Assembly (NCBI RefSeq): GCF_003334765.1
Contig: NZ_QOWT01000003.1
Source of the DNA: Escherichia coli
GTDB lineage: Bacteria > Pseudomonadota > Gammaproteobacteria > Enterobacterales > Enterobacteriaceae
Strand: one strand, 5' to 3'
Length of the DNA stretch: 64,000 bases
Part shown: in pieces, positions 1-64,000 of the stretch
Position numbering within the stretch: the stretch's first letter is position 1
Layout of the letters: each line of letters opens with the position of its first letter
Program-made: the position numbers and the translations under genes
Notes under the pieces: model-generated
What the model was told of the DNA's origin: nothing
Databases searched by the model: none
What the model saw: the letters and a program-made list of their open reading frames with translations, nothing else

Positions 1-651
1 ATCGAAAAACGGCTTTTACAGAGCGGCGAAGATTATATTGCGATGCTTGAGGAAGCTCTTGCGGGTTACGGACGTTATCTGGATCTGCTGCAAGCGCGTG
101 CCGAGCCGGATTTAATCATTCAGGCGTTCAATGAGTACCAGCTTTTGTGCGCCCTGCGGGAAGGGCCGTTTGGCGTGGCTGGACTGAATGAGCGAATTGA
201 GCAGTTTATGCAACAGAAGCGCAAAATTCATCGTCATCCGCACTCTCGTTGGTACGAAGGTCGACCGGTGATGATTGCCCGTAATGACAGCGCGCTTGGG
301 TTGTTTAATGGCGATATCGGTATTGCGCTGGATCGCGGGCAGGGGACGCGCGTCTGGTTTGCGATGCCGGACGGCAATATTAAGTCTGTGCAACCGAGTC
401 GCTTGCCAGAGCACGAAACTACGTGGGCGATGACGGTACATAAATCGCAGGGATCGGAGTTCGACCATGCGGCGTTGATTTTGCCGAGCCAACGCACGCC
501 GGTAGTAACGCGAGAGCTGGTTTATACCGCGGTGACCCGCGCGCGTCGCCGTCTGTCGCTGTATGCCGATGAGCGCATATTAAGTGCGGCAATCGCCACT
601 CGTACTGAGCGGCGCAGTGGTCTGGCGGCGTTGTTTAGTTCACGGGAATAA
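1..651 (+). CDS. recD: RecBCD exonuclease V alpha subunit RecD, C-terminal part (5' end lies outside the window)
   Basis: Open frame from nt 1 with stop at 649-651; translation matches the RecD C-terminus (helicase motif ...[11 protein letters not shown]...); gene-order context next to argA. Confidence 0.85.
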
Positions 652-712
652 ACGTAATTGCCGGATGCGACGTACGAGTGTTACGCATGTCGCATCCGAC
701 GATTTTCATCGC

Positions 713-2044
713 TTACCCTAAATCCGCCATCAACACTTTGGATTTACGCTGGTAGTTGTACAACTGCTTTTTGCTCTCGGGCAGTAAATCAATATCCACT
801 GGGGTAAATCCACGTTCCTGGAACCAGTGAATACTGCGCGTGGTCAGCACAAACAATTTGCTTAAGCCGCTCTGCTTCGCCTGAGCGGCAATGCGTTCCA
901 GCAGAACTTCACCCCTTGATGAACTGCGGTAATCCGGGTGAACTGCCACACAGGCCATTTCCCCAATCTTCTCTTCCGGGAACGGATAGAGCGCGGCGCA
1001 GGCAATAGTCGTGTTATCGCGCTGAATAATGGTGAATTTGTCGATTTCCATCTCCAGCTGCTCGCGAGAACGGCGTACCAGAATACCTTGCTGCTCCAGT
1101 GGGCGAATCAACTCCAGAATACCGCCAATATCGTTGATTGTTGCGCGACGAATCTGCTCGGCGCTTTCCATCACAATCTGCGTACCGATACCGTCGCGTG
1201 AGAACAACTCTTGCAACAGCGCGCCATCTTCCTGATAACTGATTAAATGACAGCGACGCACGCCGCTGCGGCAGGCTTTCACTGCGCCACGCAAAAAGCG
1301 CACCGTACCGGAGTTGTAATCGCCTTTCTCTTCCTGGGCTTCTACCCGCGCTTGCGCTTCGTTAGGGAAAAGTTCGGAGACAATATCACCGTCGTCATTA
1401 GTGACGCCCTGGGAAGAGCAAAAACCAATCATCTTTTCAGCTTTCAGTTTGATGGCCAGTTGAGTGGCAATCTCTTCCGAGGTCAGGTTAAAGCTCTCGC
1501 CAGTGACTGAAACAGCGACCGGCCCCATTAGCACTATTGCACCGCTGTCCAGTTGACGATGGATCGCGTCTTCATCAATCCGCCGGATACGCCCGCTATG
1601 GCAGTAATCCACGCCGTCATCGACGCCCAGCGGCTGGGCAATAATAAAATTGCCACTGACGACGTTGATATGCGCGCCCTGCAGCGGCGTGTTATTGAGA
1701 CTCATCGACAGGCGAGCAGTAATATCCAGTTGCAATGTTCCCGCAGCCTGCTTCACCAGTTCCAGTGTTTTGGCGTCGGTCACACGTATATTCTTGTGAT
1801 ACAGCGGTTCGTGGTGATGCGCAGCCAGATTTGCGTCGATCTGCGGACGTGCGCCATAGACCACCACCAGACGGATGCCGAGGCTGTGCAACAACCCGAT
1901 ATCATTAACGATACTGGAGAAATTCTCATGCTCAATGGCTTCACCGCCGAGCATGATGACAAACGTTTTTCCCCGGTGGGTATTGATATAGGGAACCGAA
2001 TGGCGGAATCCCTCGACCAACTCGGTTTTACGTTCCTTTACCAC
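713..2044 (-). CDS. argA: N-acetylglutamate synthase
   Basis: ORF-track frame 713..2110; the 443-aa product begins at the GTG at 2044 ([13 protein letters not shown]...), which matches ArgA; the upstream extension in the track is probably not translated. Confidence 0.93.
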
Positions 2045-2275
2045 GGCACACCTCTTTGCATGATTATTCGAAATTAGTGTATTTTTATTCTGTTTTTTCG
2101 CAGGGTGCAAGTGTAAATTTTATGCGAGAGCGACTTTTTTATCAGTAATGCCGTGAATATAAAAAGAATGTTTACCGTTTATTAGATGACAGATTATGCG
2201 TCTTTCGCTAAAGTTTCCGGTCAAATTAGTCGTTTACTTGTTACACAGCTTAGATTTCTTTTGCTCGGGAGAGGC

Positions 2276-3529
2276 ATGTCAGGATCCAACACTGCAATCA
2301 GCCGTCGTCGTTTACTGCAAGGCGCGGGTGCCATGTGGCTATTGAGCGTAAGTCAGGTCAGTCTGGCTGCGGTCAGCCAGGTCGTGGCGGTGCGCGTCTG
2401 GCCTGCGTCCAGCTACACCCGCGTGACGGTGGAATCAAATCGTCAGCTGAAATATAAGCAGTTCGCGTTGAGTAACCCTGAACGCGTGGTGGTGGATATC
2501 GAAGATGTAAACCTGAACTCGGTACTCAAGGGGATGGCGGCACAAATTCGTGCAGACGACCCGTTCATCAAGTCGGCGCGCGTCGGGCAATTTGACCCGC
2601 AAACCGTACGGATGGTTTTTGAATTAAAGCAAAACGTAAAACCGCAGCTGTTTGCCCTTGCGCCGGTCGCCGGGTTTAAAGAGCGTCTGGTGATGGACCT
2701 CTATCCGGCCAATGCACAGGATATGCAGGACCCGCTGCTGGCGCTGCTGGAGGATTACAACAAAGGCGACCTCGAAAAGCAGGTGCCGCCAGCGCAAAGT
2801 GGTCCACAACCGGGTAAAGCAGGGCGCGATCGTCCGATTGTCATTATGCTTGACCCTGGCCACGGTGGCGAAGACTCCGGTGCGGTGGGGAAATACAAAA
2901 CGCGCGAAAAAGATGTGGTATTGCAAATAGCTCGCCGTTTGCGCTCTCTGATCGAGAAAGAGGGCAATATGAAGGTGTACATGACGCGCAATGAAGACAT
3001 CTTCATTCCATTGCAAGTGCGCGTAGCAAAAGCCCAGAAACAGCGTGCTGACCTGTTTGTCTCTATCCATGCCGACGCCTTTACCAGTCGTCAGCCGAGC
3101 GGTTCCTCTGTGTTTGCGCTCTCAACCAAAGGTGCAACCAGTACTGCGGCAAAATATCTGGCACAAACCCAGAACGCCTCGGACTTGATTGGTGGCGTGA
3201 GCAAAAGCGGTGACCGCTATGTCGACCACACCATGTTCGATATGGTACAGTCGCTGACCATTGCCGACAGCCTGAAGTTTGGTAAAGCGGTACTGAATAA
3301 GCTCGGTAAAATCAACAAGCTGCATAAAAATCAAGTTGAACAGGCCGGGTTTGCCGTACTAAAGGCACCAGATATTCCCTCCATTCTGGTCGAAACGGCG
3401 TTTATCAGTAACGTTGAGGAAGAGCGTAAACTGAAAACGGCGACTTTCCAGCAGGAAGTTGCGGAGTCTATTCTTGCGGGGATTAAAGCGTATTTTGCCG
3501 ATGGGGCGACGCTGGCGAGAAGGGGATGA
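2276..3529 (+). CDS. amiC: N-acetylmuramoyl-L-alanine amidase AmiC (Tat signal, RRRLLQGAG)
   Basis: ORF-track frame 2186..3529; ATG at 2276 gives [18 protein letters not shown]... with a twin-arginine motif and an amidase_3 domain (DPGHGG). Confidence 0.93.
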
Positions 3530-3571
3530 TAAAAAGGCGCTGAATGGCGCTTTTTTATGGGAGACCAGAAA

Positions 3572-3596
3572 CAAAAAAACACCCGTTAGGGTGTTC
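3572..3596 (-). terminator. Rho-independent terminator downstream of the tRNA gene
   Basis: Minus-strand hairpin aacaccc-taa-cgggtgtt followed by a run of T, immediately 3' of the tRNA. Coordinates approximate. Confidence 0.55.
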
Positions 3597-3602
3597 AATA
3601 AT

Positions 3603-3679
<77 letters not shown>

Positions 3680-3887
3680 TCCGTGGATGCGCACTATACT
3701 CCGCTCGCGTTTTCATGCAACCTTTTTTTTACCCCGATCACGGATTTGGCATGATTTTGAACAAAAACAAATCACTAAAGCCTATTTTTTGTGCAAAATT
3801 TGCGTCAGGGAGAGGCTGCTCATTTCATTAAACGCGGCGGTTTGTTATCTTCGTTGCGCCTTATTTTTTAACCTGAAGAAGAGAACA

Positions 3888-4985
3888 ATGAAAGGACGTT
3901 GGGTAAAGTACCTTCTTATGGGCACGGTTGTGGCAATGCTTGCCGCCTGCTCTTCCAAACCAACCGATCGCGGACAGCAATATAAAGACGGGAAATTTAC
4001 CCAGCCTTTCTCTCTGGTGAACCAGCCAGATGCCGTTGGCGCGCCGATTAACGCCGGTGATTTTGCCGAGCAAATTAACCATATCCGTAATTCGTCACCG
4101 CGTCTGTATGGCAACCAGAGTAATGTTTATAACGCGGTGCAAGAGTGGCTGCGCGCAGGCGGTGATACCCGCAATATGCGCCAGTTCGGCATTGATGCCT
4201 GGCAGATGGAAGGTGCCGACAACTATGGTAACGTGCAGTTTACCGGTTATTACACGCCGGTAATTCAGGCGCGCCATACCCGCCAGGGCGAGTTCCAGTA
4301 TCCTATTTACCGTATGCCGCCAAAACGTGGTCGTCTGCCGTCTCGTGCGGAGATCTACGCGGGGGCATTGAGTGATAAATATATTCTCGCTTACAGTAAC
4401 TCCCTGATGGATAACTTCATTATGGATGTGCAGGGTAGTGGGTATATCGACTTTGGTGATGGCAGTCCGCTTAACTTTTTCAGCTATGCAGGGAAAAACG
4501 GTCATGCCTATCGCAGCATTGGTAAGGTGCTGATCGACCGTGGCGAAGTGAAAAAAGAAGATATGTCGATGCAGGCGATTCGTCACTGGGGCGAAACACA
4601 CAGTGAAGCCGAGGTTCGCGAGCTGCTGGAACAGAACCCGTCTTTCGTCTTCTTTAAACCGCAATCTTTTGCTCCGGTGAAAGGGGCAAGTGCGGTGCCG
4701 CTGGTTGGTCGCGCGTCAGTTGCCTCTGATCGTTCCATTATTCCGCCAGGTACTACCTTGCTGGCAGAAGTGCCGTTGCTGGATAATAACGGCAAATTTA
4801 ATGGTCAGTACGAACTGCGTCTGATGGTGGCGCTGGATGTCGGTGGTGCAATCAAAGGCCAACACTTCGATATCTATCAAGGGATCGGGCCGGAAGCCGG
4901 ACACCGCGCAGGTTGGTACAACCACTATGGACGTGTCTGGGTGCTGAAAACCGCCCCGGGCGCAGGTAACGTCTTTAGCGGCTGA
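3888..4985 (+). CDS. mltA: Membrane-bound lytic murein transglycosylase A (lipoprotein)
   Basis: ORF-track frame 3459..4985; the real start is the ATG at 3888 (MKGRWVKYLLMGTVVAMLAACSS, lipobox); the upstream part of the track ORF runs across the tRNA and is an artefact. Confidence 0.93.
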   Translation: MKGRWVKYLLMGTVVAMLAACSSKPTDRGQQYKDGKFTQPFSLVNQPDAVGAPINAGDFAEQINHIRNSSPRLYGNQSNVYNAVQEWLRAGGDTRNMRQFGIDAWQMEGADNYGNVQFTGYYTPVIQARHTRQGEFQYPIYRMPPKRGRLPSRAEIYAGALSDKYILAYSNSLMDNFIMDVQGSGYIDFGDGSPLNFFSYAGKNGHAYRSIGKVLIDRGEVKKEDMSMQAIRHWGETHSEAEVRELLEQNPSFVFFKPQSFAPVKGASAVPLVGRASVASDRSIIPPGTTLLAEVPLLDNNGKFNGQYELRLMVALDVGGAIKGQHFDIYQGIGPEAGHRAGWYNHYGRVWVLKTAPGAGNVFSG

Positions 4986-5073
4986 TGTGATATTCTGTAT
5001 GCCGTTTTTACGGATATGACAGGGTGAGGGGTAACCTCACATCCTGATTATTGACTAAGTGCGCGTTGTTCAT

Positions 5074-5171
5074 GCCGGATGCGGCGTGAACGCCTTATCC
5101 GGCCTACAAATCATGCAAATCCAAAATATTGCAGGAGTTATGTAGGCCTGATAAGCGTAGCGCATCAGGCA
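5074..5171. repeat. REP/BIME element (two inverted REP units)
   Basis: gccggatgcggcgtgaacgccttatccggcctaca and tgtaggcctgataagcgtagcgcatcaggca, a typical REP consensus in opposite orientation. Coordinates approximate. Confidence 0.8.
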
Positions 5172-5223
5172 TTTATGCGTTTAGGGTGAGGGATAACCTC
5201 GCCCTTTTTAATTCTGAGGTGCT

Positions 5224-6030
5224 ATGTCTGTGGTAATTAGTGATGCATGGCGTCAGCGTTTTGGTGGCACAGCGCGTCTGTATGGTGAAAAAGCGTTGCA
5301 ACTGTTTGCTGACGCGCATATTTGTGTGGTTGGTATCGGTGGTGTCGGTTCCTGGGCGGCGGAAGCGCTGGCGCGCACGGGGATTGGCGCAATCACGCTT
5401 ATCGATATGGATGATGTGTGCGTCACCAATACCAATCGGCAAATTCATGCCCTGCGCGATAACGTTGGGCTGGCAAAAGCGGAAGTTATGGCGGAGCGTA
5501 TTCGCCAGATTAACCCGGAGTGCCGTGTAACGGTGGTGGATGATTTCGTGACGCCGGATAACGTAGCGCAGTATATGAGCGTGGGTTATTCGTACGTGAT
5601 TGATGCCATTGATAGTGTACGGCCCAAAGCGGCGCTGATTGCTTATTGTCGGCGCAATAAAATCCCACTGGTCACAACCGGTGGCGCGGGTGGGCAGATT
5701 GATCCGACGCAGATTCAGGTTACCGATCTGGCGAAAACGATTCAGGACCCGCTGGCGGCGAAGTTGCGCGAGCGCCTGAAAAGCGATTTTGGCGTAGTGA
5801 AAAACAGTAAAGGTAAGCTCGGCGTGGATTGCGTGTTTTCTACTGAAGCGCTGGTGTACCCGCAGTCAGACGGTACGGTGTGTGCGATGAAAGCCACGGC
5901 AGAAGGGCCGAAGCGGATGGATTGTGCATCTGGATTTGGCGCGGCAACGATGGTGACCGCCACCTTTGGGTTTGTTGCGGTTTCTCATGCGCTGAAGAAG
6001 ATGATGGCGAAAGCGGCGCGTCAGGGTTAA
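5224..6030 (+). CDS. tcdA: tRNA threonylcarbamoyladenosine dehydratase (E1-like, ThiF/MoeB fold)
   Basis: 268-aa ORF with the GxGxxG motif VGIGGVGSWAAEAL; matches TcdA (CsdL/YgdL); adjacent to csdE-csdA. Confidence 0.9.
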   Translation: MSVVISDAWRQRFGGTARLYGEKALQLFADAHICVVGIGGVGSWAAEALARTGIGAITLIDMDDVCVTNTNRQIHALRDNVGLAKAEVMAERIRQINPECRVTVVDDFVTPDNVAQYMSVGYSYVIDAIDSVRPKAALIAYCRRNKIPLVTTGGAGGQIDPTQIQVTDLAKTIQDPLAAKLRERLKSDFGVVKNSKGKLGVDCVFSTEALVYPQSDGTVCAMKATAEGPKRMDCASGFGAATMVTATFGFVAVSHALKKMMAKAARQG

Positions 6031-6037
6031 ACAATCA

Positions 6038-6069
6038 GGTCGGATGAGACGCGAACGTCTTATCCGACC
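6038..6069. terminator. Bidirectional hairpin between convergent tcdA and csdE
   Basis: Inverted repeat ggtcggatgagacg ... cgtcttatccgacc in the 50-bp gap between two convergent genes. Coordinates approximate. Confidence 0.5.
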
Positions 6070-6080
6070 CGGTTCTGTGC

Positions 6081-6524
6081 TTAAACCTGCTTCGTCGCAG
6101 CGATAATCGCCTCGCTTAACGCATTTAACCCCTGGCTGCGTGAGGCGCTAAGCTGCGCACGTAATCCCAGCTCATCAAACAATGCCAGTGGTGACTGTGC
6201 CTGCAACTCGGCGGCGGTTTTCCCCTCAACGGCAGTCAACAACACCGCCAGCAGGCCGCGCACAATGCGCCCTTCGCTGTCGCCAAAGAAATGCATTTTG
6301 CCGTTTTCAGCCACTGTATATCCCAGCCAGACGCGGTTTTCGCATCCGGCAATCTCTTTAGCCTGCGCTTTTAACTCGTCTGGCAATGCCGGAAGCTGTT
6401 TCCCCAGCATGATCAACTGGCGATATTTATCTTCCCATTGCGTCAACGGTGCGAAGGTATTGCGTAACGTTTCTGCGGTTACGGTTGTGCCGAACGGATG
6501 TCCGGCGAATTGCGGGTTTGTCAT
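6081..6524 (-). CDS. csdE: Sulfur acceptor protein CsdE (SufE-like)
   Basis: 147-aa ORF matching CsdE/YgdK; start codon overlaps the csdA stop by 1 nt. Confidence 0.92.
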
Positions 6525-7729
6525 TAATCCACCAATAATTCCAGCGCGCGGTCAACGGCATTCACCAGCGCATCCACATCACTCTTTGTATTATATGGCG
6601 CAAAAGAGGCGCGCAGTGTGCCGGTTACGCCTAATTCTGCCAGTAGCGGCTGAGCGCAATGCTGCCCGGCCCGCAGGGCAATACCGTACTCCGCCAGCAG
6701 CGTCACCATATCGCTATGATGAACGCCAGCAAAATCAAAGGCCAGCAGGCTGGAATCCTGGCAGCGGAATGAACGAAAGCCGGGACGTTTCGCCAGCGCA
6801 TCTTCCGCCAGCGTTGCTAAGCTACGGCTCCAGCTTTCGGCCTGGTTGATATCGTAATCTGCCAGCCATTCCAGCGCCGCGCTTAATCCTATGACACCAG
6901 CGACATTTGGCGTTCCAGCTTCCAGTTTCCACGGCGCAGATTGAGTCGTGAAGCCGTCAAAACTCACTTCGTGAACCATTTTGCCGCCGCCCAGCCAGGG
7001 CGACATCGCCTCCAGCAGTTCTGATTTACCATACAGCACGCCGATACCTGTCGGGCCATACAGTTTGTGACCTGAAAAAGCATAGAAATCAATATCCAGT
7101 TGCTGAACATCCGCGGGGAAATGCACTGCCCCCTGAGCACCATCAACCATCACCACCATCCCGGCTGAATGAGCAAAGGTAATCGCTCGCGCCAGATCCG
7201 GGCAACCGCCAGTAACGTTCGACATCTGACCCAACGCCAGAATCCGACTACGGGGAGTAATCAGTTCTGGCAACAAATCGACATCCGGCAGTCGCTGCGC
7301 ATTAAGCGGCAATTTCACCACTTTGGCTCCAGTTTGTTGGGCGACCATCAGCCAGGGGACGAGGTTGGCGTGGTGTTCTGCCACGCTGACAATAATCTCA
7401 TCGCCCGGTTGCAGACGCGGACGCGCATAGCATTGTGCCACCATGTTGATGGATTCAGTGGTGCCGCGCGTCCAGACGATAGTTTTATCATCCGGTGCAT
7501 TCAGTAATTGCGCCACTTTCTCTCGTGCAGCTTCATAACGCGCGGTCAGGCGTTGGGCTTCGGCAAACTGGCTGCGATGGACGTTTCCGGCGCTCAGACT
7601 GTAAAACTGTTGGGTGGCTTCAACCACGGCTTCAGGTTTAAGCGCGGTCGCGGCGCTGTCGAGATAGACGCCCGCATCCTGTAGTGCGGGAAACTGGGCG
7701 CGAAACTGCGCGGGATTAAAAACGTTCAT
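6524..7729 (-). CDS. csdA: Cysteine sulfinate desulfinase / cysteine desulfurase CsdA (PLP-dependent)
   Basis: ORF-track frame 6524..7765; the 401-aa product starts at the ATG at 7729 ([16 protein letters not shown]...); class V aminotransferase fold. Confidence 0.93.
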
Positions 7730-7917
7730 GGTACTCCTCGGCTTGATGCACCGATCGTGACGCAAAATTCACTTTGATACAAGGAGAGTGCTAACCATCA
7801 GAATTATCTGGATATCCTGGCGAAGCCGCGTAAGTAACATATGCTGAATAGTGTTAGGCGTTAATTTTAGCCTGTTAATCAATACTATTAAGATTTATTA
7901 ATCACTTTAAGGAGAAG

Positions 7918-8148
7918 ATGATGAAAAAGACTGCCGCAATTATTTCTGCCTGTATGCTGACTTTTGCCCTGAGCGCCTGTTCCGGTTCGAACTATGTGAT
8001 GCACACCAATGACGGACGTACCATCGTCTCTGACGGCAAACCACAGACTGATAACGATACCGGTATGATTTCGTATAAAGACGCTAATGGCAACAAACAG
8101 CAGATCAACCGTACTGACGTGAAAGAGATGGTCGAACTGGATCAGTAA
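7918..8148 (+). CDS. ygdI: DUF903 family lipoprotein YgdI
   Basis: ORF starting [23 protein letters not shown] (signal peptide plus lipobox); the true start may be the second ATG at 7921. Confidence 0.85.
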
Positions 8149-8165
8149 TTCGCGATCGCAAGGTA

Positions 8166-8370
8166 AAAAAAAGCACCGCAATTAGGCGGTGCTACATTAA
8201 TCACTATGGACAGACAGGGTAAATGTACAGGAAGTGAAAAAAGGTAGCTTTGCTACCATGGTCTGAATCGCAGACCAATTGCAAACACAACAACACAACA
8301 TCACAACCGTAAGCCAAAAGTTCACCAGAACACGCATTCCGATAAAACTTTTCGTTCCGGCTCAGGAAGT
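8166..8370 (-). ncRNA. gcvB: GcvB small regulatory RNA, divergent from gcvA
   Basis: The reverse complement matches the GcvB sequence as I recall it (ACTTCCTGAGCCGGAACGAAAAGTTTTATCGG ... GCACCGCCTAATTGCGGTGCTTTTTTT), including the GU-rich region and terminal terminator. Ends approximate. Confidence 0.9.
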
Positions 8371-8498
8371 GCCGCCACTATAGGTATTTGCTGGTAGAAG
8401 CTCAACGGACAATTTATAATGGCTAAGATTAAAAAAACTAATAGGTTACATAGTGTGATCTAATTGTTAAATTCATTTAACATCAAAGTTTAATAGCC

Positions 8499-9416
8499 AT
8501 GTCTAAACGATTACCACCGCTAAATGCCTTACGAGTTTTTGATGCCGCAGCACGCCATTTAAGTTTCACTCGCGCAGCAGAAGAGCTTTTTGTGACCCAA
8601 GCCGCAGTAAGTCATCAAATCAAGTCTCTTGAGGATTTTTTGGGGCTAAAACTGTTCCGCCGCCGTAATCGTTCACTCCTGCTGACCGAGGAAGGGCAAA
8701 GCTATTTCCTCGATATCAAAGAGATATTTTCGCAATTAACCGAAGCGACGCGTAAACTCCAGGCCCGTAGCGCCAAGGGGGCGTTGACGGTCAGTTTACT
8801 CCCCAGTTTCGCCATTCATTGGTTGGTTCCGCGACTTTCCAGCTTTAATTCAGCTTATCCGGGAATTGACGTTCGAATCCAGGCGGTTGATCGTCAGGAA
8901 GATAAGCTGGCGGATGATGTTGATGTGGCGATATTTTATGGTCGGGGCAACTGGCCGGGGCTACGGGTGGAAAAACTGTACGCCGAATATTTATTGCCGG
9001 TGTGTTCGCCGCTACTGCTGACTGGCGAAAAACCCTTGAAGACACCGGAAGATCTGGCTAAACATACGTTATTACATGATGCTTCGCGCCGTGACTGGCA
9101 GACATATACCCGACAGTTGGGGTTAAATCATATCAACGTTCAGCAAGGGCCAATTTTTAGCCATAGCGCCATGGTGCTGCAAGCGGCTATCCACGGGCAG
9201 GGAGTGGCGCTGGCAAATAACGTGATGGCGCAATCTGAAATCGAGGCCGGACGTCTTGTTTGCCCGTTTAATGATGTTCTGGTCAGTAAAAATGCTTTTT
9301 ATCTGGTTTGTCATGACAGTCAGGCAGAACTGGGTAAAATAGCCGCCTTTCGCCAATGGATCCTGGCGAAAGCCGCTGCTGAACAAGAAAAATTCCGCTT
9401 TCGTTATGAACAATAA
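8499..9416 (+). CDS. gcvA: LysR-family regulator of the glycine cleavage system
   Basis: 305-aa ORF with an N-terminal HTH (LNALRVFDAAARHLSFTRAAEELFVTQAAVSHQIK); matches GcvA. Confidence 0.95.
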   Translation: MSKRLPPLNALRVFDAAARHLSFTRAAEELFVTQAAVSHQIKSLEDFLGLKLFRRRNRSLLLTEEGQSYFLDIKEIFSQLTEATRKLQARSAKGALTVSLLPSFAIHWLVPRLSSFNSAYPGIDVRIQAVDRQEDKLADDVDVAIFYGRGNWPGLRVEKLYAEYLLPVCSPLLLTGEKPLKTPEDLAKHTLLHDASRRDWQTYTRQLGLNHINVQQGPIFSHSAMVLQAAIHGQGVALANNVMAQSEIEAGRLVCPFNDVLVSKNAFYLVCHDSQAELGKIAAFRQWILAKAAAEQEKFRFRYEQ

Positions 9417-9434
9417 TTTACGTAGGGTACGACC

Positions 9435-9830
9435 ATGACCAGCCGTTTTATGCTGATTTTCGCCGCCATTAGCGGCTTCATTTTTGTGGCTCTGGGCGCT
9501 TTTGGCGCGCATGTGTTAAGTAAAACCATGGGGGCCGTTGAGATGGGCTGGATCCAGACCGGCCTCGAATACCAGGCGTTTCATACGCTGGCGATCTTAG
9601 GTCTGGCGGTGGCAATGCAGCGTCGCATCAGTATCTGGTTTTACTGGAGTAGCGTTTTCCTCGCGTTAGGCACGGTGTTGTTCAGCGGCAGCCTTTATTG
9701 CCTGGCGCTGTCCCATCTGCGTTTGTGGGCGTTTGTCACTCCGGTTGGCGGCGTGAGCTTCCTCGCGGGCTGGGCGTTAATGTTAGTTGGTGCTATCCGT
9801 TTAAAGCGCAAGGGCGTAAGTCATGAATAA
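9435..9830 (+). CDS. ygdD: DUF423 inner membrane protein
   Basis: 131-aa hydrophobic ORF; matches YgdD by sequence and position. Confidence 0.85.
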
Positions 9831-10923
9831 GGTTGTATTGCTGTGCCGTCCGGGCTTTGAAAAAGAGTGCGCCGCAGAAATTACCGATAAAGCCGGCCAG
9901 CGGGAAATTTTCGGTTTTGCCCGCGTGAAAGAGAATGCGGGTTATGTCATTTATGAATGTTATCAACCTGATGATGGCGATAAGTTAATCCGTGAGCTGC
10001 CGTTCAGTTCATTAATTTTTGCCCGCCAGTGGTTTGTGGTGGGGGAACTCCTGCAGCATTTGCCGCCAGAAGATCGTATTACCCCCATTGTCGGCATGTT
10101 ACAGGGCGTAGTAGAGAAGGGCGGTGAACTGCGTGTTGAAGTTGCCGATACCAACGAAAGCAAAGAGTTACTGAAATTCTGCCGTAAATTTACTGTTCCG
10201 CTACGCGCTGCCTTGCGCGATGCCGGGGTGCTGGCGAACTATGAAACGCCGAAGCGTCCGGTTGTGCATGTATTCTTTATTGCACCAGGCTGCTGCTATA
10301 CCGGTTACTCATACAGCAACAATAATTCGCCGTTCTATATGGGCATTCCGCGCCTGAAATTTCCGGCAGATGCGCCGAGTCGTTCCACGCTCAAACTGGA
10401 AGAGGCATTTCATGTGTTTATTCCTGCGGATGAGTGGGATGAACGCCTGGCGAACGGGATGTGGGCGGTGGATTTAGGCGCTTGCCCTGGCGGCTGGACC
10501 TACCAACTGGTGAAGCGCAACATGTGGGTTTATTCCGTCGACAACGGCCCGATGGCGCAAAGTCTGATGGATACCGGACAGGTGACGTGGCTGCGGGAAG
10601 ACGGTTTCAAATTCCGTCCGACGCGCAGCAATATCTCCTGGATGGTATGCGATATGGTTGAAAAACCGGCGAAAGTTGCGGCATTGATGGCGCAGTGGCT
10701 GGTTAATGGCTGGTGCCGTGAAACCATTTTCAACCTCAAACTGCCGATGAAAAAACGCTACGAAGAAGTGTCACACAATCTGGCGTATATTCAGGCACAG
10801 CTTGATGAACATGGCATAAATGCTCAGATTCAGGCGCGGCAGTTGTATCACGATCGCGAAGAAGTGACGGTGCACGTCCGCCGCATCTGGGCTGCGGTGG
10901 GTGGTCGTCGCGACGAGCGATAA
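9823..10923 (+). CDS. rlmM: 23S rRNA 2'-O-ribose C2498 methyltransferase
   Basis: 366-aa ORF matching RlmM (YgdE); overlaps the ygdD stop by 8 nt. Confidence 0.9.
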
Positions 10924-10966
10924 CAGGCAAGGCCGGGGCGTCGTCTCCGGCCTGCTACCCTTTCCG

Positions 10967-11698
10967 TCAGGCTGTTACCAAAGAAGTTGCAACCTGGCGC
11001 TCATCAGAAATAATGTGCGTTACCTCATCCAGATGCCCGATGCGGGCTTCCCCTGAACGATTAAATTTACTTTTATCAATCAATAACAACGATTGCGCGG
11101 CACGTTTTAATAGCATCGATTTGTAATCAGCGTTGATCGCATTGGAGTCCCACAGTGCGCCGCTGCTATCGATCCCTTCACAAGAAAAAATAAACAGATC
11201 GATTTCCAGCGATTTAAGTTGGGAAATCAGCGAGGGATTGACGTAACAGCCATATTTGCGCTCAAGTGTGCCGCCGGAACTGATCAGTTGAATGCGTTCG
11301 CGTTTACCGAGTTCATGGCAAATCGGATGGCTATTGGTGAAGACCTGAATGTTGATGTCAGGCAACTGGCGTGCCAGATACCAGCAAGTTGAACTGGCGT
11401 CTAAGGCTATCACCATCCCTTCTTCAATCCACGCGAGCGCCTCGCGCGCGATATCTGCTTTATGCGCATAATGGCTTTTCAGCCTGATGTGAAAGGGATC
11501 GCCACTGTCTTGATTTTGACGGTGGATATATTTAGCGCGTCCATGATTGCGCAGAATTTTACCCTGCGTCTGTAATTCATTGAGATCGCGACGAATGGTT
11601 TCTTTACTGACCTTTAGCTGTTCAGAGAGAGCTTCCGTGGTCAGGCTGGTATGGTTCAGCAGCAGGTCGACTATCGCTTGCTGGCGTGCCGCTTTCAT
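10967..11698 (-). CDS. fucR: DeoR-family activator of the L-fucose regulon
   Basis: ORF-track frame 10967..11707; the product MKAARQQAIVDLLLNHTSLTTEALSEQLKVSKETIRRDLNEL has a DeoR-type HTH; start taken as the ATG at 11698 (243 aa). Confidence 0.9.
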   Translation of the reverse strand: MKAARQQAIVDLLLNHTSLTTEALSEQLKVSKETIRRDLNELQTQGKILRNHGRAKYIHRQNQDSGDPFHIRLKSHYAHKADIAREALAWIEEGMVIALDASSTCWYLARQLPDINIQVFTNSHPICHELGKRERIQLISSGGTLERKYGCYVNPSLISQLKSLEIDLFIFSCEGIDSSGALWDSNAINADYKSMLLKRAAQSLLLIDKSKFNRSGEARIGHLDEVTHIISDERQVATSLVTA

Positions 11699-11755
11699 AT
11701 TTTTCACCCCATCATTCGATAACCGCCCGCGTCATGCGGGCGTACCGGTATGAGA

Positions 11756-12178
11756 TTACGGTGTTACCCCTTTTTTTAAAAGAATATTCCCGTACTTCGC
11801 TCGTTCGCCTGTGATAACGATCGCAAAGGCTTTTTGCGCCCGTTCATAAAACGCAAAACGATTGATGCGGATGATGTCAGGACACGGGGCTTGTAGTGAA
11901 AGCGCATTACGGTAACGTCGTTCTACTTCAGGATCGAGAGTGTCACCTTCTACCGCCGCCATCATCACCAGCGGCGGTGCATAACTGTCCAGTTCAAATA
12001 ACGGGATAATCGCCTGGAGCAAGTCGCTCACCAACAGGCCATCAGCGCGGATCACCTGCGGTCCCATCGAATGGGCGGGAAAGTGAGCATCGGAAAAAAT
12101 AATTTCATCTCCATGTCCCATCTCTGCCAGCACTTTCAATAGTTCGGGAGAAATTAACGGCGAAATTGTTTTCAGCAT
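11756..12178 (-). CDS. fucU: L-fucose mutarotase
   Basis: 140-aa ORF matching FucU (RbsD/FucU family), at the end of fucPIKU. Confidence 0.92.
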
Positions 12179-12179
12179 T

Positions 12180-13598
12180 TCACACTTCCTCTATAAATTC
12201 AGGTTCAGTTTGCGGGTAGAAATAACGGTACTGATAATGAATCTGTGCGCGGGCTTCTTCCGGGCTGTTAAATTCCCCTACGCCATACCAACCGAACAGC
12301 GCAGCTCCTGCGACGGTCGTTTCGGCGTCGTCGAGAACTTTTACCGGAATATCAAGCATATTGGCTTTAATCTGATTCCACAATGTGTTGCGACTTCCTC
12401 CACCGACTAACAATAATTCAGAGGCCTTAAAGTGCCCGATTTTTTCCAGCATCTGTAGATTGCGCTGTAATTGCGCAGTTAACCCTTCCAGCGCCGCGCG
12501 ATAGAAATGCCCCCGCGTGGTATTAAGCGTCACTCCTTGCCAGCCAGCGTTCTGACACGACAATAAATCACACTGCATTTTTACGCCATCCGCGCCAGGC
12601 GCGATCAGACGAGCTTCTTCAATCAACATTTGCCAGGGTGTTTCAGCCGTCCAGAACAGTTTTCTCACCCATTCCAGCACGCCGGATGCCAGCCATTGCA
12701 TACCTGGGTTATACAACCCTGCCTGGCTATCCAGTTCGCAGGTGGAACCGGCGTACTGACTTAACAGCGAAGTATCAACCTGGGCGCTGCGAACCATTAA
12801 AATTTCCCATGTACCGGAAGAGAGCACGGGTTCATTTTGTTCAGCACCAGCGCCAAAAAGGGCGAACTGGGTATCGTGACCTGCGGAAATCACCGGTATG
12901 CCAACGGGTAAGCCGAGCATTGCTGCGGCGCTGTTCTGTAGCGTACCAATCTGTTCACCCGCTTCCACCAGACGAGGGAAGAGTCGGCGTGGAATACCGG
13001 TGGCTTGTAAAATTTGCGGACTGAAATCGCGTTGCTGGATATCCAGCATCTGGCTGGTTCCGGCCATCGTGATATCAGTAGTGAATTCGCCGGTTAAACG
13101 GTGGTTAATCAGCGACGAAATAAAGAGCCAGGCGTGCGCGCGTTCCAGCAGTTGTGGATGATTTTCTTTCAACCACACCAACTTATATAACGTATTGAAA
13201 CTAAAGGCTCCGACGCCAGAAATAGCCTGCAACCGCTGTGCGGAGATTAACCGTTCAATATTGTCCATAACCGCTGCTGTTCGCGGACATTTCCAGCTAA
13301 TAATCGGATAGAGCAGATTGCCTTGCTTATCTACCAGAGCGCCATCCACACCAAAGGTGGTGACGGCGATACCGCGGATGTGGCATTCAGTCAGTTCACT
13401 ATTGATTTGCCGACAGCAATCAGCAAAGCGTTGCAAAATGGCGTCTAAAGACCACTGGTGCCAGGTGTTGTTTTCCATCGCGATATCGCTGGCATTAGGC
13501 GTTGAGGCGCGGGCAACAATTTTGCCCTGCCGATTAACCGCGATGGCCCTGACATTGGTCGCGCCACAGTCGAGTACCAGGATAACTTCTTGTTTCAT
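12180..13598 (-). CDS. fucK: L-fuculokinase
   Basis: ORF-track frame 12180..13628; FGGY kinase starting [21 protein letters not shown] at the ATG at 13598. Confidence 0.92.
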
Positions 13599-13706
13599 AA
13601 TCGCTCCTGCAATATAGCCGGATAACATTGCTTATCCGGCTAACCACTCTTGCTTGTTCAGGCCCGGTAGCCGGAGCGACCGGGCATCACATCAGGGAGT
13701 AATGTA

Positions 13707-15482
13707 TTAACGCTTGTACAACGGACCGTAGTTCTGGCAAGCGCGGTAATCCTGGCCTTCAATATCCATGCCGTGCGCAGCCCAGGCAGAAGGACGATAC
13801 ACTTTGGTCTCTTCAACGTTGTGCATACATACCGGGATACGCAGCATGGAGGCGAGAGTGATAAAGTCTGCGCCAACGTGGCCGATGGTCAGAACCCCAT
13901 GGTTAGCGCCCCAGTTCGCCATTACCGAGTACACATCCGTAAACGGCCCTTTACCGGTGAGGCGCGGTGCAAACCAGGTGGTTGGCCAGGTTGAGTTGGT
14001 GCGTTTGTTGAGGATGTCATGCACATCCTTCGGCAATTCCACGCTCCAGCCTTCCGCGATTTGCAGTACCGGTCCCAGGCCTTTGATGATGTTGACACGA
14101 GTCATGGTGAACGGGACGCCGCCTTCGGTAAGGAAGCGGGAAGAGTAACCGCCGCCACGGAAGTATTCGTGGATCGCCGGGCACCATTCGGTAGCGGCGA
14201 GGCAAGCGTCAGCCTCTTGCTGAGAGATTTCCCAGTGTGGCTTCATCGTCGGGTTACCTTCGCTGTCGCGTTGTTTACAGGAACCGTCCAGCGCAGCAGA
14301 ACCGGAGTTGATCAAATGGATGATGCCGTGTTCTGCCAGTCCATCCAGTTTATGCCCCGTTACACGCTCAATTGCTTCTGGTGACCAGTAGGTACGCACA
14401 TCGGCAAATACCTGAGCGGTGCCGGTGAGCTGGTGACCCATTAGCATTGCCACGCCGTTAAGACTGTCGTTTTCGGTCGCCACGACAAAGGGTTCGCGCA
14501 CGCCATTCCAGTCAAATGAACTGTTGAGGATCGCTTCGGCGGTGTCACCATTGGGATATTGATCGGTCCAGTGACGTTGCCCCTGGAAGCCCGCAGCGAT
14601 GGCGTTGTAGCCAAGTGATTCTTCCACGCGACCAATATCGGCCAGTTTGCTGTTGCCTTGCATCATGTCGCGGATACACATCGCCATCAGTAAACTTTCG
14701 CGCAGAACTGCGCGGCTTTGCTCGGCATTACGTTGATACTGTTTGTTATTTTCATCTTCGCCATAGCGGAAGTTTTTATCAGCCCAGGCCAGTGCCATTT
14801 CCAATTCGGCTTCGTCGTAAATCTTCTGATCGATACGGCGACGCAGTTCGGTCATATCCACCGCCTGGACTTTCATTCCCAGCCAGGATTCAAAGAAGTT
14901 GTGATCAACAATGGAACCGGCGATACCCATCGAAACGCCGCCCAGCGACAGATAGCTTTTACCTTTCATGCTGGCGACGGCCAAACCGGCGCGGGCAAAG
15001 CGCAGCAGTTTTTCTTCAACATCGGCAGGAATCGATGTGTCATCGGCATCCTGAACGTCATGACCGTAAATGGAGAATGCTGGGATGCCTTTCTGGCTGT
15101 GAGCTGCCAGAGCCGCTGCCAGGTAAACAGCGCCGGGGCGTTCAGTGCCGTTAAAGCCCCAAATGGCCTTCGGGCGGGTTGGATCCATGTCGATGGTTTC
15201 ACTGCCATAGCACCAGCAAGGCGTTACCGTAATGGTGAGGCCTACATTCTGACTGCTGAATTTTTCTTCGCAAGCAGCGGCTTCAGCCATACCCGCGATA
15301 CAGGTATCGGAAATGACACACTCGACGGCAGCTCCGCAGGCATGGCGCAGTTTCTCGGTCAGCAGTGCGGCCGTAGCTTTCGCCATATTCATTGTTTGTT
15401 CTTCAAGCGACTCACGAACACCCATGCGACGACCGTCAATAACCGGGCGGATACCAATTTTCGGTAAGCTGATTTTTTTCAT
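13707..15482 (-). CDS. fucI: L-fucose isomerase
   Basis: 591-aa ORF starting [19 protein letters not shown]; matches FucI. Confidence 0.95.
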
Positions 15483-15514
15483 TACAGATTCCTCACTTTA
15501 TTCGGAAAATATGT

Positions 15515-16831
15515 TCAGTTAGTTGCCGTTTGAGAACGGAAACGGGCAAAGATAAAGATGACCGCGAAGCAGAGTGCGGGGATCAGTTCAGCAGTGGGGA
15601 TGTTGCCCGCCGCGTCACTGACAAAACCCATGACCGGAGTGACAATACCGCCGCCAATAATGGTCATAACGATGAAGGACGAACCATATTTGGTGTCCTG
15701 GCCGAGATTCTTAATGCCCAGCGAGAAGATTGTTGGGTACTGAATCGACATAAAGGCGCTGCATAAAGTCAGGGCTATTAAGCCCACATGACCGCCAGCG
15801 AAGGCTGAGATCAGGCACAGTGCCATAGCGATTAATGCGTAGGCGGCCAGGACTTTGTGTGGTGCGAAGCGACTGATGAGCCAGGTACCGGTGAAACGAC
15901 CAATAAAGAAGCACACCATGGTTCCGGTTAAATAGTTAGCGGCAAAGCCTGCAGTCATACCTGGAATTTCTTCTACAGCGTAGCGAATCAAATAGCTCCA
16001 GCAGGCCGTTTGTGCGCCGACATAGCAGAATTGCGCTAATACCGCCCAGCGCCAGTGGCGAATACGCGCCAGGCGAGAAAGCGATGCGGAGAACGATCCT
16101 TGTTTGGCGTCACTGTGATTATCACTCTGCAATGCCGGGAATTTCGTCAGCATGATCAGCAGGGCGACCAGTAACACGATAGCCACGATGATCATATAAG
16201 GTGTCTGTACCGATAATACCAGGCTGTGTTTATACGCACTCAATTGCTCTGGAGACATTTTATCGAGAACGTCTTGCGATTGATGTGGCACGTTAGACAA
16301 AATAAGACTTTGCCCAAAGACAACCGCGATAATTGCGCCAAACGAGTTAAATGTTTGCGCAAGATTTAAGCGGAAGTGACCACTACTTTCCGGCCCTAAT
16401 ACCGTAACAAAAGGGTTTGCGGCAGTTTCCAGACAACCTAATCCGGCTGCAATAATAAATAGGCCAACTAAAAATAAGGTGTAGTTCATTATTTCTGCGG
16501 CGGGCCAGAATAATGCAGCACCCAAGGCATATAAAAATAACCCGGTAATAATCCCTGCTTTATAACTGAGTTTTTTCATCAATATCCCAGCAGGGATTGG
16601 GATAATGAAATAACCAAAGTAAAAGGCCGATTGGATCAGGCCAGCCTGGAAATTTGTCAGCGTAAAAGCCTGCTGGAATTGAGGTAATAAAATGTCGTTA
16701 AGGTTATTGGCTACCGCCCAAAGAAAAAACAGTGAGCACAGCAGCGCGAATGGAATAATGTAACTTCTGCTTTGCCCTGCATCTTTATCTACCGCACGGT
16801 AACTCTGCGTTTGTATTGATGTGTTTCCCAT
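15515..16831 (-). CDS. fucP: L-fucose:H+ symporter (MFS)
   Basis: 438-aa polytopic membrane ORF matching FucP. Confidence 0.95.
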   Translation of the reverse strand: MGNTSIQTQSYRAVDKDAGQSRSYIIPFALLCSLFFLWAVANNLNDILLPQFQQAFTLTNFQAGLIQSAFYFGYFIIPIPAGILMKKLSYKAGIITGLFLYALGAALFWPAAEIMNYTLFLVGLFIIAAGLGCLETAANPFVTVLGPESSGHFRLNLAQTFNSFGAIIAVVFGQSLILSNVPHQSQDVLDKMSPEQLSAYKHSLVLSVQTPYMIIVAIVLLVALLIMLTKFPALQSDNHSDAKQGSFSASLSRLARIRHWRWAVLAQFCYVGAQTACWSYLIRYAVEEIPGMTAGFAANYLTGTMVCFFIGRFTGTWLISRFAPHKVLAAYALIAMALCLISAFAGGHVGLIALTLCSAFMSIQYPTIFSLGIKNLGQDTKYGSSFIVMTIIGGGIVTPVMGFVSDAAGNIPTAELIPALCFAVIFIFARFRSQTATN

Positions 16832-17377
16832 AGCATCCTCTTAGGTTCAGAAGCTTAAGCACGTAATCGGTTATGTTTTCAAAAGTGCAAAACCAGCGAG
16901 TTCGGGCTTCATATCAGTGAATATTTGCCTGTCTGAAATGAACTCATGGATTCATTTTCAAATAAAAAACGCTCTGTAATATGACGGCGGTCACACTTAT
17001 TAGCTAGAAGGTGACTTTATGTGACTACCATCACTTTAATAATCGAAATTTCATGCCCGTTTCAGAAAATAAATCATAAAAAACACAAATCAGATGACCG
17101 TATTAATTGTTTGTGCCGAAAACGGTCATTCCGGGCTTGGAGGAATAGAAAAATGACCGTTTTGATAAATATTTTTAAGAGCGGTCATTTTTAATGGGGT
17201 TATAAAAAGAGAACTTGCAGTTATTTACTGTGATTAGTTGAACCAGGTCACAAAATATAAGCTTGTGAATTTCTTTCTTGTTAATCAGGAAGAAGATGGT
17301 GGGTAATTAAACGGCTAATTCAATAGTGTGAAAGGAACAACATTATTGCCCTGTTTTGAATCAGAGAGAGGTAGCTA
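16832..17377. promoter_or_regulatory. Divergent fucPIKUR / fucAO control region
   Basis: 546-bp AT-rich gap between divergent operons; contains two tandem inverted repeats of the form atgaccg-N20/22-cggtcat at about 17094-17130 and 17153-17188 (see findings). Confidence 0.6.
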
Positions 17378-18025
17378 ATGGAACGAAATAAACTTGCTCG
17401 TCAGATTATTGACACTTGCCTGGAAATGACCCGCCTGGGACTGAACCAGGGGACAGCGGGGAACGTCAGTGTACGTTATCAGGATGGGATGCTGATTACG
17501 CCTACAGGCATTCCATATGAAAAACTGACGGAGTCGCATATTGTCTTTATTGATGGCAACGGTAAACATGAGGAAGGAAAGCTCCCCTCAAGCGAATGGC
17601 GTTTCCATATGGCAGCCTATCAAAGCAGACCGGATGCCAACGCGGTTGTTCACAATCATGCCGTTCATTGCACGGCAGTTTCCATTCTTAACCGATCGAT
17701 CCCCGCTATTCACTACATGATTGCGGCGGCTGGCGGTAATTCTATTCCTTGCGCGCCTTATGCGACCTTTGGAACACGCGAACTTTCTGAACATGTTGCG
17801 CTGGCTCTCAAAAATCGTAAGGCAACTTTGTTACAACATCATGGGCTTATCGCTTGTGAGGTGAATCTGGAAAAAGCGTTATGGCTGGCGCATGAAGTTG
17901 AAGTGCTGGCGCAACTTTACCTGACGACCCTGGCGATTACGGACCCGGTGCCAGTGCTGAGCGATGAAGAGATTGCCGTAGTGCTGGAGAAATTCAAAAC
18001 CTATGGGTTACGAATTGAAGAGTAA
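17378..18025 (+). CDS. fucA: L-fuculose-phosphate aldolase
   Basis: 215-aa ORF starting MERNKLARQIIDTCLEMTRLGLNQGTAGNVSVR; class II aldolase; matches FucA. Confidence 0.95.
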   Translation: MERNKLARQIIDTCLEMTRLGLNQGTAGNVSVRYQDGMLITPTGIPYEKLTESHIVFIDGNGKHEEGKLPSSEWRFHMAAYQSRPDANAVVHNHAVHCTAVSILNRSIPAIHYMIAAAGGNSIPCAPYATFGTRELSEHVALALKNRKATLLQHHGLIACEVNLEKALWLAHEVEVLAQLYLTTLAITDPVPVLSDEEIAVVLEKFKTYGLRIEE

Positions 18026-18052
18026 TTTCGTAAAGCAACAAGGAGAAGGATG

Positions 18053-19201
18053 ATGGCTAACAGAATGATTCTGAACGAAACGGCATGGTTTGGTCGGGGT
18101 GCTGTTGGGGCTTTAACCGATGAGGTGAAACGCCGTGGTTATCAGAAGGCGCTGATCGTCACCGATAAAACGCTGGTGCAATGCGGCGTGGTGGCGAAAG
18201 TGACCGATAAGATGGATGCTGCAGGGCTGGCATGGGCGATTTACGACGGCGTAGTGCCCAACCCAACAATTACTGTCGTCAAAGAAGGGCTCGGTGTATT
18301 CCAGAATAGCGGCGCGGATTACCTGATCGCTATTGGTGGTGGTTCTCCACAGGATACTTGTAAAGCGATTGGCATTATCAGCAACAACCCGGAGTTTGCC
18401 GATGTGCGTAGCCTGGAAGGGCTTTCCCCGACCAATAAACCCAGTGTACCGATTCTGGCAATTCCTACCACAGCAGGTACTGCGGCAGAAGTGACCATTA
18501 ACTACGTGATCACTGACGAAGAGAAACGGCGCAAGTTTGTTTGCGTTGATCCGCATGATATCCCGCAGGTGGCGTTTATTGACGCTGACATGATGGATGG
18601 TATGCCTCCAGCGCTGAAAGCTGCGACGGGTGTCGATGCGCTCACTCATGCTATTGAGGGGTATATTACCCGTGGCGCGTGGGCGCTAACCGATGCACTG
18701 CACATTAAAGCGATTGAAATCATTGCTGGGGCGCTGCGAGGATCGGTTGCTGGTGATAAGGATGCCGGAGAAGAAATGGCGCTCGGGCAGTATGTTGCGG
18801 GTATGGGCTTCTCGAATGTTGGGTTAGGGTTGGTGCATGGTATGGCGCATCCACTGGGCGCGTTTTATAACACTCCACACGGTGTTGCGAACGCCATCCT
18901 GTTACCGCATGTCATGCGTTATAACGCTGACTTTACCGGTGAGAAGTACCGCGATATCGCGCGCGTTATGGGCGTGAAAGTGGAAGGTATGAGCCTGGAA
19001 GAGGCGCGTAATGCCGCTGTTGAAGCGGTGTTTGCTCTCAACCGTGATGTCGGTATTCCGCCACATTTGCGTGATGTTGGTGTACGCAAGGAAGACATTC
19101 CGGCACTGGCGCAGGCGGCACTGGATGATGTTTGTACCGGTGGCAACCCGCGTGAAGCAACGCTTGAGGATATTGTAGAGCTTTACCATACCGCCTGGTA
19201 A
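18053..19201 (+). CDS. fucO: L-1,2-propanediol oxidoreductase (iron-containing alcohol dehydrogenase)
   Basis: ORF-track frame 18050..19201; product MANRMILNETAWFGRGAVGAL... matches FucO; start taken as the second ATG. Confidence 0.93.
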   Translation: MANRMILNETAWFGRGAVGALTDEVKRRGYQKALIVTDKTLVQCGVVAKVTDKMDAAGLAWAIYDGVVPNPTITVVKEGLGVFQNSGADYLIAIGGGSPQDTCKAIGIISNNPEFADVRSLEGLSPTNKPSVPILAIPTTAGTAAEVTINYVITDEEKRRKFVCVDPHDIPQVAFIDADMMDGMPPALKAATGVDALTHAIEGYITRGAWALTDALHIKAIEIIAGALRGSVAGDKDAGEEMALGQYVAGMGFSNVGLGLVHGMAHPLGAFYNTPHGVANAILLPHVMRYNADFTGEKYRDIARVMGVKVEGMSLEEARNAAVEAVFALNRDVGIPPHLRDVGVRKEDIPALAQAALDDVCTGGNPREATLEDIVELYHTAW

Positions 19202-19255
19202 ATGCGCTGATGTGATAATGCCGGATACGACGTTTGCGGCGTATCCGGCTCGCCG

Positions 19256-20122
<867 letters not shown>

Positions 20123-21490
20123 TTAATCGCAGGCAACGATCTTCATTGCCAGGCCGCCGCGAGAGGTTTCGCGGTACTTGGCGTTCATATCTTTACCTGT
20201 TTCGTACATGGTTTCGATAACTTTATCGAGGCAGACGCGCGGCTCGCTGGTACGGCGCAGCGCCATACGTGCGGCGTTCACCGCTTTTACTGCCGCAATG
20301 GCGTTACGCTCGATGCATGGCACCTGTACCTGTCCGGCGACCGGGTCACACGTCAGACCGAGGTTGTGCTCCATGGCGATTTCCGCCGCGATGCACACCT
20401 GCGCCGGGCTTGCGCCTAATAGTTCTGCCAGACCAGCCGCCGCCATTGAGCACGCCACGCCAACTTCACCCTGGCAACCCACTTCAGCACCAGAAATCGA
20501 CGCGTTCATCTTATAAAGAGAACCAATGGCGCTGGCTACCAGCAGGTAACGAGCCAGTGAGTTAGCGTTCACTTCGCGGATAAACTTGTCGTAGTACGCC
20601 AGAACTGCCGGGATAATCCCGCACGCACCGTTAGTCGGCGCAGTCACCACGCGACCGCCAGCAGCGTTCTCTTCGTTCACTGCCAGTGCAAACATGTTGA
20701 TCCAGTCAACAACCGCCATCGGGTCAGTGGTGGTTTTATCCTGGCTGACCAGCATCCGGCGTAGTGCCGCAGCACGGCGTGGAACGCGCAGTTTGCCAGG
20801 CAACACGCCTTCGGTGGAAATACCGCGCTCAATACCGCCGCGCATGACTTCCCAGACGTTCGCCAGGTGCTGTTCCAGCTCTTCTTTGCTGTGCAGCGCC
20901 AGCTCGTTTTTCATCATCAGGCCAGAGAGTGACAGCCCGGTTTCCTGACAATGTTTTTGCAGATCGGCTGCTGAACTGTACGGATAAGGAACTTCAACCG
21001 GTGCGCTATCCTGCTGGCCAAAATGCTCTTCATCAACGATAAAGCCACCGCCAATAGAGTAGTAAGTCTGGCTGTAAACGACTTTATCGCCCGCCAGCGC
21101 GGTAATGCGCATACCGTTTTCATGCAGAGAAAGGTTGTCGGCGTGGAAGTTCATGCACTGATCAACCGGGAACTCCACTTCATGCTGACCGTTTGCCAGC
21201 ATCAGGCGACCATGAGTATTCACATCCTGAATAAAACTGGGGATGGAATCGATATCCACGGTATCCGGCAGGTTACCCGCCAGGCCCATAATAATGGCGA
21301 TATCAGTGTGGTGGCCTTTACCGGTCAGAGAGAGCGAGCCGTACACGTCAACCACCACGCGGGTCACGTCTTTAAGCAGGTTACGGGCAATCAGATCGTC
21401 GGTAAATTGTTTACCCGCTTTCATTGGTCCAACGGTATGAGAACTGGAAGGGCCAATGCCGATTTTGAAAATATCGAATACGCTAATCAT
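20123..21490 (-). CDS. sdaB: L-serine dehydratase 2
   Basis: 455-aa ORF starting MISVFDIFKIGIGPSSSHTVGPM, the Fe-S L-serine dehydratase signature. Confidence 0.95.
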   Translation of the reverse strand: MISVFDIFKIGIGPSSSHTVGPMKAGKQFTDDLIARNLLKDVTRVVVDVYGSLSLTGKGHHTDIAIIMGLAGNLPDTVDIDSIPSFIQDVNTHGRLMLANGQHEVEFPVDQCMNFHADNLSLHENGMRITALAGDKVVYSQTYYSIGGGFIVDEEHFGQQDSAPVEVPYPYSSAADLQKHCQETGLSLSGLMMKNELALHSKEELEQHLANVWEVMRGGIERGISTEGVLPGKLRVPRRAAALRRMLVSQDKTTTDPMAVVDWINMFALAVNEENAAGGRVVTAPTNGACGIIPAVLAYYDKFIREVNANSLARYLLVASAIGSLYKMNASISGAEVGCQGEVGVACSMAAAGLAELLGASPAQVCIAAEIAMEHNLGLTCDPVAGQVQVPCIERNAIAAVKAVNAARMALRRTSEPRVCLDKVIETMYETGKDMNAKYRETSRGGLAMKIVACD

Positions 21491-21547
21491 AGGAAATACA
21501 TCGCGTTAAAACGGAGGAAGCGCCGCCCGAAAGCGGCGCGAAAGGAC

Positions 21548-22837
21548 TTAGCTGAACAGAGAGTAGAAGATTGCGGAGATTGCAATCAGACCCATCACGA
21601 CAACGAATACGTTGCTGATGTGACCGCTGTACTTACGCATTGCCGGTACTTTCTGAATTGCGTACATCGGCATCAGGAACAGGATCATCGCGATGATTGG
21701 ACCGCCCAGGGTTTCAATCATACCCAGGATGCTCGGGTTCAGGGTGGCAACAATCCAGGTCGTTACCAGCATGAACAGCGCAGTGATACGGTTCAGCTTG
21801 TTGATTTCGATAGACTTACCTTTACCACGCAGAGATTTAATCACCATACCGTTGAAGCCTTCACGTGCGCCCAGGTAGTGACCGAGGAAGGATTTGGTGA
21901 TAGCGATAATCGCGATAATCGGAGCCATCCACGCGATAACCGGTGCGTTAAAGTGGTTAGCCAGGTAAGACAGAATCGAGATGTTCTGCTCTTTAGCCGC
22001 AGCCAGGTCTGCCGGAGTCAGGCTCAGTACACAGCTGAAGACGAAGAACATTACGGTCAGCACCATCATGATGTGTGCGAATGCCAGGATCTTCGAGCAT
22101 TTCTGTTCTGCCATATCGCCGTACTCTTCACGCTTCGCAACGGCGAAAGAAGAGATGATCGGAGAGTGGTTGAACGAGAACACCATTACCGGAATTGCCA
22201 GCCACAGGGTCATCCACAGACCGTTTCCGGTTGCAGATGCAGTGTCCAGAGACAGCGTTTCCAGTGCAGCGCCGTTCCACTGCGGGATCAGGTACAGAGC
22301 CAGCAGCATCAGTACGCCAACAAACGGGAATACCAGAATACTCATCGCTTTAACGATCATCTGCTCACCGAAGCGAACGATGGTCATCATACCCACGATC
22401 AGGATCAGCGACAGAATCGCACGCGGCGGTGGCGTCATACCCAGCTGGTGAGACATGAAGCTTTCAACGGTATTGGTGATTGCCACGCTATAAACCAGCA
22501 GGATCGGGTAGATAGCGAAGAAGTAGAGCAGGGTAATCAGTTTACCTGCGCCAATACCAAAGTGTTCTTCTACAACCTCGGTGATGTCTTCGCCCGGGTT
22601 TTTACCAGACAGTACGAAGCGAGTCAGGCCGCGGTGAGCAAAAAACGTCATCGGGAACGCAAGGATAGCCATGATGATCAGCGGGATCATACCGCCAACA
22701 CCGGCGTTGATTGGCAGGAACAGCACGCCCGCGCCGATTGCCGTGCCGTAAAGGCCCAGCATCCACATGGTGTCTGTCTTGCGCCAGGCACTACGAGAGT
22801 CTTTCGACGCAATCGTGCTGGTTTGAGTCGTTTCCAT
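21548..22837 (-). CDS. sdaC: Serine:H+ symporter
   Basis: 429-aa polytopic membrane ORF matching SdaC, upstream of sdaB in the same operon. Confidence 0.95.
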
Positions 22838-23393
22838 CTATTTCTCCTGGAGGAATGCAAATAATTCAGCTTTTAGCCAGTTCAGCCCGGGAAGGTGCCT
22901 GACCGTAAAAATGAAATCTGTCTATCGGCGATGGCTTAATCATTTACCGCCGTAATAATTTGAGGGCGGAAAGATACACACAAGTTATGTATCTATCAGT
23001 GATCTTGATCTCAAATACAATAATCTACTTGGAAGATAGATTATCCCAACGCTTTACTCTGTAAATCAAAAGTAAAAGAGAATTTAAGGGCAATATTTGC
23101 CCATTAAACGACATCTGACTTCTTCCGGGGCGCGCAATATATGTAGGTTGAACTGAAAAAATCAATACTTTTAGTTAATCATGGCGATAATTTCTTTTTC
23201 ATAGCGATAAAATACGGTTTATGAAAATAGGGAAACGTTTGCGTTGCAACATAAATTGTATGACATATTAACTGTGATGATATTTGTCGCGTGAGGGTGG
23301 TAAGAAACATTCATATAACAAATGAAATGAGTTGATGAGTAAGTGACCAAAAACGAGAAAACCCGGCAACAAACGTCACCGGGGGAGCGGAGA

Positions 23394-24758
23394 TTACGTG
23401 CAGATTTCGTAGCAAGGGATGTAGGCTGAGCCTGGCAACTTCATACGATGCTGGGCAACAAAACCCTGTAGCAGGTCGTCCATACGACGCATAATCTCTT
23501 TATCGCCGTTGATTTTGTAAGGACCAAACTCTTCAATGGCGCGAATACCGACTTCTTTTACGTTACCCGCCACAATACCGGAGAACGCACGGCGCAGGTC
23601 GGCAGCCAGCACTTCAACAGGTTGATCCGGGTAAAGCTTCAGATTAGCCATATTCTCGTGAGACGGCTCAAACGGCATTTGCAAATCTGGCGCAATGCGC
23701 ATTGACCAGTTAAAGCTGTAGGCATCGCCTGTATCACGGCGATTTTCTTTCACCAGCGGCATCGATTTTTTCATCTGACGAGCGACTTCAGCTGCGTCAT
23801 CAATGATGATGCGGTAATGGCGGCGCGCGTTTTCACCCAGCGTATGCACGACAAACTCGTCCAGTACGCGGAAGTAGTCGGCGCTCTCTTTCGGGCCGGT
23901 GAGGATCAATGGTAAAACCTGATCTTTGTTGGCCGGGTTCATTAAAATTCCCAGCAAATAGAGCAACTCTTCTGCCGTACCCACACCGCCAGGGAAGATA
24001 ATGATACCGTGAGCGATACGGACAAACGCTTCCAGACGTTTTTCGATATCTGGCATGATGATCAATTCGTTGACCAGCGGGTTAGGCGGTTCAGCGGCGA
24101 TAATCGACGGCTCTGTCATACCAATAAAACGACTGTCTTTGTAACGCTGCTGCGCGTGTCCGACCGCAGCACCTTTCATCGGCGCTTCCATCGCTCCCGG
24201 ACCACAGCCGGTGCAGATATTCAGCTCACGCAGGCCCAGCTGGTTTCCGACGCGACGGGCATACAAATACTCGTTTTCGTTAATTGAGTGACCGCCCCAG
24301 CAGACCACCATATTTGGCGCTTCACCCACATGCAGCGCGCGAGCGTTACGCAAGATGGAAAAGACCAGGTTAGTGATGTGGACGGAGTTGTCGAGATTCA
24401 GGTTGGGAAAACGAACGGTGTTATGGATTTGCCCGTAAACGAAGAGAATGTCACGCAGGACCGCGAACAAGTTGGCCTGCAAAGCGCGAATAATTCGCCC
24501 ATCGACAAAAGCCTCTTCCGGGGGATTAATCAGTTCCAGCTTTACGCCGCGTTCACGGCGCAAGACGTTAATATCGAAATTTTCAAAACGAGACAGCAAT
24601 TCTTTGCTGTTATCGGTCAAACTACCGGAGTTCAGTACGGCAAGTGAACAGTTGCGAAACAGTTGATAGAGGTCGCTGCTGGCGGTGCGTTTAAGCATAT
24701 CCACTTCCAGCTGCGACAACATATCCATGGAGCCAAGCGGGCTAATATGTGTAATCAA
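23394..24758 (-). CDS. ppnN: Pyrimidine/purine nucleotide 5'-monophosphate nucleosidase (LOG-family)
   Basis: 454-aa ORF matching PpnN (YgdH); hairpin plus T-run terminator just downstream at about 23355-23390. Confidence 0.9.
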
Positions 24759-24869
24759 GAAAAACTCCTTATGGGACGAATATCGTCATTCCCTTTGATT
24801 ACAATAGCCCTGCCTGATGACCTTTCACAACCTTCTGCGTGAATCCAGCACGCAAAATTGAGAAAAAAT

Positions 24870-25718
24870 TTATTGCCGAACCAGTCTTGTGGTCGATGGG
24901 ACAAAATCGCTATTACTGCGCCACGGGTTAATGTCCAGACCGCCACGACGGGTATAACGTGCGTAAACGCTCAATTTTTCTGGCTGGCAGAAGCGTAACA
25001 GGTCATTAAAGATGCGTTCCACGCACTGTTCGTGGAACTCGTTGTGATGACGGAATGAGACCAGGTAACGCAGCAGTTTTTCTCTGTCAATTTGGCGTCC
25101 ACGATACTGAATTTGGAGCGAACCCCAATCTGGTTGATGGGTGATCAGGCAGTTTGATTTCAGCAGGTGGCTGACAAGCGTCTCTTCCACTACTTTTTCA
25201 CCACAGGTGGCATTCTCCAGATAGTCAGTAGTGAATTCATAGTTATCGATAGTGATATCCTGGTCATCAATGCAAGTGCCATTAAAATGACCTATCGGCT
25301 GGCCTTCCAGTTCATCAAGACGATATAACGCCACGCTAATCTTACCCTGAGCGCAAGTGCTTAAGTCGCGCTCCAGCGTCTGGCGCACCTCATCCCAGTT
25401 ATTAAAACGCGTCTGGTTAAAACTGTTGAGATAGAGCTTAAAACTCTTCGACTCAATCAGATTTACGCTGGTGTAATCAAGTTCAACATGACCGACAGCG
25501 ACCTGCGGCAAACCTTTCGCATTCAGCCAGGAAAGTTCATACAGCGTCCAGATATCCGTACCGTGAAAAGGCAGGTTATCCGCTTTCAGACCCAGCGGGT
25601 CGCGATTCAGGCTGCGTGGAACGCCTTGCAGTAGGCTGGCGTCATAGGTATCCCGGTAATCGGTTGATTTTCCAAGAGTCAGGCCCGCAAGTGCCTGATG
25701 GTTTGCATAAGAAGACAT
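24870..25718 (-). CDS. queF: NADPH-dependent 7-cyano-7-deazaguanine (preQ0) reductase
   Basis: 282-aa ORF matching QueF (YqcD). Confidence 0.92.
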
Positions 25719-25785
25719 GTTTCACCGTCATAAACCAGATAAACTAAACGACAAGTGTATCTGGTTTAAGTGAAGAGAGAAATTA

Positions 25786-26331
25786 GTGGACGATTTGACC
25801 GCACAAGCCCTGAAAGATTTTACTGCACGCTACTGCGATGCGTGGCATGAAGAGCATAAAAGCTGGCCGTTAAGTGAGGAACTGTACGGTGTTCCTTCAC
25901 CGTGCATTATTTCAACTACCGAAGATGCCGTATACTGGCAACCCCAGCCGTTTACCGGGGAACAAAATGTAAACGCGGTTGAACGCGCTTTTGATATTGT
26001 GATACAACCCACAATTCATACCTTTTATACGACTCAGTTTGCCGGGGATATGCACGCGCAGTTTGGCGATATCAAACTGACATTGCTGCAAACCTGGAGT
26101 GAAGACGACTTCCGTCGGGTGCAGGAAAATCTGATTGGTCATCTGGTGACTCAGAAAAGGCTAAAACTGCCGCCCACACTATTTATCGCGACGCTGGAAG
26201 AAGAGTTAGAGGTCATCTCGGTGTGTAATCTCTCCGGTGAAGTGTGCAAAGAGACGCTGGGAACACGTAAACGGACGCATTTAGCCTCAAATCTTGCGGA
26301 ATTCCTTAATCAACTTAAGCCTCTTCTGTAA
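25786..26331 (+). CDS. syd: SecY-interacting protein Syd
   Basis: 181-aa ORF matching Syd. Confidence 0.9.
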
Positions 26332-26350
26332 TCCAAATACCCCATCTGGT

Positions 26351-26368
26351 TGTGAGAGATCTCTTACA
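26351..26368. promoter_or_regulatory. UvrY (BarA/UvrY) binding box upstream of csrB
   Basis: Near-palindrome tgtgagagatctcttaca about 170 bp upstream of the csrB 5' end; matches the UvrY/SirA box as I recall it. Confidence 0.7.
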
Positions 26369-26541
26369 GACTCTGTAGGAGATCGCCAGGAAATAAGCGA
26401 ATACTTAAAAAGATAAGAATCGTTATTTTCATTTAAAATCAAAATGTTGATTGTTAATTCTTAACTTTCATATGAAATTTTCCTTAAGGCATTGTCTGTA
26501 AGCGCCTTGTAAGACTTCGCGAAAAAGACGATTCTATCTTC

Positions 26542-26908
26542 GTCGACAGGGAGTCAGACAACGAAGTGAACATCAGGATGATGACACTTCTGCAGGACAC
26601 ACCAGGATGGTGTTTCAGGGAAAGGCTTCTGGATGAAGCGAAGAGGATGACGCAGGACGCGTTAAAGGACACCTCCAGGATGGAGAATGAGAACCGGTCA
26701 GGATGATTCGGTGGGTCAGGAAGGCCAGGGACACTTCAGGATGAAGTATCACATCGGGGTGGTGTGAGCAGGAAGCAATAGTTCAGGATGAACGATTGGC
26801 CGCAAGGCCAGAGGAAAAGTTGTCAAGGATGAGCAGGGAGCAACAAAAGTAGCTGGAATGCTGCGAAACGAACCGGGAGCGCTGTGAATACAGTGCTCCC
26901 TTTTTTTA
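26542..26908 (+). ncRNA. csrB: CsrB regulatory RNA (CsrA-sequestering sRNA)
   Basis: About 367-nt non-coding stretch starting GTCGACAGGGAGTCAGACAACG, with six exact CAGGATG repeats plus about ten further GGA-containing variants (AAGGATG, CTGGATG, GAGGATG, CAGGAAG), ending in the hairpin gggagcgctgtgaatacagtgctccc followed by TTTTTTT. Confidence 0.93.
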
Positions 26909-26952
26909 TTCCTGCTATCCTTCGCGGCAGTTTTTCTTATTGAGGTTGCTTT

Positions 26953-27282
26953 ATGACCACTCATGACCGCGTTCGTCTCCAGTTGCAGGCGCTTGAAGCG
27001 TTACTGCGTGAACATCAGCACTGGCGAAACGATGAACCCCAGCCGCATCAATTTAATAGTACCCAACCGTTCTTTATGGACACCATGGAACCACTGGAGT
27101 GGTTGCAGTGGGTGCTGATCCCGCGAATGCACGATTTGTTAGATAACAAACAGCCGTTACCGGGCGCTTTTGCCGTTGCACCCTATTATGAAATGGCGCT
27201 GGCGACGGACCATCCGCAACGCGCGCTTATTCTGGCTGAGCTGGAAAAACTGGATGCTCTTTTTGCGGATGATGCGAGCTAA
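26953..27282 (+). CDS. yqcC: DUF446 family protein
   Basis: 109-aa ORF; matches YqcC by sequence and position upstream of truC. Confidence 0.85.
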   Translation: MTTHDRVRLQLQALEALLREHQHWRNDEPQPHQFNSTQPFFMDTMEPLEWLQWVLIPRMHDLLDNKQPLPGAFAVAPYYEMALATDHPQRALILAELEKLDALFADDAS

Positions 27283-28064
27283 TGCTGGAAATACTCTATC
27301 AGGATGAATGGCTGGTTGCGGTAAATAAACCCTCCGGCTGGCTGGTTCACCGCAGCTGGCTGGATCGCGACGAGAAAGTAGTGGTCATGCAAACCGTGCG
27401 TGACCAGATAGGCCAGCATGTTTTTACTGCTCATCGTCTGGACCGACCCACTTCTGGTGTGTTGTTGATGGGATTATCCAGCGAGGCCGGACGGCTGCTG
27501 GCACAACAGTTTGAACAGCACCAAATCCAGAAACGTTACCATGCGATTGTGCGCGGCTGGTTGATGGAAGAAGCGGTGCTGGATTATCCACTGGTGGAAG
27601 AACTGGACAAAATCGCTGATAAATTTGCCCGCGAAGATAAAGGCCCGCAGCCAGCAGTGACGCATTATCGCGGTCTGGCGACCGTAGAAATGCCGGTAGC
27701 GACCGGACGTTACCCGACCACGCGCTACGGCCTGGTGGAACTGGAGCCGAAAACCGGACGCAAACATCAGCTTCGCCGACATCTTGCCCATTTGCGTCAT
27801 CCGATTATTGGCGATAGCAAACATGGCGATTTACGCCAGAATCGCAGCGGTGCTGAGCATTTTGGCCTCCAGCGGTTAATGCTACATGCCAGTCAGTTGT
27901 CATTGACGCATCCTTTTACTGGCGAGCCGCTGACTATTCACGCGGGCCTGGACGACACCTGGATGCAGGCGTTATCACAATTTGGCTGGCGCGGTCTGCT
28001 TCCTGAAAATGAAAGGGTTGAGTTCAGTGCGCCATCGGGTCAGGATGGAGAGATAAGTTCCTAA
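27282..28064 (+). CDS. truC: tRNA pseudouridine(65) synthase
   Basis: 260-aa ORF with the RluA-family motif [12 protein letters not shown]; start overlaps the yqcC stop. Confidence 0.92.
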
Positions 28065-28081
28065 TCCAGGGAGAAAACGGT

Positions 28082-28531
28082 ATGGCGGAAATTGGTATTT
28101 TTGTCGGCACCATGTACGGGAATTCACTGTTAGTGGCCGAAGAAGCGGAAGCGATTCTGACCGCGCAGGGCCACAAAGCAACGGTATTTGAAGATCCTGA
28201 ATTAAGCGACTGGCTGCCCTATCAGGATAAGTATGTTCTGGTGGTTACGTCCACGACCGGGCAGGGCGACCTTCCTGATAGCATTGTGCCACTCTTTCAG
28301 GGAATCAAAGATAGTCTGGGCTTCCAGCCGAATCTGCGTTATGGCGTGATTGCGCTCGGCGACAGTAGTTATGTGAATTTCTGCAATGGCGGCAAACAGT
28401 TCGATGCCTTGTTGCAGGAACAGAGCGCTCAGCGGGTTGGCGAAATGCTGTTGATTGACGCCAGTGAGAACCCGGAACCGGAAACGGAATCAAATCCGTG
28501 GGTCGAACAGTGGGGCACGCTGTTGTCCTGA
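28082..28531 (+). CDS. yqcA: Flavodoxin-like protein
   Basis: 149-aa ORF with flavodoxin signature ([12 protein letters not shown]); matches YqcA. Confidence 0.88.
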
Positions 28532-28965
28532 TATGTTCAGCGAGCGGTAAATGTCGTTTTAGCGGTGCTGAATCGAATCTTTTCAGGCAAATGTCAGTAA
28601 AAACTGCTTCATAGCGCGGATTTTTACTGGCGTTTGCCTGGAGTCAAGCGATCCATTTCATACTCTTCTTTATTTCTTCGTTTTAACCCTTCCTTTCTTG
28701 TTCTTGTTTTCATTTCCGTGAAGTGGATTCCACCGTCCAGGGCTAATGCCAAAATCGGGCCTCATTGAACGCATTAATGTTGTGTTGTTGCACGGTGAGC
28801 CGCTATGGCGCGCTTTTTATACTGCTATTGCCAGATATAAACACGCGCCGTATTCGGCGAACGACCTATAAAAACGGCAAAAAACACCCTACGTCACCTC
28901 TGATTTCCTGGCGATGTCGCAGTCCAGAGTGAGCGTGGCTAACGCGAATTTTCAGGAGTGCAACA

Positions 28966-30318
28966 ATGAGTTCTTTAAGTCAGGCTGCGAGCAGTGTGGA
29001 AAAACGCACAAATGCTCGTTACTGGATAGTGGTGATGTTGTTTATCGTCACATCCTTCAACTACGGCGACCGCGCTACGCTCTCTATCGCCGGTTCGGAA
29101 ATGGCCAAAGATATCGGCCTTGATCCCGTGGGAATGGGCTATGTGTTCTCTGCTTTCTCATGGGCTTATGTTATCGGGCAGATCCCTGGTGGCTGGTTGC
29201 TGGACCGTTTTGGTTCAAAACGCGTCTACTTCTGGTCGATCTTTATCTGGTCGATGTTTACCTTGCTGCAAGGCTTCGTCGATATCTTTAGTGGATTCGG
29301 CATTATCGTTGCCCTGTTTACGCTGCGCTTCCTGGTCGGGCTTGCTGAAGCGCCATCTTTCCCCGGCAACAGTCGCATTGTTGCGGCCTGGTTTCCGGCG
29401 CAGGAAAGGGGAACGGCGGTGTCGATTTTTAACTCCGCTCAATACTTCGCAACGGTGATCTTCGCGCCGATTATGGGCTGGCTGACGCATGAAGTGGGCT
29501 GGTCACACGTCTTCTTCTTTATGGGCGGTCTGGGGATTGTCATCAGCTTTATCTGGTTGAAAGTCATCCACGAGCCAAATCAACATCCGGGGGTAAATAA
29601 GAAAGAGCTGGAGTACATCGCCGCGGGTGGTGCGCTGATCAATATGGATCAGCAAAACACCAAAGTTAAAGTGCCGTTCAGCGTGAAGTGGGGGCAGATC
29701 AAACAGCTGCTAGGGTCACGGATGATGATCGGCGTTTATATCGGTCAGTACTGTATCAACGCCCTGACTTACTTCTTTATTACCTGGTTCCCGGTTTATC
29801 TGGTGCAGGCACGCGGGATGTCGATTCTGAAAGCGGGCTTTGTGGCTTCCGTGCCGGCGGTTTGCGGTTTTATCGGCGGTGTGCTGGGTGGGATTATTTC
29901 CGACTGGCTGATGCGCCGCACGGGATCGCTGAACATTGCGCGTAAAACACCGATCGTAATGGGCATGTTGCTGTCGATGGTGATGGTGTTCTGCAACTAC
30001 GTCAACGTTGAGTGGATGATCATCGGCTTTATGGCGCTGGCCTTCTTCGGTAAGGGCATCGGGGCGCTGGGTTGGGCAGTAATGGCAGATACCGCGCCAA
30101 AAGAGATCAGCGGTCTTTCCGGTGGCCTGTTCAACATGTTCGGTAACATTTCTGGCATCGTCACGCCAATCGCAATTGGTTATATCGTTGGCACGACTGG
30201 CTCGTTTAATGGGGCGCTGATTTATGTTGGTGTTCATGCCTTAATCGCGGTACTGAGCTACCTGGTGCTGGTGGGCGATATCAAGCGTATCGAGTTGAAA
30301 CCTGTTGCGGGGCAATAA
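28966..30318 (+). CDS. gudP: Glucarate/galactarate MFS transporter
   Basis: 450-aa 12-TM ORF matching GudP; first gene of gudPXD. Confidence 0.92.
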
Positions 30319-30319
30319 G

Positions 30320-31660
30320 ATGGCGACACAATCCAGTCCTGTTATTACTGATATGAAAGTCATTCCGGTGGCCGGGCATGACAGCATGTTGCTTAATATT
30401 GGTGGGGCACATAACGCATATTTCACCCGCAATATTGTGGTACTCACCGATAACGCCGGGCATACCGGCATTGGTGAAGCGCCGGGCGGAGATGTGATTT
30501 ATCAGACGCTTGTCGATGCTATTCCGATGGTTCTGGGCCAGGAAGTTGCGCGACTGAATAAAGTGGTCCAGCAGGTGCATAAAGGTAATCAGGCCGCCGA
30601 TTTTGATACCTTCGGTAAAGGTGCCTGGACCTTTGAATTACGCGTTAACGCCGTGGCGGCGCTGGAAGCCGCTTTGCTTGACCTGCTAGGTAAGGCGCTG
30701 AATGTTCCGGTCTGCGAACTGTTAGGGCCAGGCAAGCAACGCGAGGCTATTACCGTCCTCGGTTATCTGTTTTATATCGGTGATCGGACCAAAACCGATC
30801 TTCCTTATGTGGAAAATACGCCGGGCAACCATGAGTGGTATCAGTTGCGGCATCAGAAAGCAATGAACAGCGAAGCCGTTGTGCGTCTGGCGGAAGCCTC
30901 ACAGGATCGCTACGGCTTTAAAGATTTCAAACTTAAGGGCGGCGTGTTACCTGGCGAGCAAGAAATCGACACTGTTCGTGCATTGAAGAAACGCTTCCCG
31001 GATGCGCGGATTACCGTTGATCCCAACGGTGCATGGCTGCTTGATGAAGCCATTTCTTTATGCAAAGGGCTGAATGATGTTCTTACCTATGCCGAAGATC
31101 CATGCGGCGCAGAACAGGGCTTCTCCGGACGTGAAGTGATGGCGGAATTTCGACGGGCGACCGGCTTGCCCGTCGCGACTAACATGATCGCCACCAACTG
31201 GCGCGAAATGGGTCATGCGGTGATGCTCAATGCGGTAGATATTCCACTTGCCGATCCGCACTTCTGGACGCTTTCCGGTGCAGTCCGTGTGGCGCAGCTT
31301 TGCGACGACTGGGGGCTGACCTGGGGCTGCCATTCTAATAACCATTTCGATATCTCTCTGGCGATGTTTACCCATGTGGGCGCGGCGGCACCGGGTAATC
31401 CTACCGCTATCGATACCCACTGGATTTGGCAGGAGGGCGATTGTCGCCTGACCCAAAATCCGCTGGAGATTAAAAACGGAAAAATTGCCGTTCCTGATGC
31501 GCCCGGTCTGGGCGTGGAACTGGACTGGGAACAGGTACAAAAGGCACATGAGGCCTATAAACGTCTGCCTGGCGGTGCGCGTAACGACGCAGGTCCGATG
31601 CAGTACCTGATCCCCGGCTGGACCTTTGACCGTAAACGTCCCGTTTTCGGCCGTCATTGA
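30320..31660 (+). CDS. gudX: Glucarate dehydratase-related protein (enolase superfamily)
   Basis: ORF-track frame 30305..31660; product [31 protein letters not shown]... starts at the ATG at 30320. Confidence 0.92.
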
Positions 31661-31680
31661 TTCTGAAAAAGGACATAAAT

Positions 31681-33021
31681 ATGAGTTCTCAATTTACGAC
31701 GCCTGTTGTTACTGAAATGCAGGTTATCCCGGTGGCGGGTCATGACAGTATGCTGATGAATCTGAGTGGTGCACACGCACCGTTCTTTACGCGTAATATT
31801 GTGATTATCAAAGATAATTCTGGTCACACTGGCGTAGGGGAAATTCCCGGCGGCGAGAAAATCCGTAAAACGCTGGAAGATGCGATTCCGCTGGTGGTAG
31901 GTAAAACGCTGGGTGAATACAAAAACGTTCTGACGCTGGTGCGTAATACTTTTGCCGATCGTGATGCTGGTGGGCGCGGTTTGCAGACATTTGACCTACG
32001 TACCACTATTCATGTAGTTACCGGGATAGAAGCGGCAATGCTGGATCTGCTGGGGCAGCATCTGGGGGTAAACGTGGCATCGCTGCTGGGCGATGGTCAA
32101 CAGCGTAGCGAAGTCGAAATGCTCGGTTATCTGTTCTTCGTCGGTAATCGCAAAGCCACGCCGCTGCCGTATCAAAGCCAGCCGGATGACTCATGCGACT
32201 GGTATCGCCTGCGTCATGAAGAAGCGATGACGCCGGATGCGGTGGTGCGCCTGGCGGAAGCGGCATATGAAAAATATGGCTTCAACGATTTCAAACTGAA
32301 GGGCGGTGTACTGGCCGGGGAAGAAGAGGCCGAGTCTATTGTGGCACTGGCGCAACGCTTCCCGCAGGCGCGTATTACGCTCGATCCTAACGGTGCCTGG
32401 TCGCTGAACGAAGCGATTAAAATCGGTAAATACCTGAAAGGTTCGCTGGCTTATGCAGAAGATCCGTGTGGTGCGGAGCAAGGTTTCTCCGGGCGTGAAG
32501 TGATGGCAGAGTTCCGTCGCGCGACAGGTCTACCGACTGCAACCAATATGATCGCCACCGACTGGCGGCAAATGGGCCATACGCTCTCCCTGCAATCCGT
32601 TGATATCCCGCTGGCGGATCCGCATTTCTGGACAATGCAAGGTTCGGTACGTGTGGCGCAAATGTGCCATGAATTTGGCCTGACCTGGGGTTCACACTCT
32701 AACAACCACTTCGATATTTCCCTGGCGATGTTTACCCATGTTGCCGCCGCTGCACCGGGTAAAATTACTGCTATTGATACGCACTGGATTTGGCAGGAAG
32801 GCAATCAGCGCCTGACCAAAGAACCGTTTGAGATCAAAGGCGGGCTGGTACAGGTGCCAGAAAAACCGGGGCTGGGTGTAGAAATCGATATGGATCAAGT
32901 GATGAAAGCCCATGAGCTGTATCAGAAACACGGGCTTGGCGCGCGTGACGATGCGATGGGAATGCAGTATCTGATTCCTGGCTGGACGTTCGATAACAAG
33001 CGCCCGTGCATGGTGCGTTAA
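31681..33021 (+). CDS. gudD: D-glucarate dehydratase
   Basis: ORF-track frame 31657..33021; product [32 protein letters not shown]... starts at the ATG at 31681; paralogous to gudX. Confidence 0.93.
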
Positions 33022-33143
33022 GACAGAAAACCAAAACCGGCTCTATCTGGAGCCGGTTTGAGACTGATGCTAAACGCAAAATAGCCTGTTGTGCTATGTA
33101 TCAGGTCTACATCATTTTTTAATTCATTGAATTTAATTGGTTT

Positions 33144-33180
33144 TGTAGGCCGGATAAGGCGTTAACGCCGCATCCGGCAT
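33144..33180. repeat. REP element
   Basis: tgtaggccggataaggcgttaacgccgcatccggcat between convergent gudD and barA. Coordinates approximate. Confidence 0.75.
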
Positions 33181-33252
33181 AAACACAGGCACTTTGTCAC
33201 CAATCTGAAACCAGCGTCATAAAAAGCCGATTGCTACTCGACAAGACATCCA

Positions 33253-36009
33253 TTACCCGAGAATTTTGCTGGCTTCGCGCGCGACATTATCCATCTCGTC
33301 CAACAGTTCCAGCAGCTCCGGTTCCAAATCTTCTTCTTTAGTACCGCTACGTAGCTGTTGTTCGATCAGTTGGCAGAGATTCTTCATACGTGGCACACCG
33401 CTATAGCCGCAACTGCCATGCAGTTTATGAATCAAATCAACCAGGCCTTCCGGGTTTTCTCCAACCAGCTGTTCCTCAACTTTGTTGCGAACTTCAGGCA
33501 GGAAATCGAGTAACATTTGCAGCATATCGCGCGCTAAATCGGTTTTTCCTGCTGCCTGGCGTAGTGCCAGTTGCCAGTCGAGGGTCGCATTCGGGTTCAC
33601 CACAATTTCGTTGACTTCGGGCGTCACGACGCGAGAGGAAATACCGCTGCCAGGCTTGTAGCGCAACAACAAATTATGCAATCGCTCTTCTTCAATCGGT
33701 TTCGCCAGATAATCGCTCATCCCTGCGCCAAGCAGCTTCTCTTTTTGCCCGGCCATTGCATGCGCCGTTACCGCGATAACCGGCGTTTGTTGCTGATGCG
33801 GGAGTTGGTGGATGAGTTCGCAGGCCCGAATGCCATCCATGTCCGGCATTTGAATATCCATTAAGATCAAATCGAACGGCATCTGTTTCGCCCGTTCAAC
33901 CGCCTGATGCCCGCTATCGCAAAGTTCCACATGTTGCACCATATCTTCCAGCAATGCGCCGATAAGTTTCAGGTTAGCGGGGTTGTCATCAACCGCCATG
34001 ACTGTCATTGCCAGCTTACTTTCATCGGTTACAGGCAAAAGCGTGTTTTGTTTGTGATGACAAAATTCCGTCAGGGCAGGCAACAGGCGTGTAGGTGTTA
34101 ATGGTTTCAGCAGACACGCGCCGATACCATCTTGCTTGAGTTTTTCAGCATTGACTTGTGCATGGCAAGGAAGTGCCAGCATCAGGAAATCGGTCATCGA
34201 TACCGCTTTCGCTAATCGCTCATGTTGCATTGTTAGCGGCTCGCGGAAGGTCACCGCGATGCCTAACAACATCATGTCGTAATGCGCGGGAGGCAGCGCG
34301 GAGAACGTTGGGCTATAAACCACTTCCAGCGGCGTTTCACTTAAAATATCCAGCGTGCATTGCGCTGCTGCGGAGTTTGGTTCGACATAGGCCAGGCGCT
34401 TACCTGCGAGGCACTGGGTGGATGGCCCTTCGATAATAATGTTCGGGTTCAGATCGAGATTAATGTGGAACCAGAAAGTTGAACCGCGATTCGGCTGGCT
34501 ATGGAACGAAATATCGCCGCCCATTTCATTAACCAGTTTTTGTGTAATCACCAGCCCCAGCCCGGTGCCACCATGACGGCGGGAAATACTGGCATCAGCC
34601 TGTCGGAAGGCCTGGAATAAGCGCGATTGATCGCGTTCAGGAATACCAATGCCGGTATCCCGAATCTGCACTTCAATCTGCACTTTGGTATTACTCAGCG
34701 CACGTTTTTCTACCAGAATATCAATGTTGCCATTCTCGGTGAATTTAATTGCATTCCCCACCAGGTTAGTGATGATTTGCTGTAATCGCAGCGGGTCGCC
34801 GATCACGTTATCAGGCACGTCGCTTTTAATATTGAGCGTCAGTTCTAACCCTTTATCGTGAGAAGAATGTGCCAGCAGAGTAACGACTTCATCCAGCGTG
34901 CTGCGTAGTGGGAATGGAATACTTTCCAGAATCAGCTTACCTGCTTCCAGTTTCGAGAAGTCGAGAACATCATTAATAATTGCCAGCAAATTATTTGCCG
35001 AACGTTCAATCGTATTCAGGTGATCGCGCTGCGTTGGTGTTAATTCTGTTTTCAGCGTCAGGCGGGTAAAGCCAATAACACCATTCAGTGGTGTACGCAG
35101 CTCGTGTGACATATTTGCCAGAAACTCGGATTTAATACGCGCCGCTTCCTGGGCGCGCTTTTTCGCCAGATCTAACTCAACGTTCTGAATTTCCATCTGC
35201 TCCAGCGTTTCACGCAGATCGGACGTCGCCTGGTCGATATTGTGCTGCATCTCTTCGTGATAAGCAGCCAGCGACATTGCCATCGAGTTGATACCGTTTT
35301 TCAGCATATCCAGCTCGCCGAGCATAAATCCTTCCACCCGGCTGTCGAGTTGCCCGCGACGGATGCGGTCGACGGTATTCACCATGTTGCGAATCGGACC
35401 GGTTACATCGCGCATTAAGCGCCAGCCAAAAATAAGCGCAATACCGATACAAAACAGCATCATCACGCTGGAAATAAAGATCTCTTTATATTGCTGCAAG
35501 CGAACCGATTTAAGATCCAGCTCCAGCGCAATATATCCCAACATATTTTGACTATTTTTGGCATCGCTACTGGGCGATTCGTCGGGGGAGTAACTCTCAG
35601 AAATAATCGGCGTGCGGAGGATCATAATATCGCCGTCACGAGTGACAGTGAGCTGGCGAGGAAACGGCACGTTGCTGCCGAGCTGCATTGATGAGGGATC
35701 AAGATGAAAATTGGAGGTGACAAAGAGTCGGTTATTTTCATCATAAACCGAAATCGCGCGAACAATATCGGAATGGCGACGATGCAGTACGCTTATTAAC
35801 TGACCGATAGATTCGCGATTTTGCAGGCTCATGCCATATTCAGTAGAAACTGCAAGCGGCTCAATAATGCTGGCACCGGCATCTTCCAGTTGACGCTGCA
35901 AGTCGTTATAGCGATGCACGACGAAAAAGATACTCAGCAATAAACCAATAAGGACGGTCGGTGCCAGGATCAGAATCATCATGCGTGCGCGCAGGCTGTA
36001 GTTGGTCAT
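33253..36009 (-). CDS. barA: Tripartite hybrid sensor histidine kinase BarA
   Basis: 918-aa ORF with HAMP, HisKA (SHELRTPLN), HATPase, receiver (D...K) and HPt domains. Confidence 0.95.
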
Positions 36010-36065
36010 GGAGTTCCGTTATGGGACAATTAAGGTCACACTGTTAAATTGAGAAAGTCTCGCCA

Positions 36066-37367
36066 ATGGCGCAATTCTACTCTGCAAAACGACGCACGAC
36101 GACGCGTCAGATCATAACCGTTTCAGTCAACGACCTCGACTCTTTTGGTCAGGGCGTGGCGCGACATAACGGCAAAACGCTATTTATCCCCGGATTATTG
36201 CCGCAGGAAAACGCGGAAGTTACTGTTACTGAAGATAAAAAACAGTATGCCCGCGCTAAAGTCGTACGCCGGTTAAGCGATAGCCCGGAACGCGAAACGC
36301 CACGCTGTCCTCATTTTGGCGTATGCGGTGGCTGTCAGCAACAACACGCCAGCGTGGATTTACAGCAGCGAAGCAAAAGTGCGGCACTCGCCCGATTAAT
36401 GAAACACGATGTCTCTGAAGTGATCGCCGATGTTCCCTGGGGCTATCGCCGTCGCGCGCGTTTAAGTCTGAACTACTTACCGAAAACACAGCAACTTCAG
36501 ATGGGGTTTCGCAAAGCGGGCTCCAGTGACATTGTCGACGTCAAACAATGCCCCATTTTAGCGCCCCAACTTGAAGCATTGCTGCCCAAAGTCAGGGCAT
36601 GTCTGGGCAGCTTACAAGCTATGCGCCATCTTGGTCATGTTGAACTGGTACAGGCAACCAGCGGCACGCTGATGATTTTGCGCCATACCGCACCGCTAAG
36701 TTCGGCAGATCGCGAAAAACTGGAACGCTTTTCGCATTCTGAAGGCCTGGATCTGTATCTCGCCCCCGATAGTGAGATACTCGAAACCGTCTCTGGTGAG
36801 ATGCCCTGGTATGACTCAAACGGGTTGCGCTTAACTTTTAGCCCGCGCGATTTTATTCAGGTCAATGCGGGTGTGAACCAAAAAATGGTAGCGCGTGCGT
36901 TGGAATGGCTGGATGTGCAACCTGAAGATCGCGTACTGGATCTGTTCTGCGGTATGGGCAACTTTACACTGCCATTGGCGACACAAGCTGCCAGTGTGGT
37001 CGGTGTAGAAGGTGTTCCGGCGCTGGTGGAAAAAGGCCAGCAGAATGCGCGTCTTAATGGCTTACAGAATGTGACGTTTTATCACGAAAATCTTGAAGAA
37101 GATGTCACAAAGCAGCCGTGGGCGAAAAACGGCTTCGATAAAGTGTTGCTGGACCCGGCGCGAGCAGGTGCCGCAGGTGTTATGCAGCAAATTATAAAAC
37201 TGGAACCTATTCGTATAGTTTATGTATCCTGTAACCCTGCAACGCTGGCTCGGGATAGCGAAGCGTTATTAAAAGCAGGATATACCATTGCGCGACTGGC
37301 GATGCTGGATATGTTCCCACACACGGGACATCTGGAATCGATGGTACTTTTCTCGCGCGTTAAATAG
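36066..37367 (+). CDS. rlmD: 23S rRNA m5U1939 methyltransferase (TRAM domain, Fe-S)
   Basis: 433-aa ORF matching RlmD (RumA), with the cysteine cluster [11 protein letters not shown]. Confidence 0.93.
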
Positions 37368-37414
37368 TTGCGATTTGCCGATTTCGGCAGGTCTGGTCCC
37401 TAAAGGAGAGGACG

Positions 37415-39649
37415 ATGGTTGCGGTAAGAAGTGCACATATCAATAAGGCTGGTGAATTTGATCCGGAAAAATGGATCGCAAGTCTGGGTATTACCAGCCA
37501 GAAGTCGTGTGAGTGCTTAGCCGAAACCTGGGCGTATTGTCTGCAACAGACGCAGGGGCATCCGGATGCCAGTCTGTTATTGTGGCGTGGTGTTGAGATG
37601 GTGGAGATCCTCTCGACATTAAGTATGGACATTGACACGCTGCGGGCGGCGCTGCTTTTCCCTCTGGCGGATGCCAACGTAGTCAGCGAAGATGTGCTGC
37701 GTGAGAGCGTCGGTAAGTCGGTCGTTAACCTTATTCACGGCGTGCGTGATATGGCGGCGATCCGCCAGCTGAAAGCGACGCACACTGATTCTGTTTCCTC
37801 CGAACAGGTCGATAACGTTCGCCGGATGTTATTGGCGATGGTCGATGATTTTCGCTGCGTAGTCATCAAACTGGCGGAGCGTATTGCTCATCTGCGCGAA
37901 GTAAAAGATGCGCCGGAAGATGAACGTGTACTGGCGGCAAAAGAGTGTACCAACATCTACGCACCGCTGGCTAACCGTCTCGGAATCGGACAACTGAAAT
38001 GGGAACTGGAAGATTACTGCTTCCGTTACCTCCATCCAACCGAATACAAACGAATTGCCAAACTGCTGCATGAACGGCGTCTCGACCGCGAACACTACAT
38101 CGAAGAGTTCGTTGGTCATCTGCGCGCTGAGATGAAAGCTGAAGGCGTTAAAGCGGAAGTGTATGGTCGTCCGAAACACATCTACAGCATCTGGCGTAAA
38201 ATGCAGAAAAAGAACCTCGCCTTTGATGAGCTGTTTGATGTGCGTGCGGTACGTATTGTCGCCGAGCGTTTACAGGATTGCTATGCCGCACTGGGGATAG
38301 TGCACACTCACTATCGCCACCTGCCGGATGAGTTTGACGATTACGTCGCTAACCCGAAACCAAACGGTTATCAGTCTATTCATACCGTGGTTCTGGGGCC
38401 GGGTGGAAAAACCGTTGAGATCCAAATCCGCACCAAACAGATGCATGAAGATGCAGAGTTGGGTGTTGCTGCGCACTGGAAATATAAAGAGGGCGCGGCT
38501 GCTGGCGGCGCACGTTCGGGACATGAAGACCGGATTGCCTGGCTGCGTAAACTGATTGCGTGGCAGGAAGAGATGGCTGATTCCGGCGAAATGCTCGACG
38601 AAGTACGTAGTCAGGTCTTTGACGACCGGGTGTACGTCTTTACGCCGAAAGGTGATGTCGTTGATTTGCCTGCGGGATCAACGCCGCTGGACTTCGCTTA
38701 CCACATCCACAGTGATGTCGGACACCGCTGCATCGGGGCAAAAATTGGCGGGCGCATTGTGCCGTTCACCTACCAGCTGCAGATGGGCGACCAGATTGAA
38801 ATTATCACCCAGAAACAGCCGAACCCCAGCCGTGACTGGTTAAACCCAAACCTCGGTTACGTCACAACCAGCCGTGGGCGTTCGAAAATTCACGCCTGGT
38901 TCCGTAAACAGGACCGTGACAAAAACATTCTGGCTGGGCGGCAAATCCTTGACGACGAGCTGGAACATCTGGGGATCAGCCTGAAAGAAGCAGAAAAACA
39001 TCTGCTGCCGCGTTACAACTTCAATGATGTCGACGAGTTGCTGGCGGCGATTGGTGGCGGGGATATCCGTCTCAATCAGATGGTGAACTTCCTGCAATCG
39101 CAATTTAATAAGCCGAGTGCCGAAGAGCAGGACGCCGCCGCGCTGAAGCAACTTCAGCAAAAAAGCTACACGCCGCAAAACCGCAGTAAAGATAACGGTC
39201 GCGTGGTAGTCGAAGGTGTTGGCAACCTGATGCACCACATCGCGCGCTGCTGCCAGCCGATTCCTGGAGATGAGATTGTCGGCTTCATTACCCAGGGGCG
39301 CGGTATTTCAGTACACCGCGCCGATTGCGAACAACTGGCGGAACTGCGCTCCCATGCGCCAGAACGCATTGTTGACGCGGTATGGGGTGAGAGCTACTCC
39401 GCCGGATATTCGCTGGTGGTCCGCGTGGTAGCTAATGATCGTAGTGGGTTGTTACGTGATATCACGACCATTCTCGCCAACGAGAAGGTGAACGTGCTTG
39501 GCGTTGCCAGCCGTAGCGACACCAAACAGCAACTGGCGACCATCGACATGACCATTGAGATTTACAACCTGCAAGTGCTGGGGCGCGTGCTGGGTAAACT
39601 CAACCAGGTGCCGGATGTTATCGACGCGCGTCGGTTGCACGGGAGTTAG
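37415..39649 (+). CDS. relA: GTP pyrophosphokinase ((p)ppGpp synthetase I)
   Basis: 744-aa ORF matching RelA, with the RelA/SpoT synthetase domain, TGS and ACT. Confidence 0.96.
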   Translation: MVAVRSAHINKAGEFDPEKWIASLGITSQKSCECLAETWAYCLQQTQGHPDASLLLWRGVEMVEILSTLSMDIDTLRAALLFPLADANVVSEDVLRESVGKSVVNLIHGVRDMAAIRQLKATHTDSVSSEQVDNVRRMLLAMVDDFRCVVIKLAERIAHLREVKDAPEDERVLAAKECTNIYAPLANRLGIGQLKWELEDYCFRYLHPTEYKRIAKLLHERRLDREHYIEEFVGHLRAEMKAEGVKAEVYGRPKHIYSIWRKMQKKNLAFDELFDVRAVRIVAERLQDCYAALGIVHTHYRHLPDEFDDYVANPKPNGYQSIHTVVLGPGGKTVEIQIRTKQMHEDAELGVAAHWKYKEGAAAGGARSGHEDRIAWLRKLIAWQEEMADSGEMLDEVRSQVFDDRVYVFTPKGDVVDLPAGSTPLDFAYHIHSDVGHRCIGAKIGGRIVPFTYQLQMGDQIEIITQKQPNPSRDWLNPNLGYVTTSRGRSKIHAWFRKQDRDKNILAGRQILDDELEHLGISLKEAEKHLLPRYNFNDVDELLAAIGGGDIRLNQMVNFLQSQFNKPSAEEQDAAALKQLQQKSYTPQNRSKDNGRVVVEGVGNLMHHIARCCQPIPGDEIVGFITQGRGISVHRADCEQLAELRSHAPERIVDAVWGESYSAGYSLVVRVVANDRSGLLRDITTILANEKVNVLGVASRSDTKQQLATIDMTIEIYNLQVLGRVLGKLNQVPDVIDARRLHGS

Positions 39650-39664
39650 GCCGAAATTTGCTCG

Positions 39665-39707
39665 TATCTACAATGTAGATTGATATATACTGTATCTACA
39701 TATGATA
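39665..39707. promoter_or_regulatory. mazEF promoter with alternating-palindrome operator
   Basis: atctacaatgtagattgatatatactgtatctacatatgatag immediately upstream of mazE; overlapping palindromes typical of the MazE/MazF autoregulation site. Coordinates approximate. Confidence 0.65.
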
Positions 39708-39726
39708 GCGGTTTGAGGAAAGGGTT

Positions 39727-39975
39727 ATGATCCACAGTAGCGTAAAGCGTTGGGGAAATTCACCGGCGGTGCGGATCCCGGCTACGTTAATGCAGGCGCT
39801 CAATCTGAATATTGATGATGAAGTGAAGATTGACCTGGTGGATGGCAAATTAATTATTGAGCCAGTGCGTAAAGAGCCCGTATTTACGCTTGCTGAACTG
39901 GTCAACGACATCACGCCGGAAAACCTCCACGAGAATATCGACTGGGGAGAGCCGAAAGATAAGGAAGTCTGGTAA
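39727..39975 (+). CDS. mazE: Antitoxin MazE (type II TA, AbrB/SpoVT fold)
   Basis: 82-aa [30 protein letters not shown]...; exact MazE. Confidence 0.97.
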
Positions 39976-40310
39976 TGGTAAGCCGATACGTACCCGATAT
40001 GGGCGATCTGATTTGGGTTGATTTTGACCCGACAAAAGGTAGCGAGCAAGCTGGACATCGTCCAGCTGTTGTCCTGAGTCCTTTCATGTACAACAACAAA
40101 ACAGGTATGTGTCTGTGTGTTCCTTGTACAACGCAATCAAAAGGATATCCGTTCGAAGTTGTTTTATCCGGTCAGGAACGTGATGGCGTAGCGTTAGCTG
40201 ATCAGGTAAAAAGTATCGCCTGGCGGGCAAGAGGAGCAACGAAGAAAGGAACAGTTGCCCCAGAGGAATTACAACTCATTAAAGCCAAAATTAACGTACT
40301 GATTGGGTAG
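39975..40310 (+). CDS. mazF: Toxin MazF (ACA-specific mRNA interferase)
   Basis: 111-aa [39 protein letters not shown]...; start overlaps the mazE stop. Confidence 0.97.
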   Translation: MVSRYVPDMGDLIWVDFDPTKGSEQAGHRPAVVLSPFMYNNKTGMCLCVPCTTQSKGYPFEVVLSGQERDGVALADQVKSIAWRARGATKKGTVAPEELQLIKAKINVLIG

Positions 40311-40380
40311 TGTTACTAACTCACTTCTATTCTGGTCACAGGTTTCCACCTGACAGACCCGCAATTTTCAGGACAATTCA

Positions 40381-41172
40381 ATGAATCAAATCGACCGTTT
40401 GCTCACTATTATGCAGCGCCTGCGCGATCCGGAAAACGGCTGCCCGTGGGATAAAGAGCAGACATTTGCCACCATTGCGCCTTACACCCTTGAAGAAACC
40501 TACGAAGTGCTGGACGCCATCGCCCGTGAAGATTTTGACGATCTTCGCGGTGAACTGGGCGATCTGCTATTCCAGGTGGTGTTTTACGCGCAAATGGCTC
40601 AGGAAGAAGGGCGCTTTGACTTTAATGATATTTGCGCTGCTATTAGCGATAAATTAGAGCGTCGCCATCCGCATGTTTTTGCTGATAGTTCTGCCGAAAA
40701 CAGTAGTGAAGTGCTTGCCCGTTGGGAGCAAATCAAAACCGAAGAGCGCGCGCAGAAAGCGCAGCATTCGGCGCTGGACGATATTCCTCGTAGTTTACCG
40801 GCTTTAATGCGTGCGCAAAAAATCCAGAAACGTTGCGCCAACGTTGGCTTCGATTGGACGACGCTTGGTCCGGTAGTCGATAAAGTCTACGAAGAGATCG
40901 ACGAGGTGATGTACGAAGCGCGGCAGGCTGTTGTCGACCAGGCTAAACTGGAGGAGGAAATGGGGGACCTGCTGTTTGCCACGGTTAATCTGGCTCGCCA
41001 TTTAGGGACGAAAGCAGAAATCGCATTGCAAAAAGCGAACGAAAAATTCGAGCGTCGTTTTCGCGAAGTGGAGCGTATTGTTGCCGCGCGTGGACTGGAA
41101 ATGACAGGTGTTGACCTCGAAACAATGGAAGAAGTCTGGCAACAGGTAAAACGGCAGGAAATTGATCTCTAA
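40381..41172 (+). CDS. mazG: Nucleoside triphosphate pyrophosphohydrolase MazG
   Basis: 263-aa ORF matching MazG (tandem MazG domains), third gene of mazEFG. Confidence 0.93.
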   Translation: MNQIDRLLTIMQRLRDPENGCPWDKEQTFATIAPYTLEETYEVLDAIAREDFDDLRGELGDLLFQVVFYAQMAQEEGRFDFNDICAAISDKLERRHPHVFADSSAENSSEVLARWEQIKTEERAQKAQHSALDDIPRSLPALMRAQKIQKRCANVGFDWTTLGPVVDKVYEEIDEVMYEARQAVVDQAKLEEEMGDLLFATVNLARHLGTKAEIALQKANEKFERRFREVERIVAARGLEMTGVDLETMEEVWQQVKRQEIDL

Positions 41173-41384
41173 GGGAATTACGCGGTCAAGCGCCATTTGT
41201 GTCATTTTTTAAATGACAAGCGCTTGATTTGCGTCAAAAACATTTACCCCAAAGGGGCTATTTTCTCACTCCTGATTTCAATAGTGCGCTGGCGAAGAGG
41301 AGGGATAATGAAAGTTTGTGGCACAGGTCATGTTCGGGTATACTGCTTTCCCGTCTTGGTTATTCCATCGTCTTTTCAACCTAA

Positions 41385-43037
<1,653 letters not shown>

Positions 43038-43056
43038 GTAAAAAAGTTAGAGCGGC

Positions 43057-43081
43057 AACGCGTACCCTGGGTACGCGTTGT
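43057..43081 (+). terminator. Hairpin between pyrG and eno (partial terminator)
   Basis: caacgcgtaccc-tgg-gtacgcgttg followed by tttgt. Coordinates approximate. Confidence 0.5.
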
Positions 43082-43109
43082 TTGTCTGGAGTTTCAGTTT
43101 AACTAGTGA

Positions 43110-44423
<1,314 letters not shown>

Positions 44424-44442
44424 GACTGACTTTATCTGATTT

Positions 44443-44473
44443 AAAAATGCCAGCCTCCGGGCTGGCATTTTTT
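44443..44473. terminator. Bidirectional rho-independent terminator between eno and ygcG
   Basis: aaaaatgccagcc-tccg-ggctggcatttttt, a GC stem flanked by an A-run and a T-run, between convergent genes. Coordinates approximate. Confidence 0.7.
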
Positions 44474-44482
44474 ATGGTTGAG

Positions 44483-45355
44483 TTACCAGCGGCCGGATGC
44501 GCCGCCACCTCCAGAAGAACCGCCCCCGCCGCTAAATCCGCCGCTATCTGAGCCTCCAGCGGAACCGCTGTTGTCTGAATGATAACTTCTACCAGATGCT
44601 CTTTTCTGAAGTACACATAAACAGGTAAAGACCATAAATATGGTGAAAGTAAAAAAGAAGGAAAATACAGCAATGGAAAAAATTTTATCGGAGAACAGGA
44701 ATAAATCTAAAAGATAGATTGCTGAAATACAGACTCCACTTTTACATGCGCGACAAAAATTACTGCCTTGATGAAAAAACCAGAAAGGGAAGAACATCAC
44801 TGCAAATACCCAAAAAATAGCAAAGTAATAATGATCACTGGAAGACGCTGATTCACTTTCTGAAGGATTAGTCGGATATTGGTGTTGTGAAGTGAGTTGG
44901 TTATTCAAAGCGTTTATAGCTAGCTCTAATCCCTTAGCTAATTTTTGTTGTTTAAATGCGGGTATCATGTTGCTACGGATGATATCTCCAGCCAGAGCAT
45001 CGGTTACCTTTTCTTCCAGCCCATAACCTACCTGGATGCGGACAGTGCGATCCGACCAGGCAACAACGATCAGTATCCCATCATTACGTTTGGCATCTCC
45101 TAAACGCCAATTGTCAAAAACTCTTGTAGCATATTGTTCAATTGTCTCGTCTTTGGTTGTGGGAACAATTAATACGGCAATTTGCACTTGGGTATTATTG
45201 AAAATAGATTCTAACTTGTGCGTCAGTTCTTTCTTTTCTTGTGAGTTTAAGCTACTCGTAAGATCCGTAACTTGTTGCTGTAATTGTGGGACAATAGTTG
45301 GTTGGGCTGCAACAAAGGAACATACGAAAGTGAACATTAGTATGAAATAGCGCAT
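44483..45355 (-). CDS. ygcG: TPM-domain membrane protein with Gly/Ser-rich C-terminal tail
   Basis: ORF-track frame 44483..45424; probable start at the ATG at 45355 ([17 protein letters not shown], signal peptide); C-terminus ...[24 protein letters not shown]. Confidence 0.8.
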
Positions 45356-45647
45356 TATAAATTTCTCATTAAATCTGGATAAATAAATTGACGGCGGCAT
45401 CGGTAATTTTATATTCGTTATCATTAAAAACTAATACAGAAAAAATAAATATAATTTTGGTGAATGTTTTGACATGATTAAATCCATTTTCTTTATTTTC
45501 TTCTGACATAATACGTTACTCCCTTTAATTATTAACGATATGTTTCGCATTTTTCTTTAAACCTGCCTGTAACAGAATGTTAATAAGACATGATTGTTGT
45601 GGCAGGATCTGCAATAATTAACAATTATCCACTTCACAGAGAATGCT

Positions 45648-46319
45648 ATGCAGTACCCGATTAACGAGATGTTCCAGACCCTGCAAGGTGAGGGTTACTT
45701 TACCGGCGTTCCCGCCATTTTTATTCGTTTACAGGGATGCCCGGTTGGCTGTGCCTGGTGCGACACCAAACACACCTGGGAAAAGCTTGAGGATCGGGAA
45801 GTCTCCCTTTTCAGCATTCTGGCGAAGACCAAAGAGAGTGATAAGTGGGGGGCTGCGAGCAGTGAAGATTTGCTGGCTGTCATTGGTCGCCAGGGATACA
45901 CCGCGCGGCATGTGGTGATTACGGGTGGTGAGCCTTGCATTCATGATTTGCTGCCACTGACTGATCTGCTCGAAAAGAACGGTTTTAGCTGCCAGATCGA
46001 AACCAGTGGTACTCATGAGGTACGCTGCACACCGAATACCTGGGTTACCGTATCGCCAAAGCTGAACATGCGCGGCGGCTATGAAGTGTTGTCACAGGCA
46101 CTGGAGCGAGCCAACGAAATCAAGCATCCAGTGGGGCGCGTACGCGATATTGAAGCACTGGATGAACTACTGGCAACGCTGACCGATGATAAACCGCGAG
46201 TCATTGCACTGCAGCCGATTAGCCAAAAGGATGATGCCACACGTTTGTGCATTGAAACCTGCATTGCGCGTAATTGGCGTTTGTCGATGCAAACACATAA
46301 ATATCTAAATATTGCCTGA
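45648..46319 (+). CDS. queE: 7-carboxy-7-deazaguanine synthase (radical SAM)
   Basis: 223-aa ORF with CxxxCxxC-type motif (GCPVGCAWCDT); matches QueE (YgcF). Confidence 0.92.
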   Translation: MQYPINEMFQTLQGEGYFTGVPAIFIRLQGCPVGCAWCDTKHTWEKLEDREVSLFSILAKTKESDKWGAASSEDLLAVIGRQGYTARHVVITGGEPCIHDLLPLTDLLEKNGFSCQIETSGTHEVRCTPNTWVTVSPKLNMRGGYEVLSQALERANEIKHPVGRVRDIEALDELLATLTDDKPRVIALQPISQKDDATRLCIETCIARNWRLSMQTHKYLNIA

Positions 46320-46439
46320 TTAAACATTTATAAGCGTTATAAATGGGTGGAACCTGTAAAGACTTCTACTCATTTATATTGTTTGTCGCCTCTGAAAACT
46401 CCTCCATTTTACCCATCCAGGGCTAATCATTAGCATTCT

Positions 46440-46658
46440 CTACAAATTCTGTGGCATTAATTTTTCGCTGGAGTGAAAATTATTGCGGTAAAGTTTGGTA
46501 GATTTTAGTTTGTATAGAGTTATTTTAAATATTTACCTTTTTAATCAATGGATTAAGTGCTCTTTAACATAATGGATGTGTTGTTTGTGTGATACTATAA
46601 AGTTGGTAGATTGTGACTGGCTTAAAAAATCATTAATTAATAATAGGTTATGTTTAGA
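46440..46658 (+). promoter_or_regulatory. CRISPR leader (AT-rich)
   Basis: AT-rich stretch ending ...cattaattaataataggttatgtttaga immediately 5' of the first repeat; the distal repeat is the degenerate one, so transcription runs on the + strand. Confidence 0.6.
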
Positions 46659-47053
46659 GTGTTCCCCGCGCCAGCGGGGATAAACCGGCAAAAACCGGGC
46701 AATCGCAAAAAGGCGTAATGTGTTCCCCGCGCCAGCGGGGATAAACCTGTGTTTGCGGCATTAACGCTCACCAGCATTTCGTGTTCCCCGCGCCAGCGGG
46801 GATAAACCGACGTGGTCATGGGTGCTGCTGTTGCAGAGCCAGTGTTCCCCGCGCCAGCGGGGATAAACCGAGCAGATACACGGCTTTGTATTCCGTGCGC
46901 CCGTGTTCCCCGCGCCAGCGGGGATAAACCGAATAGCAATAGTCCATAGATTTGCGAAAACAGGTGTTCCCCGCGCCAGCGGGGATAAACCGGAGCCTGA
47001 CGAGACTACTGAGGCCGTTCTGTCGAGTTCCCCGCGCCAGCGGGGATAAACCA
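46659..47053 (+). CRISPR. Type I-E CRISPR array, 7 repeats and 6 spacers, no cas genes in window
   Basis: 29-bp repeat GTGTTCCCCGCGCCAGCGGGGATAAACCG starting at 46659, 46720, 46781, 46842, 46903, 46964 and 47025 (exact 61-bp period, 32-bp spacers); the last repeat is degenerate (GAG..., final base A). Positions cross-checked against ORF-track frames that translate the repeats. Confidence 0.97.
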
Positions 47054-47523
47054 CCATATAACCCGTTATCTCTTTCTCAAGTTTTTATATTAGCAGTACT
47101 TGTAATAAGCAACATATCCACGTAACACCTCATGTTCAAAATAGTTCTCCATGCCAGAGAGGTTCACAATTATCGATACAAAAAATTAAATTTAATCAAA
47201 GTGTTATTTGTATGATTCTTAAATCGTTAAGAAATTTTAATCTATTATTTTTTTAATATTGAATTAATGCCTGTTAATTTTTTCTTTAGAATAACAGTAT
47301 ATTTTTTAAGCTTGTTATTCATTGGTTAAGTAATAAATCTGGAAGTTTGTCTTTGTTTTGAGGCTAATGAGTGGTTTTACATAACCGCCTCTATACGCTG
47401 TTGATGAATAGTTCTTATGAATAAAGATATCCAGTTCATACTTTAAGTGAAAATTGATAAAGTGCGATTCGTATTGTCTTTTATTCTAAAGACATCGAGT
47501 GTAGTTAATATTCCTTGTAAAAA

Positions 47524-47644
47524 CAGGGATAAACCGAACTAGTTAAAGTTTTTATTATGTTCCCTGCATCAGCGGGGATAAACCGGACTTGTTATCATTT
47601 TTTAAGTTGTCGAACTTATGTTCCCCGCGTCAGCGGGGATAACC
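47524..47644 (+). CRISPR. Degenerate CRISPR mini-array (2 decayed repeats plus a partial repeat)
   Basis: cagggataaaccg (partial), atgttccctgcatcagcggggataaaccg at 47557 and atgttccccgcgtcagcggggataacc at 47618; 61-bp period between the last two; preceded by about 470 bp of very AT-rich DNA. Confidence 0.8.
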
Positions 47645-47691
47645 ATTCAGGTATGTTCAGGCCGGGCAGTTTCCCGCCCGGCCTTCCTCAC

Positions 47692-49170
47692 TTACGCATT
47701 CGACCAGCTCTGGATCGAATCCACATTCCCCAATTCCCCATGCATCACTTCATACGATTTTTTCAGGATCACATCAGTATGTTTGGTTAGGTCTTTGAAA
47801 ATGCCTTTATTCATCGCGTCGTAGCGTTTGGCATTGCTCTCAATCGGTATAAAGATATCTTTCACGCGAACCATGTTATCGACAGCCGTTGCGTAATCCG
47901 GGTATAGCCCCAGACCTACCGCTGTATTAATCGCTGCCCCCAGGCTTGCACAACCGTTAATGGCGTTACGTCGTGCCGGAAGGTTGAACACGTCGGCAAA
48001 AATCTGCATAAACAGATCGCTGTTCGAACCGCCGCCAGTAATGATCACATGCTTCGCAAAGTGATTCATTTCATTACACATATTGTCGTAATTGTTCTTC
48101 AGCGTCAGCGCCACGCTTTCCAGTATCGAACGATATATCCATGCGTAATCCATGCTGGAATCAAAGCCGATCATAATCCCGCGTTTGTACGGTTCCCACG
48201 GATTGGTCAGCCAGTCCAGCACCGTCATCAGACCATTACAGCCTGGCGGCACACAAGAAGCTTTTTTGTTGAGTAAATCTTCCGGTGAAAGATCCTGCGC
48301 CCTGGCATCCTGAATTAACGACTCGCCTAGCATGTCGCGCAGCCAGCTCACCGTCCACATGCCTTTGCGAATACCGTAACCTTCATACAGCAATGTTTGC
48401 GGAATAGAAGACATAATCGGCCAGTACGCTACTGGATCTTTCGGCAGTGCTTTGCCGTTCATCATCAATGCGATGTAAGTGCCAAGAGAAATTACCGCCG
48501 TTTCATCATCCAGTAATCCGGCCCCCAGAGCTTCTACCGGTTTATCACTGGTGGTACAAACAACCGGCAGTCCTGCCGGGAAATGTGTCGCCAGTGCGGC
48601 TTGTGGTGTGATATGTCCGAGGACGGTGCCAGGCATTTGCACATCAAACAGCATATGACGGGGGATATTAAACTTATCCATTACCGCAGCATCTTCGCTC
48701 CATGCCCAGCTCTTATAATCCACCGGCCACTGACCAAAATAGTTGGCGATATTGTCTTTAAACTCGCCGGTTAAGCGATGCGTCAGATAACCCGAAAAAG
48801 AGGTGACATATGCCACGTCAGGGTTAGTGTGTTCGTAAGGGCGTGTAACGCGTGCATCCTGCCAGCTAATCAACGGCGCAGCAGGCGTGCCATCGGCTTT
48901 CAATAACGCACGGCAGCAACGGATGGATCCCAGACCAATACCGACAATATCTTCTTTATTCCCGGCAAACTGACTCATCAAATCGTGACCGGCAAAACAT
49001 AATGATGCCCATAAATCGTCGTCAGGATGTTCTGCAGTATCGGCATCTGGCGTGTGCATCGGCTGTAATAAGCCTTTGCCTTCGCAAACCACGTTACCTT
49101 CCAGATCGTACATCACCACTTTTGTGCTCTGACTTCCGCCATCAATCCCTATGATGTATTTTTTCGACAT
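47692..49170 (-). CDS. ygcE: FGGY-family sugar kinase (substrate unknown)
   Basis: 492-aa ORF with the FGGY N-terminus MSKKYIIGIDGGSQSTKVVMYD; matches YgcE. Confidence 0.88.
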   Translation of the reverse strand: MSKKYIIGIDGGSQSTKVVMYDLEGNVVCEGKGLLQPMHTPDADTAEHPDDDLWASLCFAGHDLMSQFAGNKEDIVGIGLGSIRCCRALLKADGTPAAPLISWQDARVTRPYEHTNPDVAYVTSFSGYLTHRLTGEFKDNIANYFGQWPVDYKSWAWSEDAAVMDKFNIPRHMLFDVQMPGTVLGHITPQAALATHFPAGLPVVCTTSDKPVEALGAGLLDDETAVISLGTYIALMMNGKALPKDPVAYWPIMSSIPQTLLYEGYGIRKGMWTVSWLRDMLGESLIQDARAQDLSPEDLLNKKASCVPPGCNGLMTVLDWLTNPWEPYKRGIMIGFDSSMDYAWIYRSILESVALTLKNNYDNMCNEMNHFAKHVIITGGGSNSDLFMQIFADVFNLPARRNAINGCASLGAAINTAVGLGLYPDYATAVDNMVRVKDIFIPIESNAKRYDAMNKGIFKDLTKHTDVILKKSYEVMHGELGNVDSIQSWSNA

Positions 49171-49196
49171 GATTTTTCTCCTGTAATTTTCCTGGC

Positions 49197-50474
49197 TTAC
49201 TTGCTGCTAGCCATTGCGGGGGCGCTATCAGCAGTACGAATTTTTTGGAACAGCAAAAAGGTAAAGACAATCACCATGCCAAGCGCCGCCATGCCCATCA
49301 GCCACATATTGCGGTAGGCTTCTGCAGCGGGCAGGGTGTCTTGCCAGTGGCCGATAATTGGGTAAACGAAGACATCCGGCAGGAATCCAATCACCGAACA
49401 AATACCTACCGTGGTGCCCATAATGTAAGACGGTGTTCTCGCTTCGCCAGGGCAGGCCCAGTACAGCCCGCGTGAGGCGTAACAGGTGAATCCCAGCAGT
49501 AAAATCAGGCCAATCCCCATCGCGACCGATTGCGGGTTAGAGTTCGTGACGAGCAGGGCAGTTAACGTCAGCAGGCCGAGTACGGAAAGGATTTGGATCA
49601 CGCGGGTAGGGGATTTCACTTTGCTGTAGGTGGTGATTATGCCGCCAAGTGGGCCGCACAGCGCGCGGAATATTTTGTTGATCACAATCCCCATGTAGCT
49701 CGCCGCCACCAGCGACATGCCATACATTTCGGTCAGATAGTTGGTGGAGTAACTCAGAATGGCGTAGATGGTGAAGACGCCAAAAATCACCATGCTGCAA
49801 TACCAGGTGGTGCTGATACGCAAAACGGCCAGGATGTCGCTAAGCTGGAATGACTGTTTTTCTTCGTTATTGGCACTGCGCAGGTTGTTGTTATCGCTAA
49901 CAAAAAACCAGCACAGAATCCCCAACAAGATGTAAACCACACTATAGATGATAATGACCGTTTTCAGGCTGGTGCTGTCATCCGGTGCAAAGCGAGAAAA
50001 GACCCACATGGTAAACACCGCCAGCGACATTACACCGACGCCGCGCAGCCCTTCCATCCAGCCCATAATTTTCCCTTGCTCGCTATGATCGCCAAGCAAC
50101 GATGCAGCTTTAATCGACACCGACCACAGCATTAAAATCGTCGTTATCGCAAAGGCGATCTGAATACAGAGCATTACCCACAGCGGTGGATACGTTGCCA
50201 TTAACAGACCCAGTAATCCGGTAATGATCATCGCGGAAGTAATCATTTTGCGGTGTGAAAATTTATCGGCAATAACGCCGCTGGGGGCATAAAGAATAAT
50301 GGCCGCAATACCAAAGGTACTCATTATTAAACCTATCTCGGTATTGCTGAATCCCATAAATTTCGCCATGGGAATTTGATAAATATAACGTAAATAAGCC
50401 AGGTCGAAACTAACGCCGCCGCTAAAACTAATTATCGCGAGGGTTATCCAACGGCGATATGAGTTGTGTTGCAT
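49197..50474 (-). CDS. yqcE: MFS transporter (substrate unknown)
   Basis: 425-aa polytopic membrane ORF; matches YqcE; co-oriented with ygcE. Confidence 0.85.
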   Translation of the reverse strand: MQHNSYRRWITLAIISFSGGVSFDLAYLRYIYQIPMAKFMGFSNTEIGLIMSTFGIAAIILYAPSGVIADKFSHRKMITSAMIITGLLGLLMATYPPLWVMLCIQIAFAITTILMLWSVSIKAASLLGDHSEQGKIMGWMEGLRGVGVMSLAVFTMWVFSRFAPDDSTSLKTVIIIYSVVYILLGILCWFFVSDNNNLRSANNEEKQSFQLSDILAVLRISTTWYCSMVIFGVFTIYAILSYSTNYLTEMYGMSLVAASYMGIVINKIFRALCGPLGGIITTYSKVKSPTRVIQILSVLGLLTLTALLVTNSNPQSVAMGIGLILLLGFTCYASRGLYWACPGEARTPSYIMGTTVGICSVIGFLPDVFVYPIIGHWQDTLPAAEAYRNMWLMGMAALGMVIVFTFLLFQKIRTADSAPAMASSK

Positions 50475-50653
50475 ATCGTATTCCCATTTGTAATAGACAA
50501 AAAAAAGAGAAAAGTAAGCCGCCCTTTCAGGTGGATTACTTTTCTCAGGTCTCTAGTAATTGAAATAATAAATAACATGGAAAGCAGAGGTGTTGTGTGA
50601 GAGTAATCACGCTTCTGCTTTTTAAAATTATTTGACAATACGAATATCACACT

Positions 50654-50669
50654 GTGATTACGATCACAT
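50654..50669. promoter_or_regulatory. Consensus CRP site in the yqcE/ygcW divergent region
   Basis: TGTGAttacgaTCACA, a perfect TGTGA-N6-TCACA. Coordinates approximate. Confidence 0.6.
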
Positions 50670-50720
50670 TAGCAGTTATGCCCTTATGCTAAAAATTATC
50701 TCCAGTTACCAGAGATAATG

Positions 50721-50768
50721 AGAAAGGTAACTTCCCTCTCGCGGGGGAAGTTACCTTTCTTTTTTTTT
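50721..50768 (+). terminator. Strong intrinsic terminator hairpin in the ygcW 5' leader (candidate attenuator)
   Basis: agaaaggtaacttccc-tctcgcgg-gggaagttacctttct, a perfect 16-bp stem, followed by about 9 T; ends about 25 nt before the ygcW ATG; no upstream + strand gene to terminate. Confidence 0.7.
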
Positions 50769-50792
50769 GCCTTACGGAAATTGGAGCTAACT

Positions 50793-51578
50793 ATGTCAAT
50801 CGAATCTCTCAATGCGTTCTCAATGGATTTTTTCTCCCTGAAAGGTAAAACCGCAATTGTTACCGGTGGGAATAGCGGTTTAGGCCAGGCATTTGCCATG
50901 GCGTTGGCCAAAGCTGGCGCAAATATCTTTATTCCTAGTTTCGTCAAAGATAACGGCGAAACAAAGGAAATGATTGAAAAACAGGGTGTTGAGGTGGACT
51001 TCATGCAGGTGGATATCACCGCAGAAGGCGCGCCGCAGAAGATTATCGCTGCTTGCTGTGAGCGTTTCGGTACAGTTGATATTCTGGTTAACAATGCCGG
51101 TATTTGTAAGCTGAATAAGGTGCTGGACTTCGGTCGTGCCGACTGGGATCCGATGATTGATGTGAACCTGACCGCCGCATTCGAGTTAAGCTATGAAGCT
51201 GCAAAAATTATGATCCCGCAGAAAAGCGGCAAAATTATTAATATCTGTTCATTGTTCTCTTACTTAGGTGGACAATGGTCACCTGCATATTCTGCCACTA
51301 AACATGCTCTTGCCGGGTTCACCAAAGCTTATTGTGATGAACTAGGTCAATATAATATTCAGGTAAATGGTATCGCCCCTGGCTATTATGCAACAGATAT
51401 TACGCTGGCGACACGCAGTAATCCAGAAACCAATCAGCGCGTTCTTGATCATATTCCGGCAAACCGTTGGGGCGATACTCAGGATTTAATGGGCGCAGCC
51501 GTATTCCTCGCAAGTCCGGCATCGAATTATGTCAACGGGCATTTATTAGTGGTTGATGGCGGTTATTTAGTGCGCTAA
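50793..51578 (+). CDS. ygcW: Short-chain dehydrogenase/reductase (KduD-like)
   Basis: ORF-track frame 50718..51578; the 261-aa product starts at the ATG at 50793 (MSIESLNAF...), with Rossmann motif TGGNSGLG and catalytic YxxxK. Confidence 0.88.
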   Translation: MSIESLNAFSMDFFSLKGKTAIVTGGNSGLGQAFAMALAKAGANIFIPSFVKDNGETKEMIEKQGVEVDFMQVDITAEGAPQKIIAACCERFGTVDILVNNAGICKLNKVLDFGRADWDPMIDVNLTAAFELSYEAAKIMIPQKSGKIINICSLFSYLGGQWSPAYSATKHALAGFTKAYCDELGQYNIQVNGIAPGYYATDITLATRSNPETNQRVLDHIPANRWGDTQDLMGAAVFLASPASNYVNGHLLVVDGGYLVR

Positions 51579-51647
51579 CCCATAACGGTGGTTTCTGTTT
51601 TCTCTTATTAATGATTATTCCATTTTTATTATCAGGAAGGAATTACT

Positions 51648-53102
51648 ATGTCTTTATCTCGCGCAGCGATTGTCGACCAGCTAAAGGAAATTGTTGGTGC
51701 AGATCGCGTAATTACCGATGAAACAGTATTAAAGAAAAACAGTATTGACCGTTTTCGTAAATTTCCGGATATTCATGGCATTTATACTTTGCCGATTCCG
51801 GCAGCGGTCGTAAAACTCGGTTCCACAGAGCAAGTATCCCGTGTGCTGAATTTTATGAATGCGCACAAAATTAACGGTGTGCCGCGTACCGGTGCTTCCG
51901 CCACCGAAGGTGGGCTGGAAACTGTTGTAGAAAACTCGGTGGTGCTCGACGGCTCCGCCATGAATCAAATCATTAATATTGATATTGAGAATATGCAGGC
52001 GACGGCGCAATGTGGTGTTCCGCTGGAAGTGCTGGAAAACGCGTTGCGTGAAAAAGGTTACACCACGGGGCATTCTCCGCAGTCAAAGCCGCTGGCGCAG
52101 ATGGGCGGCCTGGTAGCAACCCGAAGTATCGGGCAGTTCTCCACACTCTACGGCGCAATCGAAGATATGGTCGTTGGTCTGGAAGCAGTATTGGCTGATG
52201 GCACCGTCACACGCATTAAAAACGTGCCACGCCGCGCGGCTGGCCCGGACATTCGTCACATCATCATCGGCAACGAAGGTGCATTGTGCTATATCACTGA
52301 AGTAACAGTGAAAATCTTTAAATTCACCCCGGAAAACAACCTCTTCTACGGCTATATCCTGGAAGACATGAAAACCGGCTTCAACATCCTGCGTGAAATC
52401 ATGGTGGAAGGGTATCGTCCGTCAATCGCTCGTTTGTATGACGCTGAAGATGGCACCCAACACTTCACCCATTTTGCCGACGGAAAATGCGTGCTGATCT
52501 TTATGGCTGAAGGTAACCCTCGCATTGCGAAGGTGACGGGCGAAGGGATTGCGGAAATCGTTGCCCGCTACCCGCAATGCCAGCGCGTGGACAGCAAGCT
52601 GATCGAAACCTGGTTTAACAACCTGAACTGGGGACCGGATAAAGTGGCTGCCGAACGTGTGCAGATCCTCAAAACCGGCAACATGGGCTTTACCACCGAA
52701 GTATCCGGCTGCTGGAGCTGCATCCACGAAATCTACGAAAGCGTTATTAACCGTATTCGTACTGAGTTCCCGCACGCCGACGACATCACCATGCTGGGCG
52801 GTCATTCCTCTCATAGCTATCAGAACGGCACCAACATGTACTTCGTCTACGATTACAACGTCGTTGACTGTAAGCCGGAAGAGGAAATCGACAAGTACCA
52901 CAATCCGCTCAACAAGATCATCTGTGAAGAAACCATTCGCCTCGGCGGTTCGATGGTGCACCACCACGGTATCGGTAAACATCGCGTTCACTGGAGCAAA
53001 CTGGAACACGGCAGCGCGTGGGCGTTGCTGGAAGGGCTGAAAAAGCAGTTCGATCCTAATGGCATTATGAATACGGGTACTATCTATCCGATTGAAAAAT
53101 AA
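51648..53102 (+). CDS. ygcU: FAD-linked oxidoreductase (FAD-binding PCMH type)
   Basis: 484-aa ORF matching YgcU. Confidence 0.85.
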   Translation: MSLSRAAIVDQLKEIVGADRVITDETVLKKNSIDRFRKFPDIHGIYTLPIPAAVVKLGSTEQVSRVLNFMNAHKINGVPRTGASATEGGLETVVENSVVLDGSAMNQIINIDIENMQATAQCGVPLEVLENALREKGYTTGHSPQSKPLAQMGGLVATRSIGQFSTLYGAIEDMVVGLEAVLADGTVTRIKNVPRRAAGPDIRHIIIGNEGALCYITEVTVKIFKFTPENNLFYGYILEDMKTGFNILREIMVEGYRPSIARLYDAEDGTQHFTHFADGKCVLIFMAEGNPRIAKVTGEGIAEIVARYPQCQRVDSKLIETWFNNLNWGPDKVAAERVQILKTGNMGFTTEVSGCWSCIHEIYESVINRIRTEFPHADDITMLGGHSSHSYQNGTNMYFVYDYNVVDCKPEEEIDKYHNPLNKIICEETIRLGGSMVHHHGIGKHRVHWSKLEHGSAWALLEGLKKQFDPNGIMNTGTIYPIEK

Positions 53103-53195
53103 TGTGTCAGGCAGCGTTCCGCGATGACGGGGCGTTGCCTTTTCGGCTTCTCAGGCGAGAAGCCGTTCTTATTACCGGACAATGAAGGGGTAAAG

Positions 53196-54533
53196 ATGAA
53201 CACTTCACCGGTGCGAATGGATGATTTACCGCTTAACCGTTTTCACTGCCGCATTGCTGCGCTCACTTTCGGCGCACACCTGACCGACGGTTATGTTCTC
53301 GGCGTCATTGGTTACGCCATTATTCAGCTTACGCCCGCCATGCAACTGACGCCGTTTATGGCGGGAATGATCGGCGGCTCGGCGCTCCTTGGTTTGTTCC
53401 TTGGCAGCCTGGTTCTTGGGTGGATCTCCGACCATATTGGTCGGCAAAAAATCTTCACCTTCAGCTTTTTGCTGATTACGCTTGCTTCGTTTTTACAATT
53501 TTTTGCCACCACGCCAGAGCATCTTATTGGACTGCGCATTTTGATTGGCATTGGTCTGGGAGGCGATTATTCAGTAGGTCACACCTTGCTGGCTGAATTT
53601 TCCCCGCGCCGCCATCGCGGTATTTTGCTGGGCGCATTCAGCGTGGTGTGGACCGTAGGCTATGTGCTGGCAAGTATTGCCGGACATCACTTTATTTCCG
53701 AAAACCCGGAGGCCTGGCGCTGGCTACTGGCATCGGCAGCTCTGCCCGCGTTGTTGATTACGTTATTACGCTGGGGAACGCCAGAATCACCACGCTGGCT
53801 ACTGCGCCAGGGGCGTTTTGCAGAAGCTCACGCTATCGTGCATCGCTATTTTGGTCCCCATGTTTTACTGGGCGATGAAGTGGTAACGGCGACCCATAAA
53901 CACATCAAAACCTTGTTCTCTTCGCGTTACTGGCGGCGCACGGCGTTTAACAGCGTCTTCTTTGTCTGCCTCGTAATCCCATGGTTTGTGATTTATACCT
54001 GGCTGCCAACTATCGCCCAGACTATTGGTCTGGAAGATGCGCTGACTGCCAGCCTGATGCTTAATGCGTTGTTAATTGTGGGCGCGCTGCTGGGATTAGT
54101 TCTGACGCACCTGCTGGCACATCGCAAATTTTTGCTGGGAAGTTTTTTGCTGCTGGCGGCAACGCTGGTAGTCATGGCCTGTTTGCCTTCCGGCAGTTCA
54201 TTAACGCTGCTGCTTTTTGTTCTCTTCAGCACCACCATTTCGGCAGTCAGTAATCTGGTGGGCATTTTGCCTGCGGAAAGTTTTCCTACTGACATTCGCT
54301 CGCTGGGCGTCGGTTTTGCCACTGCCATGAGTCGACTTGGCGCGGCGGTAAGTACTGGCCTGCTGCCGTGGGTGCTGGCGCAGTGGGGAATGCAAGTCAC
54401 CTTATTGCTCCTGGCGACAGTGTTGTTGGTTGGTTTTGTTGTGACCTGGCTATGGGCACCAGAAACTAAAGCCCTCCCGCTGGTGGCGGCGGGAAATGTA
54501 GGAGGTGCGAATGAACATTCTGTTAGCGTTTAA
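53196..54533 (+). CDS. ygcS: MFS sugar-porter-family transporter
   Basis: ORF-track frame 53124..54533; the 445-aa product starts at the ATG at 53196 (MNTSPVRMDDLPLNRFH...). Confidence 0.85.
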   Translation: MNTSPVRMDDLPLNRFHCRIAALTFGAHLTDGYVLGVIGYAIIQLTPAMQLTPFMAGMIGGSALLGLFLGSLVLGWISDHIGRQKIFTFSFLLITLASFLQFFATTPEHLIGLRILIGIGLGGDYSVGHTLLAEFSPRRHRGILLGAFSVVWTVGYVLASIAGHHFISENPEAWRWLLASAALPALLITLLRWGTPESPRWLLRQGRFAEAHAIVHRYFGPHVLLGDEVVTATHKHIKTLFSSRYWRRTAFNSVFFVCLVIPWFVIYTWLPTIAQTIGLEDALTASLMLNALLIVGALLGLVLTHLLAHRKFLLGSFLLLAATLVVMACLPSGSSLTLLLFVLFSTTISAVSNLVGILPAESFPTDIRSLGVGFATAMSRLGAAVSTGLLPWVLAQWGMQVTLLLLATVLLVGFVVTWLWAPETKALPLVAAGNVGGANEHSVSV

Positions 54534-55290
54534 AGCCGAACCGGATGCCGGAATGCTGGCGGAAAAAGAGTGGCAGGCGGCGGCTCAGGGTAAAAGCGGA
54601 CCGGATATTTCGCTACTGCGAAGTTTACTCGGTGCTGATGAACAGGCCGCTGCCGCGCTGCTGTTGGCGCAGAGAAAAAACGGTACGCCGATGTCTTTAA
54701 CCGCGTTGAGCATGGGGGATGAACGGGCATTGCACTGGCTGCGCTATCTCATGGCTCTTGGGTTTGAGGAAGCTGTATTGCTGGAGACGGCGGCAGATCT
54801 GCGCTTTGCGCCGGAATTTGTCGCTCGCCATATTGCCGAATGGCAGCATCAGAATCCGCTGGATCTGATAATTACCGGCTGCCAAAGCAGCGAAGGGCAG
54901 AATGGGCAAACGCCATTTTTGCTGGCGGAAATGCTGGGCTGGCCCTGCTTCACCCAGGTGGAGCGTTTCACTCTCGACGCGCTGTTTATCACCCTCGAAC
55001 AGCGTACTGAACATGGGTTGCGTTGTTGCCGGGTTCGCTTGCCTGCGGTGATTGCCGTGCGTCAGTGCGGTGAAGTGGCCTTGCCAGTACCGGGAATGCG
55101 CCAGCGAATGGCTGCGGGGAAAGCAGAAATTATCCGTAAAACTGTTGCTGCCGAAATGCCAGCGATGCAGTGTCTGCAACTGGCAAGAGCAGAGCAACGA
55201 CGCGGAGCGACGCTGATTGATGGGCAAACGGTAGCAGAAAAAGCTCAAAAGCTATGGCAGGACTATTTACGCCAAAGGATGCAGCCATGA
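54511..55290 (+). CDS. ygcR: Electron-transfer-flavoprotein beta-subunit-like protein
   Basis: ORF-track frame 54505..55290 (GTG); the ATG at 54511 is preceded by GGAGG; matches YgcR; overlaps the ygcS 3' end. Confidence 0.85.
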   Translation: MNILLAFKAEPDAGMLAEKEWQAAAQGKSGPDISLLRSLLGADEQAAAALLLAQRKNGTPMSLTALSMGDERALHWLRYLMALGFEEAVLLETAADLRFAPEFVARHIAEWQHQNPLDLIITGCQSSEGQNGQTPFLLAEMLGWPCFTQVERFTLDALFITLEQRTEHGLRCCRVRLPAVIAVRQCGEVALPVPGMRQRMAAGKAEIIRKTVAAEMPAMQCLQLARAEQRRGATLIDGQTVAEKAQKLWQDYLRQRMQP

Positions 55291-56147
55291 ATATCGCAAT
55301 TGTGACAATAAATCAGGAGAATGCCGCAATAGCAAGCTGGCTGGCGGCGCAGGATTTCAGCGGTTGTACCCTGGCGCACTGGCAGATTGAACCTCAGCCT
55401 GTAGTGGCGGAACAGGTGCTGGATGCGTTGGTGGAACAGTGGCAGCGAACGCCTGCGGACGTTGTTCTCTTTCCGCCGGGAACGTTTGGCGATGAACTGT
55501 CGACCCGGCTGGCCTGGCGTTTACATGGTGCAAGCATCTGCCAGGTGACTTCGTTAGATATTCCAACCGTAAGCGTGCGCAAATCCCACTGGGGAAATGC
55601 GCTAACGGCGACGCTGCAAACAGAAAAACGCCCGCTATGCCTTTCCCTGGCGCGTCAGGCGGGAGCAGCGAAAAACGCCACGTTGCCCTCTGGAATGCAA
55701 CAACTGAACATTGTCCCGGGTGCGCTTCCGGACTGGCTGGTTAGCACAGAGGATCTGAAAAATGTTACCCGCGACCCATTAGCTGAGGCCAGACGGGTGC
55801 TGGTGGTGGGGCAGGGCGGAGAGGCAGATAACCAGGAAATCGCTATGCTGGCAGAAAAGCTGGGAGCCGAAGTGGGCTACAGTCGGGCGCGAGTGATGAA
55901 CGGTGGCGTTGATGCTGAAAAAGTGATTGGTATTTCCGGACATCTGCTGGCACCTGAGGTGTGTATTGTTGTTGGCGCTTCTGGCGCAGCAGCGTTAATG
56001 GCGGGCGTACGCAATAGCAAGTTTGTGGTGGCGATTAATCATGACGCCAGCGCTGCGGTATTTTCACAGGCAGATGTTGGCGTGGTTGATGACTGGAAAG
56101 TGGTGCTGGAGGCACTGGTGACAAACATTCACGCAGATTGCCAATAA
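55287..56147 (+). CDS. ygcQ: Electron-transfer-flavoprotein alpha-subunit-like protein
   Basis: ORF-track frame 55254..56147; ATG at 55287 (MNIAIVTINQ...) overlaps the ygcR stop (ATGA). Confidence 0.85.
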   Translation: MNIAIVTINQENAAIASWLAAQDFSGCTLAHWQIEPQPVVAEQVLDALVEQWQRTPADVVLFPPGTFGDELSTRLAWRLHGASICQVTSLDIPTVSVRKSHWGNALTATLQTEKRPLCLSLARQAGAAKNATLPSGMQQLNIVPGALPDWLVSTEDLKNVTRDPLAEARRVLVVGQGGEADNQEIAMLAEKLGAEVGYSRARVMNGGVDAEKVIGISGHLLAPEVCIVVGASGAAALMAGVRNSKFVVAINHDASAAVFSQADVGVVDDWKVVLEALVTNIHADCQ

Positions 56148-56153
56148 CGTGTT

Positions 56154-56260
56154 GCCGGATGATCCTGCCTACGGTTCTGGCCTGGGGACTTGTAGGCCTG
56201 ATAAGACGCGTCAAGCGTCGCATCAGGCGCTGAATGTCGGATGTGGCGTGCGGCCTACAA
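56154..56260. repeat. REP/BIME cluster (about 3 REP units)
   Basis: gccggatgatcctgcctacgg / tgtaggcctgataagacgcgtcaagcgtcgcatcaggcgc / gtcggatgtggcgtgcggcctacaa between convergent ygcQ and ygcP. Coordinates approximate. Confidence 0.8.
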
Positions 56261-56294
56261 ATCAAACCAAATTCAATTGGTTACGATTATCCCG

Positions 56295-56870
56295 TCAAAG
56301 TAATTTTTTCGCTAACGTCCAGACCCCGGTATTCGTGGTGGAAAGCGCCACGACACCCGCGTTAATCGCATTACGCGCATCTTCTTCATCGCACACCAGC
56401 CCACCGGCAATCAGCGGTTGGCGGATTTTCTCTGTCACCCAGCCCAGCACTTTGGGCATACAGCCTGGCAGGATCTCAATACAATCCGGATTCGATTGCG
56501 CAACTTGCTTATCAATGTTGTGAAACGAAATTGAATCAACAATAAACAGGCGATGAATACAGAAAAAACCTTCCGCTCTTGCCGCTTTCAACATTGAGGC
56601 TTTGGTACTGATAATGCCGTCCGCCTCGGTCACCAGTTTCAAAAACTGAATAACGACTTCTTTATTTGACGCGCCTTCCAGCAAATCAACATGAATAAAA
56701 GCATATTTCCCGGCGTTCTTAATCTTTTTAACGATATTACTGATGGTGCAGATATTGCCGTACAACACGGAAATAAATTGGCATTCAGAATCGATTGCCA
56801 GTTGCAGGCTGGCATTATCTTTAACGGCAGCAATCACCGGATTCTGGCGGAGCAGGTGTAAGAGGGGCAT
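56295..56870 (-). CDS. ygcP: GlpP-family (glycerol-3-phosphate-responsive antiterminator-like) regulator
   Basis: 191-aa ORF matching YgcP. Confidence 0.85.
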   Translation of the reverse strand: MPLLHLLRQNPVIAAVKDNASLQLAIDSECQFISVLYGNICTISNIVKKIKNAGKYAFIHVDLLEGASNKEVVIQFLKLVTEADGIISTKASMLKAARAEGFFCIHRLFIVDSISFHNIDKQVAQSNPDCIEILPGCMPKVLGWVTEKIRQPLIAGGLVCDEEDARNAINAGVVALSTTNTGVWTLAKKLL

Positions 56871-56886
56871 AAATTATCCTTATTAT

Positions 56887-57147
56887 TTATCCAAAGCGGT
56901 AGGTGATGCCGAATCCGGAAGGCGGATAGCGCCACTGTTGTAGTGTTGATTCGTCGCACAGCAAACGGCAGGTGCCACACTCCAGGCAACTGCGATAGTC
57001 AATACGTAAGTTACCTTCCGGTGTGAGCGAAAAAAGACCTGCCGGACAGGCGTTAATCAACCGTTCTGCCGTCTGGCGCTCAACGGAGTCAGCCGGAACA
57101 ATGTGCGGCGCATCAGCAACGCGCCAGAGATTACGGGCTACAGACAT
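56887..57147 (-). CDS. ygcO: Ferredoxin-like protein (FixX-like)
   Basis: ORF-track frame 56887..57183; the 86-aa product starts at the ATG at 57147 (MSVARNLWRV...), with Cys cluster C..C..C...C. Confidence 0.82.
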   Translation of the reverse strand: MSVARNLWRVADAPHIVPADSVERQTAERLINACPAGLFSLTPEGNLRIDYRSCLECGTCRLLCDESTLQQWRYPPSGFGITYRFG

Positions 57148-58409
57148 CGCAGACTCCTGATAACATCGCCCGCCAGATGCCACAGGCCGTGACGACGTAA
57201 ATGATGCCAGAATAACTGGCGCAGCGGTGGAACAGGTTTATCACCCTGATCCCATAAATCGCGGGAAATATCCTGCATTAACGCAGGCCACGTACGGTAC
57301 CATCCCGGGCGTTGCAAAAGCGCCGGAACATGCTGATAACGCTGTAGAACATCCCACAGCAGGCTGCGCTCTACGTTGTGATGATAAAGCGGAAACAGAT
57401 TTTGCGGCTCGCGGTGCTGGCAGGCGCTTATCAGCGTTTGTGCCGCCGCCTGCGCGCCAGTCAGCGCCATATCCATGCCGCGCACGGAAATTCCGGTATT
57501 GACGCAACTGCGCAACGCATCGCCCACCAGCAGCCAGCCGTTACCGGCGTATTGCACCGGCATACTGTGCAAGCCACCTTCTGGCACCAGATGCGCACCA
57601 TACTCCAGTGATTCCGTGTTTTTGATAAGCGGGCGCACTGCCGGATGCGCTTTAAAGCGAGTCAGCAGCTCGCTTGCCGGAACACGACTTTGCGTAAGGG
57701 AAGAGAGCGGGCAAACAATCCCTAACGAGAGCGTTTGTTGATTAGTATAAAGAAATGCGCCGCCGGGTAAGTCATCACAGATCCTGCCGCTGAACAGCAA
57801 CGCTGCGCCTTCGTTATTCTCCAGATGAAAACGTTCTTCAATAGCGGATGTTTCCAGCGACAGCACTTCTTTGATCCCCAACGCCATCGCTTCGCCAGCA
57901 GGACGAGCCACTAACCCGTGACGTTCAGCCAGGACGCTGTTGGCACCTTCTGCCAGCACCACATAACGGGCGCGGAGAATATCGTCACCACAAATAACGC
58001 CACAGACTCTGCCGTTTTCTTCATACAGTGCATCCACCGTCGCTCCGGGGATGCATTCGACACCTTCTTTTTCGGCTTCGGCAACCAGCCACGGATCGAA
58101 TCGTGCACGTAATACACTCCAGGATTCACCGCCGGGCTGTAAGCTGGAAAACGTCGTTACGCCATCGGGCGTTAACAGGGAAAGGCTTTCGTGAGTGATG
58201 CGTCGTTCAAGAGGCGCGGTCAGATGAAATTGCGGGAGGAGTTCCGCGAGTGCATGGGTATATAACCGCCCGCCGGAAAGATTTTTGCTGCCGGGGATTT
58301 CAGCGCGTTCCAGTAACAAAACGGATAAACCCGCTCGCGCGCAGCGTAACGCGCAAGCGGTGCCTGCAATACCGGCACCAATAATAATAATGTCGCAGTC
58401 GTCTTCCAT
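57138..58409 (-). CDS. ygcN: FAD-dependent oxidoreductase (ETF-QO / FixC-like)
   Basis: ORF-track frame 57138..58439; the 423-aa product starts at the ATG at 58409 (MEDDCDIIIIGAGIAGTACA, FAD GxGxxG). Confidence 0.85.
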   Translation of the reverse strand: MEDDCDIIIIGAGIAGTACALRCARAGLSVLLLERAEIPGSKNLSGGRLYTHALAELLPQFHLTAPLERRITHESLSLLTPDGVTTFSSLQPGGESWSVLRARFDPWLVAEAEKEGVECIPGATVDALYEENGRVCGVICGDDILRARYVVLAEGANSVLAERHGLVARPAGEAMALGIKEVLSLETSAIEERFHLENNEGAALLFSGRICDDLPGGAFLYTNQQTLSLGIVCPLSSLTQSRVPASELLTRFKAHPAVRPLIKNTESLEYGAHLVPEGGLHSMPVQYAGNGWLLVGDALRSCVNTGISVRGMDMALTGAQAAAQTLISACQHREPQNLFPLYHHNVERSLLWDVLQRYQHVPALLQRPGWYRTWPALMQDISRDLWDQGDKPVPPLRQLFWHHLRRHGLWHLAGDVIRSLRCL

Positions 58410-58486
58410 GTCATGCCCCAGATATCCAGAACACAACACCCTAACATAGCGTTACTTAAGGGAAATTGACCGCCGACACACTCTTA

Positions 58487-58852
58487 TCATTCGCCGCGAT
58501 AGATACAACCTGCGGTGCAGGTTTCTTTTACCATCACCGCACTTAACAGCGGCACAACGGGTTTAACCTGATCCCAAATCCATTTTGCTAAAACCTCGCT
58601 GGTTGGGTTTTCCAGACCTGGAATATCATTGAGATAATGGTGATCGAGGCGCTCGTAGGTTGGTTTAAACGCCGCTTTTAGTTCAGCGAAATCGATAATC
58701 CAGCCCGTATGCGGATCGACTTCCCCGGTAATTTCCAGTCGCACCATAAAGGAATGCCCGTGCAGGCGACCACATTTATGCCCTTCCGGGACGTGTGGTA
58801 AGCGGTGAGCGGCTTCGAAGGTGAAATCTTTAAATAACGTGGTGGACATCAT
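58487..58852 (-). CDS. queD: 6-carboxy-5,6,7,8-tetrahydropterin synthase
   Basis: ORF-track frame 58487..58936 (TTG); the 121-aa product starts at the ATG at 58852 ([34 protein letters not shown]). Confidence 0.9.
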
Positions 58853-59167
58853 AATTTCTCTACAGGACGATAAAACCGCCGTAGAGTACCGGAAAGGCTG
58901 TTTTTTCGCATTATCTAAAACGACTTTGTTGCGCAAAATCGCTGATTTATCTTAATGATTGGCTAAATTCATTTGTTTTTCATTAGGTTGGTTAATCTAT
59001 TTTGTTGTTAAAGACTATTGCTAAAACAGGTTAGTCGATTTGGTTATTAGTTATCGCTATCCCGTCTTTAATCCACACCGTTTGCCCCGTTAACCTTACC
59101 TTCTCTTCTGTTTTATGGGCGCTGACAGGGCGCAGAAACAGCTTTGCTTACTGGAACATAACGACGC

Positions 59168-60967
59168 ATGACGACACAGGTCCCACCTTCCGCGTTGCTT
59201 CCGTTGAACCCGGAGCAACTGGCACGCCTTCAGGCGGCCACGACCGATTTAACTCCCACCCAGCTTGCCTGGGTTTCTGGCTATTTCTGGGGCGTACTCA
59301 ATCAGCAGCCTGCTGCGCTTGCAGCGACGCCAGCGCCAGCCGCAGAAATGCCGGGTATAACTATTATCTCCGCCTCGCAAACCGGCAATGCGCGCCGGGT
59401 TGCTGAAGCATTACGTGATGATTTATTAGCAGCAAAACTGAACGTTAAGCTGGTGAACGCGGGCGACTATAAATTCAAACAAATCGCCAGCGAAAAACTG
59501 CTCATCGTAGTGACGTCAACGCAAGGGGAAGGGGAACCGCCGGAAGAAGCCGTCGCGCTGCATAAGTTCCTGTTCTCCAAAAAAGCGCCAAAGCTGGAAA
59601 ACACCGCGTTTGCCGTGTTTAGCCTCGGCGATAGCTCTTATGAATTTTTCTGCCAGTCCGGGAAAGATTTCGACAGCAAGCTGGCGGAACTGGGTGGTGA
59701 ACGCCTGCTCGACCGTGTCGATGCCGATGTTGAATACCAGGCTGCTGCCAGCGAGTGGCGCGCCCGCGTGGTTGATGCGCTTAAATCGCGTGCGCCTGTC
59801 GCGGCACCTTCGCAATCCGTCGCTACTGGCGCGGTAAATGAAATCCACACCAGCCCGTACAGCAAAGACGCGCCGCTGGTGGCTAGCCTCTCTGTTAACC
59901 AGAAAATTACCGGGCGTAACTCTGAAAAAGACGTTCGCCATATCGAAATTGACTTAGGTGACTCGGGCCTGCGTTACCAGCCGGGTGACGCGCTGGGCGT
60001 CTGGTATCAGAACGATCCGGCACTGGTGAAAGAACTTGTCGAACTGCTGTGGCTGAAAGGCGATGAACCTGTCACCGTCGAGGGCAAAACGTTGCCTCTG
60101 AACGAAGCGCTACAGTGGCACTTCGAACTGACCGTCAACACCGCCAACATTGTTGAGAATTACGCCACGCTTACCCGCAGTGAAACACTGCTGCCGCTGG
60201 TGGGCGATAAAGCGAAGTTACAGCATTACGCCGCGACGACGCCGATTGTTGACATGGTGCGTTTCTCCCCGGCACAGCTTGATGCCGAAGCGCTAATTAA
60301 TCTGCTGCGCCCGCTGACGCCGCGTCTCTATTCCATTGCCTCCTCGCAGGCGGAAGTCGAGAACGAAGTACACGTCACCGTTGGTGTGGTGCGTTACGAC
60401 GTGGAAGGCCGCGCCCGTGCCGGTGGTGCCTCCAGCTTCCTCGCTGACCGCGTGGAAGAAGAGGGCGAAGTCCGCGTATTTATCGAACATAACGATAACT
60501 TCCGCCTGCCAGCCAATCCAGAAACCCCGGTGATTATGATTGGCCCAGGCACCGGCATCGCGCCGTTCCGCGCCTTTATGCAGCAACGTGCTGCCGATGA
60601 AGCGCCGGGAAAAAACTGGCTGTTCTTTGGCAACCCGCACTTTACGGAAGATTTCCTCTACCAGGTGGAGTGGCAGCGCTACGTCAAAGAGGGTGTGCTG
60701 ACGCGGATCGATCTCGCCTGGTCGCGCGACCAAAAAGAAAAAGTTTACGTACAAGACAAACTGCGCGAACAGGGCGCGGAGCTGTGGCGCTGGATCAATG
60801 ACGGTGCCCACATTTATGTCTGCGGTGACGCTAATCGCATGGCGAAAGACGTTGAGCAGGCACTTCTGGAAGTGATTGCCGAATTTGGTGGCATGGACAC
60901 CGAAGCGGCGGATGAATTTTTAAGTGAGCTGCGCGTAGAGCGCCGTTATCAGCGAGATGTCTACTAA
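59168..60967 (+). CDS. cysJ: Sulfite reductase [NADPH] flavoprotein alpha subunit
   Basis: 599-aa ORF with flavodoxin plus FAD/NADPH reductase domains; matches CysJ. Confidence 0.96.
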
Positions 60968-62679
60968 TGAGCGAAAAACATCCAGGGCCTTTAGTGGTCG
61001 AAGGAAAACTGACAGACGCCGAGCGCATGAAGCTTGAAAGCAACTACCTGCGCGGCACCATTGCGGAAGATTTAAACGACGGTCTGACCGGCGGCTTTAA
61101 GGGCGACAACTTCCTGCTGATCCGCTTCCACGGCATGTATCAGCAGGATGACCGCGACATCCGCGCCGAACGTGCTGAACAGAAGCTGGAGCCGCGCCAC
61201 GCGATGCTGTTGCGCTGCCGTCTGCCGGGTGGGGTGATTACCACTAAACAGTGGCAGGCGATAGACAAATTTGCCGGTGAAAACACCATCTATGGCAGCA
61301 TTCGCCTGACCAACCGCCAGACGTTTCAGTTCCACGGCATTCTGAAAAAGAACGTCAAACCGGTGCACCAGATGCTGCACTCGGTTGGTCTTGATGCGCT
61401 GGCGACCGCTAACGACATGAACCGTAACGTACTCTGCACCTCGAACCCTTACGAGTCGCAGCTACACGCGGAAGCGTACGAGTGGGCGAAGAAGATTTCT
61501 GAGCATCTGCTGCCGCGTACCCGCGCGTATGCGGAGATCTGGCTCGACCAGGAAAAAGTCGCCACTACTGATGAAGAACCGATCCTCGGCCAGACCTACC
61601 TGCCGCGTAAATTCAAAACCACGGTAGTGATCCCGCCACAGAACGATATCGATCTGCACGCCAACGACATGAACTTCGTGGCGATCGCCGAAAACGGCAA
61701 GCTGGTGGGCTTTAACCTGTTGGTGGGCGGTGGGCTTTCCATCGAACACGGCAACAAGAAAACCTACGCCCGCACCGCGAGTGAGTTTGGCTATCTGCCG
61801 CTGGAGCATACGCTGGCGGTGGCCGAAGCCGTCGTGACAACTCAGCGTGACTGGGGTAACCGAACCGATCGTAAAAATGCCAAAACCAAATACACGCTGG
61901 AGCGCGTGGGGGTTGAGACGTTTAAAGCGGAAGTGGAGCGTCGCGCGGGGATCAAATTTGAACCGATCCGTCCATATGAGTTCACCGGACGAGGCGATCG
62001 TATTGGCTGGGTTAAGGGCATTGATGATAACTGGCACCTGACGCTGTTTATCGAAAATGGTCGCATCCTTGATTATCCGGCGCGTCCGCTGAAAACCGGC
62101 CTGCTGGAGATCGCGAAGATCCACAAAGGCGATTTCCGCATTACGGCGAACCAGAATCTGATCATCGCCGGTGTACCGGAAAGCGAGAAAGCGAAGATCG
62201 AGAAGATCGCCAAAGAGAGCGGGTTAATGAATGCCGTCACGCCGCAGCGTGAAAACTCAATGGCCTGCGTGTCATTCCCGACTTGCCCGCTGGCGATGGC
62301 GGAAGCGGAGCGTTTCCTGCCGTCTTTTATCGACAACATCGATAATTTAATGGCGAAACATGGTGTCAGCGATGAGCATATCGTGATGCGTGTAACAGGC
62401 TGCCCGAACGGTTGTGGTCGCGCGATGCTGGCGGAAGTGGGCCTGGTGGGTAAAGCGCCGGGTCGCTACAACCTGCATCTTGGCGGCAACCGCATTGGGA
62501 CACGTATCCCTCGGATGTATAAAGAAAACATCACCGAGCCGGAAATCCTGGCGTCGCTTGATGAACTGATAGGGCGCTGGGCGAAAGAGCGCGAAGCGGG
62601 TGAAGGCTTCGGCGACTTTACGGTGCGTGCGGGCATCATTCGCCCGGTGCTCGATCCGGCGCGCGATTTGTGGGATTAA
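60967..62679 (+). CDS. cysI: Sulfite reductase [NADPH] hemoprotein beta subunit
   Basis: 570-aa ORF; ATG overlaps the cysJ stop; siroheme/4Fe-4S Cys motifs (CPNGC, TGCPNGC). Confidence 0.96.
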
Positions 62680-62695
62680 CCATCAGCCCGGTCTT

Positions 62696-62733
62696 GTAGG
62701 CCTGATAAGACGCGTGAGCGTCGCATCAGGCAA
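62696..62733. repeat. REP element between cysI and cysH
   Basis: tgtaggcctgataagacgcgtgagcgtcgcatcaggca. Coordinates approximate. Confidence 0.75.
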
Positions 62734-62752
62734 GGCAAACAGTGAGGAATCT

Positions 62753-63487
62753 ATGTCCAAACTCGATCTAAACGCCCTGAACGAACTGCCGAAGGTAGAT
62801 CGCATTCTGGCGCTGGCGGAAACTAACGCCCAACTGGAAAAACTGGACGCTGAAGGCCGCGTAGCCTGGGCGCTGGATAATCTGCCCGGTGAATATGTGC
62901 TTTCTTCCAGCTTCGGCATTCAGGCGGCGGTGAGCCTGCATCTGGTGAATCAGATTCGGCCGGATATTCCAGTGATCCTCACCGATACCGGTTATCTGTT
63001 TCCGGAAACCTACCGCTTTATTGACGAGTTAACGGACAAACTCAAGCTCAACCTGAAAGTGTACCGTGCTACCGAAAGCGCCGCCTGGCAGGAAGCACGC
63101 TACGGCAAACTGTGGGAACAGGGCGTTGAAGGCATTGAAAAGTACAATGACATCAACAAAGTCGAACCGATGAACCGGGCGCTGAAAGAACTTAACGCGC
63201 AAACCTGGTTTGCTGGCCTGCGCCGCGAACAATCCGGCAGCCGCGCCAATTTACCGGTGCTGGCAATTCAGCGTGGCGTATTTAAAGTGCTGCCGATTAT
63301 CGACTGGGATAACCGAACTATTTATCAGTACCTGCAAAAACATGGCCTGAAATATCACCCATTATGGGATGAAGGATATTTATCGGTCGGTGATACCCAT
63401 ACAACCCGTAAATGGGAACCTGGCATGTCGGAAGAAGAAACACGTTTCTTTGGCTTAAAAAGGGAATGTGGATTGCACGAAGGGTAA
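62753..63487 (+). CDS. cysH: Phosphoadenosine phosphosulfate (PAPS) reductase
   Basis: ORF-track frame 62600..63487; the 244-aa product starts at the ATG at 62753 ([21 protein letters not shown]...), ending ...ECGLHEG. Confidence 0.95.
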
Positions 63488-63751
63488 ATATTGCCGGATA
63501 AATTAAACGCCTCTGTCAGAAATGATGGGGGCGTTTTTATTTTGCGAGCAGTATTCCTGATTTTAAACGTGAACGCCGCTGGAAGAATTATCAGGTATAG
63601 AATGGCGTCGGGTGCTTGAGGCTGTCTGGCGTTAAGCATTCGCGAGGTTCCAGATGGACAAAAGCCCCAGGCGATATTTCTATCAACCTGAGGCTTACGT
63701 TCGAACCCAAACAATTCGAATGTTAGTCTCTTCTTTGCAGGGAGGCAAGAC

Positions 63752-63904
63752 ATGCTGACAAAATATGCCCTTGTGGCAATCATAGTGCTGTGTTTTACAG
63801 TACTGGGATTCACGCTGATGGTAGGCGACTCGTTGTGTGAGTTGAGTATCAGAGAACGTGGTATGGAGTTTAAGGCAGTTCTCGCTTACGAATCGAAGAA
63901 GTAG
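63752..63904 (+). CDS. Hok/Gef-family type I toxin-like small membrane protein (50 aa)
   Basis: Not in the ORF track (under 60 aa). ATG at 63752 preceded by GGAGG 6 nt upstream; product [50 protein letters not shown] has one TM helix, the conserved LCE motif and the C-terminal AYES motif of Hok/Gef proteins. Confidence 0.75.
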
Positions 63905-64000
63905 CCACCACGCGGGGGTAAAACCCATAAGCGCTAACTTAAGGGTTGAACCATCTGAAGAATGCGACGCCTCGGTGCCTCGTTAAGACGATGCCTCGCG

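Follow-up and report, generated by a model that had tools for sequence, protein, structure and literature searches.

The gcvB small RNA gene of the ygdI-gcvA intergenic region in an Escherichia coli contig and its conservation among the Enterobacterales

Described GcvB systems and the gene in the window

GcvB is a Hfq-dependent small RNA (sRNA) with a regulon of transporters, as shown for a K-12 sequence that is identical to the one reported here (PMC9299463, PMC4474525), and both Hfq binding and target repression by the K-12 RNA have been documented with RIL-seq, CLASH, MAPS and reporter assays (PMC9299463). Its direct targets include more than 50 mRNAs for amino acid and peptide transporters and biosynthetic enzymes, which are contacted mainly via the seed regions R1 or R3, with R2 used only for cycA (PMC9299463). 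The gene is activated by GcvA at high glycine levels, with GcvR as the antagonist (PMC9299463, PMC1557403). In the part of the work of Sharma et al. (2007/2011) that is related in PMC9299463, the Salmonella enterica GcvB has the same five stems, the same R1, R2 and R3 regions, Hfq dependence and control by SroC. About ten nucleotides differ between the Salmonella and E. coli RNAs (PMC9299463), while phoP and some other targets are specific to E. coli as compared to Salmonella (PMC3536696). The GcvB of Yersinia pestis likewise has two terminators giving RNAs of ~130 and 206 nt, is activated by GcvA and repressed by GcvR, and is encoded divergently from gcvA (PMC1557403). It is ~77 % identical to the E. 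coli RNA and incorporates two extra base pairs between the t1 stem and the T-run (PMC1557403), but lacks an eight-nucleotide insertion in R1.

The window analysed here comprises 64,000 nucleotides of an E. coli contig (NZ_QOWT01000003.1), and is collinear with the chromosome of K-12 MG1655 in reversed orientation at 99.8-100 % identity, so that a K-12 coordinate equals 2951066 minus the window position. The following genes are located in the region of interest:

7921-8148, plus strand: ygdI, lipoprotein gene, convergent with gcvB (open reading frame; RefSeq annotation mapped from locus L001)
8165-8370, minus strand: gcvB sRNA gene, 206 nt (Rfam RF00022 match and identity to K-12 b4443)
8499-9416, plus strand: gcvA, LysR-type activator of gcvB and gcvTHP, divergent from gcvB (305-amino acid open reading frame; RefSeq annotation)

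A first-pass annotation had placed GcvB on the minus strand of the ygdI-gcvA spacer, as a known gene, and proposed an Rfam covariance-model search as a check. The minus strand of 8165-8370 matches RF00022 over its full length (model positions 1-204 of 204; E-value 1.1e-46), at 199.0 bits, the gathering score being 42 bits, and is identical in 206/206 positions to K-12 gcvB (b4443), the annotated ncRNA of which (NC_000913.3, 2942696-2942901) maps exactly onto these window coordinates. The placement and the status as a known gene were thus borne out. The locus had also been given correctly, while its extent, set at 8166-8370, fell one nucleotide short within the terminal U-run. With a probability of about 98 %, this stretch represents the E. 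coli gcvB gene, an ordinary, already characterised textbook gene. It has the same neighbours (ygdI and gcvA), promoter, terminators and GcvA site as in K-12 MG1655, and an identical RNA, and differs outside the RNA in carrying an A at window position 8425, where K-12 has a C. Locus L102 of S. enterica subsp. arizonae can be aligned with the window RNA throughout.

The gcvB region is present in 5426/5426 complete E. coli genomes, with the RNA at least 99 % identical in 5390 of these. One of the 5430 gcvB matches in the genome collection is plasmid-borne. In E. coli OkiPb01677 (NZ_AP042483.1, ~3137711-3137985), the matches are split between two separate places and only GcvB nucleotides 1-125 are contiguous with gcvA, which suggests that an insertion interrupts gcvB after t1 in this strain. 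The predicted fold energy of the GcvB RNA (-62.1 kcal/mol; z -3.6) is lower than that of all 200/200 dinucleotide shuffles.

RNA anatomy and covariation among homologues

Using a numbering in which GcvB nucleotide n corresponds to window position 8371-n, the following elements could be distinguished on the minus strand:

8312-8362, minus strand: SL1, long 5' stem-loop, nt 9-59 (Rfam consensus structure and compensatory changes)
8277-8311, minus strand: R1, single-stranded G/U-rich linker, nt 60-94 (composition, centroid fold and alignment)
8259-8277, minus strand: SL2, nt 94-112 (Rfam structure; three pairs with double-sided changes)
8237-8257, minus strand: SL3, internal terminator t1, GGTAGC-AAA-GCTACC at nt 114-128 followed by U6 at nt 129-134 (terminator scan)
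8223-8236, minus strand: R2, conserved CACUUCCUGUACAU, nt 135-148 (columns invariant or nearly so in the alignment of 106 sequences)
8194-8226, minus strand: SL4, nt 145-177, including the R3 seed at nt 148-174 (8197-8223) (Rfam structure)
8165-8193, minus strand: SL5, terminator t2, 8-bp GC-rich stem with 6-nt loop at 8172-8193 and U8 tail at 8165-8172 (terminator scan)

R1, the main seed for target mRNAs (PMC9299463, PMC3536696), consists of 87 % G+U over nucleotides 63-93 and is largely unpaired in the centroid fold. Its conserved core, GUUGUGAUG...UUGUGUUUGCA, is found in the window RNA between SL1 and SL2, and E. coli-type copies carry an insertion of eight nucleotides (UUGUGUUG) relative to the Rfam consensus. 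R2 has been linked to cycA repression (PMC9299463, PMC3658540), while the R3 seed lies within SL4 and its nucleotides 148-174 pair with the phoP ribosome-binding region (PMC3536696). Two sites of the SroC sponge have been reported, BS1 in SL1, around G14/G18, and BS2 in SL4, around G156 (PMC4474525). The terminator scan places the t1 hairpin at 8257-8243, followed by T6, and use of t1 would yield a short GcvB form of ~130 nt. The use of t1 and t2 is described in PMC1557403, which cites Urbanowski (2000) for it. The t2 hairpin, AGCACCGC-CTAATT-GCGGTGCT at 8193-8172, is followed by T8 at 8172-8165 and lies 16 bp from the ygdI stop codon (8146-8148), in agreement with the hairpin and T-run that had been noticed beside this stop. 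SL5 and the U8 tail would be expected to form the Hfq-binding 3' module. All published parts of GcvB are present in the window, and every element needed by the published mechanisms is intact.

Homologues were retrieved from one genome per species with a pattern for the R1 core (GTTGTGATG, 0-12 nt, TTGTGTTTGCA), which identified 120 loci, 111 of them in Enterobacterales. The remaining nine (Oscillospiraceae, Ruminococcaceae, Bacteroidota, Prevotella, Clostridia, Thermoplasmata and a Kroppenstedtia MAG) have odd gap lengths and were excluded as chance matches; an Rfam scan of four of these (L116, L021, L074 and L093) gave no GcvB match, while five divergent Enterobacterales loci matched GcvB at 135-162 bits. 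The 20-nt pattern class, comprising Yersinia, Photorhabdus and Proteus, also lacks the eight-nucleotide R1 insertion. In all 99/99 GcvB loci with enough upstream DNA, gcvA is encoded divergently on the opposite strand, with a gcvB-gcvA spacer that is typically ~120-130 bp (range 99-296) and measures 128 bp from the gcvB start to the gcvA ATG in the window. Twelve further loci were too short for gcvA orientation to be judged.

The window RNA and 105 distinct homologues (106 sequences) were aligned with MAFFT, which is blind to structure, and the Rfam consensus pairs were projected through the window row of this alignment. Standard base pairs occur in 86.4 % of the cells, compared to 33-50 % when the partners are slid by one to three columns. 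The covariation score amounts to 0.148, compared to values of 0.03-0.07 with the slid partners. Double-sided changes were observed in 148 cells, a number that was reached in 0/500 shuffles (53 +/- 5 cells). In SL1, compensatory changes affect nine of the fourteen pairs of the two upper helices, while the lower helix is 100 % paired. Three pairs of SL2 show double-sided changes, with the pairing percentage of this stem lowered because of a register shift of the MAFFT alignment in the Yersinia/Photorhabdus group. SL3 is paired in 92.8 % of cells and incorporates three covarying pairs, and SL5 is paired in 97 % of cells across species but is nearly invariant and thus uninformative for covariation. 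None of the five SL4 pairs shows compensatory changes among the 105 homologues and its loop sequence is invariant across species, so that it is the sequence rather than the stem which is conserved; support for the SL4 stem therefore comes from the Rfam model and published probing, on which basis it can be considered probable. The R2 and R3 columns are invariant or nearly so across the 106 sequences, as is most of R1, where part of the conservation of the core stems from the retrieval pattern, which was itself derived from R1.

Inside the GcvB RNA, a mechanical open reading frame for 46 amino acids (MRVLVNFWLTVVMLCCCVCNWSAIQTMVAKLPFFTSCTFTLSVHSD) occurs at 8197-8337 on the minus strand, starting at GcvB nucleotide 34, and could be taken as evidence that the region encodes a small protein. 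Its ATG is, however, located in the apical loop of SL1 and is preceded by AAAAGUUUUAUCGGA, with no Shine-Dalgarno sequence at a usable distance, and the homologous start codon is absent in 40/106 aligned homologues. The homologous open reading frames are scattered in length (46, 44, 29, 24 or 9 codons, or without a closing stop), and the frame is shifted by indels of a length not divisible by three, for example the eight-nucleotide R1 insertion. Furthermore, conservation follows paired stems and exposed seeds rather than codons, and GcvB RNAs have been stated not to be translated (PMC1557403). The loss of the start codon, the scattered lengths and the lack of a Shine-Dalgarno sequence effectively refute a coding function for this frame, which we regard as having a negligible chance of being correct. 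The present analysis directly shows the identity of the locus as gcvB, its anatomy and synteny, the covariation of its structure and the conservation of the promoter and the GcvA site.

Promoter, GcvA sites and a rare substitution

The region between the gcvB start and gcvA contains the following elements:

8377-8405, minus strand: gcvB sigma-70 promoter, -35 TTGAGC (8405-8400), 17-bp spacer, -10 TATAGT (8382-8377) (promoter scan)
8406-8420, no strand: GcvA site IR2, degenerate, centred at -43 from the gcvB start (centre position from PMC5002191)
8428-8442, no strand: GcvA site IR1, ATTAA-AAAAA-CTAAT, centred at 8435, i.e. -65 from the gcvB start (published position and motif)

The promoter is correctly spaced for a transcription start at 8370. 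Among 91 distinct upstream sequences from the Enterobacterales, TATAGT is found at -12 to -7 in 78, and TTGAG[G/C] is conserved at -35 to -30. Two GcvA inverted repeats of the ATTAG-N5-CTAAT type have been placed at -65 and -43 relative to the start of gcvB, the latter degenerate (PMC5002191). Across the Enterobacterales, ATTAG-N5-xxAAT is conserved at -72 to -58 with fixed spacing, and the IR2 region at -43 is likewise conserved across species, with the IR2 sequence of the window (CGGACAATTTATAAT) being a poor match to the repeat. The CTAAT pentamer is not enriched in the window (62 observed, 98 expected), and the case for IR1 thus rests on its position and conservation. CTAAT was rejected as a stand-alone signal, given this lack of enrichment in the window and a second copy at 8460-8464 that is not conserved across species.

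A perfect plus-strand TATAAT (8415-8420) overlaps IR2 and can be considered the putative -10 element of gcvA. With the gcvB -35 at 8400-8405, this would mean that the two promoters overlap. The GcvA site, which the first-pass annotation had proposed to look for between the two divergent promoters, is present at the published -65 position, but is not simply situated between them. IR1 lies upstream of the gcvB -35 and over the putative gcvA start region, and this placement, together with the apparent promoter overlap, is in keeping with GcvA activating gcvB and repressing its own gene at the same time.

The sole difference between the window and K-12 in 8130-8520 is the one at 8425, with A here and C in K-12 on the plus strand. 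This position is -55 from the gcvB start and a T on the gcvB strand, on which G occurs in 80, A in eleven and T in none of the 91 distinct Enterobacterales upstream sequences, and only 18/5426 complete E. coli genomes have an identical 81-nt segment at this site. The position is flanked by the two GcvA repeats, follows the putative gcvA -10 by a few bases, adjoins the putative gcvA start, and falls inside the 48-bp GcvA DNase I footprint of Wilson et al. (1995), as far as this is related in PMC5002191. In view of its position, it is conceivable but improbable that the A at 8425 alters the activation of gcvB by GcvA, or the autorepression of gcvA, in this lineage; if it did, the variant would shift the set-point of the amino acid uptake regulon, which would be of modest interest.

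Neighbourhood, regulation and relevance of the locus

In a genome annotated with PGAP that matches 8100-8520 at 100 % identity, the interval between ygdI and gcvA holds no annotated feature. The remark in the first-pass annotation that the open reading frame track leaves this region unexplained was therefore accurate, the reason being that PGAP-style annotation omits gcvB.

The region might alternatively be no more than the ygdI 3' untranslated region with its terminator, plus gcvA promoter DNA, with no independent transcript. The t2 hairpin lies 16 bp past the ygdI stop and a terminator scan predicted no plus-strand intrinsic terminator for ygdI, so that t2 might also serve this gene. The T-run after the t2 hairpin is, however, found on the minus strand only, and a conserved leftward sigma-70 promoter is present at the right distance. 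The 206 nt are conserved far above neutral intergenic DNA and the similarity stops exactly at the T-run, right after which it collapses across species, while the covariation speaks for a minus-strand RNA and the K-12 annotation includes an ncRNA at this place. An absence of any independent transcript is accordingly hardly credible, and the locus is best read as gcvB. The sole hairpin 3' of the ygdI stop (8149-8200) is the t2 stem, which on the plus strand is preceded by an A-run and not followed by a T-run. On account of this, ygdI transcription may read antisense into gcvB or use the t2 hairpin bidirectionally.

The control by GcvA and GcvR, Hfq dependence, targets and the SroC sponge can be attributed to this locus by analogy, from the literature on the identical K-12 sequence. 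When glycine is abundant, GcvA would bind the -65 repeat and the weaker -43 site and activate the gcvB sigma-70 promoter, while GcvR would block this activation when glycine is scarce. GcvA bound there would also cover the overlapping gcvA promoter, and it is proposed that it thereby represses its own synthesis. Transcription would proceed leftwards from 8370 and stop at t1 (~130 nt) or at t2, giving the functional RNA of 206 nt, which would associate with Hfq. Its exposed seeds, mainly R1, also R3 and occasionally R2, are predicted to base-pair with C/A-rich stretches close to ribosome-binding sites, lowering the translation and stability of the targets. The gltI mRNA fragment SroC base-pairs with SL1 and R3 in K-12, thereby triggering the decay of GcvB by RNase E (PMC4474525), and the same pairing would be expected to lead to RNase E degradation of the RNA encoded here. 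None of the window genes sdaC, sdaB, argA, mltA, csdA and ygdI is among the GcvB targets in PMC9299463.

Several other features were observed in the window. CsrB, a second well-known regulatory RNA that open reading frame tracks would miss, is encoded at 26551-26910 on the plus strand (full-length match to Rfam RF00018, 380 bits). In Edwardsiella hoshinae (L034, 1673-2017), CsrB is located ~6.7 kb from gcvB, compared to 18 kb in the window, and the two sRNA genes thus share a neighbourhood across the Enterobacterales. A weak Rfam match to the ES036 (CssrF) sRNA (46.5 bits; threshold 37.6) occurs on the plus strand at 5107-5149, between tcdA and mltA. A single initiator tRNA-Met gene is encoded on the minus strand at 3603-3679, where K-12 (metZ, metW and metV) and strain 550 have three in tandem. 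The window is short of exactly 220 bp at this locus, equal to two 110-bp repeat units, which could reflect either a real deletion or an assembly collapse. A hok/sok-type toxin-antitoxin locus is found at 63610-63905, with an intact 50-codon Hok open reading frame at 63753-63905 on the plus strand. Homology to K-12 ends at 63754, and K-12 thus keeps only the sokX leader, beside cas3. The Rfam 'sok' match is on the plus strand, which is the strand of the hok mRNA leader, while sokX of K-12 is annotated on the opposite strand. The 63600-64000 segment is matched over at least 80 % in 4235/5426 genomes, the best matches being annotated as 'Hok/Gef family protein'. Seventy of the 80 differences between the window and K-12 cluster in 60328-63697 (~3.4 kb, on the cysI-cysH side), while the first 58 kb contains nine SNPs; this cluster looks like a recombination boundary beside the hok/CRISPR-cas region.

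The relevance of the locus is one of annotation, and it opens no new question. An open reading frame-based track leaves an unexplained gap of 350 bp at gcvB, whose product ranks among the most global of the Hfq-dependent sRNAs of E. coli, and recognising the gene keeps a well-known regulator from being flagged as unexplained.

What the first reader, a model, noticed from the sequence alone, without database searches (positions are those of the whole stretch)
17094..17188. Two tandem inverted repeats in the fuc divergent control region, candidate FucR operators
The fucPIKUR/fucAO intergenic region contains atgaccgt-N20-acggtcat and atgaccg-N22-cggtcat, about 59 bp apart. Paired palindromic half-sites with regular spacing are what one expects for a DeoR-family regulator such as FucR, which activates both divergent promoters. 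I cannot confirm from memory that these correspond to mapped FucR sites.
Basis: partly seen in the sequence, partly recalled or inferred. Interest (0 to 1): 0.4.

Follow-up and report, generated by a model that had tools for sequence, protein, structure and literature searches.

The report
Known FucR operators of fuc regulon
The two inverted repeats are real and are the binding sites of FucR, the fucose-regulon activator of E. coli K-12; two of the four half-sites were validated by mutagenesis in 2024, so the finding is correct but already known.

Summary
ATGACCG/CGGTCAT occurs four times in alternating orientation at 17094, 17123, 17153 and 17182. This gives two inverted repeats, ATGACCG-N22-CGGTCAT; shuffles of the window give none.

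The window here is 100% identical to the E. coli K-12 MG1655 fucP/fucA intergenic region. The right arm of each repeat is exactly a published FucR site: OFucR2 (17116-17130) and OFucR3 (17175-17189). According to PMC11011485, the FucR motif behind these sites comes from a high-throughput in vitro binding assay. Mutating OFucR2 lowers fucose-induced PfucAO activity by about 30%; mutating OFucR3 lowers it more than 50-fold. CRP sites lie elsewhere.

My addition comes from 45 fucP-fucA intergenic regions, from Escherichia to Yersinia and Photorhabdus:
- The convergent half-site pair keeps a fixed 29-30 bp centre spacing in 80 of 80 pairs, while the distance between pairs varies from 11 to 46 bp.
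- The two arms vary independently at core position 4, so the constraint is not base pairing.
- A third, degenerate pair lies at 17053-17088.
- The array sits at fixed distances from CRP sites OCrp1 (28.5 bp) and OCrp2 (about 59 bp).

This suggests a 36-bp inverted-repeat operator bound by a symmetric FucR oligomer. Published truncations, however, show the left arms are dispensable for PfucAO.

The parts
17094..17129 (.). Inverted-repeat operator 'pair 2': ATGACCG-N22-CGGTCAT (boxes A and B)
   Evidence: The 29-bp centre spacing is conserved in orthologous regions.
17094..17100 (-). Box A: FucR half-site core, CGGTCAT on the minus strand, facing fucP. It has not been tested on its own.
   Evidence: Invariant columns T17095, G17096 and C17098-G17100 in the 16-genome alignment. 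The published truncation V5 starts at 17101 and keeps full PfucAO activity.
17116..17130 (+). Box B = published OFucR2 (ccgaaaaCGGtCAtt); core CGGTCAT at 17123-17129
   Evidence: PMC11011485: mutating it lowers induced PfucAO activity by about 30%. Invariant AAACGG.CA.
17153..17188 (.). Inverted-repeat operator 'pair 3': ATGACCG-N22-CGGTCAT (boxes C and D)
   Evidence: Conserved spacing.
17153..17159 (-). Box C: FucR half-site core facing fucP. Its reverse complement, ATCAAAACGGTCATT (17152-17166), is the only site in the fuc intergenic region that matches the full published 15-nt degenerate consensus; the window holds one other full match, at 51744-51758. It has not been tested on its own.
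   Evidence: Truncation V6 starts at about 17167, so it lacks A, B and C, yet keeps about 70% of induced activity.
17175..17189 (+). Box D = published OFucR3 (ttaagagCGGtCAtt); core CGGTCAT at 17182-17188. This is the critical FucR site for PfucAO.
   Evidence: PMC11011485: mutating it lowers fucose induction more than 50-fold. It lies 58.5-59.5 bp from the OCrp2 centre in 32 of 32 genomes where D is recognisable.
17053..17088 (.). Probable third, degenerate pair ('pair 1'). Box 0 is ATGCCCG (17053-17059), which fits the published CGG(G)CAT variant. Its partner position 0' is AACACAA (17082-17088), with an invariant CACA at 17084-17087.
   Evidence: Box 0 is a perfect ATGACCG in Salmonella, Klebsiella and Yersinia. 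0' is a perfect CGGTCAT in Photorhabdus luminescens. Box 0 lies 28.5 bp from the OCrp1 centre in 33 genomes. That it binds FucR is an inference.
17020..17035 (.). CRP site OCrp1 (TGTGACTACCATCACT), on the fucPIK side
   Evidence: The sequence matches the CRP consensus. I assign it to the paper's OCrp1 from its position just to the fucA side of the IS5 target CTAG at 17004-17007.
17234..17255 (.). CRP site OCrp2 (ttagtTGAaccaggTCACAaaa). It is essential for PfucAO and is centred at -70.5 from the mapped transcription start.
   Evidence: PMC11011485. The TGA-N6-TCACA core is conserved.
17315..17315 (+). fucA transcription start (C, 63 nt upstream of the ATG), mapped by 5'RACE
   Evidence: PMC11011485, mapped onto the window.
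10967..11698 (-). fucR gene: the DeoR-family activator that recognises the boxes
   Evidence: Annotation of MG1655. Pfam HTH_DeoR 1.3e-21 and DeoRC 2.5e-45.

Best explanation
The four ATGACCG/CGGTCAT heptamers are the recognition cores of FucR, the fuculose-1-phosphate-dependent DeoR-family activator. They lie in the region that controls the divergent fucPIKUR and fucAO operons of E. coli K-12.

Shown by others: FucR with its inducer acts through the right arms B (OFucR2) and D (OFucR3). Together with CRP at OCrp2 (-70.5), this switches on PfucAO.

Shown here by comparison of genomes: the half-sites are organised as 36-bp inverted repeats, ATGMCCG-N22-CGGKCAW. The 29-bp centre spacing is fixed across Enterobacterales. 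The spacer is AT-rich (16% G+C) and otherwise unconserved. The whole array, two clear pairs plus a degenerate third, keeps fixed distances to the flanking CRP sites OCrp1 and OCrp2.

Inferred: each inverted repeat is occupied by one two-fold-symmetric FucR oligomer, either a dimer with widely separated winged-helix domains or half of a tetramer. Each monomer would read CGGKCA in the major groove and the adjacent A-tract. The FucR array stabilises CRP at both outer sites and so co-activates both promoters. The fucP-facing arms (0, A, C) would serve mainly the fucPIKUR side or cooperative occupancy.
For: Identity of the locus: (100% identical to MG1655).

Match to published sites and their mutagenesis: (PMC11011485). 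'Four known binding sites' (OR0-OR3): (PMC11894529).

Not chance.

Phylogenetic footprint: in a 16-genome alignment, every invariant column falls in the boxes, the CACA element or OCrp2.

Fixed pair spacing: 69 convergent pairs at 29 bp and 11 at 30 bp in 45 intergenic regions, none at any other distance below 63 bp. Divergent (B to C) distances range over 11-46 bp. Shuffles give 0.005 pairs.

Independent variation of position 4 in the two arms: 41 of 80 pairs complementary against 34 expected.

Fixed distances: OCrp1 to box 0 is 28.5 bp, and D to OCrp2 is 58.5-59.5 bp, while OCrp2 to the fucA ATG varies from 90 to 188 bp.

FucR domain make-up.
Against: I could reach no footprint, EMSA or ChIP on this fragment. 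Direct binding rests on the in vitro binding assay as quoted by PMC11011485, plus the promoter mutagenesis.

The left arms have no demonstrated function. Truncation V5, which starts at 17101 and lacks box A, has full PfucAO activity. V6, which starts at about 17167 and keeps only box D, has about 70% of induced activity, the same loss as the OFucR2 point mutant. A lone half-site D therefore suffices for most activation at PfucAO, which argues against an obligatory pair.

A fucose biosensor paper fitted a Hill coefficient of 1 (PMC10046853). This is weak evidence against cooperative binding.

The 29-bp centre spacing is about 99 Å, which is long for a simple dimer. No solved structure of a homologue was found by sequence.

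The genomes compared are related, so the counts are not independent events.
Confidence: 0.9

Rival explanations
1. The boxes are independent single-box FucR sites. Each 12-15 bp box (A-tract plus CGGKCAT) would be a self-sufficient site. Boxes B and D would serve PfucAO, and boxes 0, A and C would serve PfucPIKUR. The inverted-repeat geometry would have no role in binding. This is the implicit published view.
For: The published motif is a single asymmetric 15-mer. Truncation V6, which keeps only box D, retains about 70% of induced activity, and V5, which lacks A, is fully active. The 2025 paper assigns OR0 and OR1 to fucPIKR and OR2 and OR3 to fucAO.
Against: It does not explain why the convergent spacing is 29-30 bp in 80 of 80 pairs from Escherichia to Photorhabdus. 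The neighbouring B-to-C spacer, of similar length and composition, varies from 11 to 46 bp, and the intra-pair spacer sequence is itself unconserved.
Confidence: 0.3
2. The repeats act through nucleic-acid secondary structure, as a DNA cruciform or an RNA hairpin, rather than as protein-binding sites.
For: The 113-nt stretch folds better than its shuffles (z = -3.55).
Against: That z-score is an automatic consequence of four complementary 7-mers. The arms are only 7-8 nt long with 20-22 nt AT-rich loops. The stretch lies between the two divergent transcription starts, so the main promoters do not transcribe it (the fucP start is inferred). Core position 4 varies independently in the two arms (41 of 80 pairs complementary against 34 expected), so there is no compensatory change. 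There is no Rfam match and no terminator-like site.
Confidence: 0.02
3. The boxes are sites for another regulator, such as CRP or SrsR, and not for FucR.
For: The region is dense in CRP sites. OCrp0 (TATGACGGCGGTCACA) even contains GCGGTCA (D14).
Against: The boxes do not fit TGTGA-N6-TCACA. The four CRP sites are mapped elsewhere, and OCrp2 and OCrp3 are validated. The effect of mutating OFucR2 or OFucR3 appears only with fucose, not with glycerol, where CRP still acts. SrsR had no effect on fucAO.
Confidence: 0.03

Closest known systems
Published E. coli FucR sites OFucR2 and OFucR3 (Zhang et al. 2024, PMC11011485; motif from Baumgart et al. 2021 as quoted there), and 'OR0-OR3' (Zhou et al. 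2025, PMC11894529)
   Same: Same DNA: OFucR2 = 17116-17130 and OFucR3 = 17175-17189, the right arms of the two repeats. Same regulator, same inducer and same promoters.
   Different: The papers treat the sites as single 15-mers. In the text I could read, they do not describe the left arms as partners, the fixed 22-nt spacer, the degenerate third pair, or conservation outside E. coli. I could not see their figures, so I cannot tell which boxes their putative OR0 and OR1 are. The candidates are box 0 plus A, or A plus C.
Operators of other E. coli DeoR-family regulators: DeoR (16-bp palindromes at three operators, with looping) and GlpR (tandem ~20-bp operators). This comparison is from general knowledge and was not tested here.
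   Same: The protein family is the same (HTH_DeoR plus DeoRC). Several symmetric sites lie in one control region, and the effector is a sugar phosphate.
   Different: FucR is an activator that needs its inducer to act. Its half-sites are 29 bp apart centre to centre, separated by an unconserved AT-rich spacer, instead of forming a compact palindrome.
Divergent sugar-regulon control regions co-activated by CRP and a specific activator, such as malEp-malKp with MalT and CRP, or melAB with MelR and CRP. This comparison is from general knowledge.
   Same: There is an array of specific-activator sites between or next to CRP sites. The activator and CRP depend on each other. The distances between activator and CRP sites are fixed.
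   Different: The activator family and site architecture differ. For fuc, no higher-order complex has been shown.

Membership tests
FucR (DeoR-family) operator of the fuc regulon | Matches the experimentally derived FucR motif, core CGG(T/G)CA(T/A) preceded by an A-rich tract | tested here: met
   All four boxes carry CGGTCAT. Box C matches the full 15-nt degenerate consensus. B and D are the published sites themselves.
FucR (DeoR-family) operator of the fuc regulon | Lies in the control region of FucR-dependent promoters | tested here: met
   It lies between fucP (15515-16831, minus strand) and fucA (17378-18025, plus strand), and is identical to MG1655.
FucR (DeoR-family) operator of the fuc regulon | Mutating the site abolishes inducer- and FucR-dependent activation | not testable with these tools
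   Published for B (about 30% loss) and D (more than 50-fold loss) at PfucAO (PMC11011485). Not published for A, C or box 0. Truncations lacking A, or lacking A, B and C, keep 100% and about 70% of PfucAO activity. I found no data for PfucPIK.
FucR (DeoR-family) operator of the fuc regulon | Direct, inducer-dependent binding of purified FucR (footprint or EMSA) | not testable with these tools
   Only the high-throughput in vitro binding assay of Baumgart et al. 2021, as quoted in PMC11011485. The original paper is not held. The older fuc papers are not held either.
FucR (DeoR-family) operator of the fuc regulon | Conserved in orthologous fucP-fucA regions | tested here: met
   The boxes are the invariant islands in an otherwise diverged intergenic region. 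The same plan is found in 45 regions from about 20 genera. Co-occurrence with fucR in those genomes was not checked, because the loci do not reach it.
Symmetric operator bound as one unit by a FucR oligomer (a true inverted-repeat operator) | Fixed spacing between the two arms, independent of the spacer sequence | tested here: met
   29 bp in 69 pairs and 30 bp in 11, against 11-46 bp for the neighbouring inter-pair distance.
Symmetric operator bound as one unit by a FucR oligomer (a true inverted-repeat operator) | Both arms are needed for binding or function | tested here: inconclusive
   Published truncations argue against this at PfucAO. The conserved geometry argues for it. No binding data exist.
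CRP binding site | TGTGA-N6-TCACA symmetry | tested here: not met
   The boxes read ATGACCG/CGGTCAT. The CRP sites are separate, at 16980-16995, 17020-17035, 17234-17255 and 17324-17345.
Structured RNA or intrinsic terminator | Compensatory changes between the arms; a match to a known family; a stem followed by a T-run | tested here: not met

The most novel reading that the evidence does not exclude
The functional FucR operator is not the published 15-mer. It is a 36-bp wide-spaced inverted repeat, ATGMCCG-N22-CGGKCAW, bound by one symmetric FucR oligomer. Three such operators lie in tandem (17053-17088 degenerate, 17094-17129, 17153-17188), locked at fixed distances to CRP sites OCrp1 and OCrp2. 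Together they form one conserved nucleoprotein module that switches on both divergent promoters. In this reading, the untested fucP-facing arms (0, A, C) are required for fucPIKUR activation or for cooperative occupancy at physiological FucR levels.
Probability: 0.5. Interest if true: 0.35.

Novelty: already known. Interest (0 to 1): 0.18.

Why it matters
As a scan finding it is a correct rediscovery. It shows that a repeat read from raw sequence can land exactly on sites that took a high-throughput binding assay and promoter mutagenesis to establish.

The small new element is comparative. The rigid 29-bp pair spacing, the degenerate third pair, and the fixed distances to the CRP sites give testable predictions. 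They bear on how a DeoR-type activator with widely spaced half-sites cooperates with CRP at a divergent promoter pair. They also suggest that the published single-site description of FucR operators is incomplete, especially on the fucPIKUR side, where the FucR sites are still only 'putative'.

Tried and rejected
RNA or DNA structure. The stretch folds with z = -3.55, but this is trivial for four complementary 7-mers. There is no covariation between the arms, no Rfam hit at E <= 1, and no terminator-like or sigma-70 consensus site in the intergenic region.

Alternative pairing B-C. This is the 12-nt perfect inverted repeat in K-12 (I6). I rejected it as the conserved unit because its spacing varies from 11 to 46 bp between taxa.

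Other copies of the heptamer in the window. Five copies lie at 14849-15794, inside fucI and fucP. They lack the A-tract and a partner at 29 bp. The three inside fucP (15558, 15630, 15788) were checked in the five ungapped fucP orthologues. None is conserved: the exact heptamer survives only at 15630 and in only one of the five. I treated these as coding-sequence coincidence. A perfect AAAACGGTCATT at 49952-49963 lies inside a 425-aa ORF with no proper partner and is probably chance.

A solved structure to judge the span of a FucR dimer: none was found by sequence.

Literature. The older fuc papers (PMC2838058, PMC94201) and Baumgart et al. 2021 are not held. I therefore could not see the original binding data or any earlier site proposals. 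I also could not determine which boxes the 2025 paper calls OR0 and OR1. No later paper on FucR sites of fucPIK was found.

Full report
**1. What is in the sequence**

Window 16832-17377 is the 546-bp region between two divergent genes. One is a 438-aa ORF on the minus strand (15515-16831). The other is a 215-aa ORF on the plus strand (17378-18025). The region is 100% identical to the fucP-fucA intergenic region of E. coli K-12 MG1655, coordinates 2933689-2934234 reverse-complemented. It occurs at 95-100% identity in 5013 of 5426 complete E. coli genomes.

The heptamer ATGACCG and its complement CGGTCAT occur four times, in alternating orientation:
- box A: 17094-17100, ATGACCG on the plus strand
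- box B: 17123-17129, CGGTCAT on the plus strand
- box C: 17153-17159, ATGACCG on the plus strand
- box D: 17182-17188, CGGTCAT on the plus strand

The box centres are 29, 30 and 29 bp apart.

The pattern ATGACCG-N15-30-CGGTCAT has 2 hits in the window against 0.00 in 100 shuffles. Four copies in 95 bp, at the density of the other 12 copies in the window, has a Poisson probability of about 4e-9.

From K-12 alone, however, the parse into two convergent repeats (A-B and C-D) is not unique. The longest perfect inverted repeat is the divergent B-C pair: AAAACGGTCATT, 21 nt, then AATGACCGTTTT (I6).

**2. What is already known about it**

Zhang et al. 2024 (PMC11011485) took the FucR motif from the high-throughput in vitro binding assay of Baumgart et al. 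2021. The consensus as quoted is G(A)C(T)C(G)A(C)A(G)A(TC)A(T)CGGT(G)CAT(A)T(CG). They located two sites:
- OFucR2 = ccgaaaaCGGtCAtt, which is window 17116-17130 and contains box B
- OFucR3 = ttaagagCGGtCAtt, which is window 17175-17189 and contains box D

In a PfucAO-lacZ fusion, mutating OFucR2 lowered fucose-induced activity by about 30%. Mutating OFucR3 lowered it more than 50-fold. Neither mutation mattered on glycerol.

The same paper mapped the fucA transcription start by 5'RACE to the C at -63 from the ATG, which is window 17315. It validated CRP site OCrp2 (ttagtTGAaccaggTCACAaaa = 17234-17255, centred at -70.5) as essential, and OCrp3 (17324-17345) as accessory.

Zhou et al. [quoted passage not shown] They say that 'all four known binding sites' lie on the fucA side of the IS5 insertion point. 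I place that insertion point at the CTAG at 17004-17007. I could not see the figures, so I do not know which boxes OR0 and OR1 are.

FucR itself (window 10967-11698, minus strand) has HTH_DeoR and DeoRC domains. The sites are mapped and the CRP sites are elsewhere. The finding is already known.

**3. What comparison with other genomes adds**

I fetched 80 loci encoding FucA relatives, one genome per species. Forty-six of them have a divergent fucP next to fucA.

*Conservation of the boxes.* A 16-genome alignment of the central region covers Escherichia, Salmonella, Citrobacter, Klebsiella, Enterobacter, Kluyvera, Raoultella and others. It shows a clean phylogenetic footprint. Mean column identity is 61%. 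Every invariant column falls in box A (TG.CCG), box B (AAACGG.CA), box C (TG.CCG), box D (C.G.C), OCrp2 (TA…GA…TCACA.AA), or one further element, AAA..CACA at 17079-17087. Core position 4 is free to be T or G (A or C on the other strand), as in the published motif. Other Escherichia strains, including one other E. coli strain in the sample, have CGGGCAT at box B.

*Spacing.* I scored the relaxed core CGGNCA in 45 intergenic regions. Convergent pairs, an ATGNCCG-type box followed by a CGGNCA-type box, are 29 bp apart 69 times and 30 bp apart 11 times. They occur at no other distance below 63 bp. Mononucleotide shuffles give 0.005 such pairs. The divergent B-to-C distance takes more than ten values between 11 and 46 bp. 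The B-C spacer is about as long and as AT-rich as the intra-pair spacer, so it serves as an internal control for the indel rate.

*A third pair.* Box 0 (17053-17059, ATGCCCG) lies 41 bp to the fucP side of A, in the same orientation. It is a perfect ATGACCG in Salmonella, Klebsiella, Yersinia and others. Exactly 29 bp from it sits the invariant CACA element (0', 17082-17088). In Photorhabdus luminescens and its relatives this position is a perfect CGGTCAT.

*Fixed distances to the CRP sites.* The centre of OCrp1 is 28.5 bp from box 0 in 33 regions and 29.5 bp in 4. Box D is 58.5-59.5 bp from the centre of OCrp2 in all 32 regions where D is recognisable. The distance from OCrp2 to the fucA ATG, by contrast, ranges from 90 to 188 bp.

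**4. Protein site or nucleic-acid structure?**

The 113-nt stretch folds better than its shuffles (z = -3.55). Four complementary heptamers guarantee that result. Core position 4 varies independently in the two arms of a pair: 41 of 80 pairs are complementary against 34 expected under independence. There is therefore no compensatory change. The arms are 7-8 nt long with 20-22 nt loops. The stretch lies between the two divergent transcription starts. There is no Rfam match and no terminator-like site. The constraint is on each half-site and on the spacing between them, which is the signature of a protein.

**5. How it most likely works**

Shown by others: FucR with fuculose-1-phosphate, acting through boxes D and B, and CRP at OCrp2, together activate PfucAO. 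FucR is ineffective without OCrp2.

Shown here: the pair geometry and the fixed register with the CRP sites are conserved.

Inferred:
- One symmetric FucR oligomer occupies each 36-bp repeat. An inverted repeat is two-fold symmetric at any spacing, so helical phase is not a problem. The roughly 99 Å span, however, requires either widely separated winged-helix domains, a tetramer, or bending of the AT-rich spacer.
- The array helps CRP occupy OCrp1 and OCrp2, and so co-activates both promoters.
- The fucP-facing arms matter mostly on the fucPIKUR side.

I put the identity as FucR sites at about 0.9 and the pair as the binding unit at about 0.5-0.6.

**6. Evidence against the pair model**

The published 5' truncations can be placed on the sequence from their primers. 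V5 starts at 17101, immediately after box A, and has full activity. V6 starts at about 17167, so it lacks A, B and C and keeps only D. It retains about 70% of induced activity, no worse than the OFucR2 point mutation alone. At PfucAO, in that reporter and with fucose-induced FucR levels, a lone right arm is therefore nearly sufficient.

A biosensor study fitted a Hill coefficient of 1. No structure of a homologue was found by sequence. The compared genomes are related, so the counts are not independent events. The contrast with the variable B-C spacer in the same genomes is nevertheless hard to explain by relatedness alone.

**7. Verdict**

Novelty: already known, since two of the four half-sites are validated and the motif is published. 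The comparative result is a modest refinement: a fixed 36-bp inverted-repeat unit, a degenerate third pair, and rigid register with the CRP sites. It is worth a footprint and spacer-mutant experiment, but it is not surprising to a specialist. Interest is 0.18.

Noticed in passing
window 17053-17088: There is a fifth FucR-type box, ATGCCCG at 17053-17059 (box 0). Exactly 29 bp from it lies a CACA element (17084-17087) preceded by an A-tract, invariant in the 16-genome alignment. In Photorhabdus luminescens and relatives this partner position is a perfect CGGTCAT. It looks like a third, half-degenerate operator pair next to CRP site OCrp1.
   Followed up: partly
window 16890-16898 (locus L082, E. 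coli strain EC25, NZ_CM169476.1): A human-gut E. coli isolate carries an IS1A element in the fucP leader: 777 extra bases including a 9-bp target duplication AAACCAGCG. It lies between the inferred fucP transcription start and the fucP ATG. This is a natural insertion in the same intergenic region where laboratory IS5 insertions switch fucAO on and fucPIK off. Its effect on expression is unknown.
   Followed up: partly
window 17263-17268 versus 17282-17287: [quoted passage not shown] In the K-12 sequence those coordinates read taatca. TTGTGA lies at -115 to -110, which is 36 bp from the proposed -10 aattaa (17305-17310). The consensus scan finds no sigma-70-like promoter anywhere in the intergenic region. 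The -35 assignment looks inconsistent; the promoter may have no usable -35 and depend on CRP at -70.5.
   Followed up: partly
window 14849-15794: Five more copies of ATGACCG/CGGTCAT cluster within about 950 bp inside the fucI and fucP coding sequences, out of 12 copies outside the control region in 64 kb. They lack the A-tract and a partner at 29 bp. The three inside fucP are not conserved in the five ungapped fucP orthologues checked. This is probably coincidence in coding sequence.
   Followed up: partly
window 49952-49963 (minus strand): A perfect copy of the 12-mer AAAACGGTCATT, identical to boxes B and C, lies inside a 425-aa ORF (49197-50474, minus strand). About 0.008 such copies are expected by chance in the window. 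At the partner position 29 bp away it has only CGGTGCA, which is not a match. This is probably chance, and I did not check whether it is conserved.
   Followed up: partly
loci L032-L038, L040, L042, L044-L045, L047, L049, L051-L052, L054-L064, L066-L068 and L074: Many Citrobacter, Atlantibacter, Buttiauxella, Enterobacter and other genomes encode a FucA relative of 81-87% identity that has no fucP next to it. This is a second fuculose-phosphate-aldolase-like gene in a different context. I did not examine whether FucR boxes precede it.
   Followed up: no

Follow-up and report, generated by a model that had tools for sequence, protein, structure and literature searches.

The small RNA CsrB is the main antagonist of CsrA, a global translational regulator of carbon metabolism, biofilm formation, motility and virulence. 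In Escherichia coli, the RNA is 369 nt long and carries 22 numbered GGA sites (Vakulskas et al., 2016; PMC5027483), and the binding and sequestration of CsrA by the very sequence described below have been established experimentally (Vakulskas et al., 2016; PMC5027483; Zere et al., 2015; PMC4682653). The decay of CsrB requires first RNase E cuts at A327 and A331; CsrA bound to GGA sites 20 and 21 shields the RNA from cleavage, and CsrD, responding to EIIA-Glc, overcomes this block (Vakulskas et al., 2016; PMC5027483).

The promoter of E. coli csrB has been characterized in similar detail. An 18-mer centred at −183/−182 forms the centre of a UvrY ChIP-exo peak extending from −222 to −142, and its region alone is protected by UvrY-P in DNase I footprints; UvrY binding falls 35-fold in a barA mutant (Zere et al., 2015; PMC4682653). 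A putative IHF site lies between two UvrY crosslinking regions, and CsrB is about 10-fold lower in ihf mutants. For the second UvrY ChIP-exo region (−56 to +25) neither a footprint nor an inverted repeat was found, and UvrY-P, IHF and RNA polymerase by themselves did not suffice to reconstitute csrB transcription in vitro (Zere et al., 2015; PMC4682653). Here, we report a computational analysis of a csrB locus within a 64-kb stretch of E. coli DNA, referred to as the window, and compare it with these systems and across the Enterobacterales.

A first-pass annotation, made from the sequence alone, had placed the whole CsrB RNA in the spacer between syd and yqcC. The following features define this spacer:

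25786–26331, + strand: syd (SecY-interacting protein; b2793), the upstream flank; NF003439 match of 286.7 bits and K-12 annotation
26542–26910, + strand: csrB, encoding the 369-nt non-coding RNA CsrB; supported by RF00018, identity to b4408, 22 GGA motifs and hairpin covariation
26953–27282, + strand: yqcC (DUF446 protein; b2792), the downstream flank; K-12 annotation, with its position kept in all orthologous loci

The whole window was scanned with Rfam 15 at gathering thresholds and with clan competition. The lack of a CsrB covariance-model match had been named beforehand as the result that would count against the annotation; the search returned instead a match to CsrB (RF00018) at 26551–26910 on the + strand, with 380.4 bits (gathering score, 71; E = 1.2e-110), which spans model positions 1–356 of 356 and is thus full-length. 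Furthermore, window positions 25066–28566 (3.5 kb) align without gaps and with 100% identity to positions 2922500–2926000 of E. coli K-12 MG1655 (NC_000913.3, reverse strand). The ncRNA csrB (b4408), annotated there at 2924156–2924524, maps to 26542–26910 of the window, and the placement of the entire RNA between syd and yqcC is therefore confirmed both by the full-length match and by identity to b4408. The interval originally given for the RNA and its upstream box, 26351–26908, holds up in its coordinates except that its end falls 2 nt short of the annotated 26910; it comprises 191 bp of upstream regulatory DNA together with the RNA gene, and not the RNA alone. The earlier description of csrB as a well-known feature is also correct, as it is annotated in the K-12 reference. 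The locus is a textbook feature, already known, and no new biology follows from a sequence that is that of K-12.

Two other readings of the interval can be weighed against this identification. One places the transcript elsewhere in the CsrB/RsmB clan (as CsrC, RsmY, RsmZ or others), since hairpins with GGA loops and an upstream UvrY/GacA box are traits common to all members of the clan. Clan competition in Rfam nevertheless retained CsrB, with the full-length 380-bit match, and both the sequence and the position between syd and yqcC are those of K-12 csrB; for csrC in particular, the inverted repeat, TGTGAGACATTGCCGATA, differs and is less symmetric (Zere et al., 2015; PMC4682653). Identity to b4408 rules this reading out, and its probability is practically nil. 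The other reading is that the interval encodes at least one small protein. Four mechanical open reading frames of 45–71 aa do overlap csrB (26566–26706 on the + strand, and 26615–26752, 26484–26672 and 26749–26964 on the − strand); the + strand frame is open in E. albertii, and in Citrobacter werkmanii it has no internal stop, yet its aligned length there has ceased to be divisible by 3. Across the remaining 14 species, however, all four frames show lengths not divisible by 3, between one and four internal stops, or both, while the RNA hairpins and GGA motifs persist where the frames break. The GTG start of the + strand frame sits in a CsrA-binding hairpin, and K-12 annotates the locus as an ncRNA. 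Frame loss and stops outside Escherichia and Citrobacter effectively refute a protein-coding role, which we regard as highly improbable; the short frames had been dismissed as spurious in the first-pass annotation, and they do decay outside Escherichia in nearly all species. No reading frame is conserved, as befits a non-coding RNA of the CsrB/RsmB family. We conclude that 26542–26910 is almost certainly the csrB gene of K-12, namely a CsrA-titrating RNA with a promoter driven by UvrY-P and IHF, an intrinsic terminator, and RNase E decay gated by CsrA and CsrD.

The many GGA-containing CsrA-binding motifs reported in the first-pass annotation are borne out by their numbers. The 369-nt gene holds 22 GGA, against a mean of 5.0 (sd 2.5) in all + strand windows of the same size, with a maximum of 13 away from csrB, and 12.2 ± 2.8 in mononucleotide-shuffled csrB. 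The longer motif CAGGA[TA]G occurs eight times in csrB, or 21.7 per kb, compared with 0.29 per kb on both strands of the remaining window, an enrichment of about 75-fold. The proposed count of GGA in predicted hairpin loops was also carried out. According to the structure line of RF00018, 11 lie in hairpin loops, nine in linkers and two in stems, and every one of the 11 non-terminator consensus hairpins carries a loop GGA; in an independent minimum free-energy fold, nine fall within hairpin loops and 16 are entirely unpaired. The loop and stem motifs of the Rfam structure line are as follows:

26576, 26605, 26631, 26655, 26678, 26701, 26719, 26739, 26771, 26827 and 26855, + strand: starts of the GGA motifs in hairpin loops
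26682 and 26876, + strand: GGA motifs in stems, the latter within the terminator

Covariation supports the fold, as RNAalifold on 17 species predicted 47 pairs, 20 of which show compensatory two-sided changes. In Escherichia, Citrobacter and a number of further genera, one covarying hairpin, at 26751–26765 (alignment columns 236–250), carries a GGGG loop (CAUCGGGGUGGUG); the hairpin at the same position in Enterobacter, Cedecea, Hafnia, Klebsiella and Erwinia has a GGA loop, for example CGUCAGGAUGAUG. With GGGG in E. coli where these other genera have GGA, the E. coli hairpin appears, as far as the aligned sequences tell, to be a degenerate 23rd CsrA site.

The 3′ end of the gene contains the elements known to govern the termination and decay of the RNA:

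26837–26857, + strand: GGA sites 20 (26837–26839) and 21 (26855–26857), RNA positions 296 and 314; role from Vakulskas et al. (2016; PMC5027483)
26866–26874, + strand: single-stranded 'necessary cleavage site' for RNase E; cleavage positions from Vakulskas et al. (2016; PMC5027483)
26875–26907, + strand: intrinsic terminator with an 11-bp stem and a 4-nt loop (26875–26900) followed by T7; terminator scan and Rfam consensus hairpin

The terminal hairpin and T-run of the first-pass annotation were both recovered, the stem at 26875–26900 being followed by TTTTTTT; in the 17-species prediction, four of the 11 stem pairs show compensatory changes. Nucleotides A327 and A331 correspond to 26868 and 26872, and both letters in the window are A. 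The single-stranded RNase E site, GAAACGAACC, is nearly invariant across 44 species, and in the same alignment the best-conserved part of the RNA is 26813–26875, which holds GGA sites 20 and 21 as well as GAAACGAACC. This conservation fits the published scheme in which RNase E, CsrA and CsrD control decay.

Upstream of the RNA gene, the first-pass annotation had also recognized a near-palindromic UvrY box, and the sequence and position of this element coincide with the published UvrY-P footprint. Two adjacent elements were located:

26351–26368, unstranded: UvrY box, the 18-bp near-perfect inverted repeat TGTGAGAGATCTCTTACA; a unique match and the footprinted site of Zere et al. (2015; PMC4682653)
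26374–26384, + strand: TGTAGGAGATC, resembling a third UvrY half-site and lying 5 bp downstream of the box; strongly conserved columns and Zere et al. (2015; PMC4682653)

In the segment 26000–27300, the 18-mer is read as tgtgagagatctcttaca at 26351–26368, and is followed by AT-rich DNA, the segment rich in GGA and a GC-rich hairpin plus T-run. TGTGAGAGATCTCTTACA is found at a single place in the 64-kb window, where 0.01 chance matches would be expected with up to three mismatches; the one other match arises when this site is read on the complementary strand, with two mismatches, so that the box is near-palindromic. With +1 at 26542, its centre lies between −183 (26359) and −182 (26360), exactly where the same 18-mer was reported (Zere et al., 2015; PMC4682653). 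It is thus an 18-bp inverted repeat of the UvrY/SirA/GacA type (consensus TGTAAGNNNNNNCTTACA) situated far upstream of an sRNA promoter. The adjacent element includes the partial repeat TGTAGGAGA described 5 bp downstream of the box (window 26374–26382; Zere et al., 2015; PMC4682653), and the majority of other genera have TGTGAGAGATC here, which repeats the left half and centre of the box exactly.

Between the box and the RNA gene, three further elements can be proposed, for which we infer the exact coordinates:

26437–26449, + strand: IHF-like site AATCAAAATGTTG, which fits the consensus WATCAANNNNTTR and is centred near −99; placed by conservation
26507–26512, + strand: candidate −35 hexamer TTGTAA; TTGT is invariant in 44 species, and the assignment follows from the distance to +1
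26530–26537, + strand: candidate −10 region (GATTCT / TTCTAT) with an ambiguous hexamer; weak match to TATAAT

In the IHF-like site, the ATCA and TT columns (ATCA-N5-TT) are 90–100% conserved with fixed spacing across 44 species. A consensus scan found no strong sigma-70 promoter upstream of csrB, and the −10 hexamer is ambiguous for this reason; TTCTAT is moderately conserved in the Enterobacteriaceae, and Pantoea and Erwinia have AATAGT. The absence of a strong sigma-70 consensus fits an activator-dependent promoter.

Two other repeats in the promoter-proximal DNA were considered. Two direct TGTAAG hexamers (26497–26502 and 26508–26513) fall within the −56 to +25 ChIP-exo region, but a role as promoter-proximal UvrY half-sites is unsupported, as the first is unconserved in 44 species; the second is conserved because it coincides in part with the −35 hexamer and its invariant TTGT. 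An inverted repeat, GACGA-N8-TCGTC (26527–26544), spans the −10 region and +1 and was scored by the scan as terminator-like on the − strand. It was rejected as a minus-strand terminator, being kept in four of the 44 species, all of them Escherichia, with no minus-strand gene reading into it; the repeat is probably fortuitous.

The 44-species comparison rests on a search of species-representative genomes in which a CsrB-internal 16-mer, GGATGAGCAGGGAGCA, and not the box, was used as the query in order to avoid circularity. The scan matched at least 120 loci; among the matches listed, about 45 are from Enterobacterales, the other 75 or so being chance hits within unrelated phyla, and this species sample is partial and biased towards genera that retain the exact 16-mer. 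Among the matches listed, the box is present at every locus that has at least 20 GGA and whose upstream DNA extends far enough. These are 44 Enterobacterales loci, in which the box shows 0–4 mismatches (mostly 0–2) and lies 389–484 nt upstream of the 16-mer (476 in the window). No box with two or fewer mismatches was found in the low-GGA loci among the approximately 75 chance matches listed. All 16 loci tested against RF00018 are full-length matches (188–380 bits), including representatives of Citrobacter, Enterobacter, Trabulsiella, Pluralibacter, Cedecea, Hafnia, Mangrovibacter, Klebsiella, Erwinia, Edwardsiella, Mixta and Pantoea. Alignment of the 44 promoters leaves four conserved islands: the box, the adjacent half-site, the IHF-like site and the TTGT of the −35 hexamer. 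The gene order queF(−)–syd–csrB–yqcC–truC–yqcA is invariant in the orthologous loci examined. In Pluralibacter gergoviae and Klebsiella sp. BIGb0407, yqcC begins about 1.05–1.14 kb past the CsrB 3′ motif, compared with about 0.13–0.2 kb elsewhere, so that roughly 1 kb of additional DNA separates csrB and yqcC in these two species.

The gene for the sensor kinase that acts on UvrY lies on the same stretch of DNA:

33253–36009, − strand: barA, hybrid sensor kinase of the BarA/UvrY system; 918-aa open reading frame and NCBIfam equivalog NF008318

The BarA equivalog matches residues 1–917 of 918 with 1623.9 bits against a cut-off of 890. barA is convergent with csrB and lies 6,342 bp from its 3′ end and 6,902 bp from the box, in agreement with the approximate 7 kb, and with the coordinates, that had been given before. 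In E. albertii, Pluralibacter and Erwinia persicina, barA directly follows yqcA, about 1.7–1.8 kb from the CsrB 3′ motif; this distance is 3.0–7.4 kb in another Erwinia, a Klebsiella sp., Mangrovibacter and Enterobacter asburiae, and 6.4 kb here. In the window, about 4.7 kb (28531–33253) separates yqcA and barA, including a 454-codon open reading frame (31657–33021) that, given what is known of K-12, we take to be gudD. The arrangement in the three species with barA directly after yqcA suggests, from gene order, that the gud genes were inserted into an ancestral yqcA/barA junction in E. coli.

It is conceivable that the closeness of csrB and barA has been selected for function, through co-inheritance or co-localization of a sensor gene and the main target of its pathway, and in several genera barA is indeed convergent and downstream of csrB–yqcC–truC–yqcA. 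Against this, the distance varies about 5-fold through unrelated inserted genes (the gud genes in E. coli), and barA was not found within 9–10 kb of csrB in Hafnia paralvei, Pantoea sp. AS-PWVM4 and Erwinia sp. S63. The gene uvrY, whose product contacts csrB DNA, does not figure among the genes recognized close to csrB in the window, and in K-12 it maps far from csrB. Moreover, no cis mechanism is evident, because BarA acts on a diffusible protein, and general gene-order conservation is sufficient, because the whole block from queF to yqcA is syntenic. A functionally selected closeness is very unlikely; that the present 6.3-kb linkage is the selected remnant of an ancestral arrangement with barA after yqcA is equally doubtful, as gene-order conservation explains it just as well. 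The linkage is a common inherited gene order interrupted by insertions, with no evidence of function. We found no discussion of the csrB–barA linkage in the literature searched; a 2023 paper on the 'Spatiotemporal regulation of BarA/UvrY' concerns protein localization with HflKC and not gene position.

Within E. coli, a 661-bp csrB region is present at 95% identity or more in all 5426 complete genomes, of which 22 have no place covering at least 80% of the region. One further copy of part of the region was observed on a plasmid (n = 1 among the 5426 genomes), and csrB is disrupted in a few natural isolates. In one of these, the human isolate E. coli MARGA_3 (NZ_CM170101.1), an IS3-family element at about 4337–5597 is inserted after approximately nucleotide 94 of CsrB, equivalent to about 26635 of the window, a natural disruption of csrB. 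No csrB feature lies under the match in any of the 12 records listed. Likewise, two PGAP RefSeq records, of E2865 (661-bp query matched at 100% identity) and MARGA_3 (csrB interrupted), contain no csrB feature and annotate only syd and yqcC in the region. The recognition of csrB thus serves as a quality check, in which a major non-coding regulator missed by ORF-based views was recognized from the raw sequence. The Rfam scan identified other RNAs in the window:

3606–3679, − strand: tRNA, 61.4 bits
5107–5149, + strand: small RNA ES036 (CssrF), RF02751, 46.5 bits against a gathering score of 37.6
8165–8370, − strand: full-length GcvB sRNA, likewise a well-known non-coding regulator; RF00022, 199 bits (gathering score, 42)
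63610–63767, + strand: sok-type antitoxin RNA, RF01794, 113 bits against 59

The last match implies a hok/sok-like type I toxin–antitoxin locus at the right edge of the window; the RNA at 63610–63767 is presumably sokX, judging from its K-12 map position.

Taken with the identity, motifs, box, terminator, barA gene, statistical excess, conservation and covariation observed here, published experiments on the same sequence, which supply UvrY-P binding, IHF dependence, CsrA binding and the RNase E/CsrD pathway, allow the following mechanism to be proposed. BarA autophosphorylates and then phosphorylates UvrY, and UvrY-P binds the inverted repeat at 26351–26368 (−183/−182) and probably the adjacent half-site. 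IHF bound near −99 would bend the intervening DNA so that the distant activator could reach the promoter, a weak sigma-70-type promoter that would depend on UvrY-P and start transcription at 26542. Through its GGA sites, of which half occupy small hairpin loops, the 369-nt CsrB binds many CsrA dimers; CsrA is titrated off its mRNA targets, and CsrA-mediated control is relieved. The transcript ends at the intrinsic terminator, and its decay starts when RNase E cuts the single-stranded GAAACGAACC immediately preceding the terminator; CsrA at GGA sites 20 and 21 blocks this cut, and CsrD, with EIIA-Glc, lifts the block.

The closest described system is CsrB of E. coli K-12 itself (b4408), which has the same sequence, length of 369 nt, syd and yqcC flanks, 22 GGA, terminator and UvrY box; there is no difference. 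CsrC of E. coli and RsmY and RsmZ of Pseudomonas, members of Rfam clan CL00106, likewise sequester CsrA or RsmA through multiple GGA motifs and, as for csrB, are activated by UvrY or GacA from an upstream palindromic box. Nevertheless, they differ from CsrB in being shorter RNAs with fewer sites at other loci. In csrC, the inverted repeat is less symmetric and IHF is not needed (Zere et al., 2015; PMC4682653), whereas the pseudomonads differ in having no CsrD-dependent decay (Vakulskas et al., 2016; PMC5027483). The narG promoter, controlled by NarL, IHF and Fnr, resembles that of csrB in that a response regulator of the FixJ/NarL family occupies a site about 190 bp upstream and IHF bends the intervening DNA, an analogy drawn previously (Zere et al., 2015; PMC4682653), but it responds to another regulator and another signal.

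Follow-up and report, generated by a model that had tools for sequence, protein, structure and literature searches.

The segment at positions 39650-40353 of the window, i.e. of the whole 64,000-nucleotide stretch of DNA that was analysed, is almost certainly the type II toxin-antitoxin cassette mazEF (chpA) from the Escherichia coli chromosome, present as the K-12-identical allele. This reference allele belongs to a system that has been studied intensively, and it is as such already known; the first-pass annotation had rightly called the module well characterised, as this is the textbook E. coli pair with a published operator. The value of the re-examination lay in the one-base overlap of the two genes, the three-site operator with its shared arm, the antisense RNA and the exact boundaries of the accessory cassette. 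The coordinates of the features are listed in Table 1.

Table 1. Features of the mazEF region and of the remaining window (strand as reported; a point denotes a feature without strand).
Feature	Position	Strand	Basis or remark
relA, (p)ppGpp synthetase gene	37415-39649	+	ORF list and RefSeq annotation of the colinear K-12 region
mazEF cassette, insertion/deletion unit of about 704 bp	39650-40353	+	alignment with three empty sites
Operator region 'cab', three MazE-dimer sites, "alternating palindrome"	39661-39710	.	match to published oligonucleotide
Published site 'c', GTATCTACAATGTAGATTG	39664-39682	.	contains the 15-bp palindrome 39666-39680; PMC4333400
Published site 'a', TTGATATATACTGT	39680-39693	.	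ATATAT palindrome inside; PMC4333400
Published site 'b', ATATACTGTATCTACATAT	39685-39703	.	PMC4333400
Third arm	39692-39703	.	second GTATCTACA copy and ATCTACAT; inside published site 'b'
mazE, antitoxin gene	39727-39975	+	82 aa
mazF, ACA-specific endoribonuclease toxin gene	39975-40310	+	111 aa
aMEF (ameF, b4844), 400-nt antisense RNA	39616-40015	-	MG1655 RefSeq 2911051-2911450, mapped via blastn alignment
mazG, nucleoside triphosphate pyrophosphohydrolase gene	40381-41172	+	ORF list, RefSeq annotation
pyrG	41400-43037	+	gene after mazG
ES036 small RNA	5107-5149		Rfam, 46.5 bits
GcvB small RNA	8165-8370	-	Rfam, 199 bits
CsrB small RNA	26551-26910		Rfam, 380 bits
sok antitoxin match	63610-63767	+	Rfam, 113 bits
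Hok-family ORF, intact, 50 aa	63752-63904		next to cysH

Identity of the pair and layout of the locus

MazE matched the Pfam family MazE_antitoxin (PF04014) at 4.6e-14 over residues 6-51, and MazF matched PemK_toxin (PF02452) at 6.4e-24 over residues 10-109. With the NCBIfam equivalog models NF007312 (MazE) and NF007386 (MazF) scores of 196.2 and 227.4 bits were obtained, compared to curated cut-offs of 113 and 120, respectively. Solved E. coli chains were matched over the full length of both proteins (1ub4 and 1mvf by MazE; 3nfc, 5ck9 and 1ub4 by MazF), and PDB entries 2mrn and 2mru were matched by MazE residues 2-50. The DNA at 39600-40400 shared 100% identity with many E. coli chromosomes, among them those of K-12 derivatives, and RefSeq annotates relA, mazE, mazF and mazG in the matching strains. 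The profile search for MazF/PemK and MazE/AbrB domains that had been suggested as a check thus found both, above the curated equivalog cut-offs. As the Pfam families, the equivalogs, the PDB chains and the DNA identity to K-12 all agreed, the earlier statement that the identification is unambiguous at the protein level was confirmed.

MazE consists of a DNA-binding domain at the N-terminus, of the AbrB/SpoVT type (residues 6-51), followed by a C-terminal MazF-binding tail. The residues K7, R8, W9, N11 and R16, which contact the DNA (PMC4333400), were all retained in the translation. Glu24 of MazF (E24), whose exchange for alanine yields an inactive mutant (PMC5888573), was retained as well. 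Neither a frameshift nor a substitution relative to the K-12 MazE and MazF proteins was present. From the identity to the characterised K-12 proteins we infer that this MazF has ACA-specific RNase activity, that it is neutralised by MazE, and that MazE is proteolytically labile.

The closest known system is the mazEF locus of E. coli K-12 (chpAI/chpAK; b2783/b2782; PDB 1UB4). It has the same DNA over 39600-40400, the operator and the aMEF region included, the same flanking genes relA and mazG, and the same proteins (WP_000581937.1 and WP_000254738.1), and no difference occurred within the locus. The window as a whole was colinear with 2.887-2.951 Mb of strain MG1655 in reverse orientation, with an identity of 99.8-99.97%. 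The two differed in that the window has an intact hok gene beside cysH and a single initiator tRNA-Met (tRNA-fMet) gene (3603-3679, minus strand), while in MG1655 there are three of them in tandem (metZ, metW and metV). Because of the single tRNA gene, the window was taken to come from a close relative of K-12 and not from MG1655 itself.

K-12 has a second MazEF-like pair, chpBIK (ChpS/ChpB), with the same folds (an AbrB-type antitoxin and a PemK/MazF toxin) and likewise an antitoxin-first operon. It was therefore considered whether the pair in the window is this paralogue, chpBI-chpBK, or another pair of the MazF/PemK family, rather than mazEF proper. The ChpS and ChpB models did match, although weakly: MazE reached 34.6 bits with ChpS, for which the cut-off is 101, and MazF 55.2 bits with ChpB, for which it is 129, whereas the MazE and MazF equivalogs scored far above their own cut-offs. 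The sequences of the two pairs are distinct, and chpBIK sits at a different chromosomal locus from mazEF, while the pair in the window lies between relA and mazG in a locus identical to K-12 mazEF. With both equivalog models below their cut-offs and with this genomic position, identity with the ChpBIK paralogue was refuted, and the chance that the pair is anything other than mazEF proper is negligible.

The parD (kis-kid) system of plasmid R1 and the pemIK system of R100 have homologous toxins, and the Kid structure 1m1f matched MazF at 7.6e-09. In contrast to the mazEF locus of the window, to which they are only distantly related in sequence, they are plasmid-borne systems for post-segregational killing. 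They share an antitoxin-bound operator that is tuned by the toxin:antitoxin ratio (PMC4333400).

The order relA-mazE-mazF-mazG, which the first-pass annotation had described as a module directly after relA and before mazG, was borne out by the open reading frames and by the RefSeq annotation. The span given there, 39665-40310, encloses the operator arms and both genes. The relA gene upstream of mazE was intact and encodes 744 amino acids. The distance from the relA stop codon to the start of mazE was 77 nt, and that from mazF to mazG 70 nt. In the K-12 derivative ER1709, relA is split by an IS2 insertion (a relA1-type allele); as relA of the window is intact, read-through transcription from relA into mazEF would differ between such strains.

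The antitoxin gene came first, with the toxin gene directly 3' of it and tightly coupled, as is the case in the MazEF family. The mazE stop codon TAA occupies 39973-39975 and the mazF start codon ATG 39975-39977 (junction ...TGG TAA TGG...), so that a single base is shared. An overlap of one codon had been reported; it is only 1 nt long (TAATG). This one-base junction behind an antitoxin-first gene is compatible with translational coupling. A Shine-Dalgarno-like GAGGA was found for mazE at 39714-39718, and a Shine-Dalgarno-like AAGGA for mazF inside the 3' end of mazE, upstream of the mazF ATG.

Operator, promoters and antisense RNA

The spacer between relA and mazE contained a perfect 7+1+7 palindrome of 15 bp (ATCTACA-A-TGTAGAT) at 39666-39680, with arms at 39666-39672 and 39674-39680. 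About 0.01 matches to this pattern would be expected in a shuffled 64-kb window. A second inverted repeat reuses the middle arm: over a length of 8 nt, ATGTAGAT at 39673-39680 pairs with ATCTACAT at 39694-39701, and the two arms are separated by 13 nt. In addition, the direct repeat GTATCTACA was present in two copies, at 39664-39672 and 39692-39700, and ATATAT/TATATA palindromes occurred at 39683-39689, with ATATAT at 39683-39688. The significance of the arrangement was estimated with 20000 dinucleotide-preserving shuffles of the 77-nt relA-mazE spacer. A 7+7 inverted repeat whose arms were no more than 3 nt apart occurred in 2.2% of the shuffles, while such a repeat together with a second one sharing the middle arm was obtained only once in 20000, and the shared-arm arrangement is therefore not due to chance.

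Zorzini et al. 2015 used four oligonucleotides, termed 'cab', 'c', 'a' and 'b', for ITC and NMR, and 'cab', of the sequence CTCGTATCTACAATGTAGATTGATATATACTGTATCTACATATGATAGCGT, was shown by ITC to bind MazE (PMC4333400). The first 50 nt of published 'cab' matched the window exactly at 39661-39710. Site 'a' was the one used for the structural model of the MazE(1-50)-DNA complex, PDB 2MRU (PMC4333400). Judged by their sequence, the repeats upstream of mazE constitute the autoregulatory operator published for mazEF. The proposed comparison with published MazE binding sites thus gave an identical operator, and the view that the repeats are typical of toxin-antitoxin autoregulation was upheld.

The description of these repeats as overlapping palindromes was correct only in part. 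The first of the two strings named in the first-pass annotation is the true 15-bp palindrome; the second, tatctacatat (39693-39703), is not a palindrome, as its reverse complement is atatgtagata. There are two inverted repeats that share one arm, not separate overlapping palindromes. The two strings fall in sites 'c' and 'b', and the central site 'a' with its ATATAT palindrome had been missed.

In a review that summarises Marianovsky et al. 2001, the operator is described as an "alternating palindrome", whose middle part pairs with either the upstream or the downstream part. The shared-arm inverted repeats fit this description, since the arm at 39673-80 can pair on both sides, with 39666-72 or with 39694-701. 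The letters a, b and c that the review gives for the 2001 palindrome do not map obviously onto those of the 2015 oligonucleotides, and the two sets may not coincide.

The block 39664-39708 was invariant in three alleles that diverge by 1-3% elsewhere (four sequences in all), and substitutions flank it at 39657, 39659, 39661 and 39709. With four sequences this is weak evidence, but it is consistent with functional constraint on the operator.

The same review of Marianovsky et al. 2001 gives two promoters, P2 and P3, 13 nt apart, and a Fis site upstream. A sigma-70 consensus scan of 39400-40500 picked out no promoter at the operator, and only weak promoter-like matches were obtained, at 39702-39731, 39830-39857 and 40350-40377. 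As a guess, TACAAT (39668-39673) and GATATA (39682-39687) might serve as -10 elements; this candidate pair was considered for P2 and P3 because the implied starts would be separated by about 13 nt, the distance given for these promoters. Similarly, GGCCGAAATTTGCTC at 39649-39663 might, by our own reading of the consensus, resemble a Fis site, and three positions of this putative site vary among alleles. The terminator scan detected no terminator-like site on the plus strand in 39400-40500, and hence none between relA and mazE.

The antisense RNA aMEF extends from the first 41 nt of mazF through the whole of mazE and the operator into relA, of which it covers the last 34 nt. It was absent from the first-pass annotation and is already in the literature. 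According to Van Gundy et al. 2022, the aMEF promoter is non-canonical, knockdown of aMEF leads to less of a ~400-nt mazE transcript and to less MazE and MazF, and the regulation is independent of RNase III (PMC8749433). A 146-aa open reading frame on the minus strand (39696-40136), antisense to mazE as well as to the 5' part of mazF, is most likely mechanical. It was rejected as a gene because its start codon is TTG, because it starts upstream of the aMEF 5' end (40015), and because none of the records examined annotates it.

Other toxin-antitoxin loci and features of the window

The colinear annotation of MG1655 listed no second type II pair, and a scan of eight of the other small annotated proteins of the window with NCBIfam matched no toxin-antitoxin family. 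On these two grounds the statement that the window holds no type II pair apart from mazEF was retained.

A type I hok/sok locus was found at 63610-63904, adjoining cysH at the end of the window. The Hok open reading frame scored below the NCBIfam cut-offs (57.7 vs 89 for HokA and 41 vs 73 for the Hok family), and RefSeq annotates a Hok/Gef family protein for it in many strains. Homology to MG1655 stops at 63754; in that strain only sokX is annotated there, on the strand opposite to the Rfam match.

A CRISPR array of seven repeats with the core GTGTTCCCCGCGCCAGCGGGGATAAACC and a period of 61 was present at 46655-47054, between queE and ygcE, and its counterpart in the K-12 derivative ER1709 is annotated as a CRISPR direct_repeat. 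No cas genes were found within the window.

The accessory cassette between relA and mazG and its proposed role

Alignment with the three empty sites showed that mazEF is inserted or deleted as a unit. The cassette comprises the promoter, the operator, mazE, mazF and 43 nt of 3' flank, and it was missing in 1007 of 5426 complete E. coli genomes (18.6%). In the empty sites an unrelated spacer of 63 bp comes after the relA stop codon, and then the shared leader of mazG, CCTGACAGACCC...ATG. The 5' region of mazG at 40354-40380 is common to the window and to strains lacking mazEF. At the other end, the cassette begins exactly after the stop codon of relA, which results in a clean replacement junction. 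The G+C content was 45.7% in the cassette, 53.8% in relA and 50.8% in mazG. This accessory status had gone unmentioned in the first-pass annotation; it is already in the literature.

The 63-bp spacer of the empty sites (540-650 in the example of an empty locus) has the look of an intrinsic terminator or attenuator placed between relA and mazG. In it, a G+C-rich hairpin of 12 bp precedes a T-rich run (TCTTTT), and the fold has a free energy of -37.9 kcal/mol (z-score -5.3). A search of the spacer for homology to the cassette ends, such as a target duplication or remnants, gave scores no better than those of shuffled sequence.

Fraikin et al. 2020 described relA-mazG as an undisturbed operon where mazEF is absent, with which the presence or absence of the cassette agrees. 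These authors also reported that in Salmonella the place between relA and mazG can be taken by a parDE system, and that the route by which toxin-antitoxin cassettes integrate is still unelucidated. It would be a bold speculation, and a very improbable one, that the clean junction records an unrecognised site-specific mechanism which targets such cassettes to the relA-mazG spacer, with the hairpin spacer as a possible recognition element.

The position next to relA has also been interpreted in a different way, namely that mazEF is a host-integrated regulator of the stress response and of programmed cell death, tied to relA and ppGpp, with its position being adaptive. Co-transcription with relA and mazG and a link to ppGpp have been reported or proposed in the literature, and the lack of a terminator-like site between relA and mazE agrees with this. 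On the other hand, the cassette is missing in the 1007 genomes mentioned above, in which relA and mazG are joined by the 63-bp spacer. Moreover, Fraikin et al. 2020 stated that there is no functional link with the neighbouring cistrons and that deletion of five toxin-antitoxin systems caused no fitness defect under stress, and the spot can be taken by parDE in Salmonella. We consider such an integrated role unlikely.

Somewhat less probable still is a function of mazEF mainly as an anti-phage abortive-infection module. A review reports that infection loads of P1 were higher in a strain deleted for mazEF and that T4 ADP-ribosylates MazF, both of which would agree with such a function. However, a scan of MazE, MazF and MazG against PADLOC-DB v2 matched no family at E <=0.001, and the neighbours are housekeeping genes and do not form a defence island.

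The mechanism that can be drawn up for the locus follows the literature. MazF dimers would cut single-stranded RNA at ACA and would be inactive in the MazF2-MazE2-MazF2 complex. As the labile MazE is reported to be degraded by ClpAP and Lon, a halt in expression would free MazF. MazE dimers would bind sites c, a and b and repress P2 and P3, with stronger repression by the MazE-MazF complex. MazF at about 1:1 with MazE is expected to enhance operator binding and a large excess to abolish it, which resembles conditional cooperativity. Transcription would be activated by Fis from its site upstream of the operator, and aMEF would raise the level of the mazE transcript and of the MazE and MazF proteins. 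The genes relA and mazG would be co-transcribed with mazEF as a polycistronic transcript.

MazF may also cleave its own mRNA. By direct count, two ACA sites were present in mazE and nine in mazF, and four of the nine lie inside ACAACAACAAAACA at 40090-40103. Nikolic et al. 2018 gave the same counts for the two genes (PMC5888573), while the seven sites stated for mazF by Van Gundy et al. 2022 (PMC8749433) disagree with the nine counted here.

The role of mazEF is disputed; a reversible or stress-induced arrest of growth, programmed death, the exclusion of phages and selfish addiction have all been put forward (Fraikin et al. 2020). The pattern of presence and absence among E. coli genomes favours an accessory cassette of the addiction type rather than a component integral to the stringent response. 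In the reading we favour, mazEF would be an accessory cassette of addictive character that was inserted between relA and mazG, and its RNase would cause a mainly reversible arrest of translation.

Follow-up and report, generated by a model that had tools for sequence, protein, structure and literature searches.

A type I-E CRISPR array between queE and ygcE of an Escherichia coli contig, assigned to CRISPR2.3 of the CRISPR-II locus, and its non-K-12-like CRISPR-I side

A type I-E CRISPR array (E. coli type 2 repeat) was identified at positions 46659-47053 of a 64,000-nucleotide stretch of the Escherichia coli contig NZ_QOWT01000003.1 (assembly GCF_003334765.1), the whole of which is referred to below as the window. 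Judged by its sequence, the array can be assigned to CRISPR2.3 of the CRISPR-II locus, an array that is already known, has been characterised in K-12 and is catalogued across E. coli. It is considered nearly certain that the best joint description is that of a CRISPR2.3 array which would be served by Cas proteins in trans if the cas operon has been kept, and would otherwise be an inert relic, with spacers that hold a record of temperate phages. The coordinates of the features are collected in Table 1.

Table 1. Features of the CRISPR-II locus and of the cas-side end of the window
Feature	Position	Strand	Remarks
queE (ygcF)	45648-46319	+	Left flank of CRISPR-II; open reading frame, RefSeq annotation of identical sequence
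Leader 2.3	46320-46658	+	AT-rich; 339 bp from the queE stop to repeat 1
CRISPR2.3 array	46659-47053	+	7 repeats, 6 spacers; annotated CRISPR at the same coordinates in EC416
Spacer 1	46688-46719	+	Leader-proximal, newest; no match
Repeat 2	46720-46748	+	Ends in CCT; known K-12 CRISPR2.3 polymorphism (PMC3338789)
Spacer 2	46749-46780	+	Resembles HK97-type portal gene
Spacer 3	46810-46841	+	No credible match; carries the BG3415 primer site
Spacer 4	46871-46902	+	No match
Spacer 5	46932-46963	+	Putative source Rac-like prophage integrase gene, antisense strand
Spacer 6	46993-47024	+	Leader-distal, oldest; no target found
Terminal degenerate repeat GAGTTCCCCGCGCCAGCGGGGATAAACCA	47025-47053	+	
CRISPR2.2 remnant	47508-47646	+	3 degenerate units; name from PMC3903273
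CRISPR2.2 unit 1 ATATTCCTTGTAAAAACAGGGATAAACCG	47508-47536		
CRISPR2.2 unit 2 ATGTTCCCTGCATCAGCGGGGATAAACCG	47558-47586		
CRISPR2.2 unit 3 ATGTTCCCCGCGTCAGCGGGGATAACCA	47619-47646		
ygcE	47692-49170	-	Right flank of CRISPR-II
cysH	62753-63487	+	Last housekeeping gene before CRISPR-I/cas; coordinates transferred, offset 44091
hok/sok	63610-63905	+	Rfam sok 63610-63767 (113 bits); Hok/Gef open reading frame 63753-63905
IS421 (IS4 family), first 86 nt	63915-64000		Window ends inside; boundary about +/-3 nt

The array is built of seven repeats of 29 bp and six spacers of 32 nt, all different, with a period of exactly 61 bp. The repeats start at 46659, 46720, 46781, 46842, 46903, 46964 and 47025 (46659 + 61*i, i = 0-6), and five of the seven are exact copies of GTGTTCCCCGCGCCAGCGGGGATAAACCG. 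Repeat 2 ends in T (AACCT), giving CCT instead of CCG, and repeat 7 (GAG...AACCA) has two mismatches to GTGTTCCCCGCGCCAGCGGGGATAAACCG. When the whole 64-kb window was scanned for the repeat at up to three mismatches, the seven array sites were the only ones found, and the number of matches expected by chance was 0.00 (100 dinucleotide-preserving shuffles). For the repeat RNA, a hairpin with a stem of 7 bp and a loop of 4 nt was predicted (-15.2 kcal/mol, z = -3.2), and the same structure was obtained for every unit. All seven copies match the type I-E repeat GWGTTCCCCGCGCCAGCGGGGATAAACCG (29 bp, 28+1) with 0-2 mismatches. The first repeats of the cas2-adjacent arrays of SHP24 (E1) and K-12 (E2) match over the 27 bases compared, except for the known A/T variant at position 2. 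The array was read on the + strand, from queE towards ygcE, because of the orientation of the repeats, the degenerate distal repeat and the position of the leader; the AUAAACCG handle is then on the 3' side of the hairpin. Type I-E is indicated by the repeat itself, by the Cas6e-type hairpin with its 8-nt handle, by unique spacers of about 32 nt at 61 bp and by a protospacer with an AWG PAM, that of spacer 5. The initial annotation had described seven 29-bp repeats and six 32-bp spacers with a 61-bp period, a degenerate repeat at the end, an assignment to type I-E and an AT-rich leader on the queE side. All of this was confirmed, position by position for the repeats and spacers, with repeat 2 polymorphic as well; the GC content is 30.4% in the leader, 59.7% in the array and 50.7% in the window.

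Two general-purpose searches gave little signal at the locus. Tandem Repeats Finder reported just 2.5 copies, which is expected for a CRISPR array since the spacers differ. No CRISPR-related family was found with Rfam, either at gathering thresholds (40-52 kb and the whole window) or in E-value mode at the locus, where the sole match, to Chlorobi-1 (E = 0.46), was rejected as chance.

The order queE, leader, CRISPR2.3, CRISPR2.2, ygcE is that of CRISPR-II, which has been defined as the locus between ygcE and ygcF, containing either one array or CRISPR2.2 and CRISPR2.3 placed 0.5 kb apart, with a promoter-bearing leader adjoining CRISPR2.3 (Almendros 2014, PMC3903273). Positions 46300-47700 are 100% identical to K-12 derivatives, in which RefSeq annotates a 'CRISPR' between queE and ygcE. 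The leader, the seven repeats, the six spacers, the CCT end of repeat 2, the terminal repeat and the downstream CRISPR2.2 are all shared with K-12 CRISPR2.3. The differences are limited to the distant context, in which the window departs from K-12 from about 60300 on and carries hok/sok and IS421 after cysH. The primers published for 'CRISPR 2.3' of K-12 map here as well, BG3414 in the leader at 46497-46519 and BG3415 in spacer 3. The CCT polymorphism of repeat 2 has been described for K-12 CRISPR2.3, and this array was found to gain spacers in K-12, in 74% of plasmid-cured clones (Swarts 2012, PMC3338789). CRISPR2.1, the array of CRISPR-I between iap and cas2, shares with CRISPR2.3 the 29-bp repeat family, the 61-bp period, blocks of the leader and the Cas proteins that serve it. 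It differs from CRISPR2.3 in being physically linked to cas2 and in having a leader that co-varies with the cas variant (L1/L2); leader 2.3 does not change between cas-E1, cas-E2 and cas-less strains (PMC3903273). Of 5426 complete E. coli genomes, 677 carry all six spacers and 1707 carry one or more of them. The freezing of one six-spacer set in 677 genomes suggests a long time without acquisition in nature.

The leader is 100% identical to that of K-12 (cas-E2), and near-identical leaders were found in cas-E1 and cas-less strains. Its last ~100 nt could be aligned with both CRISPR2.1 leader variants, L2 (K-12) and L1 (cas-E1 strain), the common blocks being CTCTTTAA.ATAA.GGA..TGTT, GTTGGT.G.TTGT and a TTAG next to repeat 1. 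The role of the leader in integration and the positions of the Cas1-Cas2 sites have been described, and an IHF site has been placed at -9 to -35 (PMC10011333). In a search for the IHF consensus WATCAANNNNTTR, the final 100 nt of the leader gave no site with one mismatch or fewer. An IHF-like site that differs from the consensus at two bases is located at -31 to -19, and the K-12 CRISPR2.1 leader has a comparable two-mismatch site at -35 to -23; this placement may lend weak support to a role for IHF. The leaders of CRISPR2.1 and CRISPR2.3 both carry promoters (PMC3903273). A scan of 46250-47750 for sigma-70 and terminator consensus sequences gave nothing above shuffle expectation on the + strand, and no strong + strand promoter was found in the leader.

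A second array, the CRISPR2.2 remnant, was absent from the initial annotation. It begins 455 bp past CRISPR2.3, and its three units are separated by spacers of 21 nt and 32 nt. All three units keep the 7-bp/4-nt hairpin, and in unit 1 two changes from the consensus are paired, C9-G18 to U-A and C11-G16 to U-A. A single substitution, in unit 3, was observed among O157:H7, M8, JNU and this strain. Across strains the block hardly varies, leaving no covariation by which the hairpins could be assessed. In GU2018_CL13 both arrays are fused into a single two-repeat array, in agreement with the published fused form, 'CRISPR2.2-3'. No protospacer for the 32-nt CRISPR2.2 spacer, GACTTGTTATCATTTTTTAAGTTGTCGAACTT, was found in IMG/VR, where the sole match was the CRISPR2.2 locus on a chromosomal contig.

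The spacers of CRISPR2.3 were searched by BLAST against 50,697 phage records and 72,556 plasmids (E <= 10), by pattern scans of IMG/VR and against 5426 complete E. coli genomes. Spacer 5 could be traced, by sequence match, to the integrase gene of a Rac-like prophage. One match was obtained in IMG/VR, UViG_2713896897_000016 (4936-4967, minus strand), in which the protospacer is identical at 32/32 positions, including five positions that had been set to N in the search pattern. ATG, an AWG PAM, is located immediately 5' of the protospacer, and the match is 33/33 when the PAM G, equal to the last repeat base, is counted. The target is a tyrosine integrase open reading frame of 429 aa (phrog_1, E = 3e-62) with about 48% protein identity to IntR of Rac-type phages. 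The viral sequence is contig BBVG01000029.1 of GCA_001514595.1, which encodes the same integrase; there the integrase ends a block with KilR, Gam, YdfE and Gp157-type genes and adjoins nudL-sdaA-pdeD. These host genes are 87.7% identical to E. coli, and the host of the spacer 5 target is therefore a related but different enterobacterium, perhaps Escherichia albertii. A 401-nt stretch of the integrase gene had no counterpart in the 5426 E. coli genomes, and the protospacer with its PAM had no exact match in 100,044 species-representative genomes. The 33-nt string of PAM G and spacer 5 was found in 1255 of the 5426 genomes, in CRISPR arrays in every match listed.

Spacer 2 resembles the portal genes of HK97-type temperate phages of Klebsiella and Escherichia, with 28/30 identical positions by BLAST. 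Full-length comparison gave 29/32, with mismatches at positions 2, 6 and 12. At least 120 IMG/VR contigs were retrieved with a pattern degenerate at every third base, the best of them matching at 30/32, and the mismatches of this best match fall at codon third positions plus position 2. The likeness was attributed to homology and not to chance, because the differences fall at codon third positions. Among the phages found, the flanking triplet was GCG, GCC or AAC, never AWG, and position 2 of the seed was mismatched in almost all of them. PAM position -1 coincides, in the portal genes, with the third base of a codon and is variable. It is known that the final base of a repeat is copied from PAM position -1 (PMC10011333), and a CCT repeat end has been seen with an AAT PAM (Swarts 2012, PMC3338789). 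The final T of repeat 2 therefore points to a spacer 2 donor that probably had a non-consensus PAM ending in T.

No credible match was found for spacers 1, 3, 4 and 6 in phages or plasmids (BLAST, E <= 10) or in IMG/VR. The BLAST matches of spacer 3, to a Shewanella phage (E = 1) and a Gemmatirosa plasmid (E = 3), were at chance level and were rejected. Among the matches listed for E. coli chromosomes, these four spacers occurred only in CRISPR arrays. Among the matches listed, spacer 6 turns up in lineages as divergent as O26, O111 and a B strain, which is the usual pattern of old distal spacers with little recent acquisition. The initial annotation regarded the spacers as records of past invaders that may include self-targets, and proposed a BLAST check. 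The first part gained support, with the portal match of spacer 2 from BLAST against phages and plasmids and the match of spacer 5 from the IMG/VR scan; the second part did not, as the spacers had no target elsewhere in the window when up to 10 mismatches were allowed. Two old spacers have thus been traced to temperate phage genes, in agreement with a published view in which prophages are the main targets of E. coli I-E spacers (PMC10910852).

No cas gene was found in the window, in which every gene from 1 to 64000 was named by transfer from near-identical annotated genomes. This much had been stated correctly in the initial annotation. Its placement of the K-12 cas operon, beyond cysH, about 17 kb from the array and outside the window, had to be corrected: cas3 of true K-12 starts 16.8 kb from the array, at the equivalent of position 63847 and hence some 150 nt short of the end of the window; the window has hok/sok and IS421 there. 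Compared to a K-12 derivative, the window has six differences between 26300 and ~60300, diverges within cysI and is non-collinear after cysH. The boundary of IS421 was set by comparing both IS421 copies of NCTC9087. Only strains with the K-12 (E2) cas variant lack hok/sok (Almendros 2014, PMC3903273), and the presence of hok/sok and IS421 after cysH therefore shows that the CRISPR-I locus is not K-12-like here. If kept, the cas operon would start at about 65448, approximately 1.4 kb past the end of the window and about 18.4 kb from the array. In the cas-bearing arrangement, as judged from relatives, IS421 would be followed by GCGTACTGAATTGTGATGG... and then by cas3, starting at about +1448 past 64000. 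The term 'orphan', applied to the array in the initial annotation, is not the one generally used for it, CRISPR2.3 being a regular second I-E array that acquires spacers in K-12 (PMC3338789).

The cas locus was compared in strains that are 99.98-100% identical to the right-hand 17.7-46 kb of the window. Over 1-25000 and 46300-64000 taken together, no record was free of differences. SHP24, which is 100% identical to window 46300-64000, has cas3-casA-casB-cas7-cas5-cas6e-cas1-cas2-CRISPR2.1-iap after IS421, with cas7 frameshifted. The same operon follows IS421 in NCTC9087, with cas3 frameshifted and a second IS421 inside CRISPR2.1. HSP425 has lost the Cascade genes: past its IS421 come cas3, a fusion of a casA fragment with a cas2 fragment, and a further IS421 in direct orientation. 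In EC416, which does not differ from the window over 46300-64000, and in E. coli C, which has 3 SNPs relative to window 44493-64000 (19.5 kb), a 334-bp CRISPR2.1 remnant directly follows IS421 and iap comes next; in the B strain AS19 the CRISPR2.1 remnant directly after IS421 is 273 bp long, again with iap behind it. None of the near-identical genomes examined was annotated with a fully intact cas operon. From these relatives, an intact or nearly intact cas operon and its complete deletion would appear to be about equally probable in the source strain.

There is close to an even chance that the array has been stranded, through recombination between an IS421 after hok and another, in direct orientation, inside CRISPR2.1, with loss of cas3 to cas2 and a relic left behind. 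The arrangement hok-IS421-CRISPR remnant-iap in E. coli C, EC416 and AS19 is the product that such a deletion would give, and HSP425, with its two direct IS421 copies, has the layout predicted for its precursor. The position of the IS421-CRISPR2.1 junction in strain 2452 agrees exactly with the spacing that the deletion arrangement predicts. The window agrees base for base with the cas-less E. coli C and B strains at the hok-IS421 junction, and E. coli C shares the six-spacer CRISPR2.3 array, with the 3 SNPs in 19.5 kb mentioned above; the B strain differs by a longer CRISPR2.3 array of 823 bp. The IS421-CRISPR2.1 junction was found in 268 of the 5426 complete genomes, a count that includes some genomes with the IS421-cas3 junction as well, in which a second IS421 lies beside cas genes. 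The comparison is further limited by the window showing the near side of IS421 only, for 86 nt.

Somewhat below an even chance is given to a functional second array, served in trans by a cas-E1 operon past IS421 (~65448) and silent solely by H-NS repression, as in K-12. This is what SHP24 would suggest, having cas3 to cas2 directly after IS421 and no difference from the window over 46300-64000, and the IS421-cas3 junction was present in 326 of the 5426 complete genomes. CRISPR2.3 is moreover an active acquisition site in K-12 (PMC3338789). However, lesions were observed even in the cas-bearing relatives, namely the cas7 frameshift of SHP24, the cas3 frameshift of NCTC9087 and the Cascade deletion of HSP425, and the position of IS421 between hok and cas3 may disturb the cas3 promoter region. 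The activity of CRISPR2.3 in the source strain would appear less certain than the identity of the array, against which no evidence speaks, because of the lack of cas genes in the window, the cas lesions of the relatives, the lack of a strong sigma-70 site, the two mismatches of the IHF-like site, the frozen spacers and the seed and PAM mismatches of spacer 2.

CRISPR2.2 could yield a crRNA-like RNA, since its hairpins have been kept through paired changes in a near-invariant block. It is very improbable, in our opinion, that roles of this kind exist, with CRISPR2.2 giving a fixed crRNA-like RNA from GACTTGTTATCATTTTTTAAGTTGTCGAACTT (regulatory or decoy) or acting as a structured terminator or insulator before ygcE, or, in a related view, with CRISPR2.3 kept in cas-less strains as a landing pad for cas modules acquired anew. 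Orphan E. coli CRISPR4 (I-F) arrays have anti-cas-F spacers that are proposed to block re-acquisition of CRISPR-Cas. CRISPR2.3 is similar in that such an array is able to persist without adjacent cas genes; it differs in repeat type, that of CRISPR4 being I-F, and in having spacers without a match to the sampled cas genes. That CRISPR2.3 is an orphan array kept for a non-immune role, either through anti-cas spacers blocking re-acquisition or through a regulatory crRNA-like transcript, was judged very improbable. The identical six-spacer array in 677 genomes, including strains without cas genes, and the hairpins retained in the CRISPR2.2 units could be taken to favour it, but the persistence is explained by clonal descent in phylogroup A, and conservation beyond identity by descent could not be shown. 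No spacer matched elsewhere in the window. The closest spacer had 12 mismatches of 32 to the sampled cas-E1 and cas-E2 genes (the whole E1 operon; E2 cas3, part of casA, part of cas6e, cas1 and cas2), and an anti-cas array was rejected on these distances. A REP/BIME-like interspersed repeat or a chance periodicity can be dismissed outright, given seven repeat matches where none was expected, the exact 61-bp period with unique spacers, a repeat equal to that of cas2-adjacent arrays, the RefSeq 'CRISPR' annotation and the phage protospacers of two spacers.

For a CRISPR2.3 array with Cas proteins supplied in trans, the mechanism established in the literature for the identical K-12 array would be expected to apply to the window. 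Transcription would proceed rightward across the array from a promoter in the AT-rich leader, and Cas6e would cut each repeat at the 3' base of the 7-bp hairpin. The resulting crRNA would be 61 nt long: 8 nt of 5' handle (AUAAACCG), 32 nt of spacer and 21 nt of 3' handle that form the hairpin. Cascade would load the crRNA and bind matching protospacer DNA with an AWG PAM, whereupon Cas3 would degrade the DNA. New spacers would be inserted at the junction of the leader and repeat 1 by Cas1-Cas2 with IHF. All of these Cas proteins would come from the CRISPR-I cas operon beyond cysH, of the hok/sok type and interrupted by IS421. Alternatively, the cas operon may have been removed or inactivated, as in the close relatives, and the array would then be an inert, inherited relic. 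The spacers would represent a record of old temperate-phage encounters, with a Rac-like integrase in spacer 5 and an HK97-type portal in spacer 2.

An annotation moved from K-12, such as a cas operon 17 kb away, can mislead even though the array itself is identical to that of K-12. The six-spacer set, together with hok/sok and IS421, constitutes a strain-typing signature. This signature places the window in the K-12/C-like part of phylogroup A, with a CRISPR-I locus of a non-K-12 type that is prone to IS421-mediated decay.

The only perfect target of a spacer of CRISPR2.3, the main type I-E array of the window, was found in the integrase gene of a Rac-like prophage (GCA_001514595.1, contig BBVG01000029.1, positions 1-7290), which is matched by spacer 5. 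The prophage carries KilR, Gam, YdfE and Gp157-type genes and is integrated adjoining nudL-sdaA in a host whose core genes are 87.7% identical to those of E. coli. None of the 5426 complete E. coli genomes contained a counterpart of a 401-nt stretch of the integrase gene around the protospacer.

The leader of CRISPR2.3 was observed to contain a partial upstream copy of its own repeat-proximal end. In the upstream copy, TAAAGTTTGGTAGATTTTAGTTTGTATAGAG is similar to TAAAGTTGGTAGATTGT...GTTATGTTTAGAG, and no repeat follows it. It may be left over from an old duplication of the leader, or from a repeat that has since been lost.

CRISPR2.2, a second and degenerate array, consists of three repeat units, all of them decayed, separated by spacers of 21 nt and 32 nt. 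A Cas6e-type hairpin was retained in all three units, in unit 1 by means of paired substitutions, and the block is near-invariant across strains O157:H7, M8 and JNU. Beyond the last unit an inverted repeat rich in GC was observed, with the arms GGCCGGGC and GCCCGGCC separated by 8 nt. It may terminate transcription of ygcE, read-through from the two arrays, or both; in the terminator scan no T-run of the kind required was found at this repeat.

Positions of the features are collected in the table. CsrB, GcvB and ES036 are ordinary small-RNA genes, and neither they nor mazEF are related to the CRISPR array. At the site of the single tRNA-Met gene, EC416, a relative lacking the cas operon, carries three copies in tandem at a spacing of 110 bp, and other complete genomes, including K-12 laboratory derivatives, apparently have one or two copies, as judged from alignment spans. 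The difference between strains is one of tandem copy number.

Features of the window outside the main array
Feature	Position	Strand	Remark
tRNA-Met	3603-3679	-	single gene
ES036 small RNA	5107-5149		Rfam, 46.5 bits
GcvB small RNA	8165-8370		Rfam, 199 bits
CsrB small RNA	26551-26910		Rfam, 380 bits
mazEF toxin-antitoxin pair	~39727-40310		annotation transfer
Upstream leader copy	46470-46500		partial copy of 46595-46658
CRISPR2.2	47508-47646		455 bp downstream of CRISPR2.3
Inverted repeat	47660-47683		between last CRISPR2.2 unit and ygcE stop codon
hok/sok, type I toxin-antitoxin	63610-63905		intact; between cysH and cas region
IS421 (IS4 family)	63915-64000		first 86 nt; window stops within element

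Identification of hok/sok was based on an Rfam match to sok (113 bits) and a Hok/Gef open reading frame of 50 aa. According to Almendros 2014 (PMC3903273), this locus is missing only from strains that carry the K-12 (E2) cas variant. Its presence here therefore marks a non-K-12 arrangement of CRISPR-I, the cas-bearing locus beyond cysH. Up to ~60300 the window is nearly identical to K-12, with six differences in about 34 kb. Divergence then sets in sharply across cysI-cysH (~60300-63500), at 27 and next 7 mismatches per kb, after which collinearity is lost. This step has the appearance of the left edge of an exchange of the CRISPR-I/cas module by recombination, as has been described for E. coli. 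IS421 is inserted about 10 nt past the hok stop codon. In relatives the same IS421 copy was apparently one partner of an IS421-IS421 recombination that removed the whole cas operon; E. coli C, EC416 and the B strain AS19 show this deletion.

Follow-up and report, generated by a model that had tools for sequence, protein, structure and literature searches.

The window analysed here is a 64,000-nucleotide stretch of Escherichia coli DNA (assembly GCF_003334765.1, contig NZ_QOWT01000003.1) whose CRISPR-II locus matches that of K-12 MG1655 at 100% identity and reads, in order, queE, leader2.3, CRISPR2.3, a 0.45-kb AT-rich block, CRISPR2.2 and ygcE. The left flank is queE (ygcF; 45648–46319, + strand), an open reading frame annotated under the former name in K-12. 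It is followed on the same strand by leader2.3 (46320–46658), the AT-rich (30% GC) leader of the main array, which aligns with leader2.1 and whose position is taken from PMC3903273 and PMC3737337. The main array itself, CRISPR2.3 (46659–47053, + strand), has seven repeats and six spacers at a 61-bp period, and its final repeat (47025–47053) is of the GAG type with a terminal A. On the right, ygcE (47692–49170, − strand), supported both as an open reading frame and by annotation, encodes an FGGY-family sugar kinase.

Immediately downstream of CRISPR2.3 lies the AT-rich block (47054–47507), whose 454 bp come close to the roughly 470 bp estimated in the preliminary description. Its GC content is 28.0%, compared with 50.7% for the whole window, with a minimum of 18% at 47200–47299, and it is carried by ~4,150 of 5,426 E. 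coli genomes; the block together with the mini-array was found at a coverage of at least 80% in 4124 of the 5426. Among the 78 promoter islands catalogued in PMC3661553 is one designated '2901670_347 ygcE/queE', which Table 1 of that study gives as H-NS-bound 'according to all studies' of ChIP compared. Moving its coordinates from U00096.2 to NC_000913.3 (an offset of about 1977) places the island, by inference, at 47073–47419 of the window, so that it coincides with the 5' three-quarters of the block and supports the earlier impression of H-NS-type DNA. Neither the mini-array nor the 90 bp preceding it lies in this island, and both are conserved, in contrast to the hypervariable island itself. 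The only open reading frame of at least 30 amino acids in the block, a 31-aa GTG frame at 47447–47542, is never annotated, and we rejected it as a small protein: it is absent from a collection of 15 billion proteins and has no Shine-Dalgarno sequence, and the five substitutions that strain XJ6.1 carries in it gave no clear coding signal.

Between the block and ygcE are three decayed repeats and two intervening segments, all in + orientation: R1 (47508–47536), S1 (47537–47556, 20 nt, 15% GC), R2 (47557–47585), S2 (47586–47617, 32 nt, 28% GC) and R3 (47618–47645). R2 (ATGTTCCCTGCATCAGCGGGGATAAACCG) is identical to the K-12 consensus at 25 of 29 positions, and R3 (ATGTTCCCCGCGTCAGCGGGGAT-AACCA) at 26 of 28 aligned positions plus one gap, a 1-nt deletion toward its 3' part that leaves GATAACCA. 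The heavily decayed, partial R1 (ATATTCCTTGTAAAAACAGGGATAAACCG) retains 19 of 29 positions. The 61 bp from R2 to R3, with a 32-nt spacer, make a regular type I-E unit, while R1 starts 49 bp ahead of R2 with a 20-nt spacer, off the 61-bp period; the preliminary description had recognised two mutated repeats at that period and a partial one. When the window was searched with the 26-nt repeat core at up to three mismatches, nine matches were returned, all on the + strand and confined to the main array and the mini-array, against an expectation of 0.00 in shuffled sequence, which establishes the cluster of decayed type I-E repeats as real. Automated annotation overlooks it: Tandem Repeats Finder reported the main array and not the mini-array, and NCBI PGAP places its CRISPR feature on the main array only.

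The decay runs in one direction. All ten substitutions in R1 and the two internal ones in R3 are changes from G/C to A/T, as are the four transitions in R2. R1 and R2 are repeat copies that had taken on ten and four such substitutions before the non-B2 E. coli lineages diverged. The three repeats fold in a common register with a 7-bp stem and a 4-nt loop, at predicted energies of −7.9 (R1), −12.1 (R2) and −15.1 kcal/mol (R3), compared with −15.2 kcal/mol for the consensus. The R2 stem is retained with one G-U pair, and the R1 hairpin survives two double changes from C-G to U-A and one G-U pair, with the 3' GGGATAAACCG of R1 untouched. R1 and R2 carry the AUAAACCG handle intact, whereas R3 has lost one nucleotide of it. 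The first base is A in R1, R2 and R3 and G in the CRISPR2.3 repeats; this shared A could mean that the three were once propagated from a leader-proximal repeat of their own. We also considered R1-S1 as a tandem duplicate of R2-S2 and rejected the idea, as the similarity of S1 to S2 was not significant (P = 0.085) and the 10-mers that the two units have in common (AAGTTTTTAT and ATTTTTTAAG) are at chance level for the composition by our own estimate.

We propose, with high confidence, that this feature is the published CRISPR2.2, a fossil array of three repeats and two spacers at the ygcE end of the type I-E CRISPR-II locus. Everything in the published accounts agrees with what we found, with no differences: PMC4489801 and PMC3903273 describe a K-12 element in the ygcE-queE interval with three repeats, two invariable spacers and no leader assigned. 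The name is in use in those two papers and in PMC3737337, and both PMC3903273 and PMC3737337 have CRISPR2.2 and CRISPR2.3 'separated by 0.5 kb'. PMC11251922 credits the name to Diez-Villasenor et al. 2010, and the locus has been named and counted since that year. What our analysis adds to the published CRISPR2.2 are genome-scale counts, the directional decay, R3 as a genus-wide terminal repeat and an unusually low diversity.

On comparative evidence, the spacers look like those of an inactive array. S2 is unchanged in 4049 of 4063 genomes and S1 is without variation among 13 strains; this constancy in about 4,000 genomes argues that the mini-array is past acquiring spacers and would have no adaptation activity of its own. 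Searches for what the spacers might recognise were negative throughout. No protospacer of S2 was found in phages, plasmids or the cas locus, matches of the spacers to phages were no better than chance (E of 0.3 or more), as were those to plasmids, and E. coli genomes contained no second copy of S2. The idea of S2 as a self-targeting or cas-regulating guide was dropped, since its best match to the 13-kb cas locus, 19 of 32 positions, equals the null expectation (mean 18.9), and neither S1 nor S2 had partial complementarity above chance to the cas promoters or the cas operon.

R3 and its flank extend the locus beyond K-12. They are common to six of the loci compared (L002, L003, L012, L013, L014 and L016), and the fused CRISPR2.2-3 arrays, like those of E. 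albertii and E. whittamii, end in a terminal repeat identical to R3. The alignments show R3 to be the old degenerate terminal repeat of the locus, common to the Escherichia lineages compared. The fused arrays, found in B2 strains such as LF82 and in some other E. coli, share with K-12 the same leader2.3, terminal repeat (GTTCCCCGCGTCAGCGGGGATAACC), ATTCAGG flank and ygcE hairpin, but they are without the AT block, R1, S1, R2 and S2; moreover, their terminal repeat begins GAG whereas R3 of K-12 begins ATG, and that of L013 is visibly a hybrid. In the preliminary description, failure of a CRISPR finder to call the repeats combined with a lack of synteny with intact arrays in related strains had been named as grounds for giving up its reading, and an alignment with the CRISPR2 loci of other strains had been suggested. 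The finders do miss the mini-array; the comparison shows R3 and its flank to be syntenic with both fused and intact arrays, and the reading stands.

This distribution raises the question of how the split arrangement arose. One explanation, to which we give slightly less than an even chance, is that the ancestral single array ended in R3 and that ~0.56 kb comprising the AT block and R1-S1-R2-S2 entered later, in an ancestor of the non-B2 E. coli, either inserted directly or acquired through recombination with a foreign array, thereby splitting CRISPR2.3 from CRISPR2.2. The block is missing from E. albertii (L014), E. whittamii (L016) and the B2-type haplotype (L003, L012 and L013), all of which retain R3 and its flank; a CRISPR2.2-3 of two repeats has been reported in LF82 (B2); and the queE-adjacent I-E arrays of Phytobacter and Pseudocitrobacter have no such block. 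A single gain is also more parsimonious than at least four losses, and the region was found to be foreign-like by two methods (PMC3661553). Deletions from repeat to repeat do occur here, however, as seen in L013, where the single repeat is a hybrid that joins the GCACCAGC loop of an internal repeat to the GATAACCATTCAGG end of R3. Likewise, the fused strain TUM14759 is nested among split-form strains by ygcE identity (97.0–97.7%), which makes at least a part of the fused forms secondary, and the outgroups without the block all have tiny arrays (1–3 repeats) that may themselves be products of deletion. R2-S2-R3 holds the 61-bp register of a native array exactly, and a donor sequence was not found in phages or plasmids. 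Mobile DNA was rejected as an identity for the AT block, which had no blastn match in 50,697 phage records and, among 72,556 plasmids, matched nothing but three E. coli chromosomes carrying a wrong plasmid label. Any tree-based polarity of the change is further weakened by the haplotypes of queE and the leader, which are as deep as the divergence between species, and the comparison rests on a contig scan with E. albertii, E. whittamii and one atypical 'E. coli' among the matches listed; E. fergusonii, E. marmotae, E. ruysiae and Salmonella were not among the matches listed.

The fossil CRISPR2.2 varies less between strains than a dead array should. Nucleotide diversity (π), estimated from small, non-random sets of 9–13 strains, was 0.0057 in the mini-array, compared with 0.067–0.079 at third-codon positions of ygcE and 0.058 in the functional leader. 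In sliding windows across 13 strains, π was at most 0.026 over 47416–47625, a nearly invariant core consisting of the last 90 bp of the AT block and R1-S1-R2-S2, and at most 0.010 over 47476–47625, where the strains sampled showed less polymorphism than anywhere else between queE and ygcE; the half of the block that carries the promoter island is hypervariable (π about 0.06–0.12). Counts of variable columns gave the same picture, with 3 of 137 in the mini-array versus 27 of 151 ygcE third-codon positions (Fisher p = 9e-6), and 13 of 295 in segment B1 plus the mini-array versus 47 of 295 in the 5' half of the block (p = 4e-6). At the genome scale, the core region is at least 99% identical to K-12 in 3696 of 4168 genomes, a level that the adjacent ygcE coding DNA reaches in 1448 of 5373. 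K-12 and 675SK2 illustrate this well: they are 9% apart in queE and the leader and 4% in ygcE, yet differ at only 2 of 295 positions in B1 plus the mini-array. Decay of the repeats did not continue to the present, as the preliminary description had supposed in calling the array degenerating; it predates the split of the sampled non-B2 E. coli and ended long ago, leaving a relic that now varies less than either the functional leader or the adjacent coding DNA.

A dead relic would drift, and the low diversity of 47476–47625 counts against that plain explanation and points to constraint or a recent sweep. It is conceivable, though in our judgement improbable, that 47416–47625 is a fossil array kept unchanged by selection or by a sweep that recently passed through the whole species, its repeats reused in a Cas-independent job. 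Candidates for such a job are RNA hairpins that end or stabilise the convergent CRISPR2.3 and yqcE-ygcE transcripts, a small RNA, and a protein-binding boundary beside the H-NS island. Selection would account for the lowest diversity of the whole interval, for the excess of K-12-like genomes over that seen for ygcE and for the near identity of K-12 and 675SK2 within diverged surroundings, and the R1 hairpin, kept through double changes, would fit as well. That hairpin is not evidence on its own, because, by our own count, all pairs would survive random G/C-to-A/T transitions alone with a probability of ~0.16 (0.08 with the two double changes), and selection on it was rejected as a finding. The segment belongs to no Rfam family (at E of 1 or less, the only match was a spurious one of 15.7 bits within the first repeat), the core is without a promoter or terminator consensus, and the sole open reading frame, that of 31 aa, lacks a Shine-Dalgarno sequence and is never called as a gene. 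Entire lineages, namely B2, the scr-island strains and the fused forms, survive without the segment, and the ygcE-ygcF intergenic region, at a position that is not given exactly, serves as a neutral site for reporter integration. The small, non-random strain set behind the π estimates also tells against selection.

We consider it similarly doubtful that CRISPR2.2 is or was an independent array with the AT block as its own decayed leader, so that the locus would comprise two tandem leader-array units in the same orientation, as the preliminary description had proposed. The block is AT-rich and non-coding, lies immediately upstream of the repeats in the right orientation and contains many promoter-like sites according to PMC3661553, and the common A at position 1 of R1–R3 would fit propagation from a separate first repeat. 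Leader2.1 and leader2.3, nevertheless, still align with each other end to end (z 3.3) up to the TTTAGA-repeat junction, while local alignments of the block had no significant similarity to leader2.3 (z 2.0) or leader2.1 (z 0.2); R1 is preceded by GTAGTTA and not by the TTTAGA junction. With blastn, the block gave weak matches to the two leaders that were not collinear with the repeat junction, and neither approach did better than shuffles, on which grounds we rejected the block as a leader. A sigma-70 consensus scan of the block found three sites versus 3.9 expected, that is no excess, although PMC3661553 used a different predictor. The invariant spacers also argue against a leader at work here, and so does the presence of the terminal repeat without the block in E. 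albertii, E. whittamii and B2-type E. coli. Leaders have been assigned to CRISPR2.1 and CRISPR2.3 only, and no leader2.2 is named (PMC3903273, PMC3737337). The AT block is shown to have no leader signature that such comparisons would detect. We also rejected the block as a fully eroded array: a scan that tolerated G-to-A and C-to-T changes gave as its best candidate relic 47142–47170, which matched 16 of 29 positions (P = 0.018 in dinucleotide shuffles) and varies between strains. A second candidate, at 47087, one period past the last CRISPR2.3 repeat, is weaker still, and the signal as a whole is too faint to support the claim.

That the repeats are accidental matches in AT-rich DNA is refuted: R1 by itself, at 19 of 29 positions, would be weak evidence, but shuffles give 0.00 expected matches for R2 and R3, which stand exactly 61 bp apart on the same strand as the main array, and R3 is orthologous to a terminal repeat in other species.

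As the fossil CRISPR2.2, the mini-array would be transcribed, if at all, by read-through from CRISPR2.3 once H-NS silencing is lifted. R2 and R3 retain a predicted Cas6e hairpin and R2 the AUAAACCG handle, so that a single 61-nt S2 crRNA could be cut out of such a transcript, a guide that would have no detectable target. The mini-array is followed by the GC-rich hairpin at 47660–47683 (GGCCGGGCAGTTTCCCGCCCGGCC), 8 nt past the ygcE stop codon. The preliminary description had noticed this palindrome beside the ygcE stop, as confirmed here, and had placed it three nucleotides too far to the left, at 47657–47680, in its account of the array. It folds at −27.5 kcal/mol (z −5.6) on the ygcE strand and −21.7 kcal/mol (z −4.2) on the + strand, and an Escherichia genome with no CRISPR at this place still carries it, two of its base pairs having changed in a compensatory way. 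Because of this conservation we do not regard it as part of the CRISPR; judged from sequence, it belongs to the ygcE 3' end, which it would serve. Neither strand has a run of five or more T at the hairpin, and a consensus terminator scan returned 0 terminators; its probable role is that of a 3'-end hairpin serving the ygcE and queE/CRISPR transcripts, which converge here.

CRISPR arrays generally end in degenerate terminal repeats, and R3 resembles these in being mutated at the leader-distal end, fixed in the population and farthest from the leader, but here it is separated from the live array by 0.5 kb of non-repeat DNA and two decayed repeats. A further known class for comparison is that of orphan mini-arrays and CRISPR-repeat-like regulatory RNAs. 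CRISPR2.2 has in common with them a very short repeat-spacer-repeat unit, a fixed spacer and a location far from the cas genes, and differs in having no above-chance complementarity to cas and no detected promoter of its own.

Since annotation pipelines skip CRISPR2.2, studies of E. coli that type spacers or count arrays can disagree by one array without this being noticed. The relic is also a rare, reportedly H-NS-bound stretch of DNA with a known ancestral sequence: the ancestor is the repeat consensus, which makes the course of decay directly legible, all changes going from G/C to A/T. If its present invariance does reflect selection, CRISPR repeats would have been reused outside immunity in E. 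coli.

The interval between queE (45648–46319, + strand) and the convergent ygcE (47692–49170, − strand) contains all the elements of decayed repeats behind an AT-rich stretch, as the preliminary description had proposed. Over 46200–47800 the sequence is 100% identical to MG1655 records, identifying the window as E. coli K-12. An AT-rich leader of 339 bp (leader2.3) separates queE from the main array, CRISPR2.3 (46659–47053), which comprises seven type I-E repeats, perfect or nearly so, with a period of 61 bp, and is followed by an AT block of 454 bp (47054–47507) with 28% GC, falling to 18% at 47200–47299. Three decayed repeats lie beyond it on the same strand as the main array: R1 (47508–47536; 19/29 positions matching the consensus), R2 (47557–47585; 25/29) and R3 (47618–47645; a 1-nt deletion), separated by S1 (20 nt) and S2 (32 nt), so that R2-S2-R3 retains the native 61-bp register. 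Allowing three mismatches at most, the 26-nt core of the repeat matched nine times in the 64 kb, all in the main array and this relic, against 0.00 in shuffled sequences. The last CRISPR2.3 repeat (47025–47053) is of GAG type (‘CRISPR-A’) with a final A, the other six being of GTG type (‘CRISPR-T’), and looks like an older variant kept at the leader-distal end.

The relic is already known. Type I-E arrays of E. coli comprise CRISPR2.1, adjoining cas, and CRISPR2.2 and CRISPR2.3 in the ygcE-ygcF(queE) ‘CRISPR-II’ region, with leaders named only beside CRISPR2.1 and CRISPR2.3 (PMC3903273, PMC3737337); R1-S1-R2-S2-R3 is exactly the CRISPR2.2 of K-12 in that literature, and the observation was accurate. 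In K-12 and in every split-form genome listed (those with the AT block between the two arrays), the PGAP annotation includes the main array alone, and Tandem Repeats Finder also missed the relic. Failure of finders had been named as one sign against a relic and does occur; the other, absence of synteny with intact arrays, does not hold, and the relic reading stands.

The proposal that the AT block is a second leader found no support. An end-to-end alignment of leader2.1, taken from K-12, with leader2.3 spans ~105 nt and reaches a common TTTAGA|repeat junction (z 3.3), whereas the AT block gave z values of 2.0 (leader2.3) and 0.2 (leader2.1), the sequence just before R1 is GTAGTTA, and blastn of the block against the leaders returned only short matches that were not collinear with the junction. 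S2 was unchanged in 4049 of 4063 genomes and S1 did not vary across 13 aligned strains, giving no sign of spacer acquisition, and the literature names no leader2.2. One point counts in favor of a second leader: R1–R3 begin with A and the CRISPR2.3 repeats with G, which may mean that they were propagated separately, or just that three further G-to-A transitions occurred.

Inside the block, 47142–47170 is a possible further repeat relic (TAGTTCTCCATGCCAGAGAGGTTCACAAT; 16/29 consensus positions, P = 0.018 by shuffles) whose GCCAG core is ATATG in O157-type alleles, and a weaker candidate (47087–47115) lies one 61–62-bp period past the last CRISPR2.3 repeat. Insertion sequences have repeatedly entered or landed beside the block in natural isolates, some with adjacent deletions (IS3 near window position 47123 in L104; IS1 and IS5 in H1/H24–H28/H31; IS1 with a deletion into ygcU in L004).

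In NC_000913.3, ygcE occupies 2901896–2903374, and U00096.2 and U00096.3 differ here by what we take to be an offset of ~1977 bp. With these coordinates and that offset, the 347-bp promoter island ‘2901670_347 ygcE(+)/queE(-)’, H-NS-bound ‘according to all studies’ (PMC3661553), maps to 47073–47419; the offset agrees with the position that it gives for the neighboring queE/ygcG island of that study. Published data support the suggestion that the block is typical of H-NS-silenced DNA.

Of 5426 complete E. coli genomes, 4124 carry the 636 bp from the main-array end to ygcE at a coverage of at least 80%, nearly all of them with 95–100% identity. Fused arrays (CRISPR2.2-3; L002, L003, L012, L013) instead run from leader2.3 through one to five repeats directly into a terminal repeat ending ...GTTCCCCGCGTCAGCGGGGATAACC, then ATTCAGGTATGTTCAGGCCGGGCAG, which is R3 with its flank. 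Both the array of E. albertii, which has three repeats, and that of E. whittamii, which has one, end in this terminal repeat and flank, and R3 is therefore the old terminal repeat of the CRISPR-II locus across the genus.

A single gain of the AT block in non-B2 E. coli is about an even proposition. Neither E. albertii nor E. whittamii has the block, nor does the B2-type haplotype, whose ygcE places it with ST131 at 99.0%, and a two-repeat CRISPR2.2-3 has been reported for LF82. However, repeat-to-repeat deletion clearly happens (the single repeat of L013 is a hybrid), fused TUM14759 sits nested among split strains by ygcE, the native 61-bp register persists in R2-S2-R3, and the flank haplotypes are as deep as species divergence.

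A sucrose island occupies the locus in ST131-type B2 strains. This scr island (kinase, porin, PTS), already described at ygcE (PMC11251922), adjoins the gene on its downstream side, at the K-12 CRISPR-II position, in L011 (ST-131) and L103 (Z1323HEC0355). SCPM-O-B-8794 (L015, ‘E. coli’), a GTDB species-representative Escherichia genome, has a queE-ygcE gap of just 138 bp (5673–5810) with neither leader nor repeats. In strains A19 (L098) and EC11 (L099), ygcE is cut to its 3′ 456 bp and fused to queD-cysJ (2643–3600), apparently with loss of the genes that lay between ygcE and queD; the mini-array is intact. Upstream of queE (44483–45509), the K-12 yqcG/ygcG pair is replaced by LemA-family and TPM-domain genes in O157:H7 and O25:H1 (L003, L095), another sign of a mosaic neighborhood. 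Type I-E arrays lie directly downstream of queE in further Enterobacteriaceae genera, Phytobacter (L069, L084) and Pseudocitrobacter (L067), both without an AT block, and in a MAG (L087). An array site beside queE therefore predates Escherichia by far, or has been occupied more than once.

The GC-rich palindrome noted near ygcE exists, three bases to the right of the 47657–47680 first reported, at 47660–47683, 8 nt past the ygcE stop. Folding is strong in both orientations, with −27.5 kcal/mol (z −5.6) for the strand of ygcE and −21.7 (z −4.2) for the + strand. A homologous hairpin with two compensatory pair changes stands at the ygcE stop of CRISPR-less L015, which points to an element of the ygcE 3′ end or a convergent-transcript boundary rather than of CRISPR. 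The terminator scan found no U-run, and the hairpin is therefore not classed as an intrinsic terminator.

All substitutions in R1 (10), R2 (4) and the interior of R3 (2) run from G/C to A/T, and S1 and S2 have 15% and 28% GC compared with 34–59% in main-array spacers. R1–R3 all fold in the canonical register (7-bp stem, 4-nt loop). In R1, two C-G pairs have become U-A by double changes and one pair is G-U; by our count such retention has a chance of ~0.1 under transitions alone, so the hairpin is no proof of selection. The decay is old: K-12, O157:H7 and further divergent strains share the same relic.

‘Degenerating’ is the wrong tense: the relic is unexpectedly invariant. Among nine divergent strains, a small sample picked from hit lists, π was 0.0057 in the mini-array (3/137 columns variable: two substitutions, one gap), 0.019 at 47350–47507 (10/158), 0.063 in the 5′ half of the AT block (47/295), 0.058 in leader2.3 (42/339), 0.067–0.079 at ygcE third-codon positions (27/151; 3′ 455 bp) and 0.144 at those of queE (41/97), a contrast to be read with the caveat that the extremely AT-rich center of the block may be mutation-prone. 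Mini-array and ygcE third-codon variability differed at Fisher P = 9 × 10−6, and a 30-bp sliding window over 13 strains reached minimum diversity (π ≤ 0.010) at 47476–47625. Identity to K-12 of at least 99% was found over 47350–47640 in 3696 of 4168 genomes, a level reached in 2354/4162 by the 5′ half of the block and in 1448/5373 by adjacent ygcE coding DNA; K-12 and strain 675SK2, 9% apart in queE plus leader and 4% in ygcE, differ here at just 2 of 295 positions. Searches for a cause of this invariance gave no Rfam family, promoter or terminator consensus, or credible small ORF. S2 had no target among phages, among plasmids or in the cas locus, and E. coli genomes contained no further copy of it.

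The queE-leader2.3 segment (45648–46658; L095–L102) is unusually diverse within E. coli, K-12 being 91.0% identical to 675SK2 over the queE 3′ end plus leader, as distant as it is from E. albertii (92.9%). This suggests that the haplotypes here are very old or that introgression has occurred. The least polymorphic part of the queE-ygcE interval is 47416–47625, the mini-array and the 90 bp before it, whose flanks differ by 4–9% between the same strains, and its conservation is the one lead worth cheap follow-up.
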